In this document: piece by piece, positions 1 through 64,000 of the stretch
Layout of the letters: every line of letters starts with the position of its first letter
Position numbering within the stretch: position 1 is the stretch's first letter
Assembly: GCF_013315695.1 (NCBI RefSeq)
Contig: NZ_CP054353.1
Length of the DNA stretch: 64,000 nucleotides
Origin: Escherichia coli
Lineage (GTDB): Bacteria; Pseudomonadota; Gammaproteobacteria; Enterobacterales; Enterobacteriaceae
Strand: one strand, 5' to 3'
Translations under genes and position numbers: made by a program
Notes under the pieces: model-generated
What the model was told of the DNA's origin: nothing
The model's database searches: none
What the model saw: the letters and a program-made list of their open reading frames with translations, nothing else

Positions 1-1020
1 AGTTGTAAAGGTTCAGTTGATTCTACGATTGCGGATTTATTAGAAAAACCATTGAATAATGCCTTATTAGCAATAAGGAACGAACATCTGCTATTAATGC
101 CTCATGTATGTAGTGAATCGATTTCATACTTACTGGGCGAAAATGGTATACTTGAAGAAATAGATAAGCTCTACGAATCAAATGATCACGGAATTGATAA
201 TCACAAAAAAGGTAACAATGAAATTAATGACATCATGATTAACCTGTCTCATATTCTTATTGATTCCTTAGATGATGCAAAGGTTAACCTTACACCGGTC
301 ATCGATTCGATGCTGGAGACTTTTTTAAAATTCCCATATATTTATGATGTAAGAATACTGGAGTGGTGCTTTAATAAAAGCATGCAATATTCTGATGATA
401 CAAAAAAGATAAAGCATGCATGCTCCGTAATAAATCATATTAATCTTCGCAGCGATCAGTCTAAAATAGCTGAGGCATTATTTTTCAATCTCGATAAAGA
501 ACCCTATAAAAATAGCCCTGAATTACAGGGGTTGATTTGGAATAAGTTGGTTGTATATGTCAATGATTTTAACTTAAGCAATCGAGAAAAAACATATTTA
601 ATACAAAGGATATTTAATAATGTTGAGTCTGTATTTAATAAAGTGCCTGTCAGCATTTTAGTAAATGATATTTTTCTGAAGGATTTTTTTATGAAAAATC
701 CTGAGATGATTAATTGGTATTTCCCTCAGTTACTTAATACCTATGAGGGTGAAAAGATTTATTTTGATAAGTTGGGGTATGATTTTAATAATAAAGAGTC
801 TAATGATGAGATTATGAAAAATCAACCAAATGATGTTATTAATGAAAAAATTAATAATGAATTAAAACTTAGGTTTAGAATGATGCAAACTATCTTGAAA
901 TCGAGAGTTAATGTATTACCATATATTAATGAACAGCGTTTAAATAAACTAAATCCACCGGAAAATTTACGTATAGCAATAGAAAAATTTGGGTGGAATA
1001 ATAAACCTATCACTGCATAA
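1..1020 (+). CDS. yjgL: AT-rich hypothetical protein, C-terminal part; 5-prime end lies outside the window
   Basis: Reading frame is open from base 1 in frame with ORF 52..1020; N/K/I-rich low-GC protein; position upstream of argI matches K-12 yjgL synteny. Confidence 0.55.
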   Translation, partial: SCKGSVDSTIADLLEKPLNNALLAIRNEHLLLMPHVCSESISYLLGENGILEEIDKLYESNDHGIDNHKKGNNEINDIMINLSHILIDSLDDAKVNLTPVIDSMLETFLKFPYIYDVRILEWCFNKSMQYSDDTKKIKHACSVINHINLRSDQSKIAEALFFNLDKEPYKNSPELQGLIWNKLVVYVNDFNLSNREKTYLIQRIFNNVESVFNKVPVSILVNDIFLKDFFMKNPEMINWYFPQLLNTYEGEKIYFDKLGYDFNNKESNDEIMKNQPNDVINEKINNELKLRFRMMQTILKSRVNVLPYINEQRLNKLNPPENLRIAIEKFGWNNKPITA

Positions 1021-1075
1021 AATAATGTAATGCCGGGATGGTTTGTATTTCCCGGCATCTTTATAACAATATCAA

Positions 1076-2080
1076 TTATTTACTGAGCGTCGCGACCATC
1101 ACCGCTTTGATGGTATGCATGCGGTTTTCCGCCTGATCAAATACAATGCTGGCGGCAGATTCGAAGACCTCATCAGTCACTTCCATTCCGCCATGTAGGC
1201 CAAACTCTTCCGCCATTTTCTTGCCAAGCGTCGTTTGGTCGTCATGAAACGCGGGCAGGCAGTGGAGGAATTTGACCTCCGGGTTACCGGTCAACTGCAT
1301 CATCTTGCTGTTCACTTGATAATCACGCAGCAATGCAATGCGTTCAGCCCATTTCTCTTTTGCTTCACCCATCGACACCCATACATCGGTATAGATAAAG
1401 TCAGCACCTTCAACTCCTTTAGCTACATCTTCCGTCAGCGTAATATTCCCGCCATTTTGCTGTGCCAGAGCGCGGCATTCCGTAACCAGCGCAGCTTCCG
1501 GCCAGCATGCCTGTGGCGCGACCAGACGCAAATCCAGACCGGTAAGCGCCGCAGCTTCGAGCATCGAATTGCCCATGTTGTTACGTGCGTCACCTGCATA
1601 GACCAGCGTCATTTCGTTGAATGCTTTACCGGGTAAATGCTCCTGCATGGTGAGGAGATCCGCCAGCAACTGCGTGGGGTGAAACTCATTGGTCAGGCCG
1701 TTCCATACCGGCACGCCAGCGTATTCCGCCAGTGTTTCGACAATCTCCTGACCATAGCCGCGATACTGAATACCGTCATACATGCGACCCAGCACGCGGG
1801 CAGTGTCTTTAATCGACTCTTTATGACCAATCTGACTGCCGCTTGGGCCGAGATAAGTAACGCGAGCACCCTGGTCATATGCGGCAACTTCGAAAGAGCA
1901 TCGGGTACGGGTCGAGTCTTTTTCGAAGATGAGCGCGATGTTTTTACCAGTGAGTTTGGCTTCTTCTTTGCCGCTTTTCTTATCGGCTTTCAGCTTCGCG
2001 GCTAACTGCAGCAGGCTGTTGAGTTCAGCTGGCGTGAAATCGAGTAATTTCAGGAAATGCTTATGATAAAACCCGGACAT
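1076..2080 (-). CDS. argI: ornithine carbamoyltransferase
   Basis: 334-aa translation with carbamoyl-phosphate binding STRTR motif and HCLP motif; matches E. coli ArgI. Confidence 0.95.
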
Positions 2081-2105
2081 AGATCCCTCCTGTGGCTAAC
2101 GCCTC

Positions 2106-2144
2106 AATGAATTAAAATTCAATTTATATGGATGATTATTCATT
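2106..2144 (-). promoter_or_regulatory. Two tandem ARG boxes (ArgR operator) in argI promoter region
   Basis: aatgaattaaaattcaat and tatggatgattattcatt, two 18-bp TGAAT...ATTCA-type palindromes separated by 3 bp, directly upstream of argI. Confidence 0.6.
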
Positions 2145-2241
2145 TGCAAGTCTAAAGCATAAATCTTTGTCACAAAGGTGGAGGCAATGCCAGTGGTGTG
2201 TGACAATATGAGTATCGGCAGGACATTAAGAGGAATGAGCC

Positions 2242-2658
2242 ATGGCAAACCCGGAACAACTGGAAGAACAGCGTGAAGAAACACGTTTGATTATTGAAGA
2301 ATTACTGGAAGATGGCAGCGATCCGGACGCACTGTACACCATCGAACACCATCTTTCCGCAGACGATCTGGAAACCCTGGAAAAAGCAGCAGTTGAAGCG
2401 TTTAAACTCGGTTACGAAGTGACCGATCCAGAAGAGCTGGAAGTTGAAGATGGTGATATCGTGATTTGCTGCGACATCCTCAGCGAGTGCGCGTTGAATG
2501 CCGATCTGATCGATGCCCAGGTTGAACAACTGATGACGCTGGCGGAGAAATTTGACGTTGAGTACGACGGTTGGGGCACTTACTTTGAAGATCCCAACGG
2601 CGAAGACGGCGACGATGAAGATTTTGTCGATGAAGACGATGACGGGGTTCGCCACTAA
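2242..2658 (+). CDS. rraB: regulator of ribonuclease activity B, acidic protein
   Basis: 138-aa highly acidic protein; matches RraB (YjgD) and its position next to argI. Confidence 0.9.
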
Positions 2659-2703
2659 TTAATTGATTAAAATGCCCGATAGCACACACTAGCGGGCATT
2701 TTT

Positions 2704-3207
2704 TTAGAGTTCGCGTAGCATCCGCACTTCACAATCGACATGGCCCGTGCAGCCAAGCGCATAGTCGATATGCTCAAAGCCCAAATGCTCATAAAGCGCA
2801 ATGGCTTCCTTTAAAAAAGCGGTCGTTTCCAGATAGCAGCGTTTGAAGCCCATTTCTCGTGCCTGCTCCATCGCCATTAAGGCCAGTTTTTTCGCCAGCC
2901 CTTTACCGCGAATAGCCGGAAGAAAATACATCTTTTGCAGTTCGCAAATGTCCGATTCACTACCTGCTAATGGCGCAATCCCACCGCCGCCGACCACTTC
3001 ACCCTCGTACTCAACCACCCAATATGCATGACCCGGCTGACTATACACTTGATACAGCTCGTCAAGATTCGGATCGGCGACGGTGTAGCCTTTATCAGCG
3101 GTAAGACCGTATTCGGCGGATACCTGACGAATGACGCGGGCGATAGCAGGATTATCCTGCAACGTCAGGCGACGCATTACAGGTGATTGCGGCGCAATGT
3201 TATTCAT
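2704..3207 (-). CDS. yjgM: GNAT family N-acetyltransferase
   Basis: 167 aa with acetyl-CoA binding R-G-x-G-x-A-type motif ([10 protein letters not shown]); K-12 synteny. Confidence 0.85.
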
Positions 3208-3399
3208 AGTTTAACCCAATAAAAATAAAGTAATTATACATTTGTTTAATACCACTCTCTTCTTACGTGCGCAAGCGTCTTATAAAGCAATAAAGTTTTT
3301 GCCAGCCTATTACTGATAAGAGTATTGTAACGTGGCAGAACATTTTACTGTCTGTATCTATAAATTATATCAATGGATTTTTTAATTCAGGGAATTTTT

Positions 3400-4596
3400 A
3401 TGGCTCAAGTTATTAATGAAATGGATGTTCCGTCCCATTCGTTTGTTTTTCATGGTACAGGTGAGAGATATTTTCTTATTTGTGTGGTGAATGTGTTGTT
3501 AACGATTATAACGCTAGGTATCTATTTACCATGGGCATTAATGAAATGTAGGCGTTATCTCTATGCTAATATGGAAGTTAACGGACAACGATTTTCTTAT
3601 GGAATTACTGGTGGGAATGTTTTTTTTAGTTGTCTTGTTTTTGTTTTTTTCTATTTCGCAATCTTAATGACAGTGTCAGCAGATATGCCGCTTGTTGGCT
3701 GTGTTTTGACTTTGTCACTGTTGGTTTTGCTTATATTTATGGCAGCAAAAGGACTGCGTTATCAGGCCTTGATGACCAGTCTCAACGGCGTAAGATTTAG
3801 TTTTAATTGCTCTATGAAAGGGTTCTGGTGGGTAACCTTTTTCTTGCCGATTTTAATGGCCATTGGGATGGGGACTGTTTTCTTTATCTCGACAAAGATG
3901 CTACATGCCAATAGTTCAAGTAGTGTTATTATATCTGTGGTTCTGATGGCAATAGTTGGTATTGTTTCCATTGGTATTTTTAATGGTACTTTATATAGCC
4001 TGGTAATGAGTTTTCTCTGGAGCAATACCAGTTTCGGTATACATCGTTTCAAGGTGAAATTAGATACTGCGTATTGTATAAAATATGCCATCCTCGCATT
4101 TTTAGCTTTATTACCTTTTCTCGCTGTTGCTGGTTATATTATCTTCGATCAAATATTAAATGCGTATGATAGTTCTGTGTATGCAAATGATGATATTGAG
4201 AATTTACAGCAATTTATGGAAATGCAACGTAAAATGATAATCGCGCAGTTAATCTATTATTTTGGGATTGCTGTTAGCACCAGTTATTTAACGGTGTCGT
4301 TGCGAAATCATTTTATGAGCAACCTGTCACTGAATGATGGGCGTATTCGTTTTCGCTCAACTTTAACATACCACGGTATGCTTTATCGCATGTGTGCGTT
4401 GGTGGTGATATCCGGGATTACGGGCGGTCTGGCTTATCCACTGCTGAAAATATGGATGATTGACTGGCAGGCAAAAAATACGTATTTGCTGGGCGATTTG
4501 GATGACCTTCCTTTAATCAATAAAGAAGAACAACCAGATAAAGGCTTCTTAGCCAGTATTTCACGGGGAATTATGCCTTCTTTACCATTTCTGTAA
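3400..4596 (+). CDS. yjgN: DUF898-type inner membrane protein
   Basis: Multi-pass hydrophobic protein; start chosen at internal ATG (MAQVINEMD) to give 398 aa as in K-12 YjgN. Confidence 0.8.
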   Translation: MAQVINEMDVPSHSFVFHGTGERYFLICVVNVLLTIITLGIYLPWALMKCRRYLYANMEVNGQRFSYGITGGNVFFSCLVFVFFYFAILMTVSADMPLVGCVLTLSLLVLLIFMAAKGLRYQALMTSLNGVRFSFNCSMKGFWWVTFFLPILMAIGMGTVFFISTKMLHANSSSSVIISVVLMAIVGIVSIGIFNGTLYSLVMSFLWSNTSFGIHRFKVKLDTAYCIKYAILAFLALLPFLAVAGYIIFDQILNAYDSSVYANDDIENLQQFMEMQRKMIIAQLIYYFGIAVSTSYLTVSLRNHFMSNLSLNDGRIRFRSTLTYHGMLYRMCALVVISGITGGLAYPLLKIWMIDWQAKNTYLLGDLDDLPLINKEEQPDKGFLASISRGIMPSLPFL

Positions 4597-4604
4597 GAGA
4601 TAAA

Positions 4605-4640
4605 AAAGGCCGGAGCATGCTCCGGCCTTCGTTTTCATCA
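4605..4640. terminator. Bidirectional rho-independent terminator between yjgN and valS
   Basis: Perfect GC-rich hairpin aaggccggagcatgctccggcctt flanked by A-run and T-run. Confidence 0.65.
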
Positions 4641-4651
4641 CTGTGTTTTGA

Positions 4652-7507
4652 TTACAGCGCGGCGATAACAGCCTGCTGTTCAATCAGCTTAGCTTTCGCT
4701 TCTGCATAGCCTTCCAGCTTCTCACGCTCTTTCGCGATGACCGCTTCCGGTGCGCGGGCGACAAAGCCTTCATTCGCCAGCTTGTTCTCGATACGGCTGA
4801 TTTCGCCTTCGATCTTCGCCACTTCTTTCGCCAGACGCGCCAGCTCATCTTCTTTGTTGATGAGGCCAGCCATCGGGATCAGCAGCTCTGCGCCGTCGAT
4901 GATCTTCGTAACGGAAACCGGACCTTTGTCATCGGCAGGCAGCACGGTGATGCTTTCCAGACGCGCCAGGGTTTGCAGGAAGCCACGGTTTTCATTTACG
5001 CGACGTTCTGCATCCGCGCTGCAACCACGCAGCAGCAGCTCCAGCGGTTTGCCCGGCGCGATATTCATTTCTGCACGGATGTTACGTACGGCAACGATCG
5101 CCTGTTTCAGCCACTCGGTGTCGGCCAGCGCCGCTTCATCAACCTGAGACGCATCATACTGCGGGAACGGCTGCAGCATGATGGTGTCGGCAGTGATACC
5201 GCAAAGTACTTTCACACGCTGCCAGATGGTTTCGGTGATGAACGGAATGATCGGATGCGCGAGGCGCAGCAGACCTTCCAGTACAGTCACCAGCGTATGG
5301 CGAGTACCGCGCAGTTCGGCGTCTGTTCCACCGTTCATTACCGGCTTGGTCAGCTCCAGATACCAGTCGCAGAACTGGTTCCAGGTGAACTCATACAGAA
5401 TGCCTGCGGCGATATCGAAGCGGAAGCTGTCCAGCGCTTCGCGGTACGCTTTGATGGTCTGGTTGAACTCCGCCAGAATCCAGCGATCCGCCAGCGACAG
5501 CGTCATTTCACCGCCGTTAAAGCCGCAATCCTGACCTTCTGTGTTCATCAGCACAAAGCGGCTGGCGTTCCACAGCTTGTTACAGAAGTTACGGTAACCT
5601 TCCAGGCGCTTCATATCCCAGTTGATGTCACGACCGGTAGAAGCCAGTGCCGCCAGGGTGAAACGCAGCGCGTCAGTACCGTGCGGCTCAATACCGTTCG
5701 GGAACTGCTTCTCGGTGCGCTTACGGATTTTGTCCGCCAGCTGCGGCTGCATCATATTGCCGGTACGTTTCTCCAGCAGTTCCGGCAGCGAAATACCGTC
5801 AACCATATCCAGCGGGTCAATAACGTTACCCTTGGATTTGGACATCTTCTGACCTTCGTCATCACGAATCAGACCAGTCATGTAAACGGTGTGGAACGGC
5901 ACCTGCGGTTTGCCATTTTCATCTTTGATGAAGTGCATGGTCATCATGATCATGCGGGCAATCCAGAAGAAGATGATGTCGAAGCCGGATACCATCACGC
6001 TGGTTGGGTGGAACTGACGCAGGGCGTCGGTGTTTTCCGGCCAGCCAAGGGTAGAGAAGGTCCACAGCGCAGAAGAGAACCAGGTGTCGAGAACGTCTTC
6101 GTCCTGACGTAGAGCAACGTCGGCACCGAGGTTATTTTCTTTACGCACTTCATCTTCGTTGCGGCCAACATAAACGTTACCCGCTTCGTCGTACCATGCC
6201 GGGATACGGTGACCCCACCACAGCTGACGAGAGATACACCAGTCCTGAATATCGCGCATCCAGGAGAAGTACATGTTTTCGTACTGCTTCGGTACGAACT
6301 GAATGTCGCCGTTCTCAACCGCTTCAACCGCCGGTTTCGCCAGTACATCGGCACGCACGTACCACTGGTCGGTCAGCATTGGTTCGATAACTACGCCGCC
6401 ACGGTCGCCGTAAGGAACGGTCAGGTCGTGCGGTTTAATTTCTTCCAGCAGGCCGAGTGCGTCAACCGCAGCAACGACCGCTTTACGTGCAGCAAAACGC
6501 TCGAGTTTCTGGAACTCTGCCGGGATTTCGCTGGAATAAACGTCAGATTCGTTACCTTTGGTATCGAACACCTGGGCGCTTTCACGGATATCGCCGTCAA
6601 AGGTCAGGATGTTGATCATCGGCAGCGCGTGACGTTTACCCACTTCATAGTCGTTAAAGTCGTGCGCCGGAGTGATTTTCACGCAGCCGGTGCCTTTTTC
6701 CATGTCGGCGTGTTCGTCGCCAACGATCGGAATACGACGGTTAACCAGCGGCAGAATGACATATTTGCCAATCAGATCTTTGTAACGCGGATCTTCCGGG
6801 TTAACGGCTACGCCAGTATCGCCCAGCAGGGTTTCCGGACGGGTAGTCGCGACCACCAGATAATCTTTACCGTCTGCGGTTTTCGCACCGTCAGCCAGCG
6901 GATAGCGGATGTGCCACATCGAACCTTTCGATTCGCGGTTTTCCACTTCCAGGTCAGAGATAGCGGTGCGCAGTTTCGGGTCCCAGTTTACCAGGCGTTT
7001 GCCACGGTAAATCAGGTCTTCTTTATATAGACGAACGAAAACTTCTTTCACCGCATTGGACAGGCCTTCGTCCATCGTGAAGCGTTCACGCTCCCAGTCG
7101 ACGGAGTTGCCGAGACGGCGCATCTGACGGGTAATGGTGCCGCCGGACTCCGCTTTCCATTCCCAGATTTTGTCGATGAAAGCTTCGCGGCCGTAGTCGT
7201 GACGGGTTTTACCTTCTTCTGCGGCAATCTTGCGCTCAACGACCATCTGGGTAGCGATCCCAGCGTGGTCAGTACCGACCTGCCACAGGGTGTTTTTGCC
7301 CTGCATGCGCTGATAGCGGATCATGGTATCCATGATGGTTTGCTGGAAGGCGTGACCCATATGCAAACTGCCGGTGACGTTCGGCGGCGGGATCATGATG
7401 CAGAAACTCTCCTGGCTTTCATCGCCATTAGGCTTAAAGTAGCCCTGCTTTTCCCAGTGCTCGTAAAGCGGCTGTTCGATATCTTGTGGGTTATATGTCT
7501 TTTCCAT
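4652..7507 (-). CDS. valS: valine--tRNA ligase
   Basis: 951 aa with class I synthetase HMGH and KMSKS motifs and C-terminal coiled coil. Confidence 0.97.
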
Positions 7508-7950
7508 TATTTCCAGGTTGCCGTATTCAGGTTGAAACCAGCCACGCGGTAGGCTTTATAGCGTTCGCGCGCCAGTTGTTTCAGAGAATCTTCATAAGGA
7601 ACGAAGTCTACCACTTCTGTGAAAGCGGTGGCAAAATCTGCAAAGCTTGTTCGCAGACTAATCAATATATCGTGCGGGCTGCTGCTGCGTTTTTGCGGCC
7701 AGGCGATCTCCACCGGCGCACCGCCGCGCGGTCCTTCTCCCGCTAAATTATGCGGAACAAAGCTTTCTGCCGGACGCGCCCATAGGGCTTCATCCAGCCG
7801 GTAAGCCTGCTTTTCATCTTCACAGGCGATGAGCACGCGCTTACCGCTGCGCCAACGTTCTGCGGCAATTTCACACACCAGTTGCTCAACGGCGCTTAAG
7901 CCATCGACGGTGGTGTCATTGTCCAGAAGGTAGAACGTCGCGTTTTTCAT
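7507..7950 (-). CDS. holC: DNA polymerase III chi subunit
   Basis: 147-aa protein matching HolC; immediately upstream of valS with overlapping stop/start. Confidence 0.93.
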
Positions 7951-7984
7951 AAATGGGGCTTCTTGTGGTGGATTTAAATACGCA

Positions 7985-8300
<316 letters not shown>

Positions 8301-8303
8301 CAA

Positions 8304-9818
<1,515 letters not shown>

Positions 9819-10081
9819 CTACGCTCCTGAATCTTAAAGACAACGGCGGTGGCTACAGATAGAATTGCAAGCTTTCGTAACTCATGTCCGCTGTTGCGAT
9901 GACTTCGTGTTAATCTTAACGTTATTACGGCATTGGCACGTCAGAACAAAATCTGAGAGGTGAATCCGTTGAGTATAATTATCTTAGCGACGATTTCGAC
10001 GACTCAAGAGAATAAATGACGTTTAAGCCATGAAACAAGCTAAAATCCTGCAAAAGACGAGTTTTTACGGGCGTATTTAAA

Positions 10082-11182
10082 GTGATAATCATAAGATATC
10101 TGGTGCGGGAGACGCTCAAAAGCCAGCTGGCGATACTCTTCATCTTGCTTTTGATCTTCTTCTGTCAAAAGTTAGTGAGGATCCTCGGCGCAGCGGTTGA
10201 CGGCGATATTCCGGCGAATCTGGTGCTCTCCCTTCTCGGGTTGGGCGTGCCGGAAATGGCGCAGCTTATCCTGCCATTAAGCCTGTTCCTCGGGCTGCTG
10301 ATGACGCTGGGCAAACTGTATACCGAAAGTGAAATTACGGTAATGCATGCCTGCGGCCTGAGCAAAGCGGTTCTGGTGAAAGCGGCAATGATCCTTGCGG
10401 TATTCACGGCAATCGTCGCGGCGATTAACGTGATGTGGGCGGGACCGTGGTCATCGCGTCATCAGGATGAAGTGTTAGCAGAAGCGAAAGCGAACCCTGG
10501 CATGGCGGCGCTGGCGCAAGGGCAATTCCAGCAAGCGACTAATGGCAGTTCGGTGCTGTTCATCGAAAGCGTTGACGGCAGCGATTTCAAAGATGTGTTC
10601 CTCGCGCAAATTCGACCAAAAGGTAATGCACGTCCTTCTGTGGTGGTGGCCGATTCCGGACATTTAACCCAGCTGCGCGACGGCTCCCAGGTCGTCACTC
10701 TCAACCAGGGAACGCGCTTCGAAGGCACTGCACTGTTACGTGATTTCCGCATTACGGATTTCCAGGATTATCAGGCGATCATTGGTCACCAGGCGGTGGC
10801 GCTCGACCCGAACGATACCGACCAGATGGACATGCGCACATTGTGGAACACTGACACCGATCGTGCTCGCGCAGAACTGAACTGGCGTATCACGTTGGTA
10901 TTCACCGTGTTTATGATGGCACTTATGGTCGTACCGCTGAGCGTGGTTAACCCACGTCAGGGACGCGTACTGTCGATGCTGCCAGCCATGCTGCTGTATC
11001 TACTTTTCTTCCTGATCCAGACCTCCCTGAAATCGAACGGCGGTAAAGGTAAGCTGGACCCGACGCTGTGGATGTGGACCGTTAACCTGATTTATCTGGC
11101 TTTGGCGATTGTTCTCAACCTTTGGGACACCGTGCCGGTCCGCCGCCTGCGCGCCAGTTTTTCGCGTAAAGGAGCGGTGTGA
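10082..11182 (+). CDS. lptF: LPS export ABC transporter permease LptF
   Basis: 366-aa membrane permease; synteny divergent from pepA. Confidence 0.93.
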   Translation: MIIIRYLVRETLKSQLAILFILLLIFFCQKLVRILGAAVDGDIPANLVLSLLGLGVPEMAQLILPLSLFLGLLMTLGKLYTESEITVMHACGLSKAVLVKAAMILAVFTAIVAAINVMWAGPWSSRHQDEVLAEAKANPGMAALAQGQFQQATNGSSVLFIESVDGSDFKDVFLAQIRPKGNARPSVVVADSGHLTQLRDGSQVVTLNQGTRFEGTALLRDFRITDFQDYQAIIGHQAVALDPNDTDQMDMRTLWNTDTDRARAELNWRITLVFTVFMMALMVVPLSVVNPRQGRVLSMLPAMLLYLLFFLIQTSLKSNGGKGKLDPTLWMWTVNLIYLALAIVLNLWDTVPVRRLRASFSRKGAV

Positions 11183-12264
11183 TGCAACCTTTTGGCGTAC
11201 TTGACCGCTATATCGGTAAAACTATTTTCACCACCATCATGATGACGCTGTTCATGCTGGTGTCGCTGTCGGGCATTATCAAGTTTGTCGATCAGCTGAA
11301 AAAAGCCGGGCAGGGGAGTTACGACGCGTTAGGCGCAGGAATGTATACCTTGCTGAGCGTGCCGAAAGATGTGCAGATCTTCTTCCCGATGGCGGCTCTG
11401 CTTGGGGCGTTGCTTGGTCTTGGGATGCTGGCGCAGCGCAGCGAACTGGTGGTGATGCAGGCTTCTGGTTTTACCCGTATGCAGGTGGCGCTGTCGGTGA
11501 TGAAAACCGCCATTCCGCTGGTCTTACTGACGATGGCGATTGGCGAATGGGTCGCGCCGCAGGGCGAGCAGATGGCGCGTAACTACCGTGCGCAGGCGAT
11601 GTACGGCGGCTCGTTGCTCTCTACCCAGCAAGGCTTATGGGCGAAAGATGGCAACAACTTCGTCTACATTGAGCGGGTTAAAGGTGACGAAGAGTTAGGT
11701 GGCATCAGCATTTATGCCTTTAACGAGAATCGTCGTCTGCAATCCGTACGCTATGCCGCTACTGCGAAGTTTGACCCGGAACATAAAGTCTGGCGTCTGT
11801 CGCAGGTTGATGAATCTGATCTGACCAATCCGAAACAGATTACCGGTTCGCAGACGGTGAGCGGCACCTGGAAAACCAACCTCACGCCTGACAAACTGGG
11901 CGTGGTGGCGCTGGACCCGGATGCACTCTCTATCAGCGGTTTGCACAACTATGTGAAGTATCTGAAGTCGAGCGGTCAGGATGCCGGACGTTATCAGCTC
12001 AACATGTGGAGCAAAATCTTCCAGCCGCTATCTGTGGCGGTGATGATGCTGATGGCGCTGTCGTTCATCTTTGGCCCACTGCGTAGCGTACCGATGGGCG
12101 TGCGTGTGGTCACCGGTATCAGTTTCGGTTTTGTCTTCTACGTACTGGACCAGATCTTCGGCCCGCTGACGTTGGTTTATGGCATCCCGCCGATCATCGG
12201 CGCACTGTTGCCAAGCGCCAGCTTCTTCTTAATCAGCCTGTGGCTGTTAATGAGAAAATCGTAA
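11182..12264 (+). CDS. lptG: LPS export ABC transporter permease LptG
   Basis: 360 aa; ATG overlaps lptF stop (TGATG), consistent with translational coupling. Confidence 0.93.
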   Translation: MQPFGVLDRYIGKTIFTTIMMTLFMLVSLSGIIKFVDQLKKAGQGSYDALGAGMYTLLSVPKDVQIFFPMAALLGALLGLGMLAQRSELVVMQASGFTRMQVALSVMKTAIPLVLLTMAIGEWVAPQGEQMARNYRAQAMYGGSLLSTQQGLWAKDGNNFVYIERVKGDEELGGISIYAFNENRRLQSVRYAATAKFDPEHKVWRLSQVDESDLTNPKQITGSQTVSGTWKTNLTPDKLGVVALDPDALSISGLHNYVKYLKSSGQDAGRYQLNMWSKIFQPLSVAVMMLMALSFIFGPLRSVPMGVRVVTGISFGFVFYVLDQIFGPLTLVYGIPPIIGALLPSASFFLISLWLLMRKS

Positions 12265-12278
12265 CCGAATGAACGAAT

Positions 12279-12306
12279 AAAGGGAGCGAAAGCTCCCTTT
12301 ATTATT
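12279..12306 (+). terminator. Rho-independent terminator after lptG
   Basis: Hairpin aaagggagc-gaa-agctcccttt followed by a T-rich tail. Confidence 0.65.
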
Positions 12307-12374
12307 GTTAGCAAAGTGTGCTTCGTTCATTCCTGAAAAATAATTAAAATTCAATATATTGCAGTGGGGTGGGC

Positions 12375-12412
12375 ATGATAAGACGCGCCAGCGTCGCATC
12401 AGGCAAAGACAA
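12375..12412. repeat. REP-like palindromic element
   Basis: gataagacgcgccagcgtcgcatcaggc motif shared with the REP units at 7985-8300. Confidence 0.45.
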
Positions 12413-13928
12413 ATCTCGCCTGACTTACCTTCTTCTCCCCCCCCAGCAAACTCCCCAACATCCCGCGTACAATCTGATTCGTCACCTGGCGAGCGGCGCT
12501 TTTGGCCATTGTTTGCACCACACCATCTTTCTTCCCGCCGCGTGGTCCGGTAGTGCCGAACAAAATATCCTTCAATCCACCAAGAATGCCGTCATCCACC
12601 GCTACCTCTTTCCCTTTCGCGGGGGGATTATTTTGCTGCTCGGTACTGGCCTGAAAGCCTTTTTGCAACATCTCATAGGCGGATTCCCGGTCCACCTCAT
12701 CCTCATATTTGCCATACACCGGAGAGTGATTAATCAAGCCATTACGCTCATCTTCCGTCACCGGTCCCATCCGCGAACAAGGCGCAATCACCATCGCCCG
12801 TTCCACCACAGAAGGGCTTCCTTTCGCATCCAGAAAAGAGATCAACGCCTCGCCGGTGCCCAGTTTCTGAATCGCCTTTTCGGTATCAAATGCCGGATTG
12901 ACCCGCATGGTTTGCGCCGCAGCTTTTACCGCTTTCTGATCTTTGGGCGTAAAAGTCCGCAAAGCGTGTTGAACGCGATTACCGAGCTGGCCGAGCACGT
13001 TATCCGGAATATCGGACGGATTTTGCGAAACGAACCAGACGCCCACGCCTTTTGAGCGAATAAGCCTTATCACCTGCTCAATCTTATCCAGCAGTACCTG
13101 CGGTGCATCGTTAAACAGCAGATGTGCCTCGTCGAAGAAAAACACCAGTTTTGGTTTCTCCAGATCGCCCGCTTCCGGCAATTGTTCATACAACTCCGAG
13201 AGCATCCACAACAGGCTGGCGGCATACAGTTTCGGCATCTGATAAAGCTTCTCGGCGCTGAGGATATTGATAACGCCTTTACCGTTGGCATCGGTGCGCA
13301 TCCAGTCTTTGATATCCAGCATCGGCTCACCAAAGAAGTGTGCTGCGCCTTGCTGTTCCAGCGACAACAGCCCGCGCTGGATGGCACCAACCGATGCGCT
13401 ACTGATATTTCCGTACTGATTCTGGAAAGATTTGGCGTTATCGCCGATGTATTGGGTAATCGCCCGCAAATCTTTAAAGTCGAGCAGTAACAGCCCCTGA
13501 TCGTCAGCAATGCGGAAGATGATATTCAGCACGCCAGATTGCACATCGTTGAGATTCAACAGCCGCGCCAGCAACAGCGGCCCCAGATCCGAAACCGTCG
13601 CCCGCACCGGATGGCCTTTCTCGCCAAAGATATCCCACACCACCACCGGATTGGCATGCGGTTGCCAGTCATTGACGCCGATATTTTTAAGCCTTGTGAG
13701 CAGTTTTTCCGACGCCGTTCCTGCCTGCGCGATACCGGTCAGATCGCCTTTCACATCAGCCATAAACACCGGCACGCCGATTTCCGACAATGACTCTGCC
13801 AGTTTTTGCAGCGTAACGGTTTTACCCGTCCCCGTTGCGCCAGTAATCAGCCCGTGACGGTTAGCCATTCCCGGCAGTAAAAACAGTTCTGTGTCCGGCG
13901 TGCGGGCAATTAACAGGGGTTCGCTCAT
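12399..13928 (-). CDS. yjgR: DUF853 family P-loop NTPase
   Basis: Walker A GATGTGKT; start set at MSEPLL with GGAGG RBS to give about 500 aa. Confidence 0.85.
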
Positions 13929-14055
13929 GAGATTTCCTCCAGTTCCTGCCTGGAGTATAGGCAACGGCTGTGCACTCTTCACCGCTAAATTCAGCAGATT
14001 GCGAGACGCCTTCCAAAGAGATTTAAGTGCCGGGCGACAGCACCCGGCAAAGGGA

Positions 14056-15075
14056 TCAGAAGTCAGCTTTCAGGACTACTCGGTAGCGAGCTTTACCATC
14101 GCGTACATGCTGAATGGCGTCGTTAATTTTCGACATCGGGAACAGTTCGGTTGTCGGCGCAACCTTGCTGCGGGCGGCAAAGCGCATCAGCTTTCGCAGC
14201 TCATAAGGCGTGCCGGTAGCAGAACCAGAGATGCTGCGGTCGCCCGCAATTAACGTAAAGGCCGGAACAGACAGCGGCGTGAGAACCGCACCGACCGTAT
14301 GGAAATTACCGCCATAGGTCAGCGCCTCAAAATAAGGCTGCCAGTCGAGGCTGACGTTCACAGTATTGATAATGAGATCAAACTGCCCCGACAGGGCTTT
14401 CAGTGCCTGCGGATCGCGGCTATTCACCACTTTATCGGTACCCATCGCCAGTACTTCCTGCTCTTTCGCCGGATTAGAACTAAAGGCCGTCACCTCGCAT
14501 CCCATTGCGTGCAGAAGTTTTATAGCGATATGCCCCAGCCCGCCAATACCAATTACCCCAACGCGGCTGGTAGCAGTGATATGGTGCATCAACAGTGGTT
14601 TAAAGACCGTGATACCGCCGCACAACAGCGGCCCGGCGGACTCGATATCAATATTTTCTGGCAGTGGAATCACCCATTGCCAGTCCGCACGCAACTTCTC
14701 GGCAAAGCCACCGCGATTCATAATCGTCGGCACCGCACCTTGCTCGCAGTTGATCTGATTACCGCTAATACAGGCGTCGCAGTGACCACAGCTACGCGCC
14801 GTCCAGCCAATCCCGACACGCTGACCGACCTGCAAACCTTTATCCTGCGCGGCGCTCCCGAGTGCCACCACGCGCCCAATCACCTCATGCCCGGCAACCA
14901 GCGGATATTGTGAAAATCCCCATTCGTTATCGATCATCGACAGATCGGAATGACAAATCCCGCAGTAATCCACCTGCACTTCAACATCTTGTGGCTTCAG
15001 CTCACCGGGATCGTACTCATAAACTTCCAGTTCGCCGCCCGCTTCTTTTGCGGCATAGCTTTTTATCATCGACAT
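14056..15075 (-). CDS. ahr: NADPH-dependent aldehyde reductase, zinc-type alcohol dehydrogenase family
   Basis: Zn-binding GHE and CGxCxxC motifs plus GxGxxG Rossmann motif; start set at MSMIKSYAA (339 aa). Confidence 0.9.
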
Positions 15076-15270
15076 TTTTGGGTCCTTCTCTGGTGTTGTT
15101 TGGGAAGTGTAGAGCATGGCAGGGCGGGGTGCCTGGAGTGTGACAAAGGTTACATATCGCTGAGTGTAATGCTGAAAATTTCAGCACTTAGCGAGGTGGG
15201 TGCAAGCTGGCGCTTGCATGGTGGCGTGCGACAGGTATAATCCACAACGTTTTCCGCATACCTCTTCAGT

Positions 15271-15355
15271 GCCGAAGTGGCGAAATCGGTAGACGCAGTT
15301 GATTCAAAATCAACCGTAGAAATACGTGCCGGTTCGAGTCCGGCCTTCGGCACCA
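15271..15355 (+). tRNA. leuX: tRNA-Leu (anticodon CAA)
   Basis: 85-nt sequence gccgaagtggcgaaatcggtagacgc...ggcacca with long variable arm and CAA anticodon loop, ending in CCA. Confidence 0.92.
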
Positions 15356-15357
15356 TC
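15313..15357 (+). repeat. Direct repeat copy 1 (leuX 3-prime end, attachment-site core)
   Basis: 45 bp identical except one mismatch to 25708-25752. Confidence 0.8.
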
Positions 15358-15889
15358 TACATTTTCCTCTTGAAAAACAAGCGATTAAGTAAATTATTTT
15401 ACCTTTTTTGCCTATCTAATCTTCACTGATTCTTTCCCGTATAAAAGCCACTGTGATTGTTAATGGCTTTGGTATGTTAGCACGCAGTGGCAAGTAGTTA
15501 CCAGGCTCAACCTTGTACTGCATACGCCAGTATGCCCCCCTTTGAAGCAGGAAGACGCGCCGCCGTCTCTAAACCTATGCCAAGCACTTTTAACCGTTCC
15601 ACACTTAGTTCGGCGTTCCGTTCAAGCCTGTCGTGGTGACTTACCACGAATAAACAAGCAAATTCGCGGTATGGTATTCGTTACGAGAGCGGTTAACTGA
15701 CAAGACTCCTGTGATACGCCTAAGGTGCTTAAATTGATGCGTCCAACATGGCACAAAAGGCGGTCTATCGTTTAATTTTGCTCCATACATCAACTGGCAT
15801 TGCCAGCTGTATGGGGCTTGGTCTGCTGGTTCCGATGAACGGATTAAATTGCTAAGATGCAGACCATAAGCCATAAGGCGGAGATAAGT

Positions 15890-17098
15890 ATGAAATCTGT
15901 AGAACTATTTGCCGGTGCTGGTGGCTTGGCTATGGGTTGCGAAATTGCTGGTTTTGAGCATCTTGCAGTCGTTGAATGGGATAAATGGGCCTGTGATACC
16001 GTTAGAGAGAACAAAAAGAATGGCTTTCCGCTGTTGTCTGATTGGGATCTTTTTGAGGGTGATGTAAGAGAATTTGATTGGTCGAAAATCCCTAAAGGGA
16101 TTGACCTTCTTGCGGGAGGGCCACCTTGCCAGCCATTTTCAATCGGTGGTAAGCACAAGGCTAATTCTGATTCGCGGGACATGTTTCCAGCGACAGCAGA
16201 AGCGATCAGGCAAATTCGCCCTAAGGCTTTCATCGTCGAGAATGTGAAAGGCTTAACACGGGCAACCTTTGCGAGCTATTTCCAGTACATCCAGTTACAG
16301 CTTGAGTTTCCAGAAGTAGCCCCGCGAAATGGCGAAGACTGGAGCGAGCATTTAAAACGCTTGCAGGAAGAAAAAACCAGTGGAAAGAACAAAGGGAGAG
16401 GGCTGACGTATAACGTTCTGGCTACGTTAGTCAATGCAGCAGACTACGGCATCCCACAAAAACGTGAGCGTGTCTTCATTGTTGGCTTCCGCGATGATCT
16501 TGAAATTGAGTGGTCGTTCCCTAAACCGACACACAGTTATGATGCACTCGTTTATGATCAGTGGGTTACTGGTGATTACTGGAAACGACATGGTTTAGAA
16601 ATGCCAACTGTTCCAAGCCAGATGGTTAACCGTATCGCAAAATTGCGTAAAAATCCTCCCGATACACTTCCGTGGAAAACTGTTCGAGATGCAATCGCGG
16701 ATTTGCCAGATCCTGAAACAAAGGCGGCAAAGATGATCCGGAATCATGCGTTCCAGGCGGGGGCACGAACTTATCCCGGTCATACCGGAAGCCCCTTAGA
16801 TCTGCCAGCTAAAACGCTCAAAGCAGGTGCTCATGGCGTTCCTGGGGGCGAGAACATGCTTGTTCGTGATGATGGCTCAGTACGCTATTTTACTGTGCGA
16901 GAAAGTGCCAGAATTCAAACATTTCCCGATAGTTATCGTTTTCACGGGAGTTGGACTGAAACTATGAGGCAGTTAGGTAACGCTGTGCCGGTTCATTTGG
17001 CGTATTGCGTTGCCAGCAGTGTAGCGGAAAAGCTGCTGACCTCTGAAATTGGGAACATCCTTAAGCAGGGTGGCAATTATAAAAGGGCTTCTGCATGA
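15890..17098 (+). CDS. DNA (cytosine-5)-methyltransferase, Type II R-M modification subunit
   Basis: Motif I FAGAGG, motif IV GGPPCQPFS, motif VI ENVKGL; start set at MKSVELF with GGAG RBS. Confidence 0.88.
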   Translation: MKSVELFAGAGGLAMGCEIAGFEHLAVVEWDKWACDTVRENKKNGFPLLSDWDLFEGDVREFDWSKIPKGIDLLAGGPPCQPFSIGGKHKANSDSRDMFPATAEAIRQIRPKAFIVENVKGLTRATFASYFQYIQLQLEFPEVAPRNGEDWSEHLKRLQEEKTSGKNKGRGLTYNVLATLVNAADYGIPQKRERVFIVGFRDDLEIEWSFPKPTHSYDALVYDQWVTGDYWKRHGLEMPTVPSQMVNRIAKLRKNPPDTLPWKTVRDAIADLPDPETKAAKMIRNHAFQAGARTYPGHTGSPLDLPAKTLKAGAHGVPGGENMLVRDDGSVRYFTVRESARIQTFPDSYRFHGSWTETMRQLGNAVPVHLAYCVASSVAEKLLTSEIGNILKQGGNYKRASA

Positions 17099-17745
17099 CA
17101 GGAAAGGTCATACCATTTAATCCACTTGATAAACAAAATTTAGGTGCCAGCGTTGCGGAAGCCTTATTGAGCAAAGATGCTCATCCTCTGGAGGAGTTAA
17201 CCTCATTTCAAGGAGCAGGGATTTACGCAATTTATTACACTGGCGATCATCCTGCTTATAGGCAACTGGCAGAACTGAATCGTGACGGGCAATTTCGATT
17301 GCCTATCTACGTGGGTAAGGCCGTCCCAGCAGGGGCGAGAATGGGGCTTACCAACCCTGATAAGGTTGGTAACGTTCTGTTTAGGCGCTTGAAAGAACAT
17401 GCAGAAAGTATTCGCGCAGCGGAAAATCTTTCGATTGAAGATTTTTATTGTCGATTTTTGGTTGTTGATGACATCTGGATCCCATTGGGAGAATCGCTGG
17501 TTATCTCTCGCTTTAAACCGATTTGGAATTCGTCTATTGATGGTTTCGGTAATCATGACCCAGGTAAGCATCGCTACACTGGTTTACGTCCTCGCTGGGA
17601 CTTTATGCACCCGGGGAGAGGATGGGCTCAAAATTTACGTGAGCGTGATGAAACTGTGGATGAACTCATTCGTGATTCTATACAGTATCTTCAGAATTTA
17701 CCGCCTTGCTTGGCTCAGAAATTTATCGAAGCTGAAGGCGATTAA
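17095..17745 (+). CDS. GIY-YIG family restriction endonuclease (Eco29kI-like)
   Basis: GIYAIYY ... YVGKA motifs; 216 aa; start overlaps the methyltransferase stop (ATGA). Confidence 0.6.
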   Translation: MTGKVIPFNPLDKQNLGASVAEALLSKDAHPLEELTSFQGAGIYAIYYTGDHPAYRQLAELNRDGQFRLPIYVGKAVPAGARMGLTNPDKVGNVLFRRLKEHAESIRAAENLSIEDFYCRFLVVDDIWIPLGESLVISRFKPIWNSSIDGFGNHDPGKHRYTGLRPRWDFMHPGRGWAQNLRERDETVDELIRDSIQYLQNLPPCLAQKFIEAEGD

Positions 17746-17866
17746 TCAGCAAATGATCATCGGAGGCATCTGCCTCCGAATGTGATTAAGCCTTGGTTGA
17801 CAAAGTGGTTGCTTAAAACATTAAGCGTTAATTTTCTGGCCCTCTACCTTCTGACGTGCATAATTC

Positions 17867-18442
17867 TCAAATATCAGGGAGTTGCAAGAACGACTTAAGT
17901 CGGTAGAAGGTTGCTTTGCTGATCTCTAACCTATCCTGGACCGCTGCTGGTGGTAATCCTCGTGCTAATAACTCACGTACTTGTTCAACGGTTGCTTTGA
18001 TCGGTCTGCCGCAATGCTTACCTTCCGACTGAGCTCGTTTGATTCCTGCGGCTCTACGCTCTGCGATTAGGTCTTTTTCCAGGCTGGCAAGTCCTGCCAT
18101 CATAGTGAGCATGGCTTTACCCACTGGTGTTGAAAGATCAAACCCCTCTCGCAAGCTGACAACCTTCACACCCTTCATTTGCAACATTTCAACAGTAGAT
18201 AGTACATCGATAGTGTTACGTCCCAAGCGGTTTATAGCAATCACGATCAGCGTATCGCCTTCTCGCACATAATTGAGTAGTTCAGCAAACCCTGGACGCT
18301 CTCCTGCCTTGATTGCACCACTCACCGCTTCATCACTAAACCAGCGAGTTACGCTATAACCAGCATCGGCTATCTGCTTCTTCTGGTTTTCAACGTTTTG
18401 ATCGCTGGTGGAAACTCGCACATATCCGATCACAGTTGTCAT
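17867..18442 (-). CDS. serine recombinase (resolvase/invertase family)
   Basis: N-terminal GYVRVSTSDQ catalytic serine motif and C-terminal HTH; 191 aa. Confidence 0.88.
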   Translation of the reverse strand: MTTVIGYVRVSTSDQNVENQKKQIADAGYSVTRWFSDEAVSGAIKAGERPGFAELLNYVREGDTLIVIAINRLGRNTIDVLSTVEMLQMKGVKVVSLREGFDLSTPVGKAMLTMMAGLASLEKDLIAERRAAGIKRAQSEGKHCGRPIKATVEQVRELLARGLPPAAVQDRLEISKATFYRLKSFLQLPDI

Positions 18443-18449
18443 GATGTTC

Positions 18450-18580
18450 TCTAAGTCTCAAAAGGTAGTGTCAAAATAATAGCTGTCTCAAAATTAAAGA
18501 TCAACCTTTTGAGACAAGGCGAAGCCGCATTCTGTCGTTGCGTCGGTGTGGTCTTATAAGGAGATGGTTTTGAGACTGGA
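18450..18580. promoter_or_regulatory. Candidate recombination (res-like) site upstream of the serine recombinase
   Basis: Four copies of GTCTCAAAA: two direct (18456, 18485) and two inverted (18507, 18568). Confidence 0.35.
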
Positions 18581-18681
18581 TAGCAGCGGTTTAGGAATAG
18601 AGGCTTGGAACGAGAGTATGGGGAGAATGGAAATTCGGAATGGGCGGTCAACTTATTGGGCGTGATTGCTCACGCCTTTGT

Positions 18682-19033
18682 TTAGATCTCAGAACACAGG
18701 CTCAGCGTGTAGAGTGCCGTTTCACCATCGTTGTTAGTTGGGCGCATAACGAAAACTGGATCACTGCCGTTGTCGATGTAAGTAACCGCTATTCCACCGT
18801 CTGGGGTGGCGTACATCTTCGCAATACTTTTCTCTCCAATGAAACCCAGCCGCCAGGTTTTACCACCCATGCTCACTTTCATGATTTTGTCCCGCACATC
18901 GAGGCGAGTTTCGACAGACGATTTTTGGCTACCAGAATCTATCTGCCCTTCCTGAATGGCCTTACAGGTGAATGTGGTTGCACTTGAGGCGAAGGGGGGG
19001 GACGAGCAGCGCCGCGAGAATCAATTTTTTCAT
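18682..19033 (-). pseudogene. Small secreted protein gene disrupted by a frameshift in a G8/C8 homopolymer
   Basis: ATG at 19033 encodes signal-peptide-like MKKLILAALLVPP, then the frame breaks at the C8 run (18994-19001); removing one C fuses it to ORF 18682..18897. Confidence 0.5.
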
Positions 19034-19213
19034 GGTCTTCCTTTTGGATACGAGTTAAGAGTTCGTCGGGAGACATTATAAAATCTTTAATTGATAAAAA
19101 CGATCAATTTCTATCGTATTGATCGATAAAATTGATCATAATTGAAACTATAAATCCTACGCTCAGTCGTTATGGATGAGGTTTTTTATAAGAGAACTCA
19201 ACGGGATGATGTT

Positions 19214-19420
19214 ATGAAAAGAGCAATGATGGTGATGTGTGGGCTACTGTTTTCACAGTTGGTAGCAGCAGGGCAGATCACAATGATCGATCCCCAGCAG
19301 GATACGACGGAGAATGGCAAGACGCTTTGCACCTACGAGAACAGCCAGTATGTTTTTACCTACGTCACTAAAGGGCAGTGCCCCTATGCAAAGACTTTCG
19401 ATACTCAGGATTCAGAGTAG
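19214..19420 (+). CDS. small putative secreted protein (about 68 aa, two Cys)
   Basis: Internal start MKRAMMVMCGLLFSQLVAAG gives a signal-peptide-like N-terminus. Confidence 0.4.
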   Translation: MKRAMMVMCGLLFSQLVAAGQITMIDPQQDTTENGKTLCTYENSQYVFTYVTKGQCPYAKTFDTQDSE

Positions 19421-20490
19421 AGGCTGCATAAAATAGGAAGTGTTGTTTAACTTCATGAAAAGACAGGTGTGCTTAGCACAAGCCTCCAACGGATTGATTG
19501 TTAATTCTTCTGATAACGGCACAGCGCAAGGCTTTACGCAAAGAGAGTGATAGTTACTATCTTGATGACTATGGCAATTTTCCCCCTGTAACAACGGCAT
19601 TCATTACCTGCTAATTACCAGCGGATTACGCGCCAGTTTGATGGGAATTAACTCAGGGTTATTGCATGGGGTAGTGTGGAGTGAGCAGGGTGACAGTCTA
19701 CCGTTGGGTGAAGGGCTGATAGGTAATCGACGCGAAGCGCCGGAACCATACTGTTATGCGCTGGCCTTGGTGCCAGGCTCACGCCGCGCATGAAAGATAG
19801 CCATTACAGGAGAGATAATTTTTGACAAGTTACCTTCATCAAAGGTGCTTCTCCTGTATAAATGCTTGTTATGCTCGCTATGCTCCCAAACACAAACCCA
19901 TTAAACCCAACTAACTTAAGGTTAGTTAATTGGTTTTCTCTCTCTCTTGGGCTACTACCGCCCAAACTTTGCTTAATGCCATACAGCGACTACGCCGCCA
20001 TTAACAACACTCCACAATGATCCAATGGCATTCCTGCTTAATGTCATCCACCGATCTTGATTAGCCACCAACCAAACAACCACCCTAAATCTTTTAGGCT
20101 GTCTGTTTATCTGGTGCAAGGTAGCTATGACATTACCATACGTGCAAACATCCCAAGCCAATCATCACTGATTGGCTCGTGCTGATGCACTTCAGTGCAG
20201 AGAGAGAATCTCTCTACTATTATAGCGTATTTAGTAGGTCCCTGTATTTAAAGGAAAAATTAGGGTGAAAATCGCCATTGTTCACTTTTTTTCTCAAGAA
20301 ATGGCGAGATGCTGTTCGTAAATGGGAGGCATGGCTGTCTTCTCTGGTGGCAAGTTCTACCACAAATTTTGATTGACAGCAACCATCTATTTCTGGTATA
20401 AGAAGCACTAATTGCAAAGCAAAAATGCAACTAATTGAAAATGACCAAAAATATTTCATGAGATCACCGTTTGGGTATTGACAAACGTTA

Positions 20491-20781
20491 GTGGTCTATG
20501 GTATTCTTAATACTAAGAAGGGGAGAAAACCTTCTGAACTTTTCAGCCCTGGGCAGGGTAACTGCCTGGGGCTTTTTGCATCCAAAATCCGAAGGAGGCC
20601 ATTATTGAAGTATTACAGCAGTGACCAGATTTTTAATGACCTGGTGAGCGGCGAAGTGAAACGCCACGTTATTTACGCATCTATGCAAGCAGCAAAATCG
20701 AGAGGGTATACAGACCGAATGGAAATGTTTCAATCTGCAATTATCCGTTATGACCAACACCGAAGGGAGAACACCAACTAA
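20491..20781 (+). CDS. small hypothetical protein; true start may be the TTG at about 20608 after the AAGGAGG RBS
   Basis: ORF 10 nt upstream of the 306-aa ORF; strong RBS aaggagg at about 20593. Confidence 0.4.
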   Translation: MVYGILNTKKGRKPSELFSPGQGNCLGLFASKIRRRPLLKYYSSDQIFNDLVSGEVKRHVIYASMQAAKSRGYTDRMEMFQSAIIRYDQHRRENTN

Positions 20782-20790
20782 GGAGGAACA

Positions 20791-21711
20791 TTGATTCAAG
20801 CATACGAAGACGGCTATTTTTACAGAGATACCCCGCACCACGATCACTGCCCGCTTTCAGCATTTTCCAGACCATCCCAGCAATTCATCGTTATTGATAA
20901 TGTTCTGTACGTTGTCGAAGTGGAAAGTGGTGAAATTCTTCACTACGACTCGACAGAGTATTTGCTTGATGGTGGCATTGTTCAGGATCTGCATTTGAGT
21001 TACTCGACAGCAGACACCGCCAAATCAAAACAGGCTCACCGTGAATACGCTAATAAGCTGGGCGACCTTCCAGGGAATGCAGCCTATAACGGGATCAAGG
21101 AATACGCAGACGTATTAAGCAAGCCAGATTTCAAGAAAGTATTTGCATTGTGTCAGGAAGTAGATAGACGCAATGTAGTGTTTATAAAACGTGCGGATTT
21201 GAGCATAATACTGAACACCACGCCGGATCATCTCAATCGTGTATTATCTGCTCTTGAACGTAAGCACTACATCAAAGTTGATAAAGCTGAACACCAGAAA
21301 GGAGTATTAAAACTGTGGGTTAATCCTTCGTTTGTCTGGAAGGGTGATTCAGCTAACCGCTACTTATCTGGATATTTGCAGGGCTTCCCAATCTTGGAAC
21401 GTAAACGCTCCACAAAACGTTCTGACGTGCTCGACACGCTCACGGCTGCTGCAATGGTTGCCTTTGATACCTGGCACATTGAACACGGTTATAAGGCCAA
21501 TCAGCCTCATTCTAATGAATGGTATGCAGAGATCACGATGTACGAAAACGCCTACGGCGAAGGGGTGAGGCTTGCAGCAGAAAATAAGACATTGAACAAG
21601 TTATTGAACCCGGCAACATCTGAGGGGGATTTCGTTTATGAGCTATTCACTACGGCACAATACAGGGAATACCTGCAAACATTGGCAAAACAAGTAAGGA
21701 GATTACACTGA
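20791..21711 (+). CDS. hypothetical 306-aa protein with possible winged-helix segment
   Basis: Long ORF with GGAGG RBS; no recognisable catalytic motif. Confidence 0.6.
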   Translation: MIQAYEDGYFYRDTPHHDHCPLSAFSRPSQQFIVIDNVLYVVEVESGEILHYDSTEYLLDGGIVQDLHLSYSTADTAKSKQAHREYANKLGDLPGNAAYNGIKEYADVLSKPDFKKVFALCQEVDRRNVVFIKRADLSIILNTTPDHLNRVLSALERKHYIKVDKAEHQKGVLKLWVNPSFVWKGDSANRYLSGYLQGFPILERKRSTKRSDVLDTLTAAAMVAFDTWHIEHGYKANQPHSNEWYAEITMYENAYGEGVRLAAENKTLNKLLNPATSEGDFVYELFTTAQYREYLQTLAKQVRRLH

Positions 21712-21995
21712 ACCAATGTTTTGTAATAAAGAAGCCAGCACAATACTTATTTGAACTAAATTAAGCAACTCTCATACACACCGCTCTTTTGGTGAGTTAT
21801 TTATTACTATCTTTAAGGTGATGAGTGTTTATACTGTATTAAATTATTATAAATAAGGGGATGGTGTATGATTACAGCTCTTTATTGGTGTTTGTTCTTT
21901 CAGTTTGCGCTGTATTTTTTGTCTAAATTAAATTTAAATTGAAAATTAGCCCTGATCTTGAAATAGTTCAGGGCTGGAATTTCTAAAAAATAACA

Positions 21996-22955
21996 TCAGT
22001 GTGCTTTTAGTTCATCTTTAGCTAATGAGTCATAGAGTATTTTTGTGAGCGGAGACTCTAAATAATCATCACTAAGTAGTTTAATAAAATGCTTTTGGGA
22101 TTCTTTTGTTTTTACGAGCAATTGTGTGCCGTCTTCACTTACAATTAAAACTGTTGAAAGATAGGTATGCTTGCTTACATAATCGATAATTTCTGGCACA
22201 TCAATTTTCCCCAGTACAGGTGAGTGTTTGGCAATTTTGGCAAGCTTCCTTGAGAAAGAAATTTCTTTTGCACTCTTCTCAAGGTGAGTAAGATCTTCGA
22301 TAAGCAATGAAGCTTTCAATGCTTCCAAAGCCACCGTTGCTTGAGCTTCAATAACCTGATGGAACTGCATCGTTATTTCTAAAGTTTTTTGATTTTTTAT
22401 CAGGAATTCGTCGTCTATAAGAGCCAAGTCATAATTATAATCTAATCGGAACACTTGGGTTGGCAATTCTTTTAAATACCCGTCTGCGTCTGGTATCAAG
22501 TTAAACAATTTTCGGCTTTGCTCAAAAACCATGAGGTTTGTTTTGTTCTTATACAATGACAAACACTTATTGTTGCCTCTTAACTGAATTATTATCCCTT
22601 TCACGTCAGTAAATTTATTATTTAAATCATAATAATCCTGAGAGTTAGGCGGTATGGCTATTGCATTTTTTATAAAATCAAACTCTTTTGGATGTTCTTC
22701 ATAATCAAATGCAAACAAGGCATTTTTTCTATCATCAAAATTCGAAAGGAGAGGAATGGTTAAATCCTCATTTGTCACAATGTCGTCGTAAAGCCTAATT
22801 TTGAATCCTTCAACAATTTTTGGTAAAGCTTCAGCATCTATTTTAGATAATTTTAATTCATAATTATCTTCAGTTTTAACTATAAAGATAATTCTTATAC
22901 CTGAGAAATTATCGAAAATTTCGGTGATTTGATTTTTAAAATTCACAGGGGTCAT
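21996..22955 (-). CDS. 319-aa soluble protein, KwaB-like (candidate Kiwa component)
   Basis: Co-oriented with and overlapping the membrane protein gene; size and order match the Kiwa KwaA-KwaB arrangement. Confidence 0.55.
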   Translation of the reverse strand: MTPVNFKNQITEIFDNFSGIRIIFIVKTEDNYELKLSKIDAEALPKIVEGFKIRLYDDIVTNEDLTIPLLSNFDDRKNALFAFDYEEHPKEFDFIKNAIAIPPNSQDYYDLNNKFTDVKGIIIQLRGNNKCLSLYKNKTNLMVFEQSRKLFNLIPDADGYLKELPTQVFRLDYNYDLALIDDEFLIKNQKTLEITMQFHQVIEAQATVALEALKASLLIEDLTHLEKSAKEISFSRKLAKIAKHSPVLGKIDVPEIIDYVSKHTYLSTVLIVSEDGTQLLVKTKESQKHFIKLLSDDYLESPLTKILYDSLAKDELKAH

Positions 22956-23572
22956 TATTTTTTCCTTGCTATGAAAACGTAGTCATCAAAAAAACTATAG
23001 AATACTTGATCGTCAACAGTCAGCACATCCATCGAGATTGCAATGACGTTTTTTACTTCACCACTTCCTGCATGAGAAATGTTAACTCTATACAACTTAT
23101 AACCGAAAAGCGCCAAAGTAGGATTCGCATAATACTTATCCGTTTTAATGAAAATTAAACCAATAACTACTATTAAGAGAAAGTACGCAATGTTTTTCTG
23201 AGGGTCATCAAAACTGAATCCCATAAAAGGTACTATGTAAGTTGCTAAGAAAGTCAAACTTTCATAGCTCTCACTTTGGCAAGCAGTGATTGTTACACAG
23301 TCAGCATTGTTGACCTTCGTCAATCCTTTAAACCTTCTATAGAAATAAAATGCTATTCCTATAAAAATTAAACAAATTATTGAGATTATGTTGCTGGAAG
23401 CTAATTGATAAAAACCTATAAAATGGCAGGAAGAGCCATAACAAAATGGGATTTTTGCGCTCAAAATGATAATAAAAACAAACAGCAACATTAAAGACAG
23501 TATGTATAGTCCCATCTTGTTGAATGTGCTTTTTCGTTTCATGTTATCCCCCAGTGATGAAATCATAATCAA
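22955..23572 (-). CDS. four-TM membrane protein, KwaA-like (candidate Kiwa component)
   Basis: 205 aa with four hydrophobic helices; AT-rich; stop overlaps start of downstream gene. Confidence 0.6.
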   Translation of the reverse strand: MIMISSLGDNMKRKSTFNKMGLYILSLMLLFVFIIILSAKIPFCYGSSCHFIGFYQLASSNIISIICLIFIGIAFYFYRRFKGLTKVNNADCVTITACQSESYESLTFLATYIVPFMGFSFDDPQKNIAYFLLIVVIGLIFIKTDKYYANPTLALFGYKLYRVNISHAGSGEVKNVIAISMDVLTVDDQVFYSFFDDYVFIARKK

Positions 23573-23826
23573 AACTTGATCATGTGAACATCAAAAGCAT
23601 ACCTTAAAGCACTGGTTTTTTGTACAGCAATCGGCAAATTCATGCGTACTATCGAACTTACAAGAGGACGCATAGTAGATTTTCTGATCCAAATTGCCAT
23701 CATGTACTTTTAATTCATGTAGAGTAGCCAATGAAGTATCAGCAATTACATGATTTTATTGTCTATTTTTTATGTTTTTTTGTAAAACACCAGAAGATTG
23801 AAAAGGGCCAATGAGGCCCCTTGGCG

Positions 23827-24078
23827 TTATTTACGGTTTTTGTTGGATTGAGCCAGCACGGAAGCAGCAAGCTGCTTGGTTAAAGTACTGGAACGTGGAT
23901 TATCCAGCGCCGCAGATGCTTTATGTTCCATTGCACCACTTGTCTGATTTGAGGAACCTTTTTGAGAGAGAGCTGAACCAGCAAGGCTCTTCTGAATTGC
24001 AGATGCGTTGGGGTTGTTTAGGGTTTGTGCTGCGACTGATGCGACTTTACTTGATGTTTGCTTTGAATTGTTAGCCAT
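23827..24078 (-). CDS. small S/A/Q/N-rich protein with internal repeats
   Basis: ORF with repeated KxxASxxAQ-like segments; start set at MANNSK. Confidence 0.35.
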   Translation of the reverse strand: MANNSKQTSSKVASVAAQTLNNPNASAIQKSLAGSALSQKGSSNQTSGAMEHKASAALDNPRSSTLTKQLAASVLAQSNKNRK

Positions 24079-24309
24079 TCTCAACACCTATTCAAGAAGT
24101 GAATTATTGAACATCTTGTATTTAAATCAAGAATGAATACAAGATGTAGTGTTAATGATAATCCTCACCGCTTCGCTGTGCAACGATGAAAAATCTCTTT
24201 ACTGGATAAAACTACAGTTTTAAAAATGTGCGGTATTTCTGCTTTCAAATTGGCTTAATGTGCATACATTTAGATGATACCACTGCGTTTTCTGATCGTT
24301 ATTCGTTCA

Positions 24310-25593
24310 CTATTTATCAGTTTTCTCACGTTGGGGCTCCGTCTCTATCTCTGGGTAACGTAATAGCTCGATGTATGGCTGTAGTTCAATCGGAGATGCT
24401 GCATTCTTGCTGTACGTCTTGAAACTTTCTGTAGAGCCGCGCTCATGACCCAAGAGAAGTGCGATCCGGTCTTCTGTAACTGGTTTTAACTTACCTCGTC
24501 CAACCCCCCCACGATCCAGAATCTGCGCCACTGCATGGCGTAGACTGTGAAAAACTTTCAACTCTGATCCTACTTCCCCCAATGCCTTACGTTTAGCCCT
24601 CGTAAAACGCTGTGAATGCCACGTAGAGCGCTTTCCATCTGCGCGGTCAGCTATCGACGCACGATAGAATAAAAAGCCGTTATGGGGCTTCTCACGCAGC
24701 GACAAAACCAACGGAGTGATCAGGCTATGCACCGGAATAATACGGGCTGCTGATTTGGTCTTCCCCTCCGTCACTTCGAAACATAACACCCCTTCAATCT
24801 CTCGGATGTTGGCTGCACGTAATGAACAAATTTCATTCAGGCGCATACCGCTATACATCCCGATCAGCGTTACATTTTGCATCTCTTCATCATTCGCCAT
24901 CACAGCGAACACCTTCGCCAATTCTCCAGGCTCAAATACTTCATAACTCACCTTGCTACTTTTGGCCTCCAGCGCATGACCGCGCCAGATGTTTTCTTGC
25001 GGTGCATCGTGGTAGCGATTACGGGCCAGATCCCAGATTTGAGCCAGTGCGCTGACATAGTTTTGTATGGTCTGTGGTGCTTTCTCCGTCTTGAGCTGAT
25101 CAAGCCAGCCTGTAACGGTGGTTCGGTTAACGTCACGAAGCTGAACATCACGCTTTTTCAGATGTTCTAAGAGCACTTCAACAGCCTTGTTTGTCTTCGA
25201 TAGCGTAGTGAGTTTGCGCTTCTCGCTGAACTGCAATAGATAAAGATCACGCATTTTCAGGAGGGATGGCACTCCTTGGGATTGGGTATTGCTCATGACA
25301 TGCTGAACAGGTGTTTCATGAACTCGGGCGCTAACTCTGCGTAGCTCTGCAATTGCCTGCTCAATCTTACTCCCTTCTCTTGGTTTGACCTGTTCCCGTA
25401 AACGTATCCATTCAACAGCGATAGCATCTCTGAACAATCGCGCCTGACGTATGTCACTTGTGCCAGTGCTCTTGACGAAGTAGCGCTTGTTGCCAAAAAG
25501 CGAGCGCATGTAAGCTGGAACGGTAATCCTTACCAGATAGTTTCCGCATGGATCTAAAACTAAGTAACGATCTCTCTTGAAACTCATGTTCAC
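24310..25593 (-). CDS. tyrosine-type site-specific integrase
   Basis: C-terminal catalytic region with HSLRH and LLGH motifs; adjacent to the distal direct repeat. Confidence 0.88.
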   Translation of the reverse strand: MNMSFKRDRYLVLDPCGNYLVRITVPAYMRSLFGNKRYFVKSTGTSDIRQARLFRDAIAVEWIRLREQVKPREGSKIEQAIAELRRVSARVHETPVQHVMSNTQSQGVPSLLKMRDLYLLQFSEKRKLTTLSKTNKAVEVLLEHLKKRDVQLRDVNRTTVTGWLDQLKTEKAPQTIQNYVSALAQIWDLARNRYHDAPQENIWRGHALEAKSSKVSYEVFEPGELAKVFAVMANDEEMQNVTLIGMYSGMRLNEICSLRAANIREIEGVLCFEVTEGKTKSAARIIPVHSLITPLVLSLREKPHNGFLFYRASIADRADGKRSTWHSQRFTRAKRKALGEVGSELKVFHSLRHAVAQILDRGGVGRGKLKPVTEDRIALLLGHERGSTESFKTYSKNAASPIELQPYIELLRYPEIETEPQREKTDK

Positions 25594-25707
25594 CCCGGCT
25601 ATTTTGTAAGGGCTTTTACATGGGGAAGTTTCCTGTGTAGATTGTTGGAGCGGCGAATTATTAGCAGTTGATTCAATAGCTTAGATCAGCTTGCTGGACA
25701 AGCGAAC

Positions 25708-25752
25708 ACCGTAGAAATACGTGCCGGTTCGAGCCCGGCCTTCGGCACCATC
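25708..25752 (+). repeat. Direct repeat copy 2 (partial leuX 3-prime end)
   Basis: accgtagaaatacgtgccggttcgagcccggccttcggcaccatc matches tRNA 3-prime end 15313-15357 with one mismatch. Confidence 0.8.
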
Positions 25753-25948
25753 GGAACATCAATAGACGTCAACGGACGTCTTTTTTTGTGCCTAAAATCC
25801 AGTATCCGCAAGGCTTTCCTCGCTTTTTCACTCAACCTAAGTCAACCTGATTCAATCTACATCAACTTACTGATGCGGGTACAACTGCGGGTATTTCCCG
25901 GTTCGATAATGTTTGTACCCACACAGAACCCTTGAAAGGATACTCATC

Positions 25949-27126
25949 ATGGCTCTGAGTGATGTGAAGGTTCGTTCGGCTAAGCCTGAAGCAAAAGCCT
26001 ATAAGCTGACCGACGGTGAAGGCATGGTTTTGCTGGTTCACCCTAACGGCTCCAAATACTGGCGGCTACGTTATCGCTTTGGCGGTAAAGAGAAGATGCT
26101 GGCATTGGGGAAATACCCCGAAGTGTCGTTGGCGGATGCCAGGGCACGCCGGGATGAGGCTCGTAAGCTTTTAGCTAATGGTGTCGATCCCAGTGAAAAC
26201 AAGAAAGCTGTTAAGGTAGAATAGGAACAAGAGGCGATAACGTTTGAAGTAGTCGCCAGAGACTGGCACGCCAGCAATCAGAAGTGGTCGGCATCGCATA
26301 GCGCTCGTGTTTTGAAAAGTCTGGAGGATAATCTCTTTACTGCTATCGGTAAGCGGAACATTGCGGAACTGAAGACGCGGGATCTTCTTGTACCCATTAA
26401 AGCAGTCGAGTCATCCGGGCGGCTCGAAGTTGCCGCCCGTTTACAGCAGCGTACTACCGCGATTATGCGCTTTGCCGTTCAGAGCGGCTTAATCGACTAC
26501 AACCCCGCGCAAGAGATTGCAGGTGCGGTTGCTACGGCGAAAAGACAGCACCGTGCAGCTCTTGAACTGAACCGTATACCTGAATTACTTCATCGCATAG
26601 ATCACTATTCTGGCAGACCGTTAACTCGACTGGCGGTTGAACTCACTTTATTGGTTTTCATCCGTTCGAGCGAGCTGCATTTTGCCCGCTGGTCAGAAGT
26701 AGATTTTGAAACGGCTATGTGGACAATCCCAGGTGAGCGTGAGCAACTGGAAGGAGTCAAGCATTCTCAGCGTGGCTCGAAGATGCGGACACCACACCTT
26801 GTACCTTTGTCGCGGCAGGCCCTAAGTATTTTGGAAAAGATCAAAAGCATGAGCGGAAATTGAGAGCTGATTTTTGTGGGCGATCACGATCCACGTAAGC
26901 CGATGAGTGAGAATACGGTGAACAAGGCTTTGCGCGTAATGGGGTATGACACGAAGGTCGAGGTTTGTGGGCATGGCTTCAGGACGATGGCTTGTAGTTC
27001 GTTGATTGAGTCGGGATTATGGTCGAGGGATGCGGTAGAGCGGCAGATGAGTCACCAGGAGCGTAGCTCTGTGCGAGCCGCTTACATCCATAAGGCGGAA
27101 CATCTTGGGGAGCGTAGGTTGATGTT
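25949..27126 (+). pseudogene. intB: P4-type integrase, fragmented and truncated by IS911
   Basis: N-terminus MALSDVKVRSAKPEAKAYKLTDGEG; reading frame broken into three ORFs; 3-prime end replaced by IS911 left end. Confidence 0.8.
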
Positions 27127-27198
27127 TGAAGTGGCACACTGAATTTGGCCACCTGAACAGAGGTGATATGCTCACCTCAGAACAACACAGGTGCTCCA

Positions 27199-28364
<1,166 letters not shown>

Positions 28365-30109
28365 CCACTTCAAACGGACTGGGAGAACAGGTACAACATG
28401 TGCTGAATGATAATCCCTTCTCCGGTCACCTGTTTATCTTCCGTGGCCGACGGGGTGACACCGTCAAAATTCTTTGGGCTGATGCTGATGGTCTGTGCCT
28501 GTTCACCAAACGCCTGGAGGAAGGCCAGTTTATCTGGCCTGCGGTACGTGACGGCAAGGTATCCATTACCCGCTCGCAACTGGCAATGCTCCTCGATAAG
28601 CTGGACTGGCGTCAGCCAAAAACATCCAGCCGTAACTCACTGACAATGTTGTAAAAAACTCCTGACCGCATTATAAAAACGGTCATGAGTCAGAAATACC
28701 TCATTCGCATCGCAGAGCTGGAAAGGTTGCTCTCTGAGCAGGCTGAAGCCCTCCGTCAGAAAGACCAGCAACTGAGTCTGGTTGAAGAGACGGAAGCCTT
28801 CCTGCGCTCTGCACTGACACGTGCCGAAGAAAAGATCGAAGAAGATGAACGGGAAATAGAACATCTGCGGGCTCAGATAGAAAAACTGCGCCGGATGCTG
28901 TTCGGTACCCGTTCTGAAAAACTGCGTCGTGAAGTTGATCTGGCTGAGGCTCTGCTGAAACAACGTGAACAGGACAGCGATCGTTACAGTGGGCGGGAAG
29001 ACGATCCTCAGGTTCCCCGCCAGTTGCGACAGTCGCGCCATCGTCGTCCGTTACCGGCACACCTTCCCCGTGAAATACACCGCCTGGAGCCAGAAGAAAG
29101 CTGTTGCCCGGAGTGTGGCGGTGAGCTGGATTATCTGGGGGAAGTCAGCGCTGAACAGCTGGAACTGGTGAGCAGTGCCCTGAAAGTGATCCGCACAGAA
29201 CGGGTAAAAAAAGCCTGTACAAAATGTGACTGTATTGTTGAAGCACCGGCGCCGTCCCGCCCGATAGAGCGTGGTATCGCGGGCCCCGGATTACTTGCCC
29301 GCGTGTTAACGGGAAAATACTGCGAACATCTGCCACTGTATCGTCAGAGTGAAATCTTTGCCCGCCAGGGTGTCGAACTGAGCCGGGCCTTACTCTCCAA
29401 CTGGGTTGACGCGTGCTGCCAGTTAATGACACCGGTGAATGATGCCCTGTACCGTTATGTAATGAACACCCGCAAGGTTCACACTGATGACACACCGGTA
29501 AAGGTACTGGCACCGGGTCAGAAAAAGGCGAAAACAGGGCGTATCTGGACGTATGTCCGGGATGATCGCAATGTGGGTTCGTCATCTCCTCCAGCGGTCT
29601 GGTTCGCGTACTCGCCGAACCGGCAGGGGAAACACCCGGAGCAACACCTCCGCCCCTTCCGGGGTATCCTGCAGGCGGATGCGTTCACAGGTTACGACAG
29701 GTTGTTCAGTGCAGAACGTGAAGGTGGTGCACTGACAGAAGTTGCGTGCTGGGCCCATGCCCGGCGAAAAATCCACGATGTATACATCAGCAGCAAAAGT
29801 GCGACGGCAGAAGAAGCCCTGAAGCGAATCAGTGAACTGTACGCCATCGAGGATGAAATACGGGGATTACCGGAGTCAGAGCGTCTTGCCGTCAGGCAGC
29901 AGCGAAGCAAAGTGTTACTGACGTCGCTGCATGAATGGATGGTGGAGAAGAATGGTACGCTGTCGAAAAAATCCAGACTGGGCGAAGCGTTCAGCTATGT
30001 ACTGAATCAGTGGGATGCCCTCTGTTATTACAGTGATGACGGTCTGGCGGAGGCGGATAATAATGCTGCGGAAAGAGCGCTTCGTGCAGTCTGTCTCGGA
30101 AAGAAAAAC

Positions 30110-31560
30110 TCTTATGACCTTTGTCAAATATTAAGCCCAAAAAGACCTACGCAGCTCCGGGAGCTTCGTTATATCGCGGATTAAAGAACCTGAAACAGTC
30201 AGACTGTATCTTGGATTTTACAAACTCTTATTCGGGGATTTTAGCCCCATGACGATTTACGCAGTGAGCTGGCCTCTTTCTATATGCAGGTATTGGCGCA
30301 TTCTGACCTCCTGAATTCTTTTACGAGGATCACTCATTCCGTGTCTGACTGCTTCAGGGTTTAATTTTGCTTCTGCTGACTGAATGATGATTGGGCAGCA
30401 AGTGCAATATCCCACATAAATCCAGTCAACTCACGAGCCACCGCCGTAATGGCTACTTGTGATTTTTTCCCTTTTGCTGTCAGACTTCGGTAACGAGAAC
30501 ACAATCGTTGTTGAGCTTTCCATGCAATATCTTTGGAATATTGTGTTACAGAATCCGGTCGGTAATATATAAGCCATGCACCAACTTTTGCAGGTGTACG
30601 ATAAGACCAGGCGGCTTCGTAAAGCAGACGTCTCAGTTCGCTGTTTCCAACTTTTGTTATTCCTCTGGGACGAATACTGTTTCCACTGGAATATTCACCT
30701 GGCACCAGTCCCAGAAAAGCCATGAGCTGTTTGGGACTGGAAAATCGCGAAAAATCACCCAGTTCAGCAACCAGGGTTATTGCAATTAGCTGACCAACAC
30801 CTTTTAGAGCCTGCAACTGGCAGACCAGATTGCACAGAGACCACTCAGGTAACAGGCGAGATATTTCCTGGTCGAGTTGAAGTATGCGATCTTCAATCTG
30901 CTCCAGACTTTGACAATAGTGTTGAAAAGCAATCTGCTGAGATGGCTGACTAAATGATTGATTAGCTAACCAGGTTCGATGTTTGCCGGTCCAGTGCTTC
31001 CCTGCATAACGTTTGTCTGTTCGCAATAGCATGCTCAGAATTCGCTGTCGGGCAACTCTGCTGTCTCGTTTAGCTGCTGCACGGGCTCTGATTAGATCCC
31101 GCATAGCTTCATGAGTCAGGTCAGGGATCCAGACAGGGGTAAGTTCACCAGCCCGCAGTAACCTGGCAAGAGAAATTGCGTCCCGATGATCATTTTTGAT
31201 TCTGTCTGTCGGTGATTTTGGTATCCGGGAAGGGGCAATAACCTGGCATTTTATATTCATCGCTGTGAGTTGATGATATAGCCCAAAACCACAGGGGCCA
31301 GCCTCATAGCAGGAAAGAATGTTTCCGTAAAGTCCCTGCAATTTCTGAAATAATCGACGTACAGCCTGGGCTTCGTTGTTAATCGTACCATAATAACGAA
31401 CTTCGCCAAGCCGTTCAGGTGCAGCAATAGCAACCGCCAACGTTTCTTTATGTACATCCAGCCCGATGTAAGCTGCAATATTTTCCGAATGCATAATGAC
31501 CTCCTCTGGAATATCCCACCAATGCTATAGTGAGTATATAAAGGTCATACCATCTTTATG
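30110..31560 (-). mobile_element. IS110-family insertion sequence nested in IS66 tnpC
   Basis: Boundaries from the break in the IS66 TnpC reading frame; encodes a DEDD-type transposase; 251-bp non-coding region 3-prime of the transposase. Confidence 0.7.
30361..31494 (-). CDS. IS110-family DEDD transposase/recombinase
   Basis: N-terminal YIGLDVHK RuvC-like motif typical of the IS110 family; 377 aa. Confidence 0.8.
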   Translation of the reverse strand: MHSENIAAYIGLDVHKETLAVAIAAPERLGEVRYYGTINNEAQAVRRLFQKLQGLYGNILSCYEAGPCGFGLYHQLTAMNIKCQVIAPSRIPKSPTDRIKNDHRDAISLARLLRAGELTPVWIPDLTHEAMRDLIRARAAAKRDSRVARQRILSMLLRTDKRYAGKHWTGKHRTWLANQSFSQPSQQIAFQHYCQSLEQIEDRILQLDQEISRLLPEWSLCNLVCQLQALKGVGQLIAITLVAELGDFSRFSSPKQLMAFLGLVPGEYSSGNSIRPRGITKVGNSELRRLLYEAAWSYRTPAKVGAWLIYYRPDSVTQYSKDIAWKAQQRLCSRYRSLTAKGKKSQVAITAVARELTGFMWDIALAAQSSFSQQKQN

Positions 31561-31726
31561 TTCTTTGGCAGCGATCACGGCGGCGAGCGTGGAGCACTGT
31601 TGTACGGGCTGATCGGCACCTGCCGTCTGAACGGTATCGATCCGGAAGCGTATCTGCGCCATATCCTGAGCGTACTGCCGGAATGGCCTTCCAACCGAGT
31701 TGATGAACTGCTGCCATGGAACGTAG

Positions 31727-32468
<742 letters not shown>

Positions 32469-32655
32469 TCAGTTTATCCCCGCAGTGGCAAAGTGTTCGC
32501 TTTTGCCGACTGGACAGTGGCAGTGCCTGTCTCTACTGCGCCATCGCTGAACAGTGCAGAATTAGCAACGTTTGCTTTTGGCACAAAGCATACGCCCATT
32601 CTCACGCGAATGCTTTGCCCTTGACTTGCCAACAACCGAATTGCTTGCTCTGCAG

Positions 32656-33948
32656 CTATGTTTTTTTATTAGAATATTCGCCACTAAATAAATTATAATA
32701 AGTTGATTTTATTAGATATCTATCAGAATCTATATGGTCAGCACGAGTTGCATGCTCTAATGTTTCAAATGCCAGGGTATGTGCGGCTTCAGCAAATATC
32801 TCAGGCCAACCTTTACTCAGCATCGACAGTCCTTTAAGGACTCTTATCTGAATCTCCCTCATACTGGCACCATCGCGCGCGACAGGTGAGAAAAAGTCTT
32901 CCAGTAGATCGTTATTCTGAAGTGGTGCAACATGTACTGAAGGATATTTCACTTCTATTTCATCAGATTTATTCTGCGCGTAAGTGGAAAGTATACGAAC
33001 ACCTCTGCCAATGACATCAATGGCGGTTCCAGGATCGTTCACTGCAGGGGAAAGGGCCCGGCAGGCTATTTCGGCCATGACGCTAAGACAAAATCGAGGA
33101 TCCTGAGCAAATGAACGTGCATCCGAGACAATAATCGTCTCAAGTAAATCGGTGTTGATTGACGACTCCTGGCCCTGACTCAGGTACAAAACTGGCATGG
33201 ACGGATGTATGAAACTGCCTGGCTGCGCCACGAGGTATACATGACGGGGATCATTGGTCAGCAGCTTGCTAAGTTTCACCATATCAATATATTCAACATA
33301 GCCAATCTTCTTCGGATAAACTGCAACCGTTCCTTTCGGCTGTTCATTGTTCTCAAGCCATGGATATCCGCCGAGACAGGGATTTCTTGCTCTCGCAATA
33401 AATGTTTCGATGGCCGCCTGTTCTACTTGTGCCGTTGTCTCACCAACCCTCCCCAGAGAGGTCAAATGCTGTATCCAGCGAAGCAATGTGATGAGGATTA
33501 AGGCAATGACAACCAGTGTGACAATGAATAAAATGACTCTCCCCCTTTCTCCATAAGCTCCCATATTGAGGGCAATAATCCCTACCAGACTGAAGAGAAA
33601 AGAACCGATGAAGGTGGCCAGTACATTTTGTGTGGTGACGTCTTCAACAACTAAACGCGTAGCTCTGGGAGTCACATTAGTAGTGGCTGAACCGTAGGCT
33701 GTGACCATGATACTCAGCGAAAATGTGGTCACTGCCAGCATACTCGATGCCAGTATGTTCAGAATGTTATCGACTGCTTCCGCACCAACCTTCACGGAAA
33801 CCGACTCAGGTATCATTGATTTAAAAAGAATTGATAAAAGGGCCGTTATTATCGCGACAATTGCGAATAACGTTGCCCTGAACCATAGTTTTTTAATTGT
33901 CTGCTTCAGCATCCATTTCCAGCGTGAAATCATTCTGCATTCCCTCAT
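32656..33948 (-). CDS. DUF2254-like integral membrane protein
   Basis: N-terminal multi-TM region followed by large soluble domain; 430 aa. Confidence 0.55.
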   Translation of the reverse strand: MRECRMISRWKWMLKQTIKKLWFRATLFAIVAIITALLSILFKSMIPESVSVKVGAEAVDNILNILASSMLAVTTFSLSIMVTAYGSATTNVTPRATRLVVEDVTTQNVLATFIGSFLFSLVGIIALNMGAYGERGRVILFIVTLVVIALILITLLRWIQHLTSLGRVGETTAQVEQAAIETFIARARNPCLGGYPWLENNEQPKGTVAVYPKKIGYVEYIDMVKLSKLLTNDPRHVYLVAQPGSFIHPSMPVLYLSQGQESSINTDLLETIIVSDARSFAQDPRFCLSVMAEIACRALSPAVNDPGTAIDVIGRGVRILSTYAQNKSDEIEVKYPSVHVAPLQNNDLLEDFFSPVARDGASMREIQIRVLKGLSMLSKGWPEIFAEAAHTLAFETLEHATRADHIDSDRYLIKSTYYNLFSGEYSNKKT

Positions 33949-33995
33949 ATTGCGGCCGGGATAATAATTGCCGCCCCCAGGACGGCATGTTGCTA

Positions 33996-35999
33996 TTAAC
34001 GAACCAGGTGCAGGAAGTGCAGGTGTTTTTCGTACTGGTCCAGTATGTCATTAATCAGCTGTTCCTGGTTCCAGCCCATCACATCATAATTTTGACCGCC
34101 TTCTTTGAGATAAACCTCAGCGCGATAATATCGATGTTGTTCAGTCTGCTGCTCATCATTATCCATTGCGGCGAGCGCGAAGGTCGGTGAGATATACCCG
34201 CGAAGCCTCACTTCATATATAAAATTCAGCTCGTTGCCCAAATCGACTTCAAGACGAATACGATCGTCGACTGCATCACTAATGTGGCTTATCGTCCCCT
34301 GCTTGTTCAGTTCCTCCTGAACCAGCGTCATGGCAGGCTGGATAACGTCGTCCATAAAACGTTTCACAAGAGATCGCTTCGGCAGATACGCGATATTGCG
34401 TAACCTTCTCTGCCAAGGAATTGGGTTACGTGCAGCCGTAGGAGCAATTGTCGCCATGCTCAGGCTTTCACGCTTGGTCAAATCCCGGCGCAAAGCTTTT
34501 AAAAGTCCGTATATAGATATTAGTAAGATCACTGAGAAGGGCAATGCACTCGCTATTGTCACCGTTTGCAGCGCACTTAGCCCTCCGGCAAGGAGAAGCG
34601 CAATTGCAACAATGCCCATAAGCGAGGCCCAGAATATTCGCTGCCAGACGGGTGTGTTTGCCACTCCACCTGATGCCAGAGTATCCACAACCATTGCCCC
34701 CGAATCAGCAGACGTTACAAAGAAGACGATGACCATCGCCATTGCAATGAATGACAGCACAGAAGAGAACGGGAAATGCTCCAGGAAATTAAACAGGGCC
34801 AGCGCCACATCCTGCTGAACAGTATTGGCGAGGTCTGTGGCCCCCTGGTTCATAATGAGATAGATCGCGCTGTTACCAAACACCGTCATCCACATTAGCG
34901 TAAAACCCGCGGGAACAAACAGCACGCCGGTGACAAACTCGCGAATGGTTCGCCCGCGGGAGACCCGTGCGATGAACATCCCCACAAACGGCGACCATGA
35001 AAGCCACCATCCCCAGTACAGTAATGTCCAGCCCCCCAGCCAGTTGCTCGACTTGGGCTCATACGCGTAAAGGTTGAACGTTTTACTCACCAGTTCCGAA
35101 AGATAACCGCCCGTATTTTCCACAAATGACTTCAGCAGAAGCACGGTTGGTCCCAGACACAGGACCAGCGCCAGGAGCAACAAAGCCAGACCCAGATTGA
35201 GTTCAGACAGGATACGTATTCCCTTATCCAGACCGGACACCACTGAAATCGTCGCTAACCCCGTGATGACCACGATCAGAATTACCTGCACCGTTTCATT
35301 GATGGGCACCCCGAAAAGATGGTTCAAACCGGCATTCACCTGCAAAACACCGTAACCCAGTGATGTCGCAACGCCAAAGACCGTGCCTATAACAGCGAAA
35401 ATATCAACCGCATGTCCTACAGGTCCGTATATGCGATCGCCAATAATGGGATAGAGTGCGGAGCGCAGAGTTAAAGGCAGACCGTGACGGTAACTGAAGA
35501 ACGCCAGAATCAGCGCCACAATGGCATAAATTGCCCATGCGTGCAGTCCCCAGTGGAAAAAGGTCAGACGCATTGCTTCCTTAGCTGCCGCAACGGTTTC
35601 TGGAGTGCCAACGGGTGGCGAAAGATAATGCATTACAGGTTCGGCAACGCCAAAGAACATCAGGCCGATCCCCATCCCTGCCGAAAAAAGCATCGCAAAC
35701 CAGGAGTGGTAGCTGAAATCAGGCTGCGCATGGTCCGGGCCCAGCTTGATATCACCGTAGCGTGAGAGTCCAAGGAACGTGACACTCAGTAAAATCAGGG
35801 CCACAGCAAGGATGTAGAACCAGCTGGCATTCGTGAAGATTTGTTGCTGAAGTAGTTTAAAATTTTTGTCGGCGACATCCGGGAATACGGCGGCAAAGGC
35901 GACAAGAAGGAAAATTAGCAAAGCAGATGTAAAGAATACCGCTTTGTTAATCTGACTTGTAGACTTCTTTGGGATTGTATCATTTTCACTCATAATCAT
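33996..35999 (-). CDS. BCCT-family (betaine/carnitine/choline) transporter, BetT-like
   Basis: 667 aa, 12-TM core with W-rich BCCT signature segment and long C-terminal cytoplasmic extension. Confidence 0.8.
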   Translation of the reverse strand: MIMSENDTIPKKSTSQINKAVFFTSALLIFLLVAFAAVFPDVADKNFKLLQQQIFTNASWFYILAVALILLSVTFLGLSRYGDIKLGPDHAQPDFSYHSWFAMLFSAGMGIGLMFFGVAEPVMHYLSPPVGTPETVAAAKEAMRLTFFHWGLHAWAIYAIVALILAFFSYRHGLPLTLRSALYPIIGDRIYGPVGHAVDIFAVIGTVFGVATSLGYGVLQVNAGLNHLFGVPINETVQVILIVVITGLATISVVSGLDKGIRILSELNLGLALLLLALVLCLGPTVLLLKSFVENTGGYLSELVSKTFNLYAYEPKSSNWLGGWTLLYWGWWLSWSPFVGMFIARVSRGRTIREFVTGVLFVPAGFTLMWMTVFGNSAIYLIMNQGATDLANTVQQDVALALFNFLEHFPFSSVLSFIAMAMVIVFFVTSADSGAMVVDTLASGGVANTPVWQRIFWASLMGIVAIALLLAGGLSALQTVTIASALPFSVILLISIYGLLKALRRDLTKRESLSMATIAPTAARNPIPWQRRLRNIAYLPKRSLVKRFMDDVIQPAMTLVQEELNKQGTISHISDAVDDRIRLEVDLGNELNFIYEVRLRGYISPTFALAAMDNDEQQTEQHRYYRAEVYLKEGGQNYDVMGWNQEQLINDILDQYEKHLHFLHLVR

Positions 36000-36103
36000 T
36001 TATTCCATTAATTAAATTCGCACTGGATAGAAGGTACTACCTCTCACAAAGTAGCAAAGTTCAACTGGCTATGCGGCGTTAATCGTAATGCATGGTGGAA
36101 TGT

Positions 36104-64000: not shown

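Follow-up and report, generated by a model that had tools for sequence, protein, structure and literature searches.

The window analysed here, a 64-kb stretch of Escherichia coli DNA (64,000 nucleotides), very probably has, at the ahr/yjgR junction, the idn-less form of a presence/absence polymorphism; at this site K-12 holds the five-gene L-idonate (idn) cluster. Lacking idn is not the same as having recently deleted it: judged from its sequence, the spacer between the two genes is an intact, conserved intergenic region and not a deletion scar.

The original prediction had placed only about 127 bp between yjgR and ahr and had read the two genes as adjacent on the same strand. The sequence and the list of open reading frames bore this out, with a spacer of exactly 127 bp (13929-14055) and both genes on the minus strand. 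The start codon of yjgR (CAT on the plus strand) occupies 13926-13928 and the stop codon of ahr occupies 14056-14058. The features at the junction are as follows.

12399..13928, minus strand: yjgR, encoding a P-loop ATPase with a HerA-like C-terminal domain, 509 aa (ORF list, Pfam, RefSeq annotation)
13929..14055, minus strand: yjgR-ahr spacer, 127 bp, the idn-less ('empty') state of the slot
14056..15075, minus strand: ahr (yjgB), encoding an NADPH-dependent aldehyde reductase (NCBIfam, RefSeq annotation)
15271..15355, plus strand: leuX, tRNA-Leu(CAA), immediately beyond ahr, an integration hot spot (ARAGORN, Rfam tRNA)

The identity of both genes was clear. YjgR matched the Pfam family PF05872 (HerA_C) over its full length (E = 1.1e-252, 839.6 bits, model positions 3-502 of 502), and Ahr scored 550.5 bits against the NCBIfam equivalog NF047908, for which the cut-off is 470, covering model positions 1-335 of 335. 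Two further E. coli genomes, UMNK88 and EcPF7, carry this gene pair in their RefSeq annotation, and in EcPF7 the coordinates are also identical. The neighbourhood consists of pepA, ytgA, lptF and lptG on the yjgR side and of leuX on the ahr side.

A difference from K-12 was seen at the 3' end of yjgR (window about 12399-12440), where the window has a run of eight Gs and K-12 one of seven. The additional G shifts the frame of the final codons, and the C-terminus of the protein, GGRRR* in K-12 (500 aa), becomes a different 14-letter ending in the window (509 aa). The 500-aa form is found in E. albertii and Citrobacter. The 509-aa form is probably a real variant and not a sequencing error, because UMNK88 and EcPF7 are annotated with an identical 509-aa protein accession.

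We then compared the junction with that of K-12. It had been claimed that K-12 has idnR-idnT-idnO-idnD-idnK between yjgR and ahr, and that the present strain is without this cluster at the yjgR-ahr site. Both claims held: the annotated order in K-12 DH1 is yjgR, idnR, idnT, idnO, idnD, idnK, ahr, leuX, and the window has its 127-bp spacer in that place and no idn homologue along its 64 kb. BLAST alignment to K-12 DH1 showed that homology breaks at window positions 13966/13967 and 14055/14056. On either side of the break the two genomes form collinear blocks, with 98.6% identity over window 8189-13966 and 97.2% over 14056-15355, and between them 89 bp of the window (13967-14055) stand where K-12 has the 5,087 bp of idnR-idnT-idnO-idnD-idnK. 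One breakpoint lies 38 bp upstream of the yjgR ATG, and the other falls exactly at the ahr stop codon. The idn segment has a G+C content of 47.3%, as against 53.7-55.6% for yjgR, ahr and lptFG. A tblastn search of the whole 64-kb window with the five K-12 Idn proteins returned no idn homologue; the sole match was a weak one of IdnD to Ahr, which are two Zn-dehydrogenase paralogues.

Two further observations concern the sequence at the breakpoints themselves. The last 60 nt of ahr (window 14056-14115) are 78% identical to K-12, with 97-99% identity in the rest of the gene, and are 75-82% identical to the E. albertii, Citrobacter and Enterobacter sequences that we compared. Since manual translation of this stretch gave the same C-terminal residues as in K-12, the differences appear to be synonymous. 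The divergent end of ahr points to a deeply diverged haplotype patch, which abuts the indel breakpoint. A candidate junction repeat was also considered, as MAFFT paired CCGGCAAAGAGA at the left junction of K-12 with CCGGCAAAGGGA next to ahr in the window, and also with a stretch in idnK. This candidate was dismissed, a sensitive BLAST search having given matches of 9-14 nt only, with E >= 0.8, which is chance level.

Whether idn genes are located elsewhere in the genome was addressed with the closest complete genome, that of EcPF7 (NZ_CP054232.1, from position 3405585), a urine isolate from Dallas. EcPF7 is 99.94% identical over the first 50 kb of the window, with 27 substitutions and one indel in those 50 kb. 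We used a chimeric query made of 1.2 kb of leuX-island DNA from the window and 0.96 kb of K-12 idnD, in a megablast search that needs about 85% identity or more. In the complete genome of EcPF7 the island part alone was matched, in one place, with no match to the idnD part. Both parts were matched, in two places, in the positive control E1739. The answer was thus in keeping with the original prediction: idn is found nowhere in the 64-kb window, and EcPF7, a near-identical stand-in for the source genome, is without idnD as judged by megablast.

To see how common the two arrangements are, we counted them in 5,426 complete RefSeq E. coli genomes. With a 1.2-kb junction query, for which we scored a full-length match at 93.6-100% identity, yjgR and ahr were contiguous as in the window in 3,212 genomes (59%). 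The K-12 idn segment gave a match of any kind in 2,055 (38%), in none of which it was plasmid-borne, and the contiguous K-12 yjgR-idnR junction was found in 2,052. Because the cluster is joined to yjgR in 2,052 of the 2,055 idn-bearing genomes, idn occurs in E. coli essentially only at the yjgR-ahr site. The empty and idn states are mutually exclusive in E. coli, and about 160 of the 5,426 genomes fit neither of them cleanly. As idn is absent from 3,212 genomes, the K-12 form is therefore the minority one, and 'missing relative to K-12' does not equal 'deleted'. Genomes with the empty state include O157:H7, O55:H7, O111:H8, an O25:H4 (ST131) strain, UMNK88, EcPF7 and ML35, while those bearing idn include K-12, BL21-type strains, strain C, CFT073, UM146 and NCTC86; the polymorphism therefore appears to cut across lineages.

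One genome, MLI104K2 (NZ_CP116925.1; locus coordinates 8395-9322), was considered as a third E. coli allele, with about 930 bp between yjgR and ahr. This interval is annotated with a hypothetical protein and a LacI-family pseudogene, the latter 84-88% similar to idnR. Long runs of poly-G, poly-C and poly-A identify it as corrupted assembly, which rules it out as a real allele, and the interval looks like the garbled consensus of a locus that carries idn. That a public assembly is corrupted at this very site could lend some colour to the idea that the absence of idn in the window is itself an artefact of assembly or of the window, that is, a collapsed or misjoined region, but nothing in it is specific to the window. 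UMNK88, an independent complete genome, has the junction at 100% identity over 1,201 bp, and the junction recurs at 93.6-100% identity in the 3,212 complete genomes. The sequence complexity is normal, and the reading frames are intact on both sides. We give an artefact virtually no credence.

The anatomy of the spacer was examined next, and the following elements were recognized in it.

13929..13966, minus strand: yjgR-proximal segment, 38 bp, common to every allele examined (K-12 homology extends to 13966)
13936-13940, minus strand (CCTCC on the plus strand): Shine-Dalgarno sequence GGAGG, 8 nt before the yjgR ATG
13954-13959, minus strand (AGTATA on the plus strand): -10-like TATACT, inside the conserved motif GTTGCCTATACTCCAGG
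13967..14055, minus strand: segment specific to the empty allele, 89 bp (BLAST breakpoints)
14028..14049, minus strand: terminator-like hairpin immediately following the stop codon of ahr, UGCCGGGUG-CUGU-CGCCCGGCA (RNA fold, terminator scan)

Read along the minus strand, the order is the ahr stop codon, the hairpin, an interrupted U-run, about 60 bp of conserved sequence, GTTGCCTATACTCCAGG, GGAGG and the yjgR ATG. RNA folding gave the hairpin a G+C-rich stem of 9 bp. A terminator pattern scan returned one site, at 14045-14025, which overlaps the hairpin and has an interrupted U-run (CUUAAAUCUCUUU); shuffled sequence averages 0.5 such sites. Pairing of the stem is kept in E. albertii and C. werkmanii, although both the loop and the stem sequences differ. 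The GTTGCCTATACTCCAGG motif is present in E. albertii, in both Citrobacter species and in E. cloacae DSM 26481, and is not evident in Enterobacter sp. Ag1. With Rfam 15, no match was obtained at the gathering score in the spacer (13929-14055), the four matches in the window all lying elsewhere. Since a consensus scan found no sigma-70 consensus promoter in the spacer, and the fold of the spacer as a whole was unremarkable (z-score -1.0), we infer promoter and terminator roles from position and conservation. On these grounds the spacer would combine a putative ahr terminator with the yjgR upstream region, and TATACT is proposed from its conservation as a putative promoter element of yjgR.

We then looked at the same site in other Enterobacteriaceae. 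A YjgR scan of species-representative genomes yielded at least five informative Enterobacteriaceae loci; the matches listed were mostly from Betaproteobacteria, and none among them was from Salmonella. In E. albertii NBRC 107761 and C. werkmanii NBRC 105721, ahr adjoins yjgR, and the spacers align with that of the window along the whole length. The 89-bp segment is 92.3% identical in E. albertii and 66% identical in C. werkmanii, with a strongly conserved core. When compared with the idn cassettes of K-12 and Citrobacter sp. FP75 and with the insert found in Enterobacter, described below, the same 89 bp showed no significant similarity (9-14 nt, E >= 0.8). In Salmonella, LT2 carries idnD as STM4484, and idnDOTK is missing from all Typhi strains examined (PMC6138749).

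These comparisons bear directly on the idea that the strain of the window once had a K-12-like idn cluster and that the cluster was deleted recently and in this lineage specifically. Such an event might be suspected, as K-12 and about 38% of E. coli genomes have idn exactly there and the loss of idn in Typhi has been described in Salmonella studies (PMC6138749). However, inspection of the junction for signs of a deletion scar or of mobile-element excision revealed no idn gene remnant, IS element or direct repeat, and both flanking reading frames are intact. The 89 bp, moreover, are absent from the idn-bearing alleles and have no similarity to them, and the same spacer is present in 3,212 E. 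coli genomes of many lineages, in E. albertii (92%) and in C. werkmanii. The conservation of the spacer across genera therefore effectively excludes a recent deletion in this strain, which we regard as very improbable.

The idn-bearing form could also be followed beyond E. coli. Citrobacter sp. FP75 has the arrangement ahr-idnK-idnD-idnO-idnT-idnR-yjgR, with the gene order of K-12, and its breakpoint on the yjgR side falls at the same nucleotide as in K-12 (between ...GGAC and [G/A]TTGCCTATACTCC). FP75 and K-12 are 78% identical in a contiguous alignment of 9.4 kb that runs through ahr, idn and yjgR, with most flank bins at 80-84%. Because Citrobacter sp. FP75 shares the yjgR-side breakpoint of K-12, the idn-bearing form is taken to be old as well. 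A different gene occupies the slot in Enterobacter cloacae DSM 26481 (locus 7217-8863) and Enterobacter sp. Ag1 (locus 7224-8930), where a single fused Dak1+Dak2 dihydroxyacetone kinase gene (dak) lies between ahr and yjgR. In E. cloacae DSM 26481 the GTTGCCTATACTCC motif is retained at the yjgR-proximal boundary of the dak insert. The Enterobacter arrangement is a third state of the ahr/yjgR site.

The age of the idn-bearing form raises another explanation, in which idn would be ancestral to Escherichia, Citrobacter and Salmonella, and the empty allele would have arisen by one ancient deletion and then spread among species by recombination; the window would in that case show a secondary loss, inherited or imported long ago. 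The gene order and yjgR-side breakpoint shared by the K-12 and FP75 alleles agree with such a history, as do their overall divergence, which is comparable to that of the flanks (78% over 9.4 kb versus 80-84%), and the idnD gene of Salmonella LT2 (PMC6138749). Yet the 89-bp segment of the empty allele has no counterpart in idn-bearing alleles, and a simple deletion therefore cannot generate it. The lower G+C content of idn relative to its surroundings and the presence of a different gene, dak, in the Enterobacter slot also weigh against it. We consider an ancient deletion unlikely, with polarity read from outgroups that amount to a thin sampling of at least five informative Enterobacteriaceae loci.

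We favour the empty form as the uninserted one, because its 89 bp are conserved in E. albertii and C. werkmanii and have no significant similarity to the idn or dak DNA, and because idn has the lower G+C content. The empty form would then be the ancestral-type arrangement and idn an acquired cassette. The distal 89 bp of the spacer are replaced by a 5.09-kb cassette with a lower G+C content (idnK plus idnDOTR) in K-12 and in about 38% of complete E. coli genomes overall. The neighbourhood of leuX is a known recombination hot spot in E. coli. Both forms would be old, and lineages appear to exchange them through homologous recombination in the conserved flanks beside this hot spot. The lineage of the window may either never have had idn or have re-acquired the empty allele.

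A clustering of the flanks by idn state, which would be a sign of whole-haplotype transfer between genera, was sought and rejected: beyond about 60 nt from the junction, the sequences group by genus. Each genus thus has its own flanks around both states. Genus-wise flanks together with both states would fit either a polymorphism of long standing or the recurrent replacement of alleles through homologous recombination. As a tentative extension, which we hold to be possible and still some way from probable, ahr/yjgR may have been a cassette slot for a long time, one that has three or more states (empty, idn and dak) and whose breakpoints are fixed across Escherichia, Citrobacter and Enterobacter. 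In this slot the empty and idn alleles may have coexisted since before the genera split or been repeatedly exchanged, and may be kept by niche-dependent selection on the use of L-idonate. If this were true, the synonymous divergence in the last 60 nt of ahr, which is close to saturation, would be a footprint of that age.

The missing genes encode a defined pathway. IdnT imports L-idonate, IdnD (L-idonate 5-dehydrogenase) oxidises it to 5-keto-D-gluconate, and IdnO (5-keto-D-gluconate reductase) reduces 5-keto-D-gluconate to D-gluconate; IdnK (gluconokinase) phosphorylates gluconate for the Entner-Doudoroff pathway, and IdnR, a LacI-type protein, regulates the idn genes. The L-idonate pathway was reportedly described by Bausch and colleagues in 1998. 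By analogy with K-12, the strain should be unable to take up or catabolise L-idonate or 5-keto-D-gluconate (GntII) and should have neither the subsidiary gluconokinase IdnK/GntV nor the transporter IdnT. By the same analogy, the use of gluconate via GntI, which is encoded outside the window, should be unaffected. This predicted metabolism would be relevant to strain-specific metabolic models and to comparisons of gut colonisation; otherwise the finding matters mainly for correct annotation.

Variability of idn has been reported before. The idnODRKT genes were carried by 83% of the E. coli genomes that were pks-positive and by about 31% of those that were pks-negative, and they were absent from one ST95 clade (PMC8545132). 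In ST131, idnK is missing in H30 and H22 and present in H41 (PMC5369007), and among meat-plant isolates the idn operon was carried by 27 of 34 from equipment and by 15 of 80 from carcasses (PMC10269509). The presence or absence of idn has thus already been linked to particular lineages and niches (PMC8545132, PMC5369007, PMC10269509, PMC6138749). In published pangenome studies of E. coli and Salmonella idn already counts as accessory, and the state of the window is therefore an already known polymorphism, which had been correctly read from the sequence.

The remainder of the window holds several features of separate interest. A 45-nt stretch from the 3' end of leuX is present as a direct repeat (15313-15357 and 25708-25752, 98% identical and 10,395 bp apart), which brackets an integrative element of 10.4 kb. 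The element carries the following genes.

15890-17098 (M) and 17095-17745 (R): Eco29kI-family restriction-modification pair
17867-18442, minus strand: serine recombinase
21996-23542, minus strand: Kiwa anti-phage genes kwaB and kwaA
24310-25587, minus strand: tyrosine integrase

This element, which UMNK88 does not have, lies in tandem before an older leuX island, in which the integrase gene has become a pseudogene (25949-27130). Further along, window 27199-43087 is a patchwork of IS3, IS66, IS110, IS21 and IS1 fragments around a BCCT transporter and a DUF2254 protein. Within the patchwork lies a cluster of a polysaccharide deacetylase, capU, virK and a second lpxM (37468-41365), which we take to resemble the plasmid-borne shf-capU-virK-msbB2 cluster of Shigella and EAEC. 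The same variable region includes the ferric-citrate uptake genes fecIR-fecABCDE (43645-51775) and the start of an Ag43 autotransporter gene (62036-64000), and between these lie an esterase-like phytase-family protein and CP4-57-like genes (a YfjI-family protein and a GTPase). On the yjgR side, two tandem REP-type units between holC and pepA (8058-8133 and 8154-8229) match Rfam naRNA4 (RF02564) and belong to a duplication of roughly 100 bp as compared with K-12. A strong match to Rfam Ysr276, a Yersinia antisense sRNA family, was found at 9063-9257 on the plus strand (180 bits), antisense inside the coding sequence of pepA, and may simply reflect the conservation of pepA.

Among known systems, the GntII/L-idonate locus of K-12 has the same flanks as the window, namely pepA, lptF, lptG and yjgR together with ahr and leuX, in the same order and orientation and at 97-98.6% identity. 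It differs from the window in its five idn genes (5,087 bp), in place of which the window has an unrelated 89-bp intergenic segment. Other idn-less E. coli have the same arrangement as the window: the junction of UMNK88 is identical throughout the 1,201 bp compared, and what varies among UMNK88, EcPF7, O157:H7 and others is the leuX island beyond ahr and not the junction. The spacers of E. albertii and C. werkmanii share with the window the empty arrangement, the hairpin that follows ahr and the GTTGCCTATACTCCAGG motif ahead of yjgR, and differ from it in the 89-bp part (92% and 66% identical, respectively) and in the sequence of the hairpin, the pairing of which is retained. The ahr-dak-yjgR arrangement of Enterobacter has both flanking genes in common with the window, and in E. 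cloacae the yjgR-proximal motif likewise bounds the variable segment; its slot, however, is neither empty nor occupied by idn and holds instead one Dak1+Dak2 kinase gene.

Follow-up and report, generated by a model that had tools for sequence, protein, structure and literature searches.

A probable integrative defence element stacked at leuX ahead of an older, decayed P4-type island in Escherichia coli

The leuX tRNA gene (hotspot #37) is the most heavily occupied defence hotspot of E. coli; the movement of most of its contents is unexplained, and its integrase-only defence islands have no assigned mobilisation route (Hochhauser et al. 2023, PMC10121019). In a review of these islands, the mobilising integrase is assigned to the left anchor, proximal to the tRNA (PMC12707154). 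Tandem accretion is a general phenomenon, also seen in the ICE/IME/CIME arrays of streptococci (PMC11551731). Here we describe a leuX locus at which positions 15358 to 25707, together with one copy of a repeated core, most probably (a probability of about 0.85) represent a discrete integrative element that was inserted in leuX by its own integrase after an older island had lost its integrase.

Within the 64-kb stretch of DNA that was analysed (the window), leuX is the sole tRNA gene found by ARAGORN and Rfam, and its sequence is identical to that of K-12 leuX (Table 1). A first-pass annotation had reported that the 3' end of leuX recurs with one mismatch about 10 kb downstream, and alignment confirms that the 45-mer recurs there only. 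The repeat consists of the last 43 bases of leuX and 2 flanking bases, and its copies differ by one substitution in the last base of the T-loop (T15339 versus C25734). No further copy with up to 3 mismatches was found on either strand, and no shorter copy of 16 to 24 nt within the 64 kb. This pair is the only significant repeat of the region, with a chance expectation in 64 kb estimated at ∼1e-16. From repeat to repeat, the locus measures 10,440 bp; unique element sequence accounts for 10,350 bp and has a GC content of 30 to 48%, versus 52 to 55% in the flank. The repeats are perfect in strains EcPF7, MS15047, and E1739; the mismatch is a private single nucleotide polymorphism (SNP) of the present strain and carries no historical information. 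Because the repeat length varies with the downstream flank (45, 44, or 43 bp), 43 bp is taken as the true attP/attB identity. The intrinsic terminator found past the distal repeat lies directly 3' of leuX, with the same sequence, in genomes without the element.

Table 1. Features of the leuX locus, in window coordinates
Feature	Position	Strand	Evidence and remarks
leuX, tRNA-Leu(CAA)	15271..15355	+	ARAGORN; Rfam tRNA, 59.4 bits; intact, 3' part also belongs to attL
attL core, proximal repeat copy, 45 bp	15313..15357	+	attP/attB identity at 15313-15355
Non-coding left end of element	15369..15583	.	blastn against L007, L008, L046; putative P' arm of attP
C5 DNA cytosine methyltransferase, type II R-M M subunit	15890..17098	+	TIGR00675, 5.5e-53; PADLOC MTase_II, 5e-135; RefSeq annotation
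Eco29kI-family GIY-YIG restriction endonuclease	17095..17745	+	PADLOC REase_II, 1e-153; PDB Eco29kIR, 2e-39
Small serine recombinase, resolvase/invertase type	17867..18442	-	NCBIfam serine-recombinase matches
Small secreted-protein ORF	18682..19033	-	annotated as frameshifted
Conserved 30-nt motif in gene-poor stretch	19680..19709	+	common to elements with unrelated integrases
Small ORF before winged-helix gene	20491..20781	+	blastp 5e-8 against L008_6930-7112; no Pfam match
Winged-helix protein, 306 aa	20791..21711	+	Pfam HTH_Crp_2, 1.8e-4
kwaB, Kiwa effector	21996..22955	-	NF041623, 1e-72, above cutoff; PADLOC, 1e-116; PDB KwaB, 1e-131
kwaA, Kiwa membrane sensor	22955..23542	-	NF041622, 6e-57, above cutoff; PADLOC, 1.6e-79
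Small low-complexity ORF	23827..24078	-	phrog_5079, unknown function; annotation
Element integrase, tyrosine recombinase	24310..25593	-	Pfam DUF6538, SAM-like, and catalytic (Phage_integrase) domains; full length
Right end of element	25594..25707	.	putative P arm of attP and int promoter region
attR core, distal repeat copy	25708..25752	+	private SNP C25734
Native leuX intrinsic terminator	25764..25788	+	terminator scan; now 10.4 kb from leuX
Decayed P4-type (intB-like) integrase of older fec-carrying KpLE2-like island	25949..27130	+	in-frame stops at 26222-26224 and about 26861; IS3 (27199-28364) cuts C-terminus

The comparison with other E. coli leuX loci that the first-pass annotation had proposed was carried out on 5,426 complete genomes. 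In 2,709 of them, the sequence left by an in silico deletion of the element occurs as one uninterrupted junction (best match, 1299/1300), so that the downstream island adjoins leuX directly; K-12 also has its intB pseudogene directly after leuX, as the first-pass annotation had stated. The element itself was found in 6 genomes at a coverage of at least 80% and as 1 truncated copy, which makes a precise presence/absence polymorphism at the repeats (2,709 empty junctions versus 6 to 7 carriers). It is always bounded by the same repeat and ends inside it, with three unrelated sequences beyond: EcPF7 has the decayed island there, MS15047 an intact P4-like satellite, and E1739 a further integrase pseudogene. 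Between the present element and the JSWP006 copy the divergence is 0.098%, versus 2.26% between the 5-kb upstream flanks, and horizontal spread is therefore indicated. Such near-identity in divergent hosts implies, on nucleotide comparison, an apparently recent mobility of the element.

The second, intact tyrosine integrase claimed just within the distal repeat is indeed a full-length, uninterrupted ORF of 427 aa that starts 114 bp inside this repeat with its 5' end facing it. It retains by sequence the R-K-H-R-H/W-Y catalytic set, with no variation among 6 relatives at R251, K278/K280, H349, R352, H383, and Y394. Assignment to the P4 type was rejected, as DUF6538 stands in place of the Arm-DNA-bind_3 N-terminus; BLASTP found no similarity to the neighbouring P4-type integrase (E = 5.4). 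Related integrases (73 to 83% amino acid identity) occur in other E. coli and in Franconibacter, Enterobacter, and Citrobacter, close to either a leuX tRNA gene or a repeat of its 3' end. In the elements with both ends available (Franconibacter L046; E. coli L007 and L008), the integrase gene lies at the tRNA-distal repeat. These placements show a family with leuX as its target across the Enterobacteriaceae, always acting from the tRNA-distal end. In strain 8600, the 3' end at attL is element derived (GGCATTC) and attR keeps GGCACCA, matching the standard integration model.

The ends of the element are conserved along with the integrase. The left end is kept (75 to 84% nucleotide identity) only in elements with a related integrase and would form the P' arm of attP. 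In the right end, positions 25664 to 25676 (GCAGTTGATTCAA) copy leuX positions 25 to 37 and are followed by a 31-nt unrelated insert with the hairpin GCTTG-CTGGA-CAAGC. This combination is also kept in L007, L008, L012, and L046, and the right end would serve as the P arm and int promoter region. Both ends (15369-15583 and 24342-25707) are co-conserved only in elements with related integrases.

Under the proposed history, the element integrase would have recombined a circular attP, in which the right end, core, and left end are joined, with the 3' 43 bp of leuX. Strand exchange would have taken place inside the identity block, probably in the T-arm. The element would have supplied a replacement 3' end, leaving leuX intact at attL, while the original 3' end, the native terminator, and the older P4-type island would have been pushed 10.4 kb downstream as attR, at a time when the fec-carrying island had already lost its integrase. 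Horizontal spread then carries the element between lineages of E. coli and into related genera, with anti-phage defence as its selectable cargo.

Whether the present copy still moves is a separate question. It could be a fixed relic, kept for its defence genes and unable to excise or transfer, a possibility that we take seriously but lean away from. The one-base T-loop difference between attL and attR would impair excision if it falls in the overlap region, no recombination directionality factor (Xis) was recognised in NCBIfam, PHROG, and Pfam scans of the element ORFs, and the exact attP junction is absent from the metagenome and viral contig collections. Damaged copies are also known: those of JSWP006 and MINF_7C are cut by an insertion sequence (IS) at about 25590, and that of CEA106S is disrupted by IS100. 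However, the integrase ORF and both arms are intact and conserved, the EcPF7 repeats are perfect, and the near-identity across divergent hosts speaks for recent mobility. An element that would still be able to excise is consistent with these features.

Site-specific integration might instead have happened elsewhere, with the arrangement imported on a larger leuX segment by homologous recombination (transduction/conjugation). The locus is a recombination and horizontal transfer hotspot (PMC12707154, PMC10121019), homology is available in conserved ahr/leuX sequence on the upstream side and in P4-type integrase sequence on the downstream side, and no transfer genes were found in the element ORFs scanned. 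We nevertheless regard this route as improbable. The old island that the element joins is the version specific to this lineage, which over 1,450 nt shows 0 differences from element-free sister genomes, and the upstream 5 kb is identical to that of the sisters; such an import therefore needs a donor that shares these flanks. The site-specific route, moreover, is seen at work in independent junctions from three contexts. Insertion by the element's own integrase into the resident leuX would account for the same junctions.

The relative age of the two islands is read from the decay of the downstream one. Its P4-type integrase pseudogene starts 196 bp past the distal repeat, and the P4-type Pfam architecture near leuX, fecIRABCDE downstream, and IS remnants identify a KpLE2/intB-type island. 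The first-pass annotation had named this gene intB; the decayed P4-type integrase stands, but it is a homologue with 72% nucleotide identity to K-12 intB and thus a different allele. The nonsense mutation (26222 C>T) and the IS3/IS66/ISEc45 mosaic are identical in EcPF7, MS15047, EC24, and JP538, as are the 1,450 nt surrounding the nonsense codon, and these genomes bear four different leuX-proximal occupants. Because the same lesions lie behind four different occupants, the downstream island is the older. The P4-like satellite of MS15047 separates the element from the old island; insertion is therefore also possible at the distal repeat, position alone is no proof of which arrival is newer, and the order of these two in that strain is ambiguous. 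The reverse order for the present strain, with the element first and the fec-carrying P4-type island later entering the distal repeat, can hardly be entertained: P4-type elements can evidently use a distal leuX remnant, as in the case of the MS15047 satellite, but the same nonsense mutation, second stop, and IS3 truncation recur in five genomes with four proximal occupants, thousands of genomes have the old island immediately next to leuX versus 6 to 7 with the element, and copies of the element are almost the same in lineages with flanks 2.3% apart. Empty junctions, a rare discrete element, and common decay of the old island agree with the earlier claim that a newer element entered leuX ahead of an older KpLE2-like island.

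The cargo makes the element an anti-phage defence island with two recognised systems, an Eco29kI-family type II restriction-modification (R-M) pair and Kiwa. KwaA and KwaB exceed the NCBIfam equivalog cutoffs and form a complete Kiwa system alongside the methyltransferase and endonuclease pair. The longest methyltransferase ORF begins at 15857, and the first 4 bp of the endonuclease gene are also the last 4 of the M gene. The endonuclease is only ∼50% identical to PDB Eco29kIR over the GIY-YIG core and the gene order is M then R, versus R before M on plasmid pECO29 (PMC12707154). We therefore rejected Eco29kI proper and place the pair, by sequence, only as a family member.

The element contains 23 ORFs of at least 75 aa, of which ten were scanned against NCBIfam and PADLOC and three of those also against PHROGs. 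No relaxase or coupling protein was found in the ten, nor in the three against PHROGs, and no packaging or capsid genes were found among the scanned ORFs. Between the two defence systems lies a serine recombinase, a backbone gene common to other small integrative elements. Megablast gives a match of 89.5% for positions 17857 to 19045; by blastn the match reaches over 17857-19672 at 81.3%, against a thiM island of E. coli C that carries a different integrase. The frameshift in the secreted-protein ORF corresponds to a C8 tract (18994-19001, plus strand) versus a C7 or interrupted tract in relatives. The conserved 30-nt motif is possibly a res or ori site, and no support was found for an RNA structure. 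The winged-helix protein had no PHROG or NCBIfam match; its gene occupies the place of a replication-initiator-like gene in relatives, and the small ORF before it is weakly similar to a 60-aa ORF preceding the Rep-like gene of capsid-bearing relatives.

The 12- to 14-kb elements that house relatives of the integrase have a Rep-like gene and only one major-head-protein gene, and PHROGs, Pfam, and NCBIfam detected no full cfPICI morphogenesis set in them. These gene contents suggest a phage-satellite ancestry of the element. Besides a tRNA-distal DUF6538-type integrase, the family backbone may comprise a serine recombinase and a gene-poor stretch, a small ORF with a Rep-like gene, and tail-like genes together with only one major-head-protein gene. 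A bolder proposal, which we put forward tentatively and hold to be rather unlikely, is that the element is a capsid-less, defence-loaded derivative of an undescribed enterobacterial phage-satellite family and is still moved by a helper phage. If true, it would explain, through a helper phage, how the integrase-only defence islands filling the leuX hotspot are mobilised.

The locus offers a defence island resolved to the base as a self-contained integrative unit, with a non-P4 integrase, a 43-bp att identity, and recent horizontal spread, overlying an older island that is decayed and dated. In sister genomes, this floor island lies beneath four different occupants, which makes the lineage a natural system for turnover rates at tRNA hotspots, and the link of the integrase family to small capsid-gene-bearing elements is a testable mobilisation hypothesis. 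For phage therapy and typing, the element predicts that a uropathogenic lineage has Kiwa and an additional type II restriction barrier.

Phage-defence elements (PDEs) of Vibrio and Prochlorococcus tycheposons are small integrase-bearing cargo elements with fast turnover at tRNA sites that set phage resistance; they have other hosts and unrelated integrases, and the analogy is conceptual only. The ICE/IME/CIME arrays likewise arise by successive site-specific insertions at one att site with att copies between members, but members of the leuX array use unrelated integrases and have only the target tRNA in common. With no third repeat beyond the two cores in the 64-kb window, cis-mobilisation of the decayed neighbour is not indicated. 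IME membership was rejected for want of a relaxase in the ten ORFs scanned (of 23). The 12- to 14-kb relatives resemble cfPICI/PICI in their Rep-like and single major-head-protein genes, whereas the present element has no capsid, terminase, AlpA, or primase genes among its scanned ORFs; a major head protein is carried only by relatives, and membership among cfPICI-like capsid-encoding satellites was rejected. P4-like satellites and KpLE2-type (intB) islands share with the element the leuX target, a leuX 3'-end repeat, a size of 9 to 12 kb, frequent defence cargo, and a place in the same arrays. They differ in integrases without sequence similarity and of another domain architecture, in an identity block of 22 to 24 bp versus 43 bp, and in a proximal rather than distal int. 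Assignment as a P4-like satellite was rejected, since psu, delta (ogr), sid, and the alpha primase-helicase are absent from the element ORFs; MS15047 and JP538 do have these core genes in their neighbouring satellites. The closest likeness is to the hotspot #37 islands, which occupy the same locus with defence cargo (R-M, Kiwa) and an integrase or recombinase without recognisable conjugation or phage machinery, although the present integrase is of the DUF6538 type and tRNA-distal and the unit boundaries are base resolved. With tRNA-3'-end repeats and a restored tRNA gene, the element has the marks of a tRNA-targeting tyrosine-recombinase island; it is an unnamed integrase-only defence island of a known kind at a known leuX hotspot, and a very clean but ordinary example of the stacking of foreign DNA at one hotspot of E. 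coli.

The window contains a single tRNA gene, the leuX tRNA-Leu(CAA), whose sequence shows no difference from K-12 leuX, and an Rfam scan of 15000-26500 returned no family besides tRNA. The 3′ part of leuX recurs downstream as a direct repeat (attL and attR), and the two copies delimit a segment of 10,440 bp from repeat to repeat, with a unique part of 10,350 bp. They differ by a single substitution (T15339 versus C25734) at the last base of the T-loop; the repeat coordinates, the lone mismatch, and the 10.4-kb size agree with the first-pass annotation. The chance expectation of such a repeat pair is estimated at ~1e-16, and no further full or partial copy was found on either strand within the 64 kb. 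The GC content of the element ranges from 30 to 48%, compared with 52 to 55% in the flanking core genome.

Loss of the element was modeled in silico by joining window 14858-15357 to 25753-26552. This predicted junction is contiguous in 2,709 of 5,426 complete Escherichia coli genomes (best match, 1299/1300), and the fec-carrying, KpLE2-like old island is thus found directly at leuX without the element. The first-pass observation is confirmed, and its interpretation as tandem accretion is supported. The element is present at ≥80% coverage in six genomes (EcPF7, NCTC9080, MS15047, JSWP006, MINF_7C, and E1739, the last being a 93% variant), and a seventh carrier, CEA106S, has an IS-disrupted copy. 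In all carriers the element adjoins leuX. Its right boundary lies inside the repeat ahead of three unrelated sequences. In EcPF7 and the window this sequence is the decayed island, in MS15047 it is an intact P4-like satellite, and in E1739 it is another integrase pseudogene. The repeat reads 45, 44, and 43 bp, respectively, in these contexts, so that the true attP/attB identity is 15313-15355. Over 15200-25900, none of the complete genomes searched matches the window exactly. The closest is EcPF7 (NZ_CP054232.1), a urine isolate from Dallas, which differs by a T in place of C25734 and by one more change within the element; the window strain is thus closely related to EcPF7 and to MS15047, a cerebrospinal fluid (CSF) isolate from Sweden. 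The C25734 mismatch is missing in every other carrier and represents a private SNP; its use as a clue to the crossover point was rejected because it is absent from EcPF7, MS15047, and E1739. Between the window and JSWP006, divergence is 0.098% in the element versus 2.26% in the 5 kb upstream of leuX, which indicates that the element moved between lineages recently. The element was not found on plasmids, and the reconstructed circular attP junction had no match in metagenome and viral contigs. The part of int that encodes the C-terminal two-thirds (24342-25277) has relatives at 87% identity on 13 E. coli plasmids, most of which are conjugative.

The integrase past the distal repeat has the P4-type domains Arm-DNA-bind_3, Phage_int_M, and Phage_integrase, and no similarity between it and the element integrase was detectable. 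The gene is no longer functional: stops interrupt it at 26222-26224 and about 26861, and IS3 truncates it. Its description in the first-pass annotation as a degraded P4-type intB holds for the decay and the type, and by identity the gene is a 72% nucleotide homologue of K-12 intB, which does directly follow leuX in K-12. Behind it lies an IS-riddled island with a shf-capU-virK-lpxM cluster, the fec operon, and Ag43. This stretch (25753-64000) is a mosaic of IS3, IS66, ISEc45, IS100, IS1, and IS5 remnants, with TetR/DUF2254/BCCT transporter genes, a polysaccharide deacetylase-capU-virK-lpxM set of a type familiar on virulence plasmids, fecIRABCDE, a YmgB/AriR-like gene, YfjI, a GTPase gene, and the Ag43 gene. 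A third leuX-derived repeat marking its far end was not found in the window (16- to 45-mers, ≤2 to 3 mismatches).

The TAG at 26222 arises from a C>T change (strain C9 has CAG) and is common to EcPF7, MS15047, EC24, and JP538; across 1,450 nt these genomes show 0 differences, and their IS3/IS66/ISEc45 mosaic is the same. The sequence between leuX and this island consists of the element in EcPF7 and the window and of the element plus a P4-like satellite in MS15047. In JP538 it is a P4-like satellite encoding a SIR2 protein and an ATP-binding protein, and in EC24 it is an island that has a P4 integrase, a dptF remnant, and CbtA/YeeU. Since the same nonsense mutation and IS mosaic stand behind four different occupants, the island and its decay are older than all of the proximal insertions, which bears out the earlier claim of a newer element ahead of an older island. 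MS15047 and the window belong to the same lineage (0.04% flank divergence), and the satellite located between element and old island in MS15047 indicates that arrays can grow at a distal repeat too, so that position alone is no proof of insertion order.

Features of the leuX locus and the inserted element
Feature	Coordinates	Strand	Remarks
leuX tRNA gene	15271-15355		
attL	15313-15357		45 bases; leuX positions 43-85 plus the next two bases
C5 cytosine methyltransferase	15890-17098		
Eco29kI-family GIY-YIG endonuclease	17095-17745		overlaps the methyltransferase gene
Small serine recombinase	17867-18442	minus	next come some small ORFs and a kilobase with few genes
Small ORF and winged-helix protein	20491-21711		winged-helix protein, 306 aa
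kwaB	21996-22955		above the NCBIfam equivalog cutoff
kwaA	22955-23542		above the NCBIfam equivalog cutoff
Tyrosine recombinase	24310-25593	minus	427 aa; 5′ end toward the distal repeat, 114 bp off
attR	25708-25752		second copy of the repeat
Native leuX terminator	25764-25781 plus T-run		intrinsic terminator, 25764-25788; first feature past the distal repeat

The tyrosine integrase just inside the distal repeat is intact, as first reported, and comprises a DUF6538 N terminus, a SAM-like domain, and a catalytic domain whose catalytic residues are all invariant (six relatives compared). KwaB of the Kiwa defense system matches solved KwaB chains at 1e-131. The methyltransferase gene precedes the endonuclease gene with a 4-bp overlap (15890-17745), the opposite of canonical Eco29kI, in which the endonuclease gene comes first under antisense control (PMC12707154), and the endonuclease core is only ~50% identical to Eco29kI. 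The Eco29kI site CCGCGG occurs 0 times in the 10.35-kb element and 5 times in the 64-kb window, counts too low to base a claim on. The scans of element ORFs recognized neither an Xis or RDF nor a relaxase, oriT, or packaging gene. Two Xis/AlpA candidates were rejected, a 58-aa ORF before the winged-helix gene with no Pfam match and an 86-aa ORF beside int whose sole match is a PHROG of unknown function. A C8 tract (18994-19001) in the signal-peptide region frameshifts a small secreted-protein ORF (18682-19033, minus strand); the frameshift is also found in EcPF7 and MS15047, JSWP006 has an in-frame C7, and the tracts of E1739 and E. coli C are interrupted. This homopolymer is possibly a slipped-strand on/off switch, or possibly plain decay.

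By its anatomy, the element would have entered leuX through classical tyrosine-recombinase integration. The two ends, 15369-15583 and 24342-25707 (the latter including int), form a conserved pair in elements with related integrases and in no others, as expected of two attP arms plus int. Strain 8600 has the element-derived GGCATTC at the end of its attL copy and the genuine GGCACCA in attR, which indicates that the tRNA 3′ end is supplied by the element, with a crossover located 5′ of the final three bases. The block shared in one subgroup of relatives is only 31 bp, covering the T-arm and the acceptor 3′ strand. If a single site serves the whole family, there is about an even chance that the crossover falls within this block, the likeliest place being the T-loop between the inverted T-stem halves. 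On a T-loop crossover, C25734 would place a heterology within the overlap region, and excision from the window strain would be impeded. No arm-type repeats were detected in the reconstructed attP, in which no 9-mer occurs twice. The arm beside the core (25664-25707) resembles a leuX fragment interrupted immediately 3′ of the anticodon: 13 nt equal leuX positions 25 to 37, anticodon included, and an unrelated insert of 31 nt, which contains the hairpin GCTTG-CTGGA-CAAGC, separates them from the 43-bp identity. The layout is kept in four comparison loci (L007, L008, L012, and L046), and in L042 the identity to leuX runs on without a break for a further 20 nt or more upstream of the 43-bp core, to a total of about 64 bp.

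Insertion has also displaced the native terminator, leaving 10.4 kb between it and leuX. The 500 bp past attL (15356-15860) showed no hairpin resembling a terminator, so leuX transcription may run into the element, and such read-through may head toward the co-oriented methyltransferase gene. The P4-type neighbors leave a leuX remnant of 22 to 24 nt, with a 1-nt deletion in three genomes. In MS15047 (L056:~3000-3024), EC24 (L057:~13000-13024), and JP538 (L058:~13000-13022), with three different P4-type elements upstream, the remnant before the old island is one G short (CTTC-GCACC versus CTTCGGCACC); in the window and EcPF7 the sequence is intact. This suggests that P4-type attP cores characteristically lack the G and that their crossover is located 3′ of the deletion. 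The 43-bp duplication, as opposed to the shorter P4-type remnant, may explain the constant place of the element at the intact tRNA.

Integrases with 73 to 83% identity were found in Franconibacter, Pseudenterobacter, Kluyvera, Enterobacter, Trabulsiella, Kosakonia, and Citrobacter; the adjacent tRNA is leuX in every case with a tRNA in reach, and int lies at the distal repeat in all relatives with both ends present. An 8.5-kb version in Franconibacter helveticus carries the methyltransferase-endonuclease pair at 90.6%, and a metagenomic variant (L012) has the pair at 91% with a different middle part. The integrase was absent from isolated phages and from the PDB, both of which were searched. 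Relatives of the int gene occur in about 590 of the 5,426 E. coli genomes, and those examined are 12- to 14-kb elements (L008:3010-15383, L007:1085-15383, L011:552-13225, and L010:3320-15153) with a serine recombinase, 1.7 to 2 kb in which no gene is annotated, a Rep-like gene, and just one gene for a major head protein (Pfam Phage_cap_E, or phrog_29/267), to which some add a tape-measure-like and a tail-fiber-like gene. Strains Res13-Lact-ER01-35 and O104:H4 FDAARGOS_348 are examples of hosts of such capsid-bearing relatives. The DUF6538-type integrase is distal in each of them, at leuX or another site, and no terminase or portal was recognized. These elements may represent an undescribed satellite family. 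The window element retains their integration module, serine recombinase, and small-ORF/HTH position, with Kiwa in the place of the structural genes, and this shared layout suggests descent from such a satellite-like family. It is rather unlikely that the element is a satellite derivative mobilized by a helper phage.

The serine-recombinase module has a counterpart in E. coli C, in an 11-kb island (L009:5877-17166) between two TPP riboswitch copies upstream of thiM, with 81% nucleotide identity over 1.85 kb (blastn) and a 1.19-kb core at 89.5% (megablast). That island has its own, different integrase and SIR2 and ImmA/HigB-type cargo. The same module beside a different integrase indicates that the backbone is modular, and the thiM TPP riboswitch locus is a second attachment site for it. 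A 30-nt motif at 19680-19709 (AGTGAGCAGGGTGACAGTCTACCGTTGGGT), with an internal ACGGT/ACCGT-like palindrome and overlapped by a tiny annotated ORF, is kept in elements whose integrases and flanks are unrelated, namely, the thiM island of E. coli C, Franconibacter L046, and viral contigs L037 and L038. RNA structure was rejected for this motif, as the RNAalifold energy is weak and there is no real covariation; it may be a res or ori site.

Among known systems, a pipolin identity was rejected because pipolins use another tRNA-Leu, between pgsA and yecA. Membership tests excluded P4-like satellites, IMEs, and cfPICIs and placed the element among tRNA-targeting integrative islands and defense islands. 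A literature search on DUF6538 found nothing. The leuX locus is E. coli defense hotspot #37, the most occupied of 41, and most of its occupants have "integrase or recombinase genes" with no identifiable MGE type (PMC10121019, PMC12707154). That integrative elements accrete in tandem is already established, as cited in PMC11551731, and both Kiwa (PMC11785009) and Eco29kI-family enzymes have already been characterized. What is new here is modest: an unnamed element family with a distally placed DUF6538-type integrase, a 43-bp identity block, and a well-dated stacking history at leuX.

Follow-up and report, generated by a model that had tools for sequence, protein, structure and literature searches.

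Two overlapping genes beside the leuX tRNA gene of Escherichia coli raise three questions: whether they encode a Type II restriction-modification (R-M) system, which sequence such a system would recognize, and whether the pair is a mobile unit in its own right. We addressed these in a 64-kb window, the whole stretch of DNA analysed here. A sequence-only reading of the locus had called the pair a Type II R-M system with an Eco29kI-class GIY-YIG enzyme. Pfam, PDB, six catalytic residues and the predicted fold all agree with that assignment, and the pair is very probably a Type IIP R-M system of the Eco29kI family, with activity as predicted below. The core features are:

15890-17098, plus strand: C5 DNA methyltransferase, M.Eco29kI-like, 402 aa (PF00145, TIGR00675 dcm, PADLOC MTase_II)
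17095-17745, plus strand: Eco29kI-family GIY-YIG Type II restriction endonuclease, 216 aa (PF09517, PDB, PADLOC, fold)
17095-17098, plus strand: ATGA, in which the methyltransferase stop overlaps the endonuclease start (sequence)

The methyltransferase open reading frame spans 15857/15890-17098 on the plus strand, and the ATG at 15890, which has a GGAG Shine-Dalgarno sequence 6 nt upstream, is the start chosen by PGAP and by all homologues. The canonical C5 motifs picked out earlier (FAGAGG, PCQ and ENV) were located in the 402-aa protein as FAGAGG at residue 7, GPPCQPFS at 77 and ENVKGL at 117, and are followed by QKRERVFIVG at 190, RYFTVRE at 332 and GNAVPV at 363, so that motifs I (FxGxG), IV (PCQ), VI (ENV), VIII (QxRxR), IX and X (GNAVP) occur in the order typical of C5 enzymes. 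The Pfam PF00145 match is split into two halves, with E-values of 5e-34 and 5e-26, TIGR00675 dcm scored 180.9 bits (cut-off 100.65), and PADLOC MTase_II (PDLC03307) matched with an E-value of 4.7e-135. Since the protein begins directly at motif I, it has no N-terminal HTH extension. Identity to M.Eco29kI is 50% over the full length, including the target-recognition domain (TRD), and the methyltransferase homologue of Neisseria gonorrhoeae is 51% identical, also over the full length.

Membership of the endonuclease in the Eco29kI family is directly apparent from several comparisons. Pfam RE_Eco29kI (PF09517) matched with an E-value of 4.9e-66 over model positions 2-160 of 164, the PDB structures of Eco29kIR (3MX4/3NIC/3MX1) with 2e-39, and PADLOC REase_II (PDLC03452) with 1.1e-153 (507 bits, 216/216 positions); the Pfam and PADLOC E-values indicate that this homology is not due to chance. 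The GIY...YVG motifs that had been noticed in the 216-aa open reading frame lie at residues 42-44 (GIY) and 72-74 (YVG). Mutagenesis of Eco29kI has identified Y49, Y76, R104, H108, E142 and N154 as important (PMC1952068), and all six have conserved equivalents here (Y44, Y72, R98, H102, E133 and N145), which did not vary in any of three alignments, of 5, 7 and 20 sequences. Structure prediction had been proposed as a check of the GIY-YIG fold, and the AlphaFold2 model (pLDDT 82.7, pTM 0.81) significantly matched only R.Eco29kI: the top 11 Foldseek matches in the PDB were all this enzyme (E 3e-18 to 3.5e-16, TM 0.78-0.86), and the next match had an E-value of 0.6. We also considered a Vsr-like repair nuclease, which was rejected because the protein matches RE_Eco29kI only. 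A search of NCBIfam found no model matching the endonuclease, so the name assigned by PGAP must derive from elsewhere, such as Pfam or BlastRules.

The least conserved part of the endonuclease comprises residues 83-94, after the second GIY-YIG strand, where model confidence is also lowest (pLDDT about 55). The equivalent segment of Eco29kI is its DNA-binding loop (PMC3384342). Because the loop varies among proven CCGC/GG cutters as well, its divergence argues only weakly against the Eco29kI reading.

CCGCGG is the likely target of both enzymes, a proposal that draws on conservation of the TRD and on the uniform specificity of the characterized members. Eco29kI, Cfr42I, MraI, NgoMIII and R.DraR1 all cut CCGC/GG (PMC2241918; PMC4081073; PMC10855626), and CCGCGG is the likely site here because every characterized member of the family does so. 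The principal alternative is that the pair is a genuine Eco29kI-family R-M system belonging to a subfamily with the methyltransferase gene first (M-then-R) and a 216-aa endonuclease, and that this subfamily has a new, non-CCGCGG specificity. The endonuclease is only 36-48% identical to Eco29kI (36% over the full length), the putative DNA-binding loop 83-94 carries a three-residue deletion relative to that enzyme, and our literature search found no member of the 216-aa subfamily with a determined site. However, the TRD (residues 201-331) aligns with that of M.Eco29kI with few gaps and at 48.1% identity, and is thus as conserved as the catalytic core (51.5%), whereas for C5 methyltransferases of other specificity no alignment reaches this domain; M.HhaI and M.HaeIII align with the methyltransferase only over residues 2-124. 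Moreover, Cfr42I makes the same CCGC/GG cut at 32% identity to Eco29kI (PMC2241918), and the loop differs among proven isoschizomers too. A departure from CCGCGG therefore appears unlikely.

Avoidance of CCGCGG was also examined as a signal of specificity and was set aside, since other GC-only palindromes are avoided at least as much. The window contains 5 CCGCGG sites compared to 16.1 +/- 3.75 in shuffled sequences, but other GC-only hexamer palindromes are equally rare (3-22 each), so the rarity of CCGCGG says nothing either way. The low-GC island in which the pair lies has almost none of any GC-only hexamer palindrome.

We propose that the 402-aa enzyme would methylate C5 of a cytosine in the target, most likely the palindrome CCGCGG, and that this modification would shield host DNA. 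The 216-aa enzyme would most likely bind the same site when unmethylated, as a homodimer or higher oligomer, and may cut both strands through a one-metal active site in which Tyr44 would act as the general base together with Tyr72, Arg98, His102, Glu133 and Asn145. Cleavage is expected at CCGC/GG and would restrict incoming phage and plasmid DNA.

A pair of this kind could also persist as a solitary methyltransferase, with a function in epigenetics or anti-restriction, next to an endonuclease gene that is decaying and whose product is inactive or unexpressed. Decay is common among chromosomal R-M systems, a general consideration that favors this alternative, and our promoter scan found none for the methyltransferase. 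However, the endonuclease is full length, covering all 216 positions of the PADLOC model, the six catalytic residues are intact, and the ATGA junction is preserved. The pattern of variation also argues against decay. The pair was found in 7 of 5426 complete E. coli genomes, in which the RefSeq names are 'DNA cytosine methyltransferase' and 'Eco29kI family restriction endonuclease', and the protein records of the pair are WP_000147098.1 and WP_000843538.1. The endonuclease sequence is the same in six genomes, and a second allele is 95.5% identical to it. Between the two alleles there are 11 synonymous vs. 4 non-synonymous codon differences in the endonuclease gene, and 41 vs. 7 in the methyltransferase gene. 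We regard a solitary methyltransferase as very unlikely.

How the Eco29kI-type pair might be expressed is suggested by the organization of the genes, which is directly visible at this locus. The C5 methyltransferase gene lies directly upstream of the endonuclease gene, and, as had been read from the sequence, the latter starts inside the methyltransferase stop: its ATG (17095-17097) overlaps the TGA (17096-17098) in a 4-nt ATGA. The same order and a 4-nt overlap (ATGA, or GTGA in Pseudomonas) were present in 9/9 related M-then-R loci examined, from E. coli E1739, Pseudomonas, Dickeya, Paraburkholderia, Halomonas and Corynebacterium. This junction likely results in translational coupling. Both genes would be co-transcribed, methyltransferase first, and translation of the endonuclease would probably be coupled to methyltransferase translation and proceed at a lower level. 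Such coupling would stand in for the controller protein of some systems. The sequence-only reading reported no controller protein, and we likewise found no HTH controller gene beside the endonuclease, either in the PGAP annotation or in a search of small open reading frames. The region upstream of the pair is:

15358-15889, plus strand: leader from leuX to the methyltransferase gene, 532 nt (no PGAP gene, no Rfam match)

PGAP called no gene in this leader or in 17746-17866, and three small leader open reading frames had no NCBIfam match even at E <= 1. A promoter and terminator scan of 15300-18600 found 2 promoter-like sites vs. 4.1 expected, none of them near the methyltransferase start, and an Rfam scan of 15200-19200 detected only the tRNA.

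We also examined the surroundings of the pair. It had been described as sitting immediately beside leuX and a serine recombinase, and both are indeed neighbors: leuX lies 534 nt upstream of the methyltransferase gene, and the recombinase 121 nt downstream of the endonuclease gene. The features of the island are:

15271-15355, plus strand: leuX, tRNA-Leu(CAA), the island integration target (ARAGORN; Rfam tRNA, 59.4 bits)
15313-15357, no strand assigned: attL, the left 45-nt direct repeat, at the leuX 3' end (repeat search)
17867-18442, minus strand: small serine recombinase of DNA-invertase type, 191 aa (phrog_125 DNA invertase, E 2.3e-57)
21996-23542, minus strand: Kiwa, a second defence cargo, with kwaB at 21996-22955 and kwaA at 22955-23542 (PGAP, offset +3355; PADLOC)
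24310-25587, minus strand: island tyrosine integrase (PGAP; phrog_1 integrase, E 1.2e-27)
25708-25752, no strand assigned: attR, the right 45-nt repeat of the leuX 3' end (repeat search)

The R-M pair is cargo of a 10.4-kb island integrated at leuX, which also carries Kiwa (KwaB, E 3.9e-116; KwaA, E 1.3e-79 by PADLOC). An island inserted at a tRNA gene is characterized by an integrase and by direct repeats of the tRNA 3' end at its two boundaries; here these are the tyrosine integrase and the 45-nt repeats attL and attR (98% identical). Strain E1739 has the same 45-nt repeat. leuX has been described as the most occupied defence hotspot of E. coli (PMC12707154), and this locus indicates that a small leuX island can combine R-M with Kiwa.

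The suggestion that the pair is a mobile R-M cassette holds in part. A mobile unit does exist, namely the 10.4-kb island with its leuX repeats and tyrosine integrase, but no repeats flank the pair itself, and the recombinase module occurs in islands with other cargo. That the pair is an independent cassette moved in and out by the adjacent serine recombinase is highly improbable: only 121 nt separate the end of the recombinase gene from the endonuclease gene, homology to related islands continues past the recombinase stop codon for about 8 nt where clear and about 60 nt where weak, and the islands differ in cargo at exactly that position, but our repeat search found no direct or inverted repeats bracketing 15358-17858, M-then-R pairs in other genera lack an adjoining serine recombinase, and the sole clear mobility signature, the 45-nt leuX repeats with the tyrosine integrase, bounds the whole island.

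The serine recombinase is instead part of the island backbone and not a mobilizer of the R-M pair. The module that contains it (17859-19719) is shared at 81-92% with thiM islands carrying other cargo, and is common to several small E. coli islands (at leuX, the thiM TPP riboswitch and rnpB), in which the equivalent slot holds a TIR protein, an AIPR protein, or a Ser/Thr kinase and PP2C phosphatase. An NCBIfam match of the recombinase to Mpi-type invertases was below the cut-off, and a weak 24-nt inverted repeat (75% complementary) that flanks its gene may be due to chance. It is conceivable, albeit quite unlikely, that this is an interchangeable cargo slot where cargo would be exchanged, or its expression switched, with the help of the recombinase or its sites, in the manner of an integron- or shufflon-like defence slot; a non-CCGCGG site in the 216-aa M-then-R subfamily is the lesser alternative here.

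This is already a known kind of system, correctly named by public annotation, and beyond that annotation its significance is slight. With this pair, a few E. coli lineages have among their defences what is probably a CCGCGG-specific m5C R-M system, and, if the predicted site is true, carrier strains such as EcPF7, MS15047 and NCTC9080 should resist SacII and restrict unmodified DNA containing CCGCGG.

Among known systems, the pair can be compared most directly with Eco29kI (PDB 3MX1/3MX4/3NIC), which is encoded on the 3.9-kb plasmid pECO29 whereas the leuX pair lies on a chromosomal island. The two systems comprise the same two protein families, and their GIY-YIG endonucleases agree in fold and in every catalytic residue; neither has a controller protein, and the genes of both overlap by ATGA. 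However, the order on pECO29 is endonuclease (390-1034) then methyltransferase (1034-2182), and this endonuclease-first operon was not found at leuX. Relative to Eco29kI, the leuX endonuclease is also missing an N-terminal insertion of about 10 residues, and its loop following the second GIY-YIG strand is different. The contrast extends to regulation: the Eco29kI operon, with its endonuclease gene first, offsets this order by an internal methyltransferase promoter and antisense promoters (PMC3113576), whereas in the subfamily to which the leuX pair belongs the methyltransferase comes first with a coupled overlap, and such coupling would also replace those promoters.

The closest relatives are members of the 216-aa M-then-R subfamily, which have the same length, 51-88% identity, the same order and the same 4-nt start/stop overlap. 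All are annotated only by computation, and their hosts are Pseudomonas aeruginosa, Stenotrophomonas, Xanthomonas, Burkholderia, Dickeya, Paraburkholderia and Halomonas. Their contexts differ from the leuX island, being plasmids and other islands, and the P. aeruginosa loci additionally have a Vsr gene and a second paralogue of 255 aa, whereas the E. coli copy has no vsr. Cfr42I, NgoMIII and MraI/R.DraR1 belong to the same family as the window endonuclease. Cfr42I is a tetramer (PMC2241918), and R.DraR1 has a distant m4C methyltransferase partner and prefers Mn2+ (PMC10855626). The window endonuclease shares 37-42% identity with R.DraR1 and the N. gonorrhoeae homologue, both of which retain the catalytic residues. 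The N. gonorrhoeae locus is arranged endonuclease then methyltransferase, opposite to the pair at leuX.

On profile and model evidence, the 216-aa protein (17095-17745, + strand) is an Eco29kI-family GIY-YIG Type II restriction endonuclease and would be expected to work like Eco29kI. The Pfam family RE_Eco29kI (PF09517) matches it with an E value of 4.9e-66 over model positions 2-160 of 164, and all three solved entries for R.Eco29kI (3MX4, 3NIC and 3MX1) match at E ~2e-39. The PADLOC Type II REase model matches end to end (216 of 216 positions, 507 bits, E 1.1e-153), so that a near-identical sequence is probably among those behind that model. The GIY and YVG motifs and the Eco29kI class proposed by the sequence-only reading were both borne out, with the motifs at residues 42-44 and 72-74. 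The active site of Eco29kI comprises Y49, Y76, R104, H108, E142 and N154, five of which have been tested by mutagenesis, Y76 mutants being unobtainable (PMC1952068). Their equivalents here are Y44, Y72, R98, H102, E133 and N145, and all six are invariant in family alignments of 5, 7 and 20 members. An AlphaFold2 model (pLDDT 82.7, pTM 0.81) gave eleven R.Eco29kI chains as its only significant PDB matches (E 3e-18 to 3.5e-16, TM 0.78-0.86), the next match having E 0.6; the assignment thus survived fold prediction, which had been proposed as a means of refuting it. Every family feature open to testing agrees: besides profile match, catalytic residues and fold, there is a neighbouring methyltransferase whose recognition domain is homologous. 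Gene order alone departs from that of the type system.

The methyltransferase open reading frame (+ strand) runs from 15857 to 17098, and its ATG at 15890, with a GGAG Shine-Dalgarno sequence 6 nt 5', is the start used by PGAP and by all homologues, giving a protein of 402 aa. The C5-methyltransferase motifs seen in the sequence-only reading occur in canonical order: FAGAGG (residue 7), GPPCQPFS (77), ENVKGL (117), QKRERVFIVG (190), RYFTVRE (332) and GNAVPV (363). Pfam PF00145 matches in two halves (E 5e-34 and 5e-26), and the TIGR00675 match exceeds the curated cut-off. Identity to M.Eco29kI is 50% over the full length; by region it is 51.5% for the N-terminal catalytic core, 48.1% for residues 201-331 (the target-recognition domain) and 58.5% for motifs IX-X. 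The homologue from Neisseria gonorrhoeae is 51% identical throughout; M.HhaI and M.HaeIII, which have other specificity, can be aligned at residues 2-124 only.

By homology, the target of the pair is probably CCGCGG. Eco29kI, Cfr42I, MraI and NgoMIII cut CCGC/GG (PMC2241918; PMC4081073), as does R.DraR1 of Deinococcus radiodurans (PMC10855626), and this is the cut site of all characterised family endonucleases. Cfr42I is 32% identical to Eco29kI (PMC2241918), and R.DraR1 is ~41% identical to the window endonuclease. Residues 83-94, the counterpart of the extended DNA-binding loop of Eco29kI (PMC3384342), combine the poorest conservation with the lowest model confidence; because this loop also varies among proven isoschizomers, its divergence is weak evidence for an altered site. 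Avoidance of CCGCGG in the window is no stronger than that of other GC-only palindromes and so does not bear on the site.

The pair was acquired horizontally and sits, as cargo, in a variable slot of a mobile island at leuX on the E. coli chromosome, arranged as follows.

12399-13982, - strand: yjgR, 5' of leuX
14056-15117, - strand: ahr, 5' of leuX
15271-15355, + strand: leuX, tRNA-Leu(CAA)
15313-15357: 45-nt direct repeat of the leuX 3' end, 98% identical to the second copy
15890-17745, + strand: R-M pair, first element of the island
17867-18442, - strand: serine recombinase of DNA-invertase type (phrog_125, E 2.3e-57)
Following the recombinase: small hypothetical genes
20791-21711: 306-aa "winged helix-turn-helix domain-containing protein", island backbone
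21996-23542, - strand: Kiwa kwaB/kwaA (PADLOC, E 3.9e-116 and 1.3e-79)
24310-25587, - strand: tyrosine integrase
25708-25752: second copy of the 45-nt repeat (attR)

The repeats bound a 10.4-kb island (15313-25752) whose G+C is below that of the flanking core genes, at a described E. coli defence hotspot (#37; PMC12707154). NCBIfam, PADLOC and PHROGs gave nothing for the 306-aa protein, which might serve the element in replication or regulation. Beyond attR come another P4-like integrase, which is degenerate, and IS elements or remnants, suggesting that islands have accreted in tandem at leuX.

A mobile cassette had been proposed earlier from the proximity of leuX and the serine recombinase. 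Mobility holds for the island, but not with the serine recombinase as mobiliser of the pair: no repeats bracketing the pair itself were found in the window, homologous M-R pairs elsewhere have no adjoining serine recombinase, and the recombinase module accompanies other cargo in other islands. The mobility apparatus that can be demonstrated consists of the tyrosine integrase and the leuX repeats. The module (17859-19719; recombinase and two small hypothetical genes) was compared with four thiM loci and one rnpB locus (L007, L008, L014, L016 and L015, respectively). It has 81-92% DNA identity to the thiM TPP riboswitch islands, in which a TIR or AIPR protein occupies the position of the pair; related rnpB and thiM islands have a different recombinase gene next to the same small genes, and other cargo again. 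What these islands carry there varies: a TIR-domain protein, an AIPR protein, a Ser/Thr kinase plus PP2C phosphatase, or unknowns. Homology becomes clear at 17859, 8 nt beyond the stop codon of the recombinase, which places the R-M pair in the variable slot. This recurring slot is the only thread with some potential for novelty, and lies outside the R-M finding.

The recombinase gene is flanked by an inverted repeat of 24 nt that is weak (75% complementary). Immediately upstream of the gene are three GTCTCAAAA-type half-sites, with a perfect 12-nt inverted pair among them. These features (17812-17835 and 18455-18515) may be res- or hix-like binding sites for the recombinase; the loci compared showed no inversion variants.

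The locus is an ordinary, already catalogued R-M system that had been read correctly. It occurs in 7 of 5426 complete E. coli genomes, six at 99.9-100% identity and the seventh at 95.5%. Between the two alleles compared, 41 synonymous and 7 non-synonymous codon differences in M, and 11 and 4 in R, fit purifying selection acting on M and R alike. The endonuclease family is very large (>7594 homologues at E <= 1e-5), the 216-aa form being common in Pseudomonas aeruginosa, Stenotrophomonas, Xanthomonas and Burkholderia. Named homologues are almost always "Eco29kI family restriction endonuclease", a few being just "restriction endonuclease" and some JGI records "hypothetical protein"; the exact window proteins are in RefSeq/PGAP under correct family names (WP_000843538.1 and WP_000147098.1). 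We found no characterisation of this particular pair in the literature. A methylome survey of ST131 reported methyltransferases "similar to M.Eco29KI" in clade C strains (PMC4659465), which may or may not represent the locus described here.

The absence of a controller protein, noted in the sequence-only reading, also stands: PGAP predicts no gene in the 532-nt leader or the 121-nt spacer 3' of R, the small leader ORFs have no family match, and the methyltransferase begins directly at motif I and therefore lacks an N-terminal HTH extension. A promoter could not be assigned around the pair. The R ATG (17095-17097) overlaps the M TGA (17096-17098), confirming the ATGA junction. We infer co-transcription with translational coupling; most economically, R would be translated from a single M-R transcript by coupling at ATGA, which would guarantee that methyltransferase is made first and in excess.

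M precedes R in all closer relatives examined, namely E. coli E1739, Paraburkholderia, Halomonas, Corynebacterium, P. aeruginosa (three loci) and Dickeya (two loci), each with a 4-nt overlap (ATGA, or GTGA in Pseudomonas). In the P. aeruginosa loci (L009-L011, ~3790-8410) the pair is followed by a 255-aa RE_Eco29kI-family paralogue that PADLOC does not match; a gene for a Vsr mismatch endonuclease is close by. The window order is the reverse of that in the type system on pECO29, where R (390-1034) precedes M (1034-2182) and expression depends on an M promoter within R and on antisense promoters (PMC3113576; PMC12707154). The PLSDB record of the N. gonorrhoeae locus (L018) is a 2.17-Mb "plasmid", evidently a mislabelled chromosome. 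That locus (2405-4679) has R (213 aa), a 3-nt gap, M (377 aa) and then a 159-aa ORF; it is thus R-first like pECO29, and gene order divides the family into two clades.

Follow-up and report, generated by a model that had tools for sequence, protein, structure and literature searches.

An array of six short half-sites, lying directly upstream of a small serine recombinase gene on an Escherichia coli genomic island, is best explained as the res-type site of that recombinase, a reading to which we assign a probability of about 0.78. The site would serve both in the resolution of multimers or cointegrates and in autorepression of the recombinase gene. It is organized into three subsites, is conserved among relatives, is linked to the recombinase gene and, in one relative, carries a recombinant junction at the centre of its distal subsite. 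The system belongs to a well-known kind, of which the array represents a variant: an ordinary element whose subsite layout is unusual. In what follows, the window refers to the whole 64,000-nucleotide stretch of DNA that was analysed.

The motif GTCTCAAAA is present in four exact copies in the 64 kb when both strands are considered, all of them between 18455 and 18576. Two are on the plus strand (18455-18463 and 18485-18493) and two on the minus strand (18507-18515 and 18568-18576). A fifth copy with one mismatch (GTGTCAAAA, 18468-18476, plus strand) and a sixth with two mismatches (GTCTTATAA, 18551-18559, plus strand) are found within the same segment; at the position of the sixth half-site, the majority of relatives carry GTCTTAAAA or GTCTCAAAA. 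Matches with at most one mismatch were not enriched over the whole window (17 seen, 18 expected). Their clustering is strong, with five such copies in 125 bp and a maximum of two in 200 shuffles of the window. The array covers 122 bp (18455-18576, or 18454-18577 with 12-bp half-sites) directly upstream of the recombinase start codon (18442, minus strand). The original prediction had reported a cluster of four motif copies upstream of a serine recombinase start; its coordinates were right, but with six half-sites in total the cluster had been understated. The 191-aa recombinase matches the Pfam family Resolvase (E 4e-41). The features of the array and its gene are as follows:

18551-18576, minus strand: site I, predicted crossover site, GTCTCAAAA-CCATCTCC-TTATAAGAC, inverted with an 8-bp spacer; half-sites I-L (18568-18576) and I-R (18551-18559); central dinucleotide TC at 18564/18563
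18485-18515, minus strand: site II, predicted accessory site, perfect inverted repeat GTCTCAAAA-13 bp-TTTTGAGAC; half-sites II-L (18507-18515) and II-R (18485-18493)
18455-18476, minus strand: site III, predicted gene-proximal accessory site, direct pair TTTTGACAC-TACC-TTTTGAGAC; half-sites III-a (18468-18476) and III-b (18455-18463)
18476-18504, minus strand: sigma-70-like promoter, -35 TTGATC (18499-18504), N17, -10 TATTAT (18476-18481)
17867-18442, minus strand: small serine recombinase, 191 aa, resolvase catalytic domain and C-terminal HTH

Read on the minus strand, in the direction of the gene, the layout is site I (9-8-9, inverted), 35 bp, site II (9-13-9, inverted), 8 bp, site III (9-4-9, head-to-tail) and 12 nt before the ATG. 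In motif letters, this corresponds to GTCTCAAAA-8-TTATAAGAC / 35 / GTCTCAAAA-13-TTTTGAGAC / 8 / TTTTGACAC-4-TTTTGAGAC. Site I measures 26 bp from outer G to outer G and is located 109-134 nt upstream of the ATG. The centres of sites I and II are 63.5 bp apart (approximately 6.0 turns at 10.5 bp per turn), or 62.5 bp where the gap is 34 bp, and those of sites II and III are 34.5 bp apart. With 12-bp half-sites, site I becomes 28 bp (12+4+12) and site II 33 bp.

We compared this architecture with that of characterized res sites. Site I of gamma-delta and Tn3 is 28 bp long and site II of Tn3 34 bp; the complete Tn3 layout, 28/22/34/5/25 bp, agrees with a total of 114 bp and gives calculated centre distances of 53 bp (I-II) and 34.5 bp (II-III). 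The gamma-delta motif is TGTCYNNTA. Like Tn3 and gamma-delta res, the array lies upstream of the gene with the same polarity, has three dimer-sized subsites (122 vs 114 bp), a site I of 26 bp between the outer G's, a site II of 31 vs 32 bp, a II-III distance of 34.5 bp, a promoter inside res and half-sites starting with GTC. Its six half-sites in three pairs correspond to the three dimer subsites of Tn3-type res (about 114-120 bp), the I-II distance is an integral number of turns within the range of 4-7, and site III is proximal and site I distal to the gene that directly follows. In published Tn3-type systems, res is found upstream of the gene with this same polarity (PMC7157771; PMC12217951), and I-II distances of 4-7 turns occur, with phasing being of importance (PMC12217951). 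Unlike in Tn3 and gamma-delta, site III of the array is head-to-tail and not inverted, the I-II distance is longer by one helical turn (63.5 vs 53 bp), TC takes the place of AT as the central dinucleotide (CT or AG in relatives), the transposase is absent and the host is an integrase-borne island. The Tn3-type rule of inverted motifs in every subsite therefore holds for sites I and II and fails for site III; a cryptic inverted partner for the site III motifs was not found.

A head-to-tail pair of recombinase-binding motifs is the accessory site of Sin (PMC2428073). The Sin/beta-type res of Staphylococcus plasmids shares this feature with the array, and its role in the resolution of replicon multimers is the one proposed here. 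It differs in its length of 86 bp, its two dimer sites and its HU/IHF site in the I-II spacer. The array has three dimer sites, with an inverted site II interposed between site I and the head-to-tail pair; this pair is the one Sin-type element of its layout.

The C-terminus of the recombinase matches HTH_7 (E 1.3e-4), although at 22.4 bits it stands slightly below the gathering score of 23.8 bits. Alignment with gamma-delta resolvase and Gin identified the catalytic residues Y7, R9, S11, D37, R72, and R75 (Y6, R8, S10, D36, R68, and R71 in Tn3 numbering), and the protein thus combines the catalytic set and the C-terminal HTH of a small serine recombinase. Its best match in the PDB is Gin (E 1.6e-28), followed by gamma-delta resolvase (2.7e-23) and Sin (E 7e-15). 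Gin and gamma-delta resolvase are at roughly the same distance from it, and the similarity to Sin is weak. The family is labelled 'DNA invertase' in both PHROG and NCBIfam. At residue 71, the position of Tn3 D67, the recombinase of the window and the identical protein of EcPF7 have N (codon AAC, 18230-18232). All other homologs examined, including the Selenomonas and Neisseria relatives, have D at this position and retain all the catalytic residues (Y, R, S, D, R, R), and D also occupies it in gamma-delta resolvase and Gin. In Tn3 resolvase, the D67N substitution left no resolution in vivo and reduced cleavage to 1.8% of the parental rate, and D67 was seen as non-essential by the authors (PMC2794168). 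By analogy, the D71N enzyme of the present strain may be crippled or weakly active. Together with the frameshift in a neighbouring ORF, N71 suggests that the resolution system of this strain is decaying while its site is intact.

The sigma-70-like promoter is the sole match of this kind on the minus strand between 17700 and 19200. Its -35 hexamer is in the site II spacer, its 17-bp spacer spans II-R and its -10 hexamer abuts III-a. Homologous loci have TTG and a TAnnnT or CATAAT hexamer at the same positions, and this promoter would be the one from which the recombinase gene is transcribed. Resolvase sites overlapping the promoter are a known arrangement for tnpR.

Besides the E. coli loci, the comparison drew on 12 usable loci obtained by scanning 100,044 species genomes (Buttiauxella, Enterobacter, Erwinia, Kosakonia, Citrobacter, Klebsiella, Mixta, Mangrovibacter, Pantoea, Biostraticola, and E. 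albertii) and on one further locus from a Klebsiella record. The six half-sites were present with identical spacings in 18 of 19 loci, covering about 12 enterobacterial genera (Escherichia, with E. albertii, Buttiauxella, Enterobacter, Erwinia, Kosakonia, Citrobacter, Klebsiella, Mixta, Mangrovibacter, and Biostraticola among the genera and species represented), and the accompanying recombinases are 66-95% identical. Spacing variation is limited to the I-II gap (34-35 bp) and to the distance to the ATG (11-21 nt); the 9-8-9 geometry of site I and the 13-bp length of the site II spacer are invariant in the 18 loci. The exception is Pantoea dispersa (L015), where an IS3-family element has inserted in site II. 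The direct 9-4-9 arrangement of site III is kept in all 19 loci, this disrupted one included. Over 108 half-sites, the consensus GTCTCAAAA is supported by counts of G103 T108 C91 T106 C86 A106 A92 A105 A108, with T2 and A9 invariant (108/108).

Between two divergent groups of loci, the half-sites are 87% identical, the spacers 50-68%, and the 60 bp that adjoin site I on its left 31%. In a codon alignment of the recombinase gene, the same two groups share 77% of first, 83% of second and 41% of third codon positions. The half-sites are therefore more constrained than the adjoining coding sequence, and this comparison indicates that they are under purifying selection. Among the spacers, that of site II is the most conserved (68%) because the promoter positions are kept there.

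Within E. coli, the recombinase family protein is encoded in about 4% of complete genomes (227/5426), and its relatives are of three types:

Type 1: the same leuX island, 95-100% identity
Type 2: islands at the thiM TPP riboswitch (E. coli C, EC17CM13, and others), 87-92% identity
Type 3: a gene of 65% identity bordering tonB-yciI insertions, in about 180 genomes

The window is chromosomal DNA of E. coli, and the 901 bases around the array are 100% identical in EcPF7, MS15047, and NCTC9080. Across species, the array and the recombinase gene occur in leuX islands, thiM-riboswitch islands, tonB-yciI elements and sodB-adjacent elements. When every ORF of the island was used in tblastn searches, the recombinase gene was the sole constant companion of the array. 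The 116-aa, 82-aa and wHTH genes to its left are common to a subset of loci, and the R-M and Kiwa genes were found with the array in the same leuX island only. Since the recombinase gene alone always accompanies the array, the other island proteins are strongly disfavoured as its cognate binders. A Selenomonas recombinase, retrieved through the C-terminal peptide EISKATFY and only 28% identical overall, has the EISKATFYR helix in common, and a GTCTCATAA-8-TTTTGAGAC palindrome is found about 200 bp downstream of its gene. This palindrome fits the idea that the EISKATFY helix recognizes the motif. We also searched plasmids; the search for near-identical sequences gave no match. At the protein level, two Klebsiella 'plasmids' with 77% identity were really chromosomal purR-sodB DNA, and further relatives (47-60%) were encoded by small plasmids and by a gonococcal conjugative plasmid, upstream of whose recombinase gene the array is absent.

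A probable trace of strand exchange was observed in Erwinia typographi (L009), where a deletion of about 828 bp has removed the genes for the 116-aa and 82-aa proteins. The L009 sequence matches the minus strand of the window through ...GAGTGTCGAAAGTCT and then passes into CTCCTTATAAGACC..., the right half of site I. At its opposite end, the deletion corresponds to the following element of the window:

19391-19404, minus strand: pseudo half-site, GTATCGAAAGTC+TT, in the orientation and register of the left half of site I

In both the window and the Kosakonia locus (L010), this left end point reads GT(A/G)TCGAAAGTC-TT-TGCATA, which agrees with the half-site at 7/9 positions. The hybrid site so formed, GTGTCGAAAGTC/TC/TCCTTATAAGAC, changes parent inside the central dinucleotide (18564/18563) or at its edge, at positions 12/13 to 13/14 of the 26-bp site, with a microhomology of 1 nt. 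Mismatched central dinucleotides normally disfavour exchange by serine recombinases. We put the chance of finding both an in-register 7/9 match and an end point within the 2-3-bp centre at roughly 1e-5, an estimate that concerns a single event between unlike centres (TT vs TC). With this reservation, the junction suggests a crossover between site I and a pseudo-site, of which it is the expected trace. Microhomology-mediated slippage was considered and is unlikely, as 1 nt alone is shared at the junction.

In other loci, homology breaks off beside site I. In EC17CM13, Citrobacter, Buttiauxella, and Mixta sp., similarity to the window stops at the outer edge of site I (at 18577 in EC17CM13), and site I itself is identical to that of the window at 24-26 of 26 positions. 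These breaks fit the known role of res sites in shuffling, without proving it.

The array and its gene are part of a 10.4-kb island at leuX, composed of the following features:

15271-15355: leuX, tRNA-Leu(CAA) gene, whose 3' 45 bp (15313-15357) recur at 25708-25752
15313-25752: leuX island, 10.4 kb, with a 45-bp direct repeat at each end (15313-15357 and 25708-25752)
15857-17098, plus strand: cytosine-5 methyltransferase of an Eco29kI-type R-M system
17095-17745, plus strand: Eco29kI-family endonuclease
18682-19033, minus strand: frameshifted 116-aa ORF
19172-19420, plus strand: small ORF
20791-21711, plus strand: wHTH protein, 306 aa
21996-23572, minus strand: KwaB/KwaA (Kiwa)
24310-25593, minus strand: DUF6538 tyrosine integrase

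About 1.4 kb without clear genes follows the small ORF at 19172-19420, and another small ORF lies between KwaB/KwaA and the tyrosine integrase. An Rfam scan of the island returned tRNA-Leu only. The 306-aa wHTH protein had no match in PHROG, NCBIfam or the PDB; it showed a sub-threshold similarity to Pfam HTH_Crp_2 (22.9 bits for a cut-off of 27 bits), and its AF2 model, with a pLDDT of 50, is too poor to be of use. In a sibling island, the HTH protein has matches among the PHROG families of phage replication initiators. We looked for iterons or an origin near the wHTH gene and found no convincing repeats. Whole-island Logan contigs were considered as evidence for a circular form and rejected, as the att repeat at both of their ends is expected from an integrated island too.

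The original prediction had taken the motif cluster for a candidate res site composed of resolvase-binding subsites, and had added that it might mark the place where a cassette with the R-M genes recombines. The candidate res site is well supported by layout, conservation, gene linkage and the L009 junction: the motifs are kept beside homologous recombinases in 18 of the 19 loci, and of the subsites to be compared with known res sites, I and II proved Tn3-like, while III is head-to-tail and Sin-like. The cassette did not withstand the comparison of islands. The R-M genes are on the opposite side of the recombinase gene from the array, past its 3' end. In the thiM sibling islands, the replacement DNA (SIR2, TIR, HigB and other genes) starts about 10 bp past the recombinase stop codon, at 17857-17859 of the window, and the array and the genes to its left stay homologous. 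As for the inverted or duplicated partner that had been envisaged, no second element resembling site I, II or III was found in the 64-kb window with up to three mismatches, nor within 6-9 kb on either side in any relative. The R-M genes are better described as swappable cargo, and a role of the array as their cassette boundary is not supported.

We infer the following mechanism from these observations. Each 9-bp half-site would bind one C-terminal HTH, and three recombinase dimers would occupy sites I, II and III. Cleavage and exchange of both strands would take place at the TC in the centre of site I, the subsite farthest from the gene. From two directly repeated copies of res on one supercoiled molecule, sites II and III would assemble a synaptic complex that allows deletion (resolution) only. 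In nature, the enzyme would act on dimers, concatemers or cointegrates of the island in its excised circular form, or on tandem arrays in the chromosome; such island multimers could arise by replication, transfer or homologous recombination. A lone res in an integrated island would be silent for recombination. Recombinase bound to sites II and III would also block RNA polymerase at the internal promoter, resulting in autorepression. Over evolution, rare crossovers of site I with other res sites or pseudo-sites would reshuffle the DNA to its left.

Could the array be an operator only, its six half-sites serving the autoregulation of the recombinase, or of a DNA-binding protein derived from it, at a locus without present-day recombination? 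The -35/-10 pair inside the array, the single copy per island with no partner in 64 kb, and the D71N change, equivalent to the Tn3 D67N that abolishes resolution in vivo, are all compatible with this view. We nevertheless find it unlikely: all other homologs have the full catalytic set and the D, site I is 60-120 bp upstream of the promoter and is conserved equally with the promoter-proximal sites, a 9-8-9 site of the crossover type would be superfluous for repression alone, and the L009 junction at the site I centre points to past strand exchange. A DNA invertase or deletion switch, flipping or excising a segment such as the R-M cassette through site I and a distant partner, is suggested by Gin as the nearest solved relative, by the family name and by the habit of invertase genes to adjoin one of their own sites. 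Hin, Gin and Pin are, like this protein, small serine recombinases with a C-terminal HTH and include its best PDB matches, and the hix half-site, TTATCAAAAACC, is A-rich as in the array. Hin and Gin sites are single 26-bp sites present in two inverted copies, with a Fis-bound enhancer. The array differs in its three adjacent subsites, an accessory architecture of three dimers that is a hallmark of resolvases and not of Hin/Gin, and in a site I spacing equal to that of resolvases. Two inverted crossover sites flanking a segment were found neither in the 64-kb window nor in the flanks of relatives, cargo replacement begins past the 3' end of the recombinase gene, and flanking DNA was seen in both orientations at none of the loci. 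A switch is thus very improbable here.

Even less probable, in our view, is an attachment site, with site I as the attP or attL at which the small serine recombinase integrates or excises the element. The recombinase and its sites do come last before chromosomal genes in the tonB-yciI and sodB-adjacent elements. However, core-genome homology begins 425 bp past site I in a yciI-type element (one comparison), and the leuX and thiM islands each encode a tyrosine integrase and carry att repeats of their own, site I being internal to them. Since the switch, the R-M boundary and the attachment site are set aside, resolution of multimers or cointegrates of the excised circle is the remaining role, and one with precedent. 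The short and closely spaced repeats could also recall iterons of a replication origin, or sites for the wHTH protein, the 116-aa protein or another island regulator, all the more as the HTH protein of the sibling island resembles replication initiators. This seems scarcely credible, given that the wHTH, 116-aa and 68/82-aa proteins are missing from many loci with the full six-site array, that the mixed inverted and direct geometry, with dimer-sized units, is not iteron-like, and that there are no further copies near the wHTH gene.

The closest precedent for resolution on an island is SGI1. Its res comprises three subsites over 107 bp with a 22-bp I-II spacer, was aligned to those of Tn3 and gamma-delta, and has site III beside the start codon and a predicted promoter inside (PMC12217951). 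Once res was restored, Res/S027 formed an active Tn3-like system whose main effect was the rapid elimination of island multimers, and in SGI1 relatives a TA or R-M module adjoins the res gene (PMC12217951). SGI1 and the leuX island thus share a resolvase with a three-subsite res on an integrative genomic island, a likeness by layout. SGI1 differs in being a 27-43-kb, IncC-mobilized element with known oriV, oriT and repA; replication or transfer functions were not identified in the 10.4-kb leuX island. A resolution module on such islands would, by analogy, imply a circular, multimer-forming stage in their life cycle.

We found no description of this layout or of the recombinase family in the literature searched, to which the compilation of Rowland et al. 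(2002) was external, and the motif itself returned only unrelated primer or oligonucleotide matches. Mouw et al. (2008) proposed that Tn3 site III acts as Sin site II does, the symmetry of the two being opposite (PMC2428073). We tentatively suggest, as a possibility that we hold to be well short of probable, that the enterobacterial family is a natural intermediate between Tn3-like and Sin-like res, and that site I crossovers between islands reshuffle defence modules. If the first part were true, it would give direct support to that published hypothesis; if the second were, such crossovers would be one route by which the modules of defence islands are reshuffled. A three-dimer res with a head-to-tail site III would in any case be a test case for how accessory sites build a synaptosome. 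With these results, a conserved block of non-coding DNA and a 'recombinase family protein' of E. coli and many other Enterobacterales receive a probable function. They also suggest that small integrase-borne defence islands, with Eco29kI-type R-M and Kiwa here and SIR2, TIR and HigB in the siblings, carry a resolution module in the style of plasmids and transposons. Finally, the 122-bp site and the 191-aa enzyme could be used as an orthogonal resolution tool, given the D71 and not the N71 allele.

The recombinase-bearing island at leuX (10.4 kb) contains two defence systems, Kiwa (KwaA/KwaB, 21996-23572) and an Eco29kI-family type II R-M system (15857-17745), and the G+C content is about 30-34% across the Kiwa genes compared with about 45-49% in the rest of the island. 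Sibling islands were found at the thiM TPP riboswitch of E. coli C (L002, 2877-14166) and of EC17CM13 (L004, 3516-14601), with the riboswitch duplicated at both ends of each island. The cargo slot occupied in the window by the R-M system carries SIR2, TIR-domain, ImmA/IrrE and HigB genes in these two siblings. Just outside the distal att repeat of the window island, we observed a decayed intB-like tyrosine integrase gene, with an IS3-family pseudogene after it (26312-26863 and beyond). These remnants indicate tandem accretion: an older leuX island was already present, and the 10.4-kb island entered between it and leuX. Another insertion context was seen in p2B17602 of Klebsiella pneumoniae (NZ_CP084170.1, 79204-91776); this record is filed as a plasmid, yet holds the chromosomal genes punR, purR and sodB. 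Adjoining the three genes are a recombinase of 77% identity, complete with its res array, and an element that encodes a major capsid protein. The sodB-purR region has been described as an alternative island insertion site in work on SGI1 (PMC12217951).

We also compared the recombinase with its homologs at residue 71, which corresponds to D67 of the Tn3 resolvase. The window strain has an asparagine (AAC codon, 18230-18232, minus strand), whereas aspartate occupies this position in over 20 homologs, some of them distant. Since D67N is strongly hypomorphic in the Tn3 resolvase (PMC2794168), the recombinase of the window strain may, by analogy, be defective.

Upstream of the gene, in and around res, the following features were recorded:

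18682-19033, minus strand, conserved 116-aa ORF upstream of res (PHROG 35183)
19391-19404, minus strand, pseudo half-site GTATCGAAAGTC, in the same register as the left half of site I
L005, 9529-9554, site I with palindromic arms in a yciI-type E. coli copy
L006, 9528-9553, site I with palindromic arms in a yciI-type E. coli copy

The 116-aa ORF carries a frameshift in the window island, but its reading frame is unbroken in E1739, in E. coli C and in other genera. Between its stop codon and site I there is a GC-rich hairpin (GGGCGTGATTGCTCACGCC, 18658-18677), followed by a T-run on the plus strand only; the hairpin is kept in E. coli C and has a variant form in EC17CM13. In Erwinia typographi (L009, 5866-5892), a deletion of about 828 bp fuses the pseudo half-site to the centre of site I, with the loss of two small genes. 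In Pantoea dispersa (L015), an IS3-family element (OrfA N-terminus MSGKRYPEEFK...) is inserted in site II, at about 5700-5960, and neither site I nor site II was found within 6 kb. The central dinucleotides of site I are opposite in the two yciI-type copies, the spacer reading GGAAGTCC in L005 and GGACTTCC in L006 in the direction of the gene, and this AG/CT alternation recurs among other genera.

A (T/C)AGAATGC block is conserved between the spacer that separates sites I and II in the window (18516-18550) and its equivalents in L005, L006, the Klebsiella locus and two further homologous loci (L016 and L018). Together with the TTGAGA of the right half of site I, 17 bp upstream, this block forms a second promoter-like pair (TTGAGA-N17-TAGAAT) oriented toward the recombinase gene. 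The window version is weak (ATAAGA / CAGAAT).

A more distant serine recombinase of 198 aa, encoded by Selenomonas ruminis, is 28% identical and has the EISKATFYR helix in common. Its locus contains one related sequence:

L021, 6781-6806, site-I-like palindrome GTCTCATAA-8-TTTTGAGAC

This palindrome has the recombinase gene on one side and a Wzz/CapD-type polysaccharide locus on the other, and possibly acts as a regulatory site or as the site of an invertible promoter.

Follow-up and report, generated by a model that had tools for sequence, protein, structure and literature searches.

A one-base expansion of a young cytosine run has very probably inactivated a predicted secreted-protein gene on a leuX island of Escherichia coli

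A gene that loses its reading frame exactly at a homopolymer may be a switch caught in its OFF position, a coding sequence rescued during its expression, an assembly error or a gene that has recently died. We address this question for a minus-strand gene of E. coli in a 64,000-nucleotide stretch of DNA (the window; contig NZ_CP054353.1). Bases 1-15200 of the window are 100% identical to the chromosome of E. coli strain EcPF7, and over 15500-22250, which takes in most of the island that carries the gene, the two differ by one SNP. We favor the reading, which we consider very probable, that the gene is a pseudogene, recently inactivated and stably inherited, whose lesion arose when a young homopolymer slipped.

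The coding sequence occupies 352 nt (18682..19033, minus strand) and its frame breaks 12 codons in, at a run of eight G residues on the plus strand (18994-19001; GGGGGGGG). On the coding strand this is a C8 run covering codons 11-14, where the intact allele has C7. Translation would begin at the ATG at 19033, 5 nt downstream of an AAGGAAG Shine-Dalgarno sequence (the Shine-Dalgarno-like AAAGGAAG at 19037..19044, minus strand, is kept in divergent alleles), run through MKKLILAALLV and PP into LRLKCNHIHL, and end at a stop codon at 18962-18964. The product would be a 23-aa signal-peptide stub (MKKLILAALLVPPLRLKCNHIHL; 18962..19033, minus strand), and a truncation this early suggests that the C8 allele makes no functional full-length protein. 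Downstream lies a remnant ORF (18682..18897, minus strand) that holds the conserved mature domain without a signal peptide, and it is a 66-aa piece of this remnant (P0042) that gene callers report in C8 genomes. Deleting one C in silico joins stub and remnant into an ORF of 351 nt, with its end at 18682, whose product is a 116-aa precursor (MKKLILAALLVPPFASSATTF...SLCSEI), predicted to be secreted and assigned to PHROG 35183. A sequence-only reading of this DNA had placed the loss of frame exactly at the 8-nt run and had proposed that removal of one base would yield a secreted-type protein by fusion to this ORF. Both points hold, with a predicted signal peptidase site between ASSA and T, although the repaired protein has 116 aa, against the estimate of about 117 aa; the longer form would need a C10 tract, and its 117-aa product is found on none of the contigs in a collection of 15 billion proteins.

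Taken alone the tract is statistically unremarkable, as the window has two G/C runs of at least 8 nt where first-order Markov simulations lead one to expect 0.84 (P = 0.22). The run acquires meaning from its position, because it is the sole difference between the coding sequence in the window and the intact allele WP_000733505.1, a 351-nt CDS present in strains JSWP006, CEA106S and MINF_7C. The frameshift itself was already known, for RefSeq labels the sequence "hypothetical protein, frameshifted" in the genomes of EcPF7, MS15047 and NCTC9080 (locus tags HR071_RS16445, K6128_RS22685 and EL145_RS19750).

How common each tract length is in public data bears directly on whether the extra base is real. 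An allele at least 88% identical is carried by 49 of 5,426 complete E. coli genomes; the allele spans 352 nt in 3 of the 49 and is one base shorter in the other 46. Exact-product look-ups in the 15-billion-protein collection gave 307 contigs for the intact C7 product (P0001, 116 aa) and 168 contigs, drawn from NCBI, ENA and Logan and including NCTC9080, for the truncated 66-aa call that is diagnostic of C8. Much rarer were a 130-aa fusion corresponding to C6 (P0005; 6-16 contigs) and a 131-aa fusion corresponding to C9 (P0032; 6-9 contigs, one of them seen in 13 samples). Only C7 is in frame, and by our calculation from the contig counts about 38% of contigs with tract-bearing alleles have one of the out-of-frame lengths C6, C8 or C9. 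The alleles that occur on the most contigs have no tract (822 contigs for P0043 and 148 for P0044). A scan of JGI metagenomes with a variable-gap pattern returned only four contigs (two with C7 and two with CCTCCCC), too few to add weight.

The sequence-only reading had left room for a sequencing error at the homopolymer, in which case the true tract would be C7 and the eighth base a miscall. Long-read platforms are indeed error-prone at homopolymers, and the assemblies JACWBS and JACWBV (C6) disagree with their siblings JACWBT and JACWBU (C7). For C8, however, we regard this explanation as extremely unlikely. Our reasoning is that: (i) C8 is identical in the independent complete assemblies of EcPF7 (USA), MS15047 (Sweden) and NCTC9080; (ii) its diagnostic product recurs on contigs from three separate data sources; (iii) it is fully linked to at least three flanking SNPs, as a random miscall would not be; and (iv) the C7 of the sister haplotype is called cleanly in data of the same kind. 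The four sibling assemblies (L011, L012, L031 and L032, that is, GCA_020556505.1, GCA_020556615.1, GCA_020556595.1 and GCA_020556585.1) have consecutive accession numbers and are each about 4.947 Mb long, and all of them contain many split genes (lptF/G, yjgR and kwaA/B), a pattern that resembles long-read homopolymer error. Some of the C6 calls come from these error-prone assemblies (L011 and L012), so the number of independent C6 events is uncertain, but the other C6 contigs and one further complete genome (L043) look clean.

The origin of the run can be followed through the alleles of relatives. At codons 11-14 strain C has GTC CTC TCC TTC (VLSF), while E1739 and most alleles across the Enterobacteriaceae have GTC CTC CCC TTC (VLPF), and neither form contains a tract. 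In JSWP006, and likewise in CEA106S and MINF_7C, the same codons are GTC CCC CCC TTC (VPPF), which creates an in-frame C7; the window type has one C more than this and loses its frame. No member of the gene family departs from Pro13, and position 12 is occupied by L, F or I in all but the tract-bearing lineage; outside that sub-lineage the alleles have CTCCCC, CTCTCC or other codons. Estimates of dN/dS are 0.06-0.09 for the mature domain and about 1-1.8 for the signal peptide. As judged from these ratios, the mature domain is under strong purifying selection and the signal peptide evolves almost neutrally. The alleles of relatives, together with this weak constraint, show that one T>C substitution gave rise to the run, in the region of the gene where constraint is lowest.

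These comparisons lead us to propose the following history. In one sub-lineage a T>C substitution in the core of the signal peptide (CTC to CCC, Leu12 to Pro), directly visible in the alleles, turned CCTCCCC into C7. The added base that distinguishes C8 from C7 is equally plain, and replication slippage would be its likely cause. Translation of the C8 allele would then end after 23 residues and leave the mature domain with neither a start codon nor an export signal. The broken allele would have become fixed on one island haplotype (haplotype B, below) and been passed on both vertically and horizontally with the island, and further occasional slips would have given C9 on that haplotype and C6 on the other (haplotype A), both out of frame. 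Published work is consistent with such a course. In mismatch-repair-defective E. coli there is an exponential increase in indel rate as runs lengthen, and G:C runs of 8 bp act as hot spots (PMC8510543). A survey of Escherichia found a correlation between the length of a tract and the proportion of pseudogenes; in conserved genes most tracts measure 6 nt and none exceeds 8 nt (PMC8928963).

Two further features are those of a pseudogene. The intact orthologue (WP_000733505.1, on the 307 contigs noted above) belongs to a set whose mature domain shows the low dN/dS just described, and the lesion is a defined and inherited one, a single added C that is linked to haplotype B and found in three complete genomes and on 168 contigs. 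The C8 coding sequence differs from the intact C7 allele at the tract only, with no secondary lesions; the absence of accumulated secondary mutations indicates that the inactivation is recent, and this part of the sequence-only reading is sustained.

The window's only other 8-nt G/C run lies at the 3' end of yjgR (12437-12444; yjgR is on the minus strand) and is likewise a derived one-base expansion. Relatives have CTGGGAGGGAGAAGAAGGTAA, with the interrupted run GGGAGGG, and a 500-aa protein ending in ...LLGGRRR*. The window, EcPF7, MS15047 and NCTC9080 have CTGGGGGGGGAGAAG, in which the last codons are shifted and the protein is 509 aa long. RefSeq annotates this form without a frameshift flag, and the protein is probably still functional as only its last few codons are affected.

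If the tract were a switch, its length should vary independently of descent. We examined length against haplotype in a 4.4-kb alignment around the gene. The alignment comprised 45 sequences (the window and 44 locus entries, with some genomes fetched more than once), and 27 parsimony-informative SNPs were scored in it. The longest 23-26 contigs of each look-up were read, and as the intact product occurs in 693 index blocks, a haplotype B revertant from C8 to C7 may have escaped notice. Within the alignment C8 and C9 were confined to haplotype B, which is marked by A at 19086, C at 18470, A at 18232 and recombinase WP_000214247, and C6 and C7 were confined to haplotype A, marked by recombinase WP_000214246. 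Seven further haplotype B places, found through the haplotype-specific recombinase protein, all had C8. In the tally of 16 haplotype B entries (longest contigs, some repeats) 13 had C8 and three had C9; none had reverted to the in-frame C7. The minimum history that accounts for this distribution is one C7-to-C8 change, at least one C8-to-C9 change and at least two C7-to-C6 changes, the latter on at least two sub-haplotypes, and thus at least four length changes on a very shallow genealogy. By a rough estimate the tract changes at hundreds of times the per-site substitution frequency of the same 4.4 kb. The tract is, in short, a mutational hot spot.

C8 islands occur in two markedly different chromosomal backgrounds: at most C8 loci the neighboring ahr gene is 100% identical to that of the window, and at one locus (L017, which represents 21 more similar places) it is 94.6% identical. 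The presence of a C8 island in the 94.6% background indicates that the broken allele moved with the island. The window's ahr directly adjoins yjgR (14056-15075), many other E. coli having about 5 kb more between the two, including idnT; at L017, idn genes lie between ahr and yjgR.

Might the run nevertheless be a contingency locus, that is, a slipped-strand switch in which C7 is ON and C6, C8 and C9 are OFF, which operates at high frequency and from which the island or its host profits? The tract is indeed within the 5' part of the coding sequence, and its length decides the frame. Four lengths occur in nature, C6 having arisen on at least two sub-haplotypes; the out-of-frame share among tract-bearing contigs is substantial; and the gene encodes a predicted exported protein on a defence island, a class of product in which phase variation is frequent. 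The repeated length changes on a shallow genealogy also mean that the locus may switch reversibly at a low rate. What argues against this explanation is the pattern of descent. The tract is limited to one young sub-lineage, and the commonest alleles lack it, so that it has not been maintained across alleles. Its length follows haplotype exactly, with rare one-base variants and, among the entries aligned, no passage from ON to OFF and back, and C8 has been kept in at least two chromosomal backgrounds, in a culture-collection strain as well as in clinical isolates. Typical G/C switch tracts are longer than C7, E. coli has active mismatch repair and, to our knowledge, the species is not known to use homopolymer switches. 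C7 is here the only ON state, in a genus in which the tracts of conserved genes are mostly of 6 nt (PMC8928963). We consider the contingency explanation improbable; the locus is not a demonstrated contingency locus, and selection for switching is not indicated.

A variant of this idea would make the locus a newly born contingency locus, in which the signal-peptide substitution gave a conserved island gene a mutable C7 tract, ON and OFF forms are sorted by selection (e.g. by phage or host pressure on a secreted island protein) and an OFF form has swept one haplotype. This we judge to be quite improbable. If true, it would be an uncommon chance to observe the birth of a homopolymer switch in an enterobacterium proficient in mismatch repair.

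Comparing tract length among related genomes, the check that the sequence-only reading had suggested, thus turned up C6 to C9, an intact C7 in relatives and tract-less forms in most alleles. Its appeal to slipped-strand events fits the origin of the C8 allele, given that all four lengths occur. Its further suggestion of phase-variable switching fares poorly: most alleles have no tract, length tracks haplotype with none of the 16 haplotype B entries at C7, and C8 persisted through transfer.

A pseudogene of the kind we favor could still leak some full-length protein, and it is conceivable that the C8 gene is in effect recoded, and so weakened and not dead, either because tRNA-Pro slips by +1 on CCC-C or because slippage occurs during transcription. 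The C8 sequence GTC CCC CCC CTT contains two consecutive CCC-C motifs, and a +1 slip at either would restore the C7 protein. Moreover, CC[C/U]-[C/U] is a documented slippery sequence, and at codon 2 in E. coli it supports +1 frameshifting of up to about 1% (PMC4519876). That figure, however, applies to codon 2, the most shift-prone position (PMC4519876), and the motif here is at codons 12-13. Programmed sites are conserved among homologues, but the run is found in one haplotype only; the homologues are run-less and single-frame, single-frame alleles being the rule, and a residual activity of 1% or less would not constitute a designed mechanism. Recoding is in our estimation very improbable, and we return to a recently formed pseudogene as the preferred reading.

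With regard to what has been lost, the predicted signal peptide of the repaired protein consists of MKK, the core LILAALLVPPF and ASSA, with cleavage expected before T and a hydropathy peak of 2.6. The basic n-region, hydrophobic core and small-x-small pattern appear to be kept in all family members. UniRef names the protein 'Secreted protein', and its sole family match is to PHROG 35183 (function unassigned; E = 4.5e-26). Searches of Pfam, even at E = 10, and of NCBIfam and PADLOC gave no matches, and a sequence-profile search of the PDB gave nothing below E = 0.3. Two AlphaFold2 runs produced low-confidence models (mean pLDDT 43.6 and 52.0), both all-beta, from which we take the mature protein to be probably all-beta. 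Foldseek against the PDB found nothing at E <= 0.001; its weak lipocalin-like matches (TM <= 0.5) were dismissed because the model is unreliable.

The orphan family to which the protein belongs is enterobacterial and very small. Among 1.84 billion representatives (50% clustering) a profile search recovered only 14 relatives, mostly fragments. The source names in the homologue search place the family in E. coli, E. albertii, Enterobacter and Buttiauxella, and the names of cluster members add Klebsiella pneumoniae and Raoultella. All full-length members have a signal peptide and a Cys23...Cys113 pair, and Trp60 and most of a KSIAKMY motif are present in every aligned member. A phage collection returned no match to the protein, and plasmids gave no DNA match; the single protein match in the plasmid search (41% identity) was on a 439-kb record, among genes that are annotated as chromosomal elsewhere (thiM, thiD and rcnR). 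A 41%-identical paralogue, WP_000836936.1, lies between thiM and rcnR in E. coli (locus L054, 4001-4672) and has as its neighbor a gene of 104 aa that is annotated 'outer membrane protein'. Strain K_EC180 has an island inserted beside rcnR that contains a 70%-identical homologue together with an integrase and GmrSD. The two divergent alleles that we inspected likewise lie in integrase islands that contain a serine recombinase and defence-type cargo, which is GmrSD in one case and an AAA ATPase with a cytosine methyltransferase in the other. Our best inference from these sequence features is that the intact product, which such islands encode repeatedly, is a small periplasmic or secreted protein with a disulfide bond.

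The island in the window is 10.4 kb long and is inserted in the tRNA-Leu(CAA) gene leuX (15271-15355). It is bounded by a 45-nt direct repeat, with attL formed by the 3' end of leuX at the left boundary (15313..15357, plus strand) and attR, a repeat of the leuX 3' end that is identical at 44 of 45 positions, at the right (25708..25752, plus strand). In order, the island carries an Eco29kI-family restriction-modification pair, a serine recombinase of the resolvase/invertase family (17867..18442, minus strand), the frameshifted gene, a divergent 68-aa gene, a winged-helix gene, Kiwa (KwaA and KwaB) and, beside attR, a tyrosine integrase (24310-25587, minus strand). The recombinase is the downstream neighbor of the frameshifted gene in close alleles, and the 68-aa protein (19214..19420, plus strand; PHROG 4641), which has a signal-peptide-like N-terminus, is its conserved partner there. 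The island appears to be horizontally mobile, its haplotype being found in backgrounds whose ahr is 94.6% identical. It was inserted ahead of an older, degraded leuX island that consists of an integrase pseudogene (25949-27130) and IS debris. In the winged-helix gene (20791-21711) the window base at 20888 is unlike that of EcPF7 and of all relatives compared, and changes ACC to ATC (Thr33 to Ile). A literature search on integrase islands that bear Kiwa found nothing on the leuX element.

Between the stop codon of the frameshifted gene and the start of the recombinase gene is a spacer of about 240 bp (18443..18681, minus strand). It contains a hairpin (18658-18677) and, at 18455-18515, three TTTTGAGAC motifs, one inverted and two direct, and an alignment of window 18443-18700 is 95% conserved across alleles, against 71% for the promoter region. 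The serine recombinase may use this spacer as a res site or as an operator for its own regulation. The possibility of a promoter inverted by the adjacent recombinase was considered and dismissed, since all island loci of the same type align collinearly as single alignments with no inversion seen. Convincing inverted repeats flanking the gene were not found, and the TTTTGAGAC motifs occur only upstream of the recombinase gene, which also counts against an invertible promoter. Within about 55 bp the divergent promoter region (19095-19150) has five ATCAAT/ATTGAT-like motifs in addition to three GATC sites, and these could be regulator-binding or Dam-sensitive sites; related GATC[AG]ATTTTA repeats are present in the diverged strain C and EC96 alleles.

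The practical outcome is that the frameshift is genuine and that the annotation as a pseudogene should stay and not be "corrected"; beyond such annotation hygiene its import is small. What is added here is the evolutionary path (a substitution makes the run, which then slips), the fact that the broken allele is frequent in the population, and its dispersal by a mobile island. The locus offers a clean, small example of a coding homopolymer that is born in a weakly constrained signal peptide and then decays, and yjgR is a second. The high proportion of out-of-frame alleles among tract-bearing contigs suggests that loss of the protein is tolerated, at least in sampled isolates. Given how rare C6 and C9 calls are and how sibling long-read assemblies contradict one another, phase variation should not readily be inferred from tract differences between assemblies. 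Apart from the frameshift, the gene family itself, a conserved predicted secreted protein beside a serine recombinase in small defence-cargo islands, could merit study.

There are several known systems with which the locus can be compared. It resembles the poly-G/C contingency loci of Neisseria, Haemophilus, Campylobacter and Bordetella (PMC1891110) in that a 5' G/C run frames an exported protein and several tract lengths exist in natural isolates; the C-run of Bordetella bvgS is an example of such a locus (Stibitz 1989, as cited in PMC8928963). It differs from them in that the tract is not conserved across alleles, its length tracks genealogy and no reversion was seen, and also in that the ON length is only 7 nt and the host has intact mismatch repair. 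With the CCC-C sites at which tRNA-Pro shifts by +1 (PMC4519876) it shares two frame-restoring contexts, but this is not a conserved recoding site and any rescue would be incidental and amount to at most about 1%. The G8 run of yjgR has taken a parallel course, from an interrupted ancestor to a pure run one base longer and a change of frame, although there only the last few codons are affected and the annotation carries no flag. The closest likeness is to the homopolymer-slippage pseudogenes of Escherichia (PMC8928963), in which a 1-nt change in a run breaks an otherwise intact gene; the 8 nt seen here equals the longest tract that the survey reports for conserved genes, and in nothing essential does our case depart from that class.

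Follow-up and report, generated by a model that had tools for sequence, protein, structure and literature searches.

What is a stretch of about 1 kb without a convincing open reading frame doing inside a genomic island of Escherichia coli? The question is raised by positions 19421–20490 of the window analyzed here (a 64,000-nucleotide stretch of contig NZ_CP054353.1), which we refer to as the gap. An initial annotation offered three readings of it: a structured non-coding RNA, an origin or transfer-related site, or binding sites for the adjacent 306-aa protein.

The gap belongs to a 10.4-kb integrative element at tRNA-Leu

The gap had been placed inside an island, and this is borne out by a 45-bp tRNA-Leu 3' end (15313–15357) that is repeated at 25708–25752. 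The left copy, attL, is the 3' end of a tRNA-Leu(CAA) gene (15271–15355), and the right copy, attR, is 97.8% identical to it and adjoins the integrase gene (24310–25593, minus strand). Both copies lie on the plus strand. The integrative element between the repeats is 10.4 kb in size and strongly mosaic, and its cargo includes Kiwa and a restriction-modification system of the Eco29kI type.

On its left side the gap is bordered by a module containing a 191-aa serine resolvase (17867–18442, minus strand) and by a 68-aa ORF (phrog_4641; 19214–19420, plus strand), the end of which marks the start of the gap. An N-terminal hydrophobic stretch, read by eye, suggests that this ORF encodes a secreted protein. 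To the right lie a family-wide small protein of 58 aa, Sp (20605–20781, plus strand), and the 306-aa winged-helix protein (20791–21711, plus strand), which occupies what we term the Rep slot. Sp begins with TTG in the window and with CTG, ATT or ATG in other lineages. A 116-aa gene nearby carries a frameshift in the window.

Several identities and rearrangements were considered and rejected. Pipolins use a different tRNA-Leu site, and PolB is missing from the 10.4-kb element. Two contigs of 10,400 and 10,465 bp are not excised circles, the element having been cut at the att repeats during assembly. Inversion driven by the resolvase was discarded because no flanking inverted repeats for it were found.

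An equivalent gap is conserved in related enterobacterial elements

An equivalent gap of 1.1–2.1 kb is present in at least nine sequence lineages of related enterobacterial elements. Its position is constant, with a small recombinase (serine or tyrosine) on one side and the Sp and Rep-slot operon on the other, and this gene order around a stretch without gene calls is found in E. coli, in Enterobacter, and in contigs of metagenomic or viral origin. The lack of conservation in related islands that the initial annotation had allowed for is therefore not what we found. In most other lineages the recombinase slot holds a tyrosine recombinase of 186–212 aa. That the left slot can be filled by a serine resolvase or by a tyrosine recombinase unrelated to it suggests that these small recombinase types are functionally equivalent.

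Phage structural genes occur in relatives, namely those for a lambda-E-type capsid protein, a tape-measure protein and a Dit-like tail protein; no match to a terminase or portal was obtained among the relatives' tested ORFs. BLAST searches with the gap of the window and that of one relative gave no match in phage and plasmid collections. The family comprises little-known, phage-derived islands that carry anti-phage genes.

The gap is non-coding and enriched in palindromes

The gap is a non-coding region that is conserved in position, partly conserved in sequence, and enriched in palindromes. Its description as ORF-poor was accurate: the longest ORFs are 79, 62, 62, 53 and 51 aa with no Pfam matches, and for the gap ORFs we found neither a reading frame conserved across homologues nor a known protein family. 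A 50-aa ORF at 19641–19793 is annotated by RefSeq in some genomes; two close relatives have lost one nucleotide of it, and it has 13 residues, and no more, in common with an EC96-type relative. ORF "families" within the gap change frame between lineages, and about 1.37 kb is without gene calls in all six of the listed contigs that encode an identical 306-aa protein. The frame-hopping ORFs, the empty Pfam scan and the indel in the annotated 50-aa ORF led us to reject a pseudogene reading, and no frameshifted known gene covering the region, a possibility already raised in the initial annotation, was found. The GC-rich segment noted there is modest but real, with 53% GC at 19600–19799 and 39–45% in the flanks.

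All three of the palindromes first listed are present in the sequence: AGAGAGA-A-TCTCTCT at 20201–20215 (extendable from 20199), CCAATCA-TCAC-TGATTGG at 20158–20175 (extending to AGCCAATCA/TGATTGGCT, 20156–20177), and GTGCT-T-AGCAC within TGTGCTTAGCACA at 19468–19480. The first two are members of a run of three adjacent palindromes at 20156–20215, namely AGCCAATCA-TCAC-TGATTGGCT, TGCAC-TTCA-GTGCA and AGAGAGA-A-TCTCTCT. Within the window's own lineage, conservation holds for these two, since 20199–20215 is altered at its centre only and 20158–20175 retains a 6-bp stem, the AGCCAATCA-TCAC-TGATTGGCT stem being 2 bp longer through two window-only substitutions. It does not hold for the palindrome at 19468–19480, which has lost one base pair in one relative and is absent as a conserved feature outside the window's lineage. 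With the T-rich run that follows it on the minus strand, this palindrome looks like a terminator.

With nested repeats included, the gap contains 15 perfect inverted repeats (stem ≥6, loop ≤8) against 2.95 ± 2.1 in dinucleotide shuffles, and none of 500 shuffles reached 15 (P<0.002). At a stem of ≥7 there are 6 against 0.66 in shuffles. Single-strand folding of 19690–20250 is also better than that of shuffles, with z = -3.9 on the plus strand and -5.8 on the minus strand.

Two conserved blocks are independent of the neighbouring proteins

The left part of the gap contains a conserved sequence domain (19518–19737) in which 60–95% of columns are kept across 10 lineages. It comprises TTTACCTG, ATTACCAGCGG, TTTGATRGG, GTTGTTGCATG and the hairpin GATAG-TTA-CTATC (19549–19561). 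Block A, GTCTACCGTTGGGTGAAGGGC (19696–19716), lies where the GC-rich core is richest in G and is invariant in 12 of 13 aligned representatives; the Enterobacter locus L009 has a diverged copy and L041 a degenerate one. Farther right lies block B, TGGCTGTCTTCTCTGGTGGCAAGTTCTACCACAAA (20332–20366). The window, EC96, Enterobacter, L005 and L008 types all retain it, L021 and L041 have a variant form, and L011, L022 and L026 lack it. Searched against 2.9 million IMG/VR contigs, the exact sequences of blocks A and B were recovered from only 2–3, each of which belongs to the family. Among 100,044 species genomes, a block-B 19-mer was recovered from the Enterobacter locus and from a Tannerella MAG only, the latter a chance match with no further similarity.

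Both blocks are independent of initiator type and of recombinase type. This independence would suit a packaging, transfer or recombination site, such as a helper-phage pac/cos, an oriT, or a resolution site for the recombinase, a reading that we regard as improbable. The relatives' capsid, tape-measure and tail genes without a terminase or portal match imply that a helper phage may be needed, and Hochhauser et al. (PMC10121019) suggest that defence islands of the integrase-only kind may be satellites not yet characterised. A helper's own site should nevertheless be common in phages, and the blocks are rare in IMG/VR and appear in no phage record. As for the transfer half of the proposed origin or transfer-related site, no such function and no relaxase or other transfer gene was seen. 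The recombinase gene always adjoins the gap, as a resolution site would predict, yet such a site is expected to vary with the type of recombinase and the blocks do not.

The centre combines ordered hairpins with a C-rich tract

Between the blocks lies a hairpin-rich centre. The GC-rich palindrome H0 (ATGCGC...GCGCAT, 19756–19791) is followed by the 9-bp hairpin H1 (TACAGGAGA/TCTCCTGTA, 19805–19858) and by a C-rich, G-poor tract on the plus strand (19868–20140; GC skew -0.3 to -0.57). This tract is 96–100% invariant among six window-type elements. Inside it are H2 (19909–19927), H3 (19947–19965, with a T-rich tail and flagged as terminator-like), a 20-bp direct repeat TGCTTAATGYCATMCASCGA (19970–19989 and 20035–20054), and a palindrome at 20084–20098. 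In the window lineage, the four ordered hairpins and the C-rich tract stand in place of the direct repeats of relatives. The four hairpins are kept in order in the distant relative L041: the H0 arms are identical with a different spacer, H1 reads TACAGGAAA/TTTCCTGTA with one compensatory pair, and the sequences of H2 and H3 are unrelated. In L039, H1 has one uncompensated mismatch. These comparisons of the centre draw on only 2–3 alignable sequences.

Divergence of the centre (19700–20200) from relatives is 1.2–4.0%, as against 8.5–14% at four-fold degenerate sites overall and 11.6–23% at those of the adjacent 306-aa gene, so that the centre diverges 3–10 times less than the synonymous sites of nearby genes. 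The element being strongly mosaic, past recombination and not constraint may account for part of this low divergence.

A centre of this kind raises the possibility of one or more non-coding RNAs, either a long structured RNA of ~0.5–0.9 kb over the centre, encoded on either strand, or an sRNA of ~100 nt that would start past H1 and end at H3. Such an RNA might act as a replication primer or as a regulator of the element. Every lineage tested has a strong excess of folding energy on either strand (z -3.7 to -8.8), hairpin positions stay constant between the window and L041 while sequence turns over, and the 5' domain has variable hairpin insertions. A strand asymmetry, with a C-rich plus strand, is common to all lineages, and the centre is near-invariant at every position with no codon-like pattern. 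L005-type lineages and L041 have an invariant promoter-like box, TAGAAT, that is aimed into the region, and H3 with its T-rich tail could end such a transcript.

Where this RNA reading could be assessed, through Rfam and consensus structure, it was not supported. The Rfam 15 covariance models gave no match over the gap at the gathering threshold and nothing relevant at E≤10, the best sub-threshold matches (E 0.2–8) being to unrelated eukaryotic or leader families. RNAalifold, applied to three alignments on both strands (one alignment being spoiled by lineages lacking block B), returned almost no consensus structure for the alignable 5' domain at 19408–19758 across lineages (-5.5 and -2.1 kcal/mol). 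Symmetric palindromes fit DNA sites equally well, the H1 mismatch in L039 is uncompensated, and no convincing promoter was found upstream of the centre in the window lineage. Compensatory changes that support RNA are confined to a leader at 20517–20580, just beyond the right end of the gap. We consider a non-coding RNA encoded by the gap itself unlikely.

The right end resembles a promoter region with a terminated leader

Two promoter-like sequences were read on the plus strand at the right end of the gap. P1 (TTGACA-18-TATAAG, 20373–20402) is followed by the direct repeats ACTAATTGCAAA (20407–20418) and ACTAATTGAAAA (20430–20441), and has TTGACA or TTTACA with TATAAA in other lineages. P2 (TTGACA-18-TATTCT with a TG extension, 20478–20507) has 10 of 12 matches. 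The TTGACA promoter elements are conserved across relatives.

P2 is followed by a predicted leader RNA (20517–20580, plus strand) consisting of stem-loop 1 (20517–20534) and a 12-bp hairpin with a T-run (20545–20573), the latter a putative intrinsic terminator or attenuator. Stem-loop 1 differs between the window and L039 by three consecutive, fully compensatory pairs. In all lineages examined (12 sequences) the terminator-like hairpin keeps its place while its sequence differs, with a short U-tract in L022 and L026. A promoter, a GC-rich hairpin and a T-run ahead of an ORF, all conserved, are what defines an intrinsic terminator or attenuator leader, and each is present here. The leader may act as an attenuator.

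Promoter-proximal terminated leaders of phage and plasmid operons include the 6S transcript of lambda PR'-tR' and the attenuators of plasmid rep genes. As in such leaders, a strong promoter, here P2, is followed within ~70 nt by a hairpin and intrinsic terminator that precede the controlled genes, and position is kept while sequence is turned over. Unlike those leaders, the one described here has no identified antiterminator, antisense promoter or qut-like site.

Relatives place initiator-like proteins downstream of repeats and AT-rich tracts

All five of the relatives' Rep-slot proteins that were tested match PHROG "replication initiation protein" or O-like families. The gaps upstream of them have a common layout, in which block A (GTCTACCGTTGGGTGAAGGGC) is followed by 3–5 direct repeats (L003, L005, L008, L011, L021 and L022) and then by an AT-rich tract. 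In all six lineages with an F14-type protein, four copies of TATACRGGAAAAACCCGTATGT precede an A+T-rich, GATC-containing tract, with three GATC in five of the six. The F11-type lineages each have their own 3–5 repeats, followed by an AT-rich tract of 60–70 bp, and their proteins have a common C-terminal part and differ in the N-terminal winged helix. Across relatives, the repeat sequence co-varies with the type of initiator-like protein.

The 306-aa protein of the window is a more isolated case. Pfam and PHROG scans and PDB sequence profiles left it unconnected, and its identity as a known initiator was rejected. Comparison with the relatives' Rep proteins by hhalign gave a probability of 36%, covering the winged helix only, and a Foldseek search of the PDB with its AlphaFold model (pLDDT 69) returned only MarR-like matches (E ~2e-3). 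Just 13 relatives of it were recovered from 1.8 billion proteins.

The palindromes are of a size that suits dimeric winged-helix proteins and the 306-aa protein resembles MarR-type regulators, so that the gap might be imagined as an operator array through which this protein controls transcription. The conserved blocks, however, are also present in elements without the 306-aa protein, ~1 kb far exceeds what an operator needs, and the suggestion of binding sites for this protein is not specifically supported. Alternatively, the gap might consist of decayed gene remnants without function; the frameshift in the 116-aa gene implies that some decay is under way. Against this, the centre is conserved above synonymous sites, the region persists in at least nine lineages and several genera, and the candidate ORFs lack protein-family matches and shift frame between lineages. 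We judge an operator array or decayed remnants to be very unlikely.

The gap may serve as a replication and control region

Of the initial proposals, an origin is the best supported, because in relatives the repeats and AT-rich tract lie directly upstream of initiator-like proteins; it is by this comparison that the origin part of the proposal stood. Judged from sequence, the gap has about an even chance of being the cis-acting replication and control region of the 10.4-kb phage-derived element. In such a region, the left part and centre (~19518–20330) would form the element's vegetative replication origin, in which a conserved block would stand beside repeats or palindromes that bind protein and differ from lineage to lineage, and beside a tract that melts readily or folds into hairpins. 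This origin would be used once the element has excised, and the neighbouring small recombinase would resolve multimers made by replication. The right end (20330–20600), comprising P1, P2, the operator-like repeats and the hairpin-plus-terminator leader of the operon, would hold the Sp and Rep-slot operon off until read-through is allowed. We infer the origin function, and the roles of the 306-aa protein and the recombinase with it.

Several observations count against an origin. Clear iterons are missing from the window lineage, which has a single 20-bp pair spaced 65 bp apart and GCGCYGG twice, and near block A it has no 40-bp stretch of ≥78% A+T (19815–19870 is estimated at ~65%), whereas a tract of ≥78% A+T is present in L003, L008, L011 and L021. 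The 306-aa protein matches generic MarR-like winged helices and no initiator family, and a window-type centre occurs also in an element with a 482-aa helicase-like protein in the Rep slot. Motif scans across lineages revealed no conserved DnaA box or IHF site, and the region has no plasmid or phage match that would directly support autonomous replication. Blocks A and B, independent as they are of initiator type, are left unexplained by an origin.

The basic replicon of pSC101-type plasmids consists of a par locus, an ori, and repA with an autoregulated promoter. The gap is similar as a non-coding stretch of ~1 kb in which an inverted-repeat-rich segment able to form hairpins would be joined by origin repeats and by the promoter and operator of an initiator. 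It differs in showing no sequence similarity and no plasmid match, in an initiator family unrelated to that of the plasmids, and in being part of an integrated element. A ColE1-type, RNA-primed origin, for which an RNAI/RNAII pair and no plasmid-encoded initiator would be expected, does not fit either; there is no RNAI or related Rfam match, and an initiator-slot operon is present.

The layout seen in relatives is the one described for iteron origins in PICIs (PMC6092414) and in SGI1 (PMC7433901), and an initiator swap is reported to accompany loss of the original oriV (PMC7433901). Like SGI1 oriV/rep (PMC7433901) and PICI pri-rep-ori (PMC6092414), the element described here is integrative, has a putative initiator gene beside a non-coding stretch, and is apparently not expressed until induced. 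In relatives, the likeness extends to 3–4 direct repeats with an AT-rich tract and to repeats that change with initiator type. Unlike in SGI1 and PICIs, the gap lies upstream of the initiator operon rather than downstream and measures 1.1–2.1 kb rather than ~0.25 kb, no DnaA box was found, RepA_C protein is absent, blocks A and B are extra features, as is a long C-rich tract full of hairpins, and palindromes replace iterons in the window lineage. A PICI would have int, alpA and pri-rep, an ori 3' of rep in which an AT-rich region lies between two iteron sets, and genes for capsid redirection or terS. Membership of the PICIs was rejected: AlpA, primase and terS were not found among the element's ORFs, the gap lies on the 5' side of the Rep slot, and it has a single repeat set rather than the two flanking sets of a PICI.

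A shared backbone in islands with different cargo

In E. coli, many defence islands carry an integrase and no recognised means of replication or movement (PMC10121019). The 10.4-kb element resembles the integrase-only islands, with their unclear mobilisation mechanism, of Hochhauser et al. (2023, PMC10121019) in being small, tRNA-integrated and equipped with restriction-modification, Kiwa, an integrase and a recombinase, and in lacking recognised mobility genes. It differs in its conserved backbone of recombinase, non-coding region, Sp and Rep slot, and in having relatives with phage structural genes, neither of which was found in the searched parts of that paper.

If the gap is an origin with a switch, such islands would be inducible replicons and possibly phage satellites, which would explain the spread of defence cargo across enterobacterial genera, and the blocks, hairpins and leader would offer a testable handle. 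As a more speculative alternative, to which we attach little weight, the hairpin-rich, strand-asymmetric centre with blocks A and B would be a new cis element or large structured RNA specific to an undescribed family of satellite-like defence islands derived from phages. One could imagine a transcription- or R-loop-primed single-strand-hairpin origin, or a helper-phage-sensing RNA that releases the terminated leader. Either of these would provide integrase-only islands with a way to be induced and to spread, and a large RNA would represent a new RNA class tied to mobile defence islands. The backbone itself is common to islands whose cargo differs, from restriction-modification with Kiwa in the 10.4-kb element, through AIPR and HNH in the thiM-adjacent islands, to capsid and tail genes in other relatives.

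Genomic context and coding content of the gap

The gap (19421–20490) lies inside an island of the E. coli chromosome, as the initial annotation proposed. The 45-bp 3' end of tRNA-Leu(CAA) at 15313–15357 is repeated at 25708–25752, and the pair bounds a 10.4-kb integrative element. The left part of the element carries an Eco29kI-type methylase and nuclease, a serine resolvase (17867–18442, − strand), a 116-aa gene that is frameshifted in the window (about 18682–19076, −) and a 68-aa ORF (19214–19420, +), putatively secreted given its hydrophobic N-terminus. Beyond the gap are Sp, a 58-aa ORF (20605–20781, +), a 306-aa winged-helix protein (20791–21711, +), KwaB and KwaA (21996–23572, −), an 86-aa ORF (23827–24087, −) and a tyrosine integrase (24310–25593, −). 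The element is present in 7 of 5,426 complete E. coli genomes, and whole-element relatives were found at about 93.5% identity. Relatives of the 306-aa protein (77–88% identical) occur in Klebsiella, Enterobacter, Citrobacter, Cronobacter, Kosakonia and Pantoea.

The gap is a real, non-coding, conserved feature. Its longest ORF has 79 aa, consistent with its description as ORF-poor, and its candidate ORFs have no match in Pfam. Predicted ORFs within it change reading frame between lineages, which places the conservation in the nucleotide sequence rather than in a protein. RefSeq's 50-aa ORF at 19641–19793 is ruled out as a conserved gene by a 1-nt deletion in two close relatives and by having only 13 residues in common with the EC96-type relative. 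The three palindromes picked out initially are all present, displaced by at most 2 nt. Perfect inverted repeats (stem ≥6, loop ≤8) number 15 across 19421–20490 against 2.95 ± 2.1 in dinucleotide-preserving shuffles, an approximately 5-fold excess, and none of 500 shuffles reached 15. The reported GC-rich core is present at 19600–19799 (53% GC against 39–45% around it), albeit with modest contrast.

A family of related islands

A sensitive DNA search with the gap matched about 100 further E. coli genomes, mostly at about 71% identity. Two of these matches were examined, and both are an unannotated 1.3-kb gap in a different island, adjoining thiM, with the same local gene order as the window element and other cargo (AIPR, HNH). 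Searches with block A (GTCTACCGTTGGGTGAAGGGC, 19696–19716) and block B (20332–20366) as patterns added members found in viral contigs, in species genomes and in metagenomes; one more, the distant relative L041, was retrieved by an Sp search. The members cluster into at least nine sequence lineages. The gap ranges from 1.1 to 2.1 kb and is placed between the same two modules in all of them. The left module is a small recombinase. Three lineages have a serine resolvase here, and the rest have a tyrosine recombinase of 186–212 aa that is unrelated to it. The right module is an operon starting with Sp, whose start codon varies by lineage (TTG, CTG, ATT or ATG). Some relatives carry, further 3', lambda-E-type capsid, tape-measure and Dit-like tail genes and then the integrase family of the window, which indicates that the family is phage-derived. 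This family of phage-derived integrative defence islands is uncharacterised so far.

Evidence for a proposed replication and control region

In the position after Sp that the 306-aa protein occupies in the window (the Rep slot), relatives encode proteins of 202–277 aa, and all five tested match PHROG "replication initiation protein" or O-like families. In all lineages other than that of the window, short direct repeats and then an A+T-rich tract come directly after block A, and which repeats are present tracks the initiator type. The six lineages with an F14-type initiator (L005, L011, L012, L022, L026 and L027) have four copies of TATACRGGAAAAACCCGTATGT after block A, then an A+T-rich tract containing GATC sites; five of these lineages have three such sites. 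Those with an F11-type initiator (L003, L008 and L021) have 3–5 repeats, a different set in each lineage, and an AT-rich tract of 60–70 bp; F11 proteins have their C-terminal part in common and differ in the N-terminal winged helix. These arrangements are those of the iteron origins described for PICIs (PMC6092414) and for SGI1, in which a change of initiator is reported to accompany loss of the original oriV (PMC7433901). The reading with the best support, to which we give roughly even confidence, is that the gap is a cis-acting replication and control region of these islands, combining a probable origin with the Rep-slot operon's promoter and attenuator.

Several points do not fit this reading. 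Blocks A and B are independent of the types of initiator, recombinase and integrase, and exact copies of them occur in only 2–3 of 2.9 million viral contigs, all family members. The 306-aa protein has no link to any initiator family, DnaA and IHF sites show no conservation across lineages, and no plasmid or phage record carries the gap region. As an alternative reading, we consider a packaging or recombination site unlikely.

The right end holds promoter-like sequences and a leader. P1 (TTGACA-18-TATAAG, 20373–20402) follows block B, and two operator-like direct repeats separate it from P2 (20478–20507). Next come the SL1 hairpin (20517–20534) and a 12-bp hairpin with a T-run (20545–20580), just 5' of the Sp ribosome-binding site. 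Every lineage has a terminator-like hairpin at the equivalent position, and its sequence differs from one lineage to the next. In L039, a related element, SL1 differs from that of the window at three consecutive base pairs, changed on both sides (GAAGG/CCTTC to GGTAG/CTACC). Transcribed RNA structure has good support nowhere else, and this leader lies mostly just outside the region first flagged. A pure operator array, or a set of decayed genes, is an improbable alternative reading of the gap.

Structure and conservation in the centre

No clear iterons follow block A in the window lineage. The centre contains, in order, H0, a GC-rich palindrome (ATGCGC...GCGCAT, 19756–19791), H1, a hairpin with a 9-bp stem (19805–19858), H2 (19909–19927) and H3 (19947–19965), with a C-rich, G-poor tract following H1. 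A pair of 20-bp direct repeats (19970 and 20035) comes next and then four more palindromes, the series closing with the two at 20156–20215 that were named initially. The H0–H3 series recurs in the same order in L041, whose Rep slot encodes a helicase-like protein of 482 aa. The H0 arms are identical in the two, a single compensatory pair is seen in H1 (GAG/CTC to GAA/TTC), and the H2 and H3 stems are unrelated in sequence. Each hairpin on its own beats shuffles (z from −2.0 to −5.7), and the centre folds far better than shuffled sequence on both strands (z = −3.9 and −5.8). A C-rich + strand in the centre and excess folding energy on both strands are common to all lineages.

Among six window-type elements, conservation along a 4-kb stretch peaks at 19700–20200 (86–100% invariant columns per 50-nt block). 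This part differs from relatives by 1.2–4.0%, against 8.5–14% at four-fold degenerate sites overall, a comparison confounded by recombination history since mosaicism is strong (in one pair, four-fold sites differ by 62% in KwaB and by 2% in the integrase).

The structured non-coding RNA proposed initially is not supported in the 5' domain (19518–19737, conserved across most lineages), for which RNAalifold gives almost no consensus structure on either strand; its conservation looks like a string of primary-sequence boxes. The hairpin-rich centre, with few alignable lineages, may act as RNA, as single-stranded DNA, or as cruciform or protein-binding palindromes. Its folding would suit a long structured RNA or sRNA, but no Rfam family matches the gap, and we regard that identity for the gap as doubtful.

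Additional observations

The core chromosome upstream of the island has Rfam matches above the gathering threshold at 9063–9257 and 8058–8229: one to Ysr276, which models an antisense sRNA of Yersinia (180 bits), and two to repeats of the naRNA4/REP type. An exact 19-mer match to block B in a Tannerella MAG (L010, 6240–6258) was rejected as a chance match, the locus having no other similarity to the family.

The 116-aa gene between resolvase and gap belongs to phrog_35183, a function-unknown family; it is frameshifted in the window and strain EcPF7 and intact in strain E1739 and metagenome relatives. At 19087–19145, where the 116-aa and 68-aa genes have their divergent promoters, the 20-bp motif TTRATYGATAAAANYGATCA occurs twice, 32 bp apart. 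Both copies have internal dyad symmetry, and this could be an operator or the res site of the resolvase.

Sp (58–63 aa; start at 20605 in the window, also located in L005, L022 and L003) has its variable starts behind a good Shine-Dalgarno sequence, and the start-codon variation points to translation that is weak by design or under regulation and that may be coupled to the next gene downstream. In three relatives of about 13 kb (L008, IMG/VR contig 3300011574_000035; L022; L041), lambda-E-type major capsid, 620-aa tape-measure and Dit-like tail genes are present, and no tested ORF matches a terminase or portal. This unusual, partial structural set might serve to remodel helper phage particles.

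Mosaicism within one element type is extreme when 15358–25752 is compared with the related elements L038, L039 and L002; four-fold-site divergence within one pair runs from 0–2% (integrase, 86-aa ORF) up to the 62% of KwaB, implying frequent cassette exchange of Kiwa genes. The thiM-adjacent islands, represented by L003 (EC96), and the leuX element of the window have integrases of different families, and the core of recombinase, gap and Rep-slot operon is oriented oppositely to the integrase in the two. The DNA directly after attR (25913–26863 and beyond) contains another integrase, of the P4 type (Arm-DNA-bind_3) and interrupted by a stop, and then fragments of IS3 and IS66, so the 10.4-kb element forms a tandem with a leuX island that is older and decayed.

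What the first reader, a model, noticed from the sequence alone, without database searches (positions are those of the whole stretch)
20491..21711. Uncharacterised small-ORF plus 306-aa protein module with a structured leader
The two ORFs are 10 nt apart. The 306-aa protein has no recognisable catalytic motif, only a possible winged-helix segment (LNRVLSALERKHYIKV). Just upstream of a strong RBS (aaggagg) lies a GC-rich hairpin followed by a T-run (gccctgggcagg-gtaa-ctgcctggggc-ttttt, about 20546-20580), suggesting attenuation or termination in the leader. The module lies in the same island as the R-M and Kiwa-like genes and is divergent from the Kiwa-like operon. It could be a novel defence or regulatory module, or a replication initiator with its origin.
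Basis: partly seen in the sequence, partly recalled or inferred. Interest (0 to 1): 0.7.

Follow-up and report, generated by a model that had tools for sequence, protein, structure and literature searches.

The report
Probable replication module of a defence-carrying island
The small ORF, the 306-aa winged-helix protein, their terminator-containing leader and a conserved non-coding block upstream form one conserved backbone module of a roughly 10.4-kb element inserted at the leuX tRNA-Leu gene that carries restriction-modification and Kiwa defence genes; the module is most likely a replication initiator with its DNA target, not a defence system.

Summary
The small ORF starts at TTG 20605 (58 aa), not at 20491. 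It lies 9 nt upstream of a 306-aa winged-helix (wHTH) gene that also starts with TTG. A strong promoter (20478-20507) is followed by two hairpins, the second an intrinsic terminator (20545-20573 plus T5). Both hairpins are conserved with compensatory changes.

The pair sits in a 10.4-kb element bounded by att repeats at leuX. It converges on the Kiwa operon; it is not divergent from it.

The small ORF plus wHTH pair recurs in four main lineages (protein identity down to about 35%). In all of them it follows a 1.2-2.3 kb gene-free region whose roughly 250-nt core (20066-20313) is found only with the wHTH gene. Remote wHTH homologues sit in comparable islands.

In one E. coli island the promoter, leader and small ORF are kept at 84% identity, while both the core and the wHTH gene are replaced by other DNA and a ribbon-helix-helix (RHH) protein plus a helicase-like ATPase.

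Sister lineages are satellite-like islands with capsid genes, or islands carrying Gabija or reverse-transcriptase cargo with a resolvase.

Fold search ranks RepL-type plasmid replication proteins first. No sequence family matches.

Best reading: an origin-binding initiator with its cognate site and an attenuated leader (confidence about 0.45). Nothing supports a defence function.

The parts
15327..15355 (+). attL: the 3' end of tRNA-Leu(CAA) leuX (gene 15271-15355), left boundary of the roughly 10.4-kb element
   Evidence: ARAGORN. The 29-nt repeat occurs twice in the window against 0 expected. Logan contigs of 10,400 and 10,465 nt begin and end in this repeat.
25722..25750 (+). attR: direct repeat of the tRNA 3' end (1 mismatch), right boundary, next to the 427-aa tyrosine integrase (24310-25593, minus strand)
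19780..19950 (.). 5' block of the gene-free region. It is shared with the helicase-type island L033 and partly with L007. It ends in a (TC)n tract of variable length.
   Evidence: 3-7 variable sites per 100 nt among four elements that are about 93% identical overall, against 20-34 in the flanks. blastn matches window 19849-19931 to L033 6564-6653 at 74%. Motifs were read by eye. (TC)n length variation.
20066..20313 (+). 3' core of the gene-free region: the candidate cognate cis site (origin) of the wHTH protein. It contains an A/C-rich hairpin, GTGCAAGGTAGCTATGACA (20114-20132), three GTGCA repeats (20114, 20142, 20195), hairpin GCAC/GTGC (20187-20198), a hairpin with variable stem sequence (20199-20215) followed by the conserved ACTATTATAGCG-TATTTAGTAGGT, and hairpin TCGCCA..TGGCGA (20272-20307).
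   Evidence: An nhmmer profile of the core hits 24 loci, all of them wHTH loci, and not L033. A 25-nt motif recovered 10 metagenome loci; all 6 with enough downstream DNA carry the wHTH gene 610-680 nt downstream. Hairpin statistics: 95.5% of cells paired, covariation 0.268 against 0.140 in shuffles, 0 of 500 shuffles reach it.
20478..20507 (+). Operon promoter, TTGACA-18-(TG)TATTCT
   Evidence: 10 of 12 positions with an extended -10 TG. The -35 is conserved in all clade-A variants, L012 and L033, while the -10 and start region vary.
20516..20535 (+). Leader hairpin 1 (AGAAGG/CCTTCT) with the conserved purine-rich loop GGAGAAAA
   Evidence: Four of 6 pairs changed on both sides. L003 has GGTAG/CTACC with the loop unchanged.
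20545..20578 (+). Leader intrinsic terminator or attenuator: 12-bp stem, 5-nt loop, T5
   Evidence: 100% of cells paired in nine variants. A different GC hairpin plus T6 sits at the same place in L006/L015. Absent in L007 and L009.
20605..20781 (+). Small ORF, 58 aa, TTG start, RBS aaggagg at 20592-20598. A conserved small, probably helical protein of unknown family.
   Evidence: tblastn to L006/L015 gives E 9e-6. In the alignment of seven lineage representatives, M1, Y3, L13, A30, T36 and R38 are invariant. No Pfam, PHROG or PADLOC hit; the only NCBIfam hit (HpnM, E 0.022) is far below its cutoff. Retained at 84% nt identity in L033 although the downstream gene differs.
20791..21711 (+). 306-aa protein, TTG start, RBS aaggagg at 20780-20786. 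Central winged helix at residues about 105-180 (nt 21103-21330). Family hallmarks: SK..HR...N.LGD, VDRRN..F, NP.F.W.G.
   Evidence: 52 homologues, all in Enterobacteriaceae, plus remote ones. Foldseek afdb50 is topped by RepL-domain replication proteins.
21996..23572 (-). kwaB-kwaA (Kiwa) cargo, convergent with the module. Not part of the module.
   Evidence: PADLOC: KwaB E 3.9e-116, KwaA E 1.6e-79. RefSeq annotation.

Best explanation
The module is the replication-initiation unit of a small integrative element, about 10.4 kb, inserted at leuX.

Inferred:
- The 306-aa winged-helix protein is a sequence-specific initiator of RepL-like fold.
- It binds its cognate site, the roughly 250-nt core at 20066-20313, which carries GTGCA repeats, several hairpins and AT-rich stretches.
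- It starts replication of the excised circle there, probably with host helicase and primase.
- Most transcripts from the operon promoter stop at the leader terminator after about 65 nt. This keeps initiator synthesis low, together with TTG start codons on both genes, until an unidentified signal allows read-through. That signal could be a helper phage, an antiterminator acting on the conserved-loop hairpin 1, or the small protein itself.
- The 58-aa protein is a conserved accessory or regulator. Its function does not depend on which initiator follows it.

Shown:
- The anatomy.
- Conservation and covariation of the leader.
- Co-conservation of the two genes.
- Strict linkage and joint replacement of the core and the wHTH gene.

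Not shown: DNA binding, origin function, and the read-through trigger.
For: 1. Protein and site behave as a cognate pair.
- The core profile hits every wHTH locus held (24 loci) and nothing else.
- A core motif pulled 10 metagenome loci. All 6 with enough downstream DNA carry the gene.

2. Module swap in E. coli XYEH3934 (L033).
- The promoter -35, hairpin 1, terminator, RBS and small ORF are 84% identical to the window.
- The core is absent there. The wHTH gene is replaced by a 54-aa RHH protein plus a 482-aa ATPase with DEAD/ResIII matches.
- This is the pattern seen when replication modules are exchanged.

3. Fold. After the family's own member, Foldseek against AFDB50 is dominated by 'Plasmid replication protein RepL domain' entries (ranks 2, 4, 5, 6, 9, 11, and others; E 4e-9 to 1e-4; up to 300 aligned columns) and by RepA or replication proteins.
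- Remote homologues give weak PHROG hits to a DnaD-like loader and to a replication initiation protein.

4. Context.
- The module and an integrase are the only parts common to all lineages.
- In the capsid-gene islands L006 and L007/L016 it is the only non-structural protein above 300 aa apart from the integrase, and no primase or helicase was found there.
- In the cargo islands it travels with a roughly 190-aa resolvase, a typical multimer-resolution function of circular replicons.

5. A repressor role is unlikely, because the gene is co-transcribed with capsid genes in the sister lineages.

6. The leader terminator is conserved with covariation.
Against: - No Rep family matches by sequence. 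Pfam RepL PF05732 hits 1 of 32 members at E 0.016. P1 RepL and P1 RepA give hhalign E 0.22-0.41.
- Foldseek TM-scores are low (0.25-0.37). The model is confident only for residues about 70-200. MarR/Crp proteins also appear among the hits.
- The window core has no classical iteron array and no DnaA box.
- The family is absent from 72,556 plasmids and 50,697 phage records. An autonomous replicon might be expected to show up there.
- No circular contig was found.
- The L009 island has its own DUF5906 helicase-type gene.
- G-U-only departures in the core hairpins suggest a single-stranded + strand form (RNA or ssDNA), which a simple double-stranded origin does not need.
Confidence: 0.45

Rival explanations
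1. The protein is a transcription factor of the element. It binds the conserved upstream region to activate or autoregulate element genes, for example excision or late genes. The core is then a regulatory region or long 5' leader rather than an origin.
For: - The only sequence-level matches are transcription-factor HTH families: HTH_Crp_2 in 15 of 32 members, plus weak MarR matches.
- PDB fold hits are MarR-like.
- The core lies just upstream of two promoters.
- The core hairpins carry G-U pairs valid only on the mRNA strand. This fits a transcribed regulatory leader.
Against: - The protein is about twice the length of MarR proteins, with conserved N- and C-terminal regions.
- The position is taken by an RHH protein plus a helicase-like ATPase in L033. 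That is not what replaces a plain regulator.
- RepL-type proteins outrank the far more numerous MarR proteins in AFDB50.
- A master repressor would not be co-transcribed with capsid genes.
Confidence: 0.25
2. The module sets packaging specificity. The wHTH protein acts like a small terminase or redirecting factor and recognises a pac/cos-like site in the upstream region, so that a helper phage packages the element.
For: - Sister lineages are satellite-like, with a major head protein and a tape-measure-like gene but no portal or terminase.
- Small terminases use (w)HTH domains and act on nearby cognate sites (established knowledge).
- The module sits at the head of the operon that contains the capsid gene.
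- The L033 replacement (RHH plus ATPase) could be read as a TerS/TerL-like pair.
Against: - No terminase family matches any of these proteins.
- The core has no similarity to any phage record, whereas satellite cos sites usually mimic the helper's.
- The window element and the Gabija and DRT islands have no capsid genes, yet keep the module together with a resolvase.
- The ATPase matches DEAD/ResIII, not terminase.
Confidence: 0.1
3. The upstream region is an origin of transfer used by a helper conjugative element, and the wHTH protein is a relaxosome accessory factor, in the manner of MobI or MpsB.
For: - The architecture is a hairpin whose stem covaries, followed directly by a conserved single-strand motif (CTATTATA(TA)TAGC.GATTT). 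This resembles recognition sites of HUH relaxases.
- G-T-tolerant, single-strand hairpins.
- Islands that carry only an oriT are reported to be common (bioRxiv 10.64898/2026.01.13.699239).
Against: - Similarity to the R388 nic region is no better than shuffled sequence.
- No match of the core or the protein in 72,556 plasmids.
- No relaxase in any lineage.
- Capsid-gene sister lineages point to phage-mediated rather than conjugative transfer.
Confidence: 0.07
4. The pair is a new anti-phage defence or toxin-antitoxin module riding in the defence island.
For: It lies between R-M and Kiwa genes. It is a small gene plus a larger gene.
Against: - No PADLOC hit.
- The pair is invariant backbone while the defence cargo changes between lineages.
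- It is tied to a large cis-acting non-coding block.
- There are no enzymatic or effector domains.
Confidence: 0.03

Closest known systems
RepL-type plasmid replication proteins (Pfam PF05732, InterPro 'Plasmid replication protein RepL')
   Same: - Best fold-level matches: Foldseek E down to 4e-9, up to 300 aligned columns.
- A single winged helix flanked by helices.
- Size 200-300 aa.
- An initiator encoded next to its cis site.
   Different: - No significant sequence match (1 of 32 members at E 0.016).
- Found only in integrated islands, never on plasmids.
- Preceded by a conserved small ORF and a terminator-containing leader.
Satellite replication modules: PLE RepA (RepA_N family) with its non-coding-region origin; SaPI/PICI Pri-Rep-ori
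   Same: - An element-specific initiator plus a cognate origin in a non-coding region of an integrase-bearing, helper-dependent island.
- Modules are exchangeable between related islands (established knowledge).
   Different: - No RepA_N, primase or helicase domain.
- No iteron pairs flanking an AT-rich stretch in the window.
- Helper dependence is not shown.
Phage P1 lytic replicon (P53-kilA-repL, oriL inside repL)
   Same: A repressible promoter drives an upstream gene and then a roughly 280-aa wHTH-type initiator used for episomal burst replication (annotation).
   Different: - Profile-profile comparison is not significant (E 0.41).
- The P1 origin lies inside the gene, whereas the linked cis block here lies upstream.
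- kilA (266 aa) is unrelated to the 58-aa ORF.
Leader-terminator control: rep attenuation in pT181/pIP501, and phage N/nut or Q/qut antitermination
   Same: A strong promoter, a short leader with a functional hairpin, then an intrinsic terminator just before the first RBS.
   Different: - No antisense promoter was detected.
- No boxA or known nut/qut motif.
- No Rfam family.
- The trigger for read-through is unknown.
- The terminator is missing in two lineages.
MarR/Crp-family transcription factors
   Same: A winged helix with a weak HTH_Crp_2 or MarR profile match. RefSeq and UniRef name the protein this way.
   Different: - Twice the length.
- No MarR dimerisation helices and no cNMP domain.
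- Family-specific conserved motifs lie outside the HTH.

Membership tests
RepL plasmid replication proteins (PF05732) | Significant match to the RepL profile | tested here: not met
   No match for the window protein at E <= 10. One of 32 family members matches, at E 0.016.
RepL plasmid replication proteins (PF05732) | RepL-like fold | tested here: inconclusive
   Foldseek afdb50 puts RepL-domain proteins at ranks 2, 4, 5, 6, 9, 11 and others (E 4e-9 to 1e-4). TM-scores are only 0.25-0.37 and model pLDDT is 67.7.
RepL plasmid replication proteins (PF05732) | Supports replication from a nearby origin | not testable with these tools
   Needs a replication assay.
P1 RepL family (PF26868) | Profile similarity to P1 RepL and relatives | tested here: not met
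   hhalign E 0.22 against the single sequence and 0.41 profile against profile.
Iteron-type initiators (Rep_3/RepE/pi/P1 RepA) | Rep_3-type profile and two winged-helix domains | tested here: not met
   No Pfam match. Only one confident winged helix in the model. hhalign against P1 RepA gives E 0.31.
Iteron-type initiators (Rep_3/RepE/pi/P1 RepA) | Array of three or more direct repeats (iterons), an AT-rich region and a DnaA box next to the gene | tested here: inconclusive
   The window has only a 2-copy 20-nt repeat, three GTGCA sites and no DnaA box. L006 has three repeats of about 23 nt and L030 has two of about 55 nt.
MarR family regulators | MarR/MarR_2 profile; homodimer of about 140-160 aa | tested here: not met
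   No member matches at E <= 0.001 and 4-5 of 32 match at E <= 0.1. The protein is 306 aa with conserved extra regions.
Crp/Fnr family | C-terminal HTH_Crp_2 plus an N-terminal cyclic-nucleotide-binding domain | tested here: not met
   Only a 35-residue HTH_Crp_2 match (E 1.8e-4). No cNMP domain.
Intrinsic terminator / transcription attenuator | GC-rich stem-loop followed by a U-run, between promoter and RBS | tested here: met
   Conserved, with all cells paired, in nine variants.
Intrinsic terminator / transcription attenuator | Regulated read-through | not testable with these tools
   Needs Term-seq, a Northern blot or reporter fusions.
Known anti-phage defence systems (PADLOC) | Match of either protein to a defence-system model | tested here: not met
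   No families at E <= 0.1 for either protein.
PICI/SaPI Pri-Rep module | Primase and/or helicase domains in the initiator | tested here: not met
   No such domain in the wHTH protein.
Phage satellite (host element) | Integrase and att sites; genes that hijack a helper virion | tested here: inconclusive
   Integrase and att are present. The window element has no capsid-related gene. Sister lineages L006, L007/L016 and L033 have a major head protein and a tape-measure-like gene.
Known RNA families (Rfam 15) | Covariance-model match in the leader or the gene-free region | tested here: not met
   Only the tRNA matched in 15000-26500 at E <= 1.

The most novel reading that the evidence does not exclude
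The module could be the defining core of an undescribed family of small helper-dependent integrative elements in Enterobacteriaceae and Vibrionaceae. Some members carry only defence cargo; others carry a capsid gene but no portal or terminase. In this reading a new initiator family acts on a structured origin whose hairpins function as single-stranded + strand nucleic acid (RNA or ssDNA), and a conserved-loop leader hairpin plus terminator makes initiator expression depend on antitermination supplied by a helper phage.
Probability: 0.25. Interest if true: 0.75.

Novelty: new variant of a known kind. Interest (0 to 1): 0.55.

Why it matters
Defence genes such as Kiwa, R-M, Gabija and the reverse-transcriptase systems spread on small islands whose own biology is mostly unknown. 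This module is the one non-integrase function shared by a set of such islands and by related capsid-encoding satellite-like islands. It is therefore the handle for learning how they are maintained, amplified and moved.

If it is an initiator-origin pair, it adds a new replicon type for Enterobacteriaceae, which could be useful as a compatible inducible vector. It would also explain how a 10-kb island with no transfer genes can be amplified for hitchhiking.

The conserved terminator-containing leader gives a direct, testable readout for whatever activates these islands.

Tried and rejected
- Rfam found nothing in the element beyond the tRNA.
- A single large structured RNA in the gene-free region was rejected. 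RNAalifold keeps only local hairpins, although both strands fold better than shuffles (z = -4.4 and -6.2).
- The resemblance of 'hairpin + TATTATATATAGC' to the R388 nic site was a lead from memory. The R388 sequence was verified, but local alignment scores equal those of shuffled sequence. Rejected.
- cos/pac or oriT mimicry of known phages or plasmids: no blastn hit for the core.
- There is no DnaA box in the region.
- Similarity to P1 RepL and P1 RepA is not significant.
- Profile search against PDB sequences gave only marginal MarR/Crp HTH hits.
- Evidence for a circular episome: element-length Logan contigs end in the att repeat, which an assembly break at a repeat explains equally well. 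No other contig has a terminal overlap.
- Long-range pairing between the (TC)n tract (19932-19948) and hairpin 1 (pair I7) was dropped, because the tract is a length-variable microsatellite.
- IMG/VR scans with the protein profile and with the core motif found nothing.
- The genome-contig scan gave only 3 loci.
- tblastn with the L033 ATPase gave only 23%-identity hits to hypothetical proteins of T4-like phages.
It has no evidential value and should be ignored.
Full report
**Setting.** The window is E. coli chromosome around leuX. tRNA-Leu(CAA) lies at 15271-15355. The region 20400-21800 is at least 99% identical in six of 5,426 complete E. coli genomes, five of them over its full length, and is more distant or partial in two more, always on the chromosome.

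The finding lies inside a 10.4-kb element. The element is bounded by a 29-nt direct repeat of the tRNA 3' end at 15327-15355 and 25722-25750. Logan contigs of 10,400 and 10,465 nt start and stop in that repeat.

Gene order in the element:
- Eco29kI-type methyltransferase and endonuclease (15857-17745, +).
- A 191-aa serine recombinase (17867-18442, -).
- A frameshifted hypothetical gene.
- A small secreted-looking protein (19172-19420, +).
- A 1.18-kb gene-free region.
- The small ORF and the 306-aa gene.
- kwaB-kwaA (21996-23572, -; PADLOC E 3.9e-116 and 1.6e-79).
- An 85-aa hypothetical gene.
- A 427-aa tyrosine integrase (24310-25593, -).

The module therefore converges on Kiwa. It is not divergent from it.

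**Checking the observation.** The 306-aa ORF (TTG 20791 to 21711) and the upstream ORF ending at 20781 are present.

The realistic start of the small ORF is TTG 20605 (58 aa), 6 nt after the RBS aaggagg (20592-20598). The longer GTG-20491 version would run through the promoter -10 and the leader hairpins.

A consensus-like promoter, TTGACA-18-(TG)TATTCT, sits at 20478-20507. An intrinsic-terminator-like hairpin sits at 20545-20573 and is followed by TTTTT. The leader folds into two hairpins at -35.9 kcal/mol, z = -2.5.

Across nine distinct leaders from related loci:
- 96.9% of cells pair.
- Five pairs carry changes on both sides (0 of 500 shuffles reach this).
- The terminator helix pairs in every sequence.
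- Hairpin 1 swaps its stem (GAAGG/CCTTC to GGTAG/CTACC in L003) while keeping its loop GGAGAAA(A).
- The terminator's U-G and G-U pairs are valid only on the + strand. This argues for an RNA element rather than a DNA palindrome.

L006 and L015, whose protein is 54% identical, have an unrelated GC hairpin plus T6 at the same place. L007 and L009 have short leaders with no terminator. The structured leader is real and functional, but it is not universal.

**The protein.** Sequence searches give little:
- Pfam gives only a 35-residue HTH_Crp_2 match (E 1.8e-4).
- PHROGs, NCBIfam and PADLOC give nothing.
- tblastn finds nothing in 50,697 phage or 72,556 plasmid records.

The family is small. There are 52 proteins in the 5.8-billion-sequence set, all from Enterobacteriaceae and mostly 78-88% identical. 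Only 13 of 1.84 billion cluster representatives score at E <= 0.001.

More distant members (P0050 54%, P0053 40%, P0055 37%) and remote ones (P0058-P0064) share three motifs: TGEI, SK..HR...N.LGD, and VDRRN..F...L...L.....L.R.L..L..K.YI...K..K...NP.F.W.G.

AlphaFold with a 32-sequence alignment gives pLDDT 67.7, confident for residues about 70-200. It shows a canonical winged helix at about 105-180.

Fold searches:
- Foldseek against AFDB50 is more telling. After the family's own member, the list is led by 'Plasmid replication protein RepL domain-containing protein' entries (ranks 2, 4, 5, 6, 9, 11, 19, 24, 28, 36, 42, 43, 49; E 4e-9 to 1e-4; up to 300 aligned columns). RepA and replication-protein entries follow at ranks 22, 23, 30, 37, 44, 45, 48. 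MarR proteins are far more numerous in that library (my knowledge of the library, not measured here), yet rank lower.
- TM-scores are low (0.25-0.37).
- Pfam RepL is matched by only one of 32 members, at E 0.016.
- P1 RepL (PF26868) and P1 RepA show no significant profile similarity.

Membership of any known Rep family is therefore not established. The resemblance is at the level of fold and annotation enrichment only.

**Co-conservation and context.** In every lineage a small ORF directly precedes the wHTH gene: 58 aa in the window clade and L012, 63 aa in L006/L015, 65-66 aa in L007/L016 and L009. The small proteins align, with invariant M1, Y3, L13, A30, T36 and R38.

In each of these lineages the pair follows a long gene-free region: 1.18 kb in the window, 2.27 kb in L006, 1.4 kb in L007 and 1.34 kb in L009. 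The remote homologue in L030 also follows a region of about 1.6 kb that holds only a 43-aa ORF.

The host islands differ:
- L006 and L015, L007 and L016: integrase-bearing islands of about 13 kb with a major head protein (phrog_29) and a 595-625-aa tape-measure-like protein, but no portal or terminase. These look like satellites.
- L009: an integrase, a resolvase, a DUF5906 helicase-type gene and an endonuclease VII-like gene.
- The remote homologue P0061 (Photobacterium): between a resolvase, a Gabija-like OLD-plus-UvrD pair and a large serine recombinase.
- P0064: next to two reverse-transcriptase genes, a resolvase and an integrase.

The module and an integrase are the only constants. The defence genes are interchangeable cargo.

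**The upstream region is part of the module.** Among four elements that are about 93% identical overall, 19700-20200 has 3-7 variable sites per 100 nt, against 20-34 in its flanks.

A core of about 250 nt (20066-20313) aligns across all four lineages. A profile of the core finds 24 loci, all of them wHTH loci.

A 25-nt core motif recovered 10 metagenome contigs. All six with enough downstream DNA carry the wHTH gene 610-680 nt downstream.

The core has no match in phages, plasmids or Rfam.

It holds:
- An A/C-rich hairpin.
- Three GTGCA sites. GTGCAA is the only non-trivial hexamer present at least twice in all five upstream regions examined.
- Three conserved hairpins, with 95.5% of cells paired, four pairs changed on both sides, and a covariation score of 0.268 against 0.140 in shuffles (0 of 500 shuffles reach it).

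One hairpin changes its whole stem between lineages (AGAGAGA/TCTCTCT, AGCTAC/GTAGCT, ACTCT/AGAGT). It is followed by the conserved CTATTATA(TA)TAGC.GATTTACTAAGT.

All 14 cells that depart from Watson-Crick pairing and still form a standard pair are G-U on the + strand. None is A-C. This hints that the hairpins act in single-stranded + strand form (RNA or ssDNA). The four lineages provide only a handful of independent events, so the hint is weak. No global fold is conserved.

**The decisive comparison.** E. coli XYEH3934 carries a satellite-like island at tRNA-Thr (L033). Its promoter -35, hairpin 1, terminator, RBS and small ORF are 84% identical to window 20478-20792. It also shares part of the 5' block (window 19849-19931).

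However, the core is absent from L033. The wHTH gene is replaced by a 54-aa ribbon-helix-helix protein and a 482-aa ATPase with DEAD/ResIII matches (E 2.4e-5 and 2e-4).

Two segments on either side of a conserved promoter-leader-small-ORF cassette have thus been exchanged together. This is what is expected of a protein and its cognate cis site. A helicase-like protein at the same position points to DNA replication. The ATPase itself is uncharacterised.

**Interpretation.** The best-supported model has four parts:
- The wHTH protein is an origin-binding initiator of RepL-like fold.
- The core is its origin or origin-proximal binding region.
- The 58-aa protein is an accessory or regulator that does not depend on the initiator type.
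- The leader terminator, together with TTG starts on both genes, limits initiator synthesis until some signal permits read-through.

The frequent company of a small resolvase fits a circular replicating intermediate.

A repressor role is unlikely, because the gene heads the operon containing capsid genes in the sister lineages.

Points against the model:
- No sequence-level Rep membership.
- No iteron array or DnaA box in the window.
- Absence from plasmid and phage collections.
- No circular contig.

Rivals, in order of weight:
- A transcription factor acting on a regulatory leader.
- A packaging-specificity factor with a pac-like site.
- An oriT with an accessory protein. The remembered similarity to the R388 nic site was checked and is no better than chance.
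- A defence module, which has no support.

**Novelty and verdict.** I found no paper describing this protein family or these islands in three targeted searches. General frameworks do exist for satellites and for islands that carry only an oriT (for example bioRxiv 10.64898/2026.01.13.699239).

I rate the finding as a new variant of a known kind: an uncharacterised initiator-like family with a linked cis block and an attenuated leader, forming the backbone of a little-known group of defence-carrying and satellite-like islands. The function still needs an experiment. Confidence in the replication reading is about 0.45.

Noticed in passing
L006 4917-17830; L007/L016; L033 5136-14273: Sister islands carry an integrase, this module (or the RHH plus ATPase variant), a major head protein (phrog_29) and a 595-625-aa tape-measure/TolA-like protein. 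They have no portal or terminase. This satellite-like layout fits none of P4, PICI, cfPICI or PLE as I know them.
   Followed up: partly
L030 2796-13739 (Photobacterium sp. J15); L031 2624-11441: Remote homologues of the 306-aa protein sit in islands with a roughly 190-aa resolvase and an integrase or large serine recombinase. The cargo there is a Gabija-like OLD-plus-UvrD pair or two reverse-transcriptase genes. L030 has two copies of a roughly 55-nt repeat, each with a hairpin, upstream of the gene (9673-9740 and 9815-9870).
   Followed up: partly
window 19780-19950: The 5' block of the gene-free region is shared with the helicase-type island L033 and partly with L007 (gcgcatgaaag..., atgctcgct, acacaaacc, ttaaggtta.ttaatt). 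Its function is therefore independent of the initiator type. It could be a packaging or transfer site, or a promoter.
   Followed up: partly
window 19936-19948: A (TC)n microsatellite varies in length between otherwise near-identical elements: five repeats here, four in L002 and L005, three in L003.
   Followed up: partly
window 20497-20515: The -10 hexamer and the first transcribed bases differ completely among element variants, while the -35 and the terminator are conserved. A second promoter-like site, TTGACA-18-TATAAG, lies at 20373-20402 (read by eye).
   Followed up: no
window 18640-19040, minus strand: The 116-aa hypothetical gene that is intact in related elements is frameshifted here, next to a G-run at about 18993-19002. 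RefSeq flags it as a pseudogene in the identical strain EcPF7.
   Followed up: no
window 19172-19420; L006 7295-7525 (minus strand); L015 7203-7439 (minus strand): A small protein that looks secreted (phrog_4641) flanks the gene-free region in several lineages, but in opposite orientation relative to the module.
   Followed up: no
window 25750-30200: A second island follows in tandem at the duplicated att site. In the identical strain EcPF7 the annotation there shows a tyrosine integrase pseudogene and fragments of IS3, IS66 and IS110.
   Followed up: no
window 1-1000 and 22001-24000: GC content is markedly low: 0.30 at 1-1000, and 0.33-0.36 over the Kiwa genes, against about 0.5 elsewhere.
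   Followed up: no
L012 161-163: In the lineage with 66% protein identity, the small ORF has CTG where the others have the TTG start, at the same distance from the RBS.
   Followed up: no

Follow-up and report, generated by a model that had tools for sequence, protein, structure and literature searches.

An apparently intact Kiwa (kwaA-kwaB) anti-phage operon carried with a type II restriction-modification system on a leuX island of Escherichia coli

Two adjacent genes on the minus strand were studied in a 64,000-nt stretch of Escherichia coli DNA, referred to here as the window. kwaA (22955..23542, TAA stop included) lies directly upstream of kwaB (21996..22955). kwaA encodes an integral membrane protein of 195 aa, called from its ORF, homology and hydropathy, and kwaB a soluble protein of 319 aa, called from its ORF and homology. 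The mechanically defined kwaA ORF is longer (22955..23572, 205 aa) and begins at a TTG at 23572. The ATG at 23542 is nevertheless the likely start, giving 195 aa, because it is preceded by GGGGGA (23552-23547), because PGAP uses the same start in identical genomes and because 195 aa equals the length of the solved KwaA chain. The kwaA TAA (22957-22955) and the kwaB ATG (22955-22953) overlap by a single base within TAATG, and AAGGA is found 7 nt upstream of the kwaB ATG. Neither ORF is truncated, each has a good ribosome-binding site and the junction is translationally coupled.

KwaA showed four hydrophobic segments, with hydropathy peaks at approximately residues 9-33, 45-69, 93-113 (weak) and 113-137. 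Solved KwaA has four TM helices (PMC11785009), and the agreement of the peaks with these helices supports four membrane segments in the window protein, followed by a cytoplasmic C-terminal region. By contrast, no hydrophobic segment was found anywhere in the 319 aa of KwaB, in which an N-terminal Rossmann-like region is followed by a C-terminal DUF4868/KwaB DNA-binding domain. The initial annotation, made from the raw sequence, had described a 205-aa protein with four TM helices; the helices are borne out by hydropathy but the length is not, as 205 aa counts from the TTG. Its description of the second gene, a soluble 319-aa protein whose ATG overlaps the upstream stop, was correct. So was its claim of high AT content: GC is 32.8% in the kwaAB operon vs 49.2% in the window, and 1-kb bins across 22001-24000 range from 32.5 to 36.3%, compared with 52-57% in the core flank at 5-15 kb.

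The two proteins were assigned to Kiwa by several model sets. PADLOC identified KwaA at 1.6e-79, over model positions 2-192 of 194, and KwaB at 9.6e-117 with the whole model covered. Both proteins scored well above the curated cut-offs of their NCBIfam equivalogs, with 192 bits for NF041622 (KwaA; cut-off 100) and 245 bits for NF041623 (KwaB; cut-off 200). In Pfam, KwaB residues 117-304 matched PF16162 (KwaB-like, formerly DUF4868) with E = 1e-31. The Pfam scan of KwaA returned only noise (DUF6097, E = 0.22) from a Pfam set that evidently did not include PF28043 KwaA; this family is on record for the identical protein. Against solved chains, KwaA aligned to residues 2-194 of PDB 9mrg_A (E = 2.1e-89, 72% identity) and KwaB matched 9o0i_H (1.3e-131) and 9mrx_K over its full length, both at about 1e-131. 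The initial annotation had guessed at Kiwa, with KwaA followed by KwaB, from raw sequence alone. That guess is confirmed by PADLOC, NCBIfam, the Pfam DUF4868 family, the solved chains and the RefSeq annotation of identical DNA.

The arrangement, with a gene for a small TM protein ahead of one for a soluble protein inside a defence island, is generic. On this ground alone the genes might be an unrelated membrane-associated pair, of the abortive-infection or toxin type or with a transport or housekeeping role, resembling Kiwa only in gene order and size. This reading is refuted by the PADLOC, NCBIfam and solved-chain homology and we regard its probability as negligible. Both proteins match the KwaA and KwaB models and the solved structures over their full length, with high scores and specifically, whereas no competing NCBIfam family was significant (the next matches reached at most 21.6 bits, below their own cut-offs). 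Kiwa itself is not an abortive system, as most infected Kiwa-bearing cells survive (PMC11785009), and the fallback of the initial annotation, an abortive-infection pair, can be set aside. We therefore read the gene pair as a Kiwa operon directed against phages and plasmids, intact and functional-looking, which forms the cargo of a leuX island together with a type II restriction-modification (R-M) system. We give this reading, made from the sequence, a probability of roughly 95%.

The locus is already known as Kiwa. The 2.2-kb segment is 100% identical at the nucleotide level in five complete E. coli chromosomes (EcPF7, MS15047, NCTC9080, JSWP006 and MINF_7C), in which the RefSeq/PGAP annotation reads kwaA and kwaB, 'anti-phage protein'. 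The exact KwaA (RefSeq WP_000824184.1) occurs on about 449 public contigs and the exact KwaB (RefSeq WP_000189294.1) on about 475, where the source names are anti-phage KwaA and KwaB. The structure and mechanism of Kiwa have been published, and the system is among the most abundant bacterial defence systems, present in 9,582 of 223,143 genomes including 1,713 of E. coli (PMC11785009). The locus is thus one further instance of Kiwa, with significance little past its correct annotation.

Terminator-like hairpins were found only outside the gene pair. Just past the kwaB stop, RNA folding revealed a minus-strand hairpin (AGCCCUGA...UCAGGGCU) with a U-rich tail at approximately 21935..21975 (-16.9 kcal/mol, z = -3.4 vs shuffles). 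A second minus-strand hairpin (GGGGCC-loop-GGCCC, then UUUU) lies at approximately 23799..23822, after an upstream 83-aa ORF, and was more stable still (-18.9 kcal/mol, z = -3.5, equalled by none of 200 shuffles). A simple terminator scan gave nothing above chance, including at the hairpin around 21935-21975, and the terminators emerged only from folding. Because of the hairpin after the 83-aa ORF, kwaAB would be expected to have a promoter of its own in the 23543-23798 spacer. kwaAB is thus probably a separate transcription unit with a promoter in this 250-bp AT-rich spacer. The candidate is a weak sigma-70 site on the minus strand (TTTACA, 17 nt, GACAAT; 23758..23786) which matches the consensus at 9 of 12 positions. 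No promoter above chance was found for kwaAB, as consensus-scan sites in the region were no more numerous than in shuffled sequence.

We also considered whether either neighbouring gene could belong to the system. The 83-aa ORF (23827-24078) was rejected as a Kiwa part, being separated from kwaA by the terminator-like hairpin and absent from the prototype locus. It matches PHROG 5079, a family of unknown function, and has no Pfam match. The convergent wHTH gene on the other side (20791-21711) was likewise rejected as a third Kiwa component. It shows no similarity to the gene at the equivalent position in RM12579 and has no PADLOC, NCBIfam or PHROG match, its sole Pfam match being a weak one to a Crp-like HTH.

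The operon lies within a genomic island at leuX, the tRNA-Leu(CAA) gene (15271-15355), which is the insertion site. The 3' end of the tRNA forms attL (15313..15357, plus strand), the left copy of a 45-bp direct repeat made up of the last 43 nt of the tRNA and the two following bases. The right copy, attR (25708..25752, plus strand), is identical at 44 of 45 positions, and a pattern search gave zero such repeats expected by chance. The distance from attL to attR is 10,395 bp, bounding an island of approximately 10.4 kb. Next to attR is a tyrosine integrase of 425 aa (24310..25587, minus strand), named 'tyrosine-type recombinase/integrase' by PGAP and matching PHROG 1 integrase at 1.2e-27; its XerD-type NCBIfam matches are weak. 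At the leuX end are a DNA cytosine-5 methyltransferase (15890-17098, plus strand; PADLOC MTase_II 4.7e-135, TIGR00675 dcm, PGAP name) and an Eco29kI-family restriction endonuclease (17095-17745, plus strand; PADLOC REase_II 1.1e-153, PGAP name). In full, the order is m5C methyltransferase, Eco29kI endonuclease, serine recombinase/invertase, small ORFs, wHTH gene, kwaB, kwaA, 83-aa ORF and tyrosine integrase. GC in the island is 32-48% vs 52-57% in the core flank. With its tRNA 3' end, direct repeat, own integrase and deviating composition, the element is a tRNA-integrated genomic (defence) island. The initial annotation had placed the gene pair in a tRNA-bounded island with an integrase and an R-M system, and the att repeat, the integrase and the R-M genes (15890-17745) now delimit it as a compact leuX island with two defence systems, Eco29kI-type R-M and Kiwa.

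The complete 10.4-kb island is present in 6 of 5,426 complete E. coli genomes, and the exact kwaB allele sits in the same island at all eight public places listed, with IS insertions as the sole difference. Directly past attR the sequence continues as another, older leuX island with a P4-like integrase pseudogene and IS3, IS66 and IS21 fragments, followed by other accessory genes. The genome of CEA106S does not have other cargo where Kiwa would be; the distal half of its island was lost via IS100, IS3 and IS66 events.

The prototype Kiwa is that of E. coli O55:H7 RM12579, for which structures have been solved (9mrg, 9mrr, 9mrx, 9mtn, 9nyu and 9o0i). It shares the gene order and the overlap of kwaA with kwaB, and KwaA is 195 aa in both systems whilst KwaB is 319 aa in the window and 315 aa in RM12579. 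In both systems the best sub-models in PADLOC are PDLC00219 and PDLC00233, and both operons lie in a defence-rich, integrase-associated island. Global full-length identity is 71.9% for KwaA and 65.2% for KwaB. The window operon is nonetheless a separate allele, with about 28-35% of residues differing. Its KwaB has a 3-residue insertion near residue 25, and its genes overlap by 1 nt (TAATG) rather than the 4 nt of RM12579. The neighbours also differ: the RM12579 operon is accompanied by an HsdM-family methyltransferase gene and a type II Zorya system, the window operon by Eco29kI-type R-M. Kiwa variants each have their own phage spectrum (PMC11785009), and for this reason phage specificity probably differs between the window and RM12579 systems.

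Functional residues were mapped on the basis of the O55:H7 RM12579 Kiwa structure (PMC11785009), and most interface and DNA-contact residues proved to be conserved. In KwaA, the O55:H7 contact residues K75, N77, D80, H156, Y181, F183 and K194 are kept as K76, N78, D81, H157, Y182, F184 and K195, and three minor contact residues differ (Y76V, Q79A and T162V, relative to O55:H7). In KwaB, R21, P100, N101, Q103 and Y157 (O55:H7 numbering) are kept, R35 is conservatively replaced by K38 and N42 by P45. Six residues of the KwaB channel are predicted to contact DNA (N134, R142, R167, D169, K187 and R233 in O55:H7; PMC11785009). Five of these are retained, as N137, R170, D172, K190 and R236, whilst R142 is replaced by E145 with reversal of charge. 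The six DNA-contact residues have been mutated only jointly (PMC11785009).

A closer relative may be the Kiwa of E. coli ECOR49, one of five Kiwa operons tested by Zhang, Todeschini et al. (PMC11785009). Under its native promoter, ECOR49 Kiwa protected against phage and reduced conjugation (PMC11785009). Its defence was abolished by the triple mutants KwaA K76A/V77A/N78A, KwaA Y182A/F184A/K195A and KwaB R21A/K38A/Y160A (PMC11785009). The window system has the same two-gene operon, with K76/V77/N78 and Y182/F184/K195 in KwaA and R21/K38/Y160 in KwaB, the same residues at the same numbers. The nearest other allele found, that of strain E1739, has F at KwaB position 160. The quoted similarity of ECOR49 KwaA to the O55:H7 protein, 71.6% (PMC11785009), is also close to the 71.9% identity that we measured for window KwaA. 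Residues and numbering thus agree for three of the four ECOR49 triple mutants. The fourth is printed as P102A/N103A/Q104A, unlike the P103/N104/Q106 of the window copy, and because of this numbering misfit the window Kiwa can be called only probably the same allele as that of ECOR49, a match that stands on coincidences of residue and number.

These comparisons bear on whether the operon is a working system. The genes could be Kiwa homologues by descent which now persist as a silent or inactive remnant on a decaying island, either unexpressed or unable to defend. IS debris and pseudogenes do abound at the locus, with a frameshifted ORF inside the island as well as the P4-like integrase pseudogene and IS fragments beyond it, and one genome (CEA106S) has lost its Kiwa half to IS events. 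The lack of promoter-like sites above chance and the charge reversal at one of the six DNA-contact residues point in the same direction. Against this, both ORFs are complete, well provided with ribosome-binding sites and translationally coupled, and the sequence is 100% conserved in the five complete genomes and recurs on hundreds of contigs. The residues hit by the defence-abolishing triple mutations are all kept, R35 in the form of the conservative K38 which is also the ECOR49 residue, and the match in residues and numbering is to a Kiwa that is active against phage from its native promoter. E145 also occurs in the KwaB of a sister allele, that of E1739, and so looks like a lineage feature rather than a lesion. 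We consider a dead remnant very unlikely and favour an intact Kiwa operon.

For this operon we infer expression, assembly, phage specificity and mechanism from its close homology with the Kiwa systems of PMC11785009. KwaA would assemble in the inner membrane as a homotetramer. [quoted passage not shown] KwaB dimers would dock on the KwaA barrel and link adjacent tetramers, giving a fence-like supercomplex; the prediction that KwaA tetramers and KwaB dimers assemble in this way at the membrane draws on their 65-72% identity with the solved 9mrx complex. [quoted passage not shown] In the published work, KwaB foci arise at phage attachment sites ahead of DNA ejection (PMC11785009). KwaB would then bind the incoming DNA via its DUF4868 domain, regardless of sequence, and it has been found to bind both ssDNA and dsDNA non-specifically (PMC11785009). 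Binding is expected to stall phage replication forks and block late transcription, leaving the infected cell mostly alive. The steps of membrane-curvature sensing and fork stalling are partly inferential in the source itself, drawn from localisation, RNA-seq and a drop of roughly 25% in phage DNA (PMC11785009). DNA mimics of phage origin, lambda Gam among them, may inhibit KwaB; Gam does so in the published system, where it is partitioned between KwaB and RecBCD (PMC11785009).

Comparison with a sister leuX island in E1739 indicated that the two genes have not diverged evenly. This island has the same att site and gene order and 96.5% nucleotide identity outside a divergent block, and its KwaA is 95.0% identical to window KwaA. 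By contrast, its KwaB shows only 73.4% protein identity, with approximately 70% nucleotide identity across kwaB and 75.5% over the whole of 21500-23050. Identity changes abruptly at the kwaA/kwaB junction, whereas its decay into the convergent wHTH gene, which diverges partly along with kwaB, is gradual. KwaA and KwaB phylogenies are incongruent, and on occasion the two genes have been transferred separately (PMC11785009). In the leuX island family, kwaB, the DNA-binding effector, may have been swapped as a cassette independently of kwaA, a tentative reading of the sequence to which we give less than even odds. If correct, islands that are otherwise identical could differ in phage spectrum through kwaB exchange, which would be a concrete example of independent kwaA/kwaB transfer rather than a new principle. 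The leuX island could be used as a natural setting in which to test kwaB allele swaps.

In E1739, KwaA is extended by 4 residues at its C-terminus and carries H157Y, and KwaB has Y160F and K190T. The few KwaA differences cluster in the KwaB-contacting C-terminus (H157Y and the tail), alongside Y160F in KwaB. Phage inhibitors, Gam-like DNA mimics for example, could have driven a diversifying exchange of the effector in which the interface co-adapted, and the divergence of kwaB may be the trace of this.

Among 5,426 complete E. coli genomes, only 6 had the 10,395-bp island carrying Kiwa in complete form. This island is a compact integrative element, delimited by a direct repeat of 45 bp that copies the tRNA-Leu(CAA) 3' end (15313-15357 and 25708-25752, copies 44/45 identical). 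It is inserted in tandem with an older leuX island, now decayed, which follows it. Two defence systems are present within it, an Eco29kI-type restriction-modification (R-M) system and Kiwa. The sole widespread part of the island is a segment at island positions ~2500-3690, which occurs in many other E. coli genomes at ~89% identity and contains a 191-aa serine recombinase/DNA invertase (17867-18442, minus strand; PHROG 125, 2.3e-57).

We compared the island with the sister leuX island of E. coli E1739. The two share 96.5% nucleotide identity overall, whilst kwaB is only ~70-75% identical (region compared 21500-23050). At the protein level KwaB retained 73.4% amino acid identity and KwaA 95.0%. 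The break in identity is sharp at the kwaA/kwaB junction (~22950-23000), and on the other side identity falls off gradually into the winged-HTH gene convergent with kwaB. This pattern suggests an allelic replacement affecting kwaB alone. The KwaA differences are concentrated in its KwaB-contacting C-terminus, comprising H157Y and a tail extension. The winged-HTH protein, with an identity of only 82.7% between the two islands, thus co-diverges in part with kwaB.

The window and E1739 alleles of KwaB have in common a glutamate at position 145 (E145, ~22521-22523), which replaces the predicted DNA-contact arginine R142 of the prototype Kiwa from E. coli O55:H7 RM12579. The substitution reverses the charge at this point of the proposed DNA channel.

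The R-M genes of the island overlap and form a complete-looking type II pair (15890-17745, plus strand; PADLOC), encoding a 402-aa DNA cytosine-5 methyltransferase and a 216-aa restriction endonuclease of the Eco29kI family (PADLOC REase_II, 1.1e-153). The winged-HTH protein (20791-21711, plus strand; 306 aa) gave a weak Crp-like HTH match (E = 1.8e-4) and no defence, NCBIfam or PHROG match, and its gene is unrelated to that at the matching position of the prototype Kiwa locus. Just upstream of kwaA, and separated from it by a terminator-like hairpin, lies an ORF of 83 aa that is rich in Ser/Ala/Gln and contains internal repeats (23827-24078, minus strand). This ORF matched PHROG 5079 (3.9e-22) but no Pfam family, and is 100% conserved across both island variants.

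The defence island of RM12579 is much richer than the window's Kiwa island. There, no more than a few kb separate the prototype Kiwa locus (L002 9330-12684) from a type II Zorya system (zorA2/zorB2/zorE), a restriction endonuclease that binds phosphorothioated DNA and a gene for an HsdM-family methyltransferase.

Beyond attR, the right copy of the repeat, the older leuX island (25949-37100) contains a P4-like tyrosine integrase pseudogene interrupted by an internal stop, followed by nested fragments of IS3, IS66 (ISEc23), IS110 (ISEc45) and IS21/IS100. More accessory cargo lies downstream (~43500-47400 and 47600-56200), identified from the annotation of EcPF7, which carries identical Kiwa DNA. 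It includes a polysaccharide deacetylase-capU-virK-lpxM cluster, which we take to be of the kind known from virulence plasmids of Shigella and EAEC, and an IS-flanked fecIRABCDE ferric-citrate uptake operon. Past this operon, the same annotation places genes of the YfjI and GTPase families, as well as agn43 (Ag43).

Follow-up and report, generated by a model that had tools for sequence, protein, structure and literature searches.

The 83-codon open reading frame on the minus strand at 23827..24078 of the window, the whole 64-kb stretch of E. coli DNA analyzed here, is a real gene, conserved and under selection. It belongs to a family that is stand-alone cargo of genomic islands, ICEs, plasmids, and prophages in Proteobacteria, and its product is not a subunit or a dedicated regulator of the Kiwa defense system encoded next to it. 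A LexA box and a leader inverted repeat are found ahead of the gene. The explanation that we favor, as somewhat more likely than not, is that of an autonomous, SOS-inducible mobile accessory gene that acts by binding and independently of Kiwa.

A conserved small gene with an internal repeat

The coding sequence (WP_003845544.1, a RefSeq "hypothetical protein") starts with an ATG at 24078..24076 and ends with a TAA at 23829..23827, which specifies 83 aa. Direct reading of the sequence placed a Shine-Dalgarno-like AGGTG (24085..24089, minus strand) 6 nt 5′ of the ATG, and either AGGTG or AAGG occupies the matching position in the Enterobacterales homologues. The upstream GTG start at 24087 that appears in the mechanical ORF list was discarded; it falls within the Shine-Dalgarno element, and the ATG is the start in PGAP as well as in the homologues. 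A terminator-like hairpin (23801..23822, minus strand), with an 8-bp stem (AAGGGGCC / GGCCCUUU), a 5-nt loop, and a short U tract, begins 4 nt past the stop codon (−13.4 kcal/mol, z = −2.95). Because of the short U tract, a consensus terminator scan made no call at 23801..23822, and some read-through toward kwaA is therefore possible.

The sequence-only reading had described a low-complexity ORF with internal repeats lying between an integrase gene and a Kiwa operon, and each of these points held. Position and length are as it gave them, and the composition (S16 A15 N9 K8 Q7 L7) is dominated by S, A, N, and Q, which account for 47 of the 83 residues (57%); the protein has a GRAVY of −0.63 and a pI of 10.8. 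The repeat, of ∼35 aa, is real: residues 5 to 39 align with residues 43 to 77 with a BLOSUM62 local score of 69, a value not attained by any of 2,000 composition-preserving shuffles (25.9 ± 5.0). Both neighbors were confirmed by Pfam and NCBIfam matches.

The gene has a PGAP annotation in 6 complete E. coli genomes, and the family as a whole is present in 3% of the complete genomes of this species, EPEC E2348/69 included. Homologues keep the same length in three tallies, of 188 clusters, of 272 representatives, and of at least 1,900 clusters (90% identity). Those of 80 to 85 aa are distributed over Enterobacterales, Vibrio, Pseudomonas, Burkholderiales, Acinetobacter, and Alphaproteobacteria. 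dN/dS ratios were 0.03 to 0.13 for the window gene against its relatives, with a median of 0.14 over 215 pairs, synonymous sites being saturated among the homologues. Comparison of related islands, the check proposed along with the initial description, revealed a clearly conserved frame. Together with the ribosome binding site (RBS), the hairpin after the stop, the PGAP annotation, and purifying selection, this substantiates the earlier suggestion of a possible real small protein.

A basic protein of two predicted helical hairpins

Strong positive charge is a family trait: the pI exceeds 9 in 98% of the members, and net charges in the family have a median of +7. Aromatic residues and Cys are nearly absent. 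AlphaFold2 predicted four helices arranged as two hairpins, with no strands (mean pLDDT of 73). A Foldseek search with the predicted structure returned nothing at E < 1, and the likeness to HEAT/Armadillo helical-hairpin repeats is limited to unspecific hits on fragments of very large proteins that are unrelated in sequence. The one match of a PDB profile search, the PsaF transit peptide, was rejected as low-complexity. Likewise, a 5,614-aa "homologue" (P0250) is T/A/S-rich and autotransporter-like, and its match was therefore regarded as a composition artifact. No Pfam domain was detected in family members with a C-terminal extension or a tandem duplication, which thus provide no fusion hint to function.

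The window protein matched PHROG 5079, a phage protein group with no functional annotation, in two stretches (E = 3.9e-22). The 49-position profile of this group corresponds to one repeat, a unit that is duplicated in tandem in the window protein. The lysogeny region of Streptococcus prophage Javan290 encodes another member of PHROG 5079, a homologue of 48 aa that has a single repeat and a basic tail.

Searches of Pfam and NCBIfam at E ≤ 1 yielded no family besides Con-6 (PF10346), which the window protein matches with 16.1 bits (E = 0.011), below the gathering score of 25. Sub-threshold Pfam matches of this kind occur in 12 of 39 family members (best E = 2e-4). Alignment of the family with 41 real Con-6 proteins by hhalign keeps the two repeats in register along 67 columns (28% identity, P = 0.0032). 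The two groups share a common plan of about 85 to 95 aa with two repeats and a core L-x-N-P-N-x-S-x-x-x-K...L, or more fully L-x-[ND]-P-[NK]-x-S-x-x-x-K-x-x-A/S-x-x-x-L, and both are very hydrophilic; the Con-6-type layout of two tandem ∼34-aa repeats in a ∼90-aa protein is present in the window protein. These similarities would fit a bacterial counterpart of the fungal Con-6 spore proteins, i.e., a hydrophilin-like stress protectant rather than a nucleic acid binder. We consider this unlikely. The hhalign probability is just 9.9%, the Pfam gathering score is missed, the invariant GG-x-KA opening of the Con-6 repeats is absent from the family, and the strong positive charge is conserved in it. 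A profile search for a Con-6-annotated tail recovered close family members alone. Con-6 is fungal (conidiation protein 6; ConF and ConJ in Aspergillus), whereas the family is found in bacteria, on mobile elements. Because what Con-6 itself does is poorly defined, the analogy predicts little. Homology to Con-6 is hinted at by these alignments but not established.

A LexA box precedes the gene in most Enterobacterales loci

On the minus strand at 24200..24219, 122 to 141 nt 5′ of the ATG, lies a LexA (SOS) box of the CTG-N10-CAG type, AACTGTAGTTTTATCCAGTA. It scored 20.1 bits, within the 12.7 to 26.8 bits of known E. coli boxes, with a matrix of 19 boxes, of which uvrB and recA alone were checked against K-12. 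This is the top matrix match in the whole 64-kb window, in which a matrix-free pattern has just two matches, and it differs by 2 nt from the K-12-verified uvrB box. Family genes are preceded by LexA boxes far more often than control segments: 36 of 103 upstream regions had a matrix match (1.9% of 1,030 controls), and 31 of 103 contained this matrix-free pattern (1.2% of controls). The E2348/69 paralogue carries a 22.4-bit box at an equal distance from its start codon. The box is thus both enriched and conserved ahead of family genes, in 14 of 19 Enterobacterales loci and 7 of 17 loci from other Burkholderiales, with none in Caballeronia (0/21), Pseudomonas (0/5), Vibrio (0), or Acinetobacter (0). 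Since whole clades are devoid of a detectable box, SOS control would be lineage specific and not family-wide. The earlier label of "stress-type" protein is justified to the extent of this conserved box.

A putative sigma-70 promoter at 24155..24183 (minus strand) consists of a −35 element TTGCAC (24183..24178), a 17-nt spacer, and a −10 element TATCAT (24160..24155); a consensus promoter scan delimited it as TGCACA-16-TATCAT (24182..24155). In six loci, the LexA box falls between the −35 and the −10 element, as is classical for repression. In the window and in seven other Enterobacterales species-level loci, it is located ∼20 nt 5′ of the best −35 candidate, roughly at −60 from the inferred start. 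Because this is off the classical position, the promoter actually used may be one that overlaps the box, or else the mode of regulation is atypical. LexA binding, induction by the SOS response, and the position of the transcription start are given here as predictions from the sequence.

A conserved, gene-specific leader element

Between the putative promoter and the gene is an inverted repeat or hairpin (24111..24147, minus strand) composed of ACATCTTGTATT, 13 nt, and AATACAAGATGT, with perfect 12-bp arms. A 14-bp unit, CACTACATCTTGTA (24151..24138), forms part of this leader element, and in the homologues a −10-like hexamer immediately precedes the conserved unit. The predicted promoter would put this hairpin at the very start of the transcript. 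As RNA, the leader folds with −12.6 kcal/mol (z = −4.3), and RNAalifold predicted the identical helix. Over 21 loci, 87% of cells were paired, compared to 79.6 ± 1.5% in shuffled alignments (0/500), and the covariation score was 0.329 versus 0.199. A covariance model of the element (R1) gave 52 bits at 24105..24155 of the window, and all its matches at E < 0.01 in 990 kb were just upstream of family genes. Rfam had no match at E ≤ 1 in window positions 20000..28000 and none at gathering score in four homologous loci. The leader repeat is therefore conserved and gene specific, and it represents a candidate new cis-regulatory motif. Plain alignment of upstream sequences from distant genera displayed no conservation; the shared upstream elements surfaced through motif and hairpin searches alone. 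A wider regulon of the 14-bp unit was discarded, as its other matches in the window were at chance level (3 found versus 2.0 expected).

The element could act at either of two levels, RNA or DNA, which are indistinguishable because G·U and A·C mismatches are about equally frequent in it. As DNA, two inverted 14-bp units (CACWAYATRTWGTG) at the start of the gene's own transcript might be contacted by the two repeats of the protein, which would then be an autoregulator. The protein is basic and internally 2-fold, each unit is quasi-palindromic and lies just past the −10 element, where operators are typically located, and the unit accompanies the gene in Enterobacterales, Orbales, Vibrio, Pseudomonas, Roseateles, and Bordetella while being found nowhere else in the loci examined. 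However, the spacing between the arms varies from 7 to 21 nt, and the arms covary so that complementarity is kept: E. coli and Serratia differ by three double changes, and the pair 17-42 is UA in 10 sequences, AU in 9, and broken in 1. This covariation suits a hairpin more than it does independent operator half-sites. Searches with the protein detected neither an HTH nor any other DNA-binding signature. Together, these observations make autoregulation through the two units decidedly unlikely.

Autonomous cargo of mobile elements

The 157 nearest neighbors of family genes in 80 species-level homologous loci include 89 singletons, and the sole large neighbor clusters, htpG and ubiC, come from the Caballeronia clade, where the family gene is fixed between ubiC and htpG; both Caballeronia and Paraburkholderia have it as a fixed gene of the chromosome. 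Elsewhere, the contexts comprise ICEs with MobA relaxase, TraD, and H-NS; islands with Gabija, CBASS, or HEPN genes; small Acinetobacter plasmids; Roseobacter plasmids; and prophages. Literature searches retrieved no paper naming the protein accessions and no description of the family.

In the window, the gene lies next to a tyrosine integrase gene (24310..25593, minus strand; Pfam Phage_integrase and DUF6538), with no tRNA attachment site by the integrase within 24000..28000. This arrangement raises the possibility of an excisionase, or RDF, for the adjacent DUF6538-type integrase, mediating SOS-induced excision of the island after DNA damage. SOS-controlled excision is a known theme, and excisionases, too, are small basic proteins whose genes often adjoin that of an integrase. 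In three lineages only, E. coli, Pseudocitrobacter, and Serratia, the gene for this small and very basic protein immediately follows the integrase gene in the same orientation, an order kept even though the Pseudocitrobacter and Serratia integrases are only 32 to 35% identical to that of the window, and in Salmonella and E2348/69 the gene adjoins an integrase at the island end. Nonetheless, most family members are not integrase adjacent. Such an integrase lies near the family gene in only two (L040 and L083) of the 80 species-level loci, the Caballeronia-clade gene is fixed between its two neighbors ubiC and htpG, and the 8- to 14-kb Acinetobacter plasmids have no integrase in the regions inspected. 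The predicted four-helix fold has no winged helix, nor was there any Pfam match to Xis, AlpA, or HTH families. We therefore regard the excisionase role as very doubtful.

Kiwa is a neighbor rather than a partner

KwaA (22955..23542; 192 bits versus a cutoff of 100) and KwaB (21996..22955; 245 bits versus a cutoff of 200) exceed the NCBIfam equivalog cutoffs, and the operon described in the sequence-only reading as Kiwa-like is thus Kiwa proper. That reading placed the 83-aa ORF in the promoter-proximal part of the defense operon, which would make its product an accessory subunit or a dedicated regulator of Kiwa within a three-gene operon. The gene does immediately precede kwaA in the same orientation, the identical protein always occurs in an int-X-kwaA-kwaB island, and there is a LexA box at both the gene and kwaA, so that co-induction is possible. 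Yet the constant co-occurrence of the exact protein reflects a single island lineage. KwaA and KwaB are nearby in 0 of 80 species-level homologous loci, and among the 171 E. coli genomes with a family member the gene is Kiwa adjacent in 6, all with this island, of which strains EcPF7 and NCTC9080 are example carriers. Conversely, the gene is missing from the Kiwa loci of O55:H7 strains DEC5E and RM12579 (L120 and L121), and a Serratia homologue retains the int-X arrangement with different cargo. The gene has a promoter-like region of its own. Between it and kwaA lie the terminator-like hairpin and then another LexA box with another −10 element, and the PADLOC models yielded 0 families at E ≤ 1. 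A role as a Kiwa component is highly improbable and close to refuted by this distribution; the functional tie implied by position is not supported by the comparison.

As for Kiwa itself, kwaA has its own conserved LexA box, at 23610..23629, and its own −10 element, both downstream of the terminator-like hairpin, and a strong LexA box occurs at the same promoter position in four divergent E. coli Kiwa operons. For comparison beyond E. coli, viral contigs provided no KwaB relatives, and a plasmid search for Kiwa delivered Bacteroidota (Emticicia) only, where the E. coli-type LexA motif is not expected to apply. LexA or SOS is not mentioned in the main Kiwa study, and titles retrieved with Kiwa and LexA suggest no link. 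If functional, the kwaA LexA box would link an antiphage system to the SOS response.

Finally, the earlier alternative of a spurious ORF arising from low-complexity sequence, to which the composition of the protein and an 87-aa mirror ORF on the opposite strand (23811..24074, with a like counterpart in Dickeya) might lend credit, is refuted for practical purposes by a minus-strand frame of constant length across hundreds of taxa with a dN/dS around 0.1, an RBS, a hairpin after the stop, and conserved upstream regulatory elements.

Proposed function

The preferred reading is that of an autonomous, SOS-inducible accessory gene. It would form a single-gene transcription unit whose strongly basic, hydrophilic, all-alpha product is probably built of two tandem helical-hairpin repeats. 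Given the LexA box before the gene here and in most of its Enterobacterales relatives, repression by LexA is most likely, and expression would follow RecA-stimulated LexA cleavage upon DNA damage. The leader repeat or hairpin may add a second, gene-specific layer, either as an operator or by stabilizing or controlling the mRNA 5′ end. Neither catalytic-type residues nor a membrane segment nor a conserved partner gene was found in the product or the family; the protein most likely acts stoichiometrically, by binding a polyanionic host target that is universally present. Our tentative guess for this target, which could well be wrong, is DNA or the nucleoid, or else a repair complex bound to nucleic acid.

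Small LexA-regulated proteins of enterobacteria and their mobile elements include DinI/ImpC, YebG, and PsiB. These are likewise encoded in single-gene units with a CTG-N10-CAG box, often on plasmids, ICEs, or prophages, and, like the 83-aa protein, presumably work by binding rather than catalysis. They have no sequence similarity to it, however, and DinI-type proteins are acidic, whereas the 83-aa protein is basic.

A more far-reaching reading, rather unlikely to hold in all its parts, would make the family a previously unrecognized mobile-element effector of the DNA damage response, induced by LexA cleavage. The small basic protein, with two hairpins or, in some prophages, just one, would bind DNA or else a RecA, LexA, or SSB-DNA complex and alter the fate of host or element during the SOS response, by DNA protection, SOS modulation, or the timing of excision or transfer. 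Its co-induction with an SOS-controlled Kiwa would turn the integrase-proximal end of the island into a DNA damage-responsive module, and the leader hairpin would represent a new type of cis-regulatory RNA, specific to this gene.

These findings correct a tempting misassignment, as the 83-aa gene is no Kiwa component. They also delineate a large family (at least 1,900 clusters) that is spread by mobile elements and has neither a Pfam or NCBIfam model nor an annotation. The conserved LexA box is the first tangible lead to the biology of this family, as it predicts induction by DNA damage, which is easy to test.

Conservation and selection of the small gene

As read from the sequence, the small gene (24078 to 23827, minus strand) extends over 83 codons from ATG to TAA, 6 nt downstream of an AGGTG motif (24089 to 24085, minus strand). 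Its product, MANNSKQTSSKVASVAAQTLNNPNASAIQKSLAGSALSQKGSSNQTSGAMEHKASAALDNPRSSTLTKQLAASVLAQSNKNRK, consists of S, A, N, and Q to 57%, has a GRAVY of −0.63 and a pI of 10.8, and lacks Cys, Trp, Tyr, and Phe. Residues 5 to 39 and 43 to 77 are two copies of one unit, with a local alignment score of 69 versus 25.9 ± 5.0 in shuffled sequences (0 of 2,000 shuffles equal it). Upstream, a domain match identifies a tyrosine integrase with a DUF6538 N terminus (24310 to 25593, minus strand), and the downstream neighbors exceed the NCBIfam equivalog cutoffs for KwaA and KwaB. The sequence-only reading, a repeat-containing S/A/Q/N-rich ORF between an integrase and a Kiwa-like operon, was confirmed in every particular. 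Five complete E. coli genomes match this region at 100% identity, and in them PGAP lists the ORF as hypothetical protein WP_003845544.1.

Homologs amounted to 188 clusters in a word-seeded search, 272 proteins at E ≤ 1e-3 in an exhaustive search of 1.84 billion representatives, and at least 1,900 clusters at E ≤ 1 in a profile search. Nearly all members are 80 to 85 aa long and align collinearly over their entire length, with the consensus M-x-K-N-x-K-Q-T-S ... LAGSALSQ ... Q-T-G-x-x-M-E ... LAASVLAQSNK-x-R. Relatives differ from the window gene by a nonsynonymous divergence of 0.04 to 0.28, with synonymous sites at or near saturation and dN/dS of 0.03 to 0.13; over the family, the median dN/dS is 0.14 (215 pairs with 0.1 < dS < 1.5). 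Conservation of the frame across related islands had been proposed earlier as the test between a real small protein and a spurious ORF. The frame is kept, and homologs of constant length with low dN/dS bear out the former option; with the minus frame conserved and under selection, a spurious ORF is effectively excluded, to near certainty. The small gene is overlapped on the opposite strand by an 87-aa ORF (23811 to 24074, plus strand), of which the Dickeya homolog has an equivalent; since the selection signal sits in the minus frame, this ORF is best explained as the usual mirror artifact of an Ala/Ser-rich coding sequence.

Predicted fold and family architecture

AlphaFold2, run with a 39-sequence alignment, predicted four helices (residues 10 to 21, 27 to 40, 48 to 59, and 65 to 76) forming two helical hairpins (mean pLDDT, 73; pTM, 0.58). 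Positive charge is a property of the family: among 300 members, pI exceeds 9 in 98% and the median net charge is +7, while aromatic residues and Cys are almost absent. The small protein belongs to no Pfam or NCBIfam family, but it is matched by PHROG 5079 (function unknown; E = 3.9e-22), whose 49-position profile corresponds to one repeat. A 48-aa member with a single repeat and a Lys/Arg tail is encoded in the lysogeny region of Streptococcus prophage Javan290. From this single-repeat member and the one-repeat profile, it follows that in the E. coli protein a hairpin unit is duplicated in tandem. Architectural variants of the family (proteins P0141, P0159, P0187, P0234, and P0235, and positions 4501 to 4647 of locus L125) include 48-aa single-repeat forms in Streptococcus prophages and longer forms that either match over a second stretch or share a C-terminal extension (…FPVKSFPI-x-GSSLTK-x-ERV…), for which Pfam gave no match.

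Genomic contexts and independence from Kiwa

Public assemblies have the identical protein on record in 2,285 blocks, and at 10 of 10 places inspected it lies within one island, ordered int-X-kwaA-kwaB-wHTH ... resolvase-Eco29kI R-M (X, the small gene), which is one mobile lineage despite differing left-hand neighbors. In the window this island spans ∼11 kb (∼14300 to 25600). Besides the DUF6538-type integrase, X, and kwaAB, it encodes a winged-helix protein, small hypothetical proteins, and a serine recombinase, together with an Eco29kI-type restriction-modification pair. It is found intact beside differing left-hand neighbors in different E. coli genomes and is thus a mobile defense island; no tRNA gene adjoins its integrase. 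Directly beyond the island integrase lies another tyrosine integrase, of P4 type, which is degenerate and interrupted by a stop (25913 to 27142). Next come an IS3-family element whose orfA and orfB show a frameshift arrangement (27163 to 28364) and then, in the matching genome, IS66, IS110, and IS21 fragments; the region resembles an integration hotspot populated by decayed elements.

Other homologs occupy other settings. Those of Serratia (74% identical) retain the integrase-X order, with an integrase just 35% identical and Abi or HNH cargo downstream in place of Kiwa. Dickeya homologs reside in an ICE, adjoining MobA relaxase, TraD, and H-NS; those of Vibrio and Pseudomonas head islands with PD-(D/E)XK, HEPN, Gabija-like, or CBASS genes; and those of Salmonella and E. 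coli E2348/69 stand at the end of a type IV pilus ICE-like island. Further homologs occur on 8- to 14-kb Acinetobacter plasmids and on Roseobacter plasmids, and those of Caballeronia and Paraburkholderia have a fixed place between ubiC and htpG. Among the nearest neighbors of family genes at 80 species-level loci, 89 of 157 are singletons. The record "Acinetobacter phage MD-2021a" (L126), with paa catabolic genes and uvrB around the homolog, looks like bacterial chromosome sequence mislabeled as phage. The E. coli paralog, ∼75% identical in DNA, is present in ∼165 complete genomes, including EPEC E2348/69 and O111 strains. In E2348/69 (locus L122, 5956 to 6207) and in the Salmonella locus L025, it lies at the integrase end of the pilus island, which in E2348/69 has a shufflon-type PilV and a tRNA-Asn gene ∼5 kb beyond the paralog.

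The sequence-only reading had placed the ORF in the defense operon, a link that disappears outside the one island lineage. KwaA and KwaB were not found by tblastn in 80 species-level homologous loci, and of 5,426 complete E. coli genomes, 171 have a family member but only 6 have it next to Kiwa. Conversely, the Kiwa loci of O55:H7 DEC5E and RM12579 contain no family gene, and PADLOC has no model for the small protein. As far as distribution can tell, the gene is unrelated to Kiwa function, and a role as Kiwa subunit or regulator is so improbable as to be effectively excluded. The evidence supports an autonomous single-gene unit, a stand-alone cargo of mobile elements.

Putative control elements of the small gene

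A predicted LexA box, AACTGTAGTTTTATCCAGTA, matches the LexA matrix 122 to 141 nt upstream of the ATG (24219 to 24200, minus strand). The matrix was built from 19 E. coli LexA boxes, of which those of uvrB and recA were checked against K-12. At 20.1 bits (known boxes, 12.7 to 26.8) this is the top match in the 64-kb window, differing from the uvrB box at two positions. Boxes of ≥12.7 bits precede 36 of 103 nonredundant family genes versus 1.9% of controls (1,030 random 300-nt segments of the same loci); a matrix-free pattern gave 31 of 103 versus 1.2%, with only two matches in the whole window. By taxon, boxes were present in 14 of 19 Enterobacterales and 7 of 17 other Burkholderiales upstream regions, and in none of 21 from the Caballeronia clade or 5 from Pseudomonas. 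Six species-level Enterobacterales loci have the box between −35 and −10 (e.g., Klebsiella, cTTGATTacatgaCTGTATATGAATACAGTATAC), the classical repressing arrangement. In eight others it lies ∼20 nt upstream of the best −35, as does the window's box relative to the best promoter candidate of a promoter scan (TTGCAC-17-TATCAT; 24183 to 24155, minus strand). The E2348/69 paralog has a 22.4-bit box at the same distance from the start codon as in the window gene. These matches support placing the gene under a putative LexA box in Enterobacterales and part of Burkholderiales, where, given such a box, it would probably be expressed during the SOS response.

A few bases past the −10 candidate, the leader contains an inverted repeat, ACATCTTGTATT-N13-AATACAAGATGT (24147 to 24111, minus strand). 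Equivalents in Enterobacterales and Orbales have 8- to 14-bp stems and 7- to 21-nt loops and occupy positions 75 to 33 nt before the ATG. In a 21-locus alignment, 12 leader pairs were formed in 87.3% of cells versus 79.6 ± 1.5% with shuffled partners (0 of 500), these counts being of sequences rather than independent evolutionary events; the covariation score was 0.329 versus 0.199 ± 0.022 (0 of 500 shuffles), and slid controls reached 15 to 58%. Pair 17-42 is U-A in ten sequences, A-U in nine, and broken in one. RNAalifold returned the same helix, and the window copy folds as RNA at −12.6 kcal/mol (z = −4.3). Across 990 kb of loci, the matches with E < 0.01 to a covariance model built from this alignment all lie shortly before family genes, among them the nonseed loci of Pectobacterium, Bordetella ansorpii, and E2348/69; no Rfam family matches the repeat. 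Exact copies of the 14-mer CACWAYATRTWGTG were found in 14 loci, each time just upstream of a family gene, and the 14-mer is also present ∼200 to 230 nt from the ATG in Vibrio and Pseudomonas. Each arm of the repeat is itself quasi-palindromic. Since G.U and A.C mismatches occur in the arms at about the same frequency, the pattern is compatible alike with an RNA hairpin, a DNA-level structure, or a symmetric operator. The evidence supports a second control element, specific to this gene, where the leader begins. In Dickeya, Vibrio, and Pseudomonas, an ORF-free stretch of ∼750 to 800 bp precedes the gene (L003, 5204 to 6001; L007, 5246 to 6001; L011, 5218 to 6001); a perfect DnaA-box-like TTATCCACA ∼330 nt upstream is common to the Vibrio and Pseudomonas copies, as are additional long hairpins in the leader.

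Four nucleotides past the stop codon is a GC-rich 8-bp hairpin with a short U tract (23822 to 23801, minus strand; −13.4 kcal/mol, z = −2.95). A consensus terminator scan made no call on it, so partial read-through is possible.

A LexA-type site upstream of kwaA

The only other strong LexA-type match in the window, TGCTGTACAAAAAACCAGTG (23629 to 23610, minus strand; 17.0 bits, the next scoring 11.1), falls in the interval that separates the small gene from kwaA; it precedes a −10-like TATGCT by 8 nt and the ATG of kwaA by ∼70 to 90 nt. Stronger matrix matches (22.2, 24.5, and 23.6 bits) occupy the same place in three further Kiwa operons of E. coli, which stand in different genomic contexts and have 88%, 75%, and 67% nucleotide identity to the window kwaA region (DEC5E locus L120, 2999 to 3018; RM12579 locus L121, 2898 to 2917; and locus L002, 7911 to 7930). 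A −10-like hexamer follows the box in both Kiwa loci with flanks read (L120 and L121), and homology among the Kiwa cassettes begins right at the box. The predicted sites suggest that Kiwa may be SOS-repressed; the main Kiwa study nowhere mentions LexA or SOS, and a literature search for Kiwa and LexA returned no title pointing to a link.

Possible roles of the small protein

Being small, with conserved charge, no catalytic-type residues, and no conserved partner gene, the protein would probably act stoichiometrically, by binding a universal polyanionic target. We tentatively favor DNA or the nucleoid, or nucleic acid bound by repair complexes, as a possible target. A Con-6-like protectant seems rather unlikely. 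Con-6 proteins, retrieved with a query 94% identical to a Neurospora entry, resemble the family in plan and core motif, but homology is not established: sub-threshold Pfam Con-6 matches occur in 12 of 39 members, and in a profile-profile comparison the two repeats each aligned in register (67 columns, 28% identity; P = 0.0032) with a probability of just 9.9%. Autoregulation through the 14-bp units of the leader is improbable. An excisionase-like function, for a gene beside an integrase, is distinctly improbable; integrases related to the window's were found at only two of 80 species-level loci (L040 and L083), plus Serratia. The small gene is real and holds more interest than a spurious low-complexity ORF would. 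It is not a new kind of system: it is an uncharacterized example of a familiar class of mobile-element genes, small accessory ones preceded by LexA boxes.
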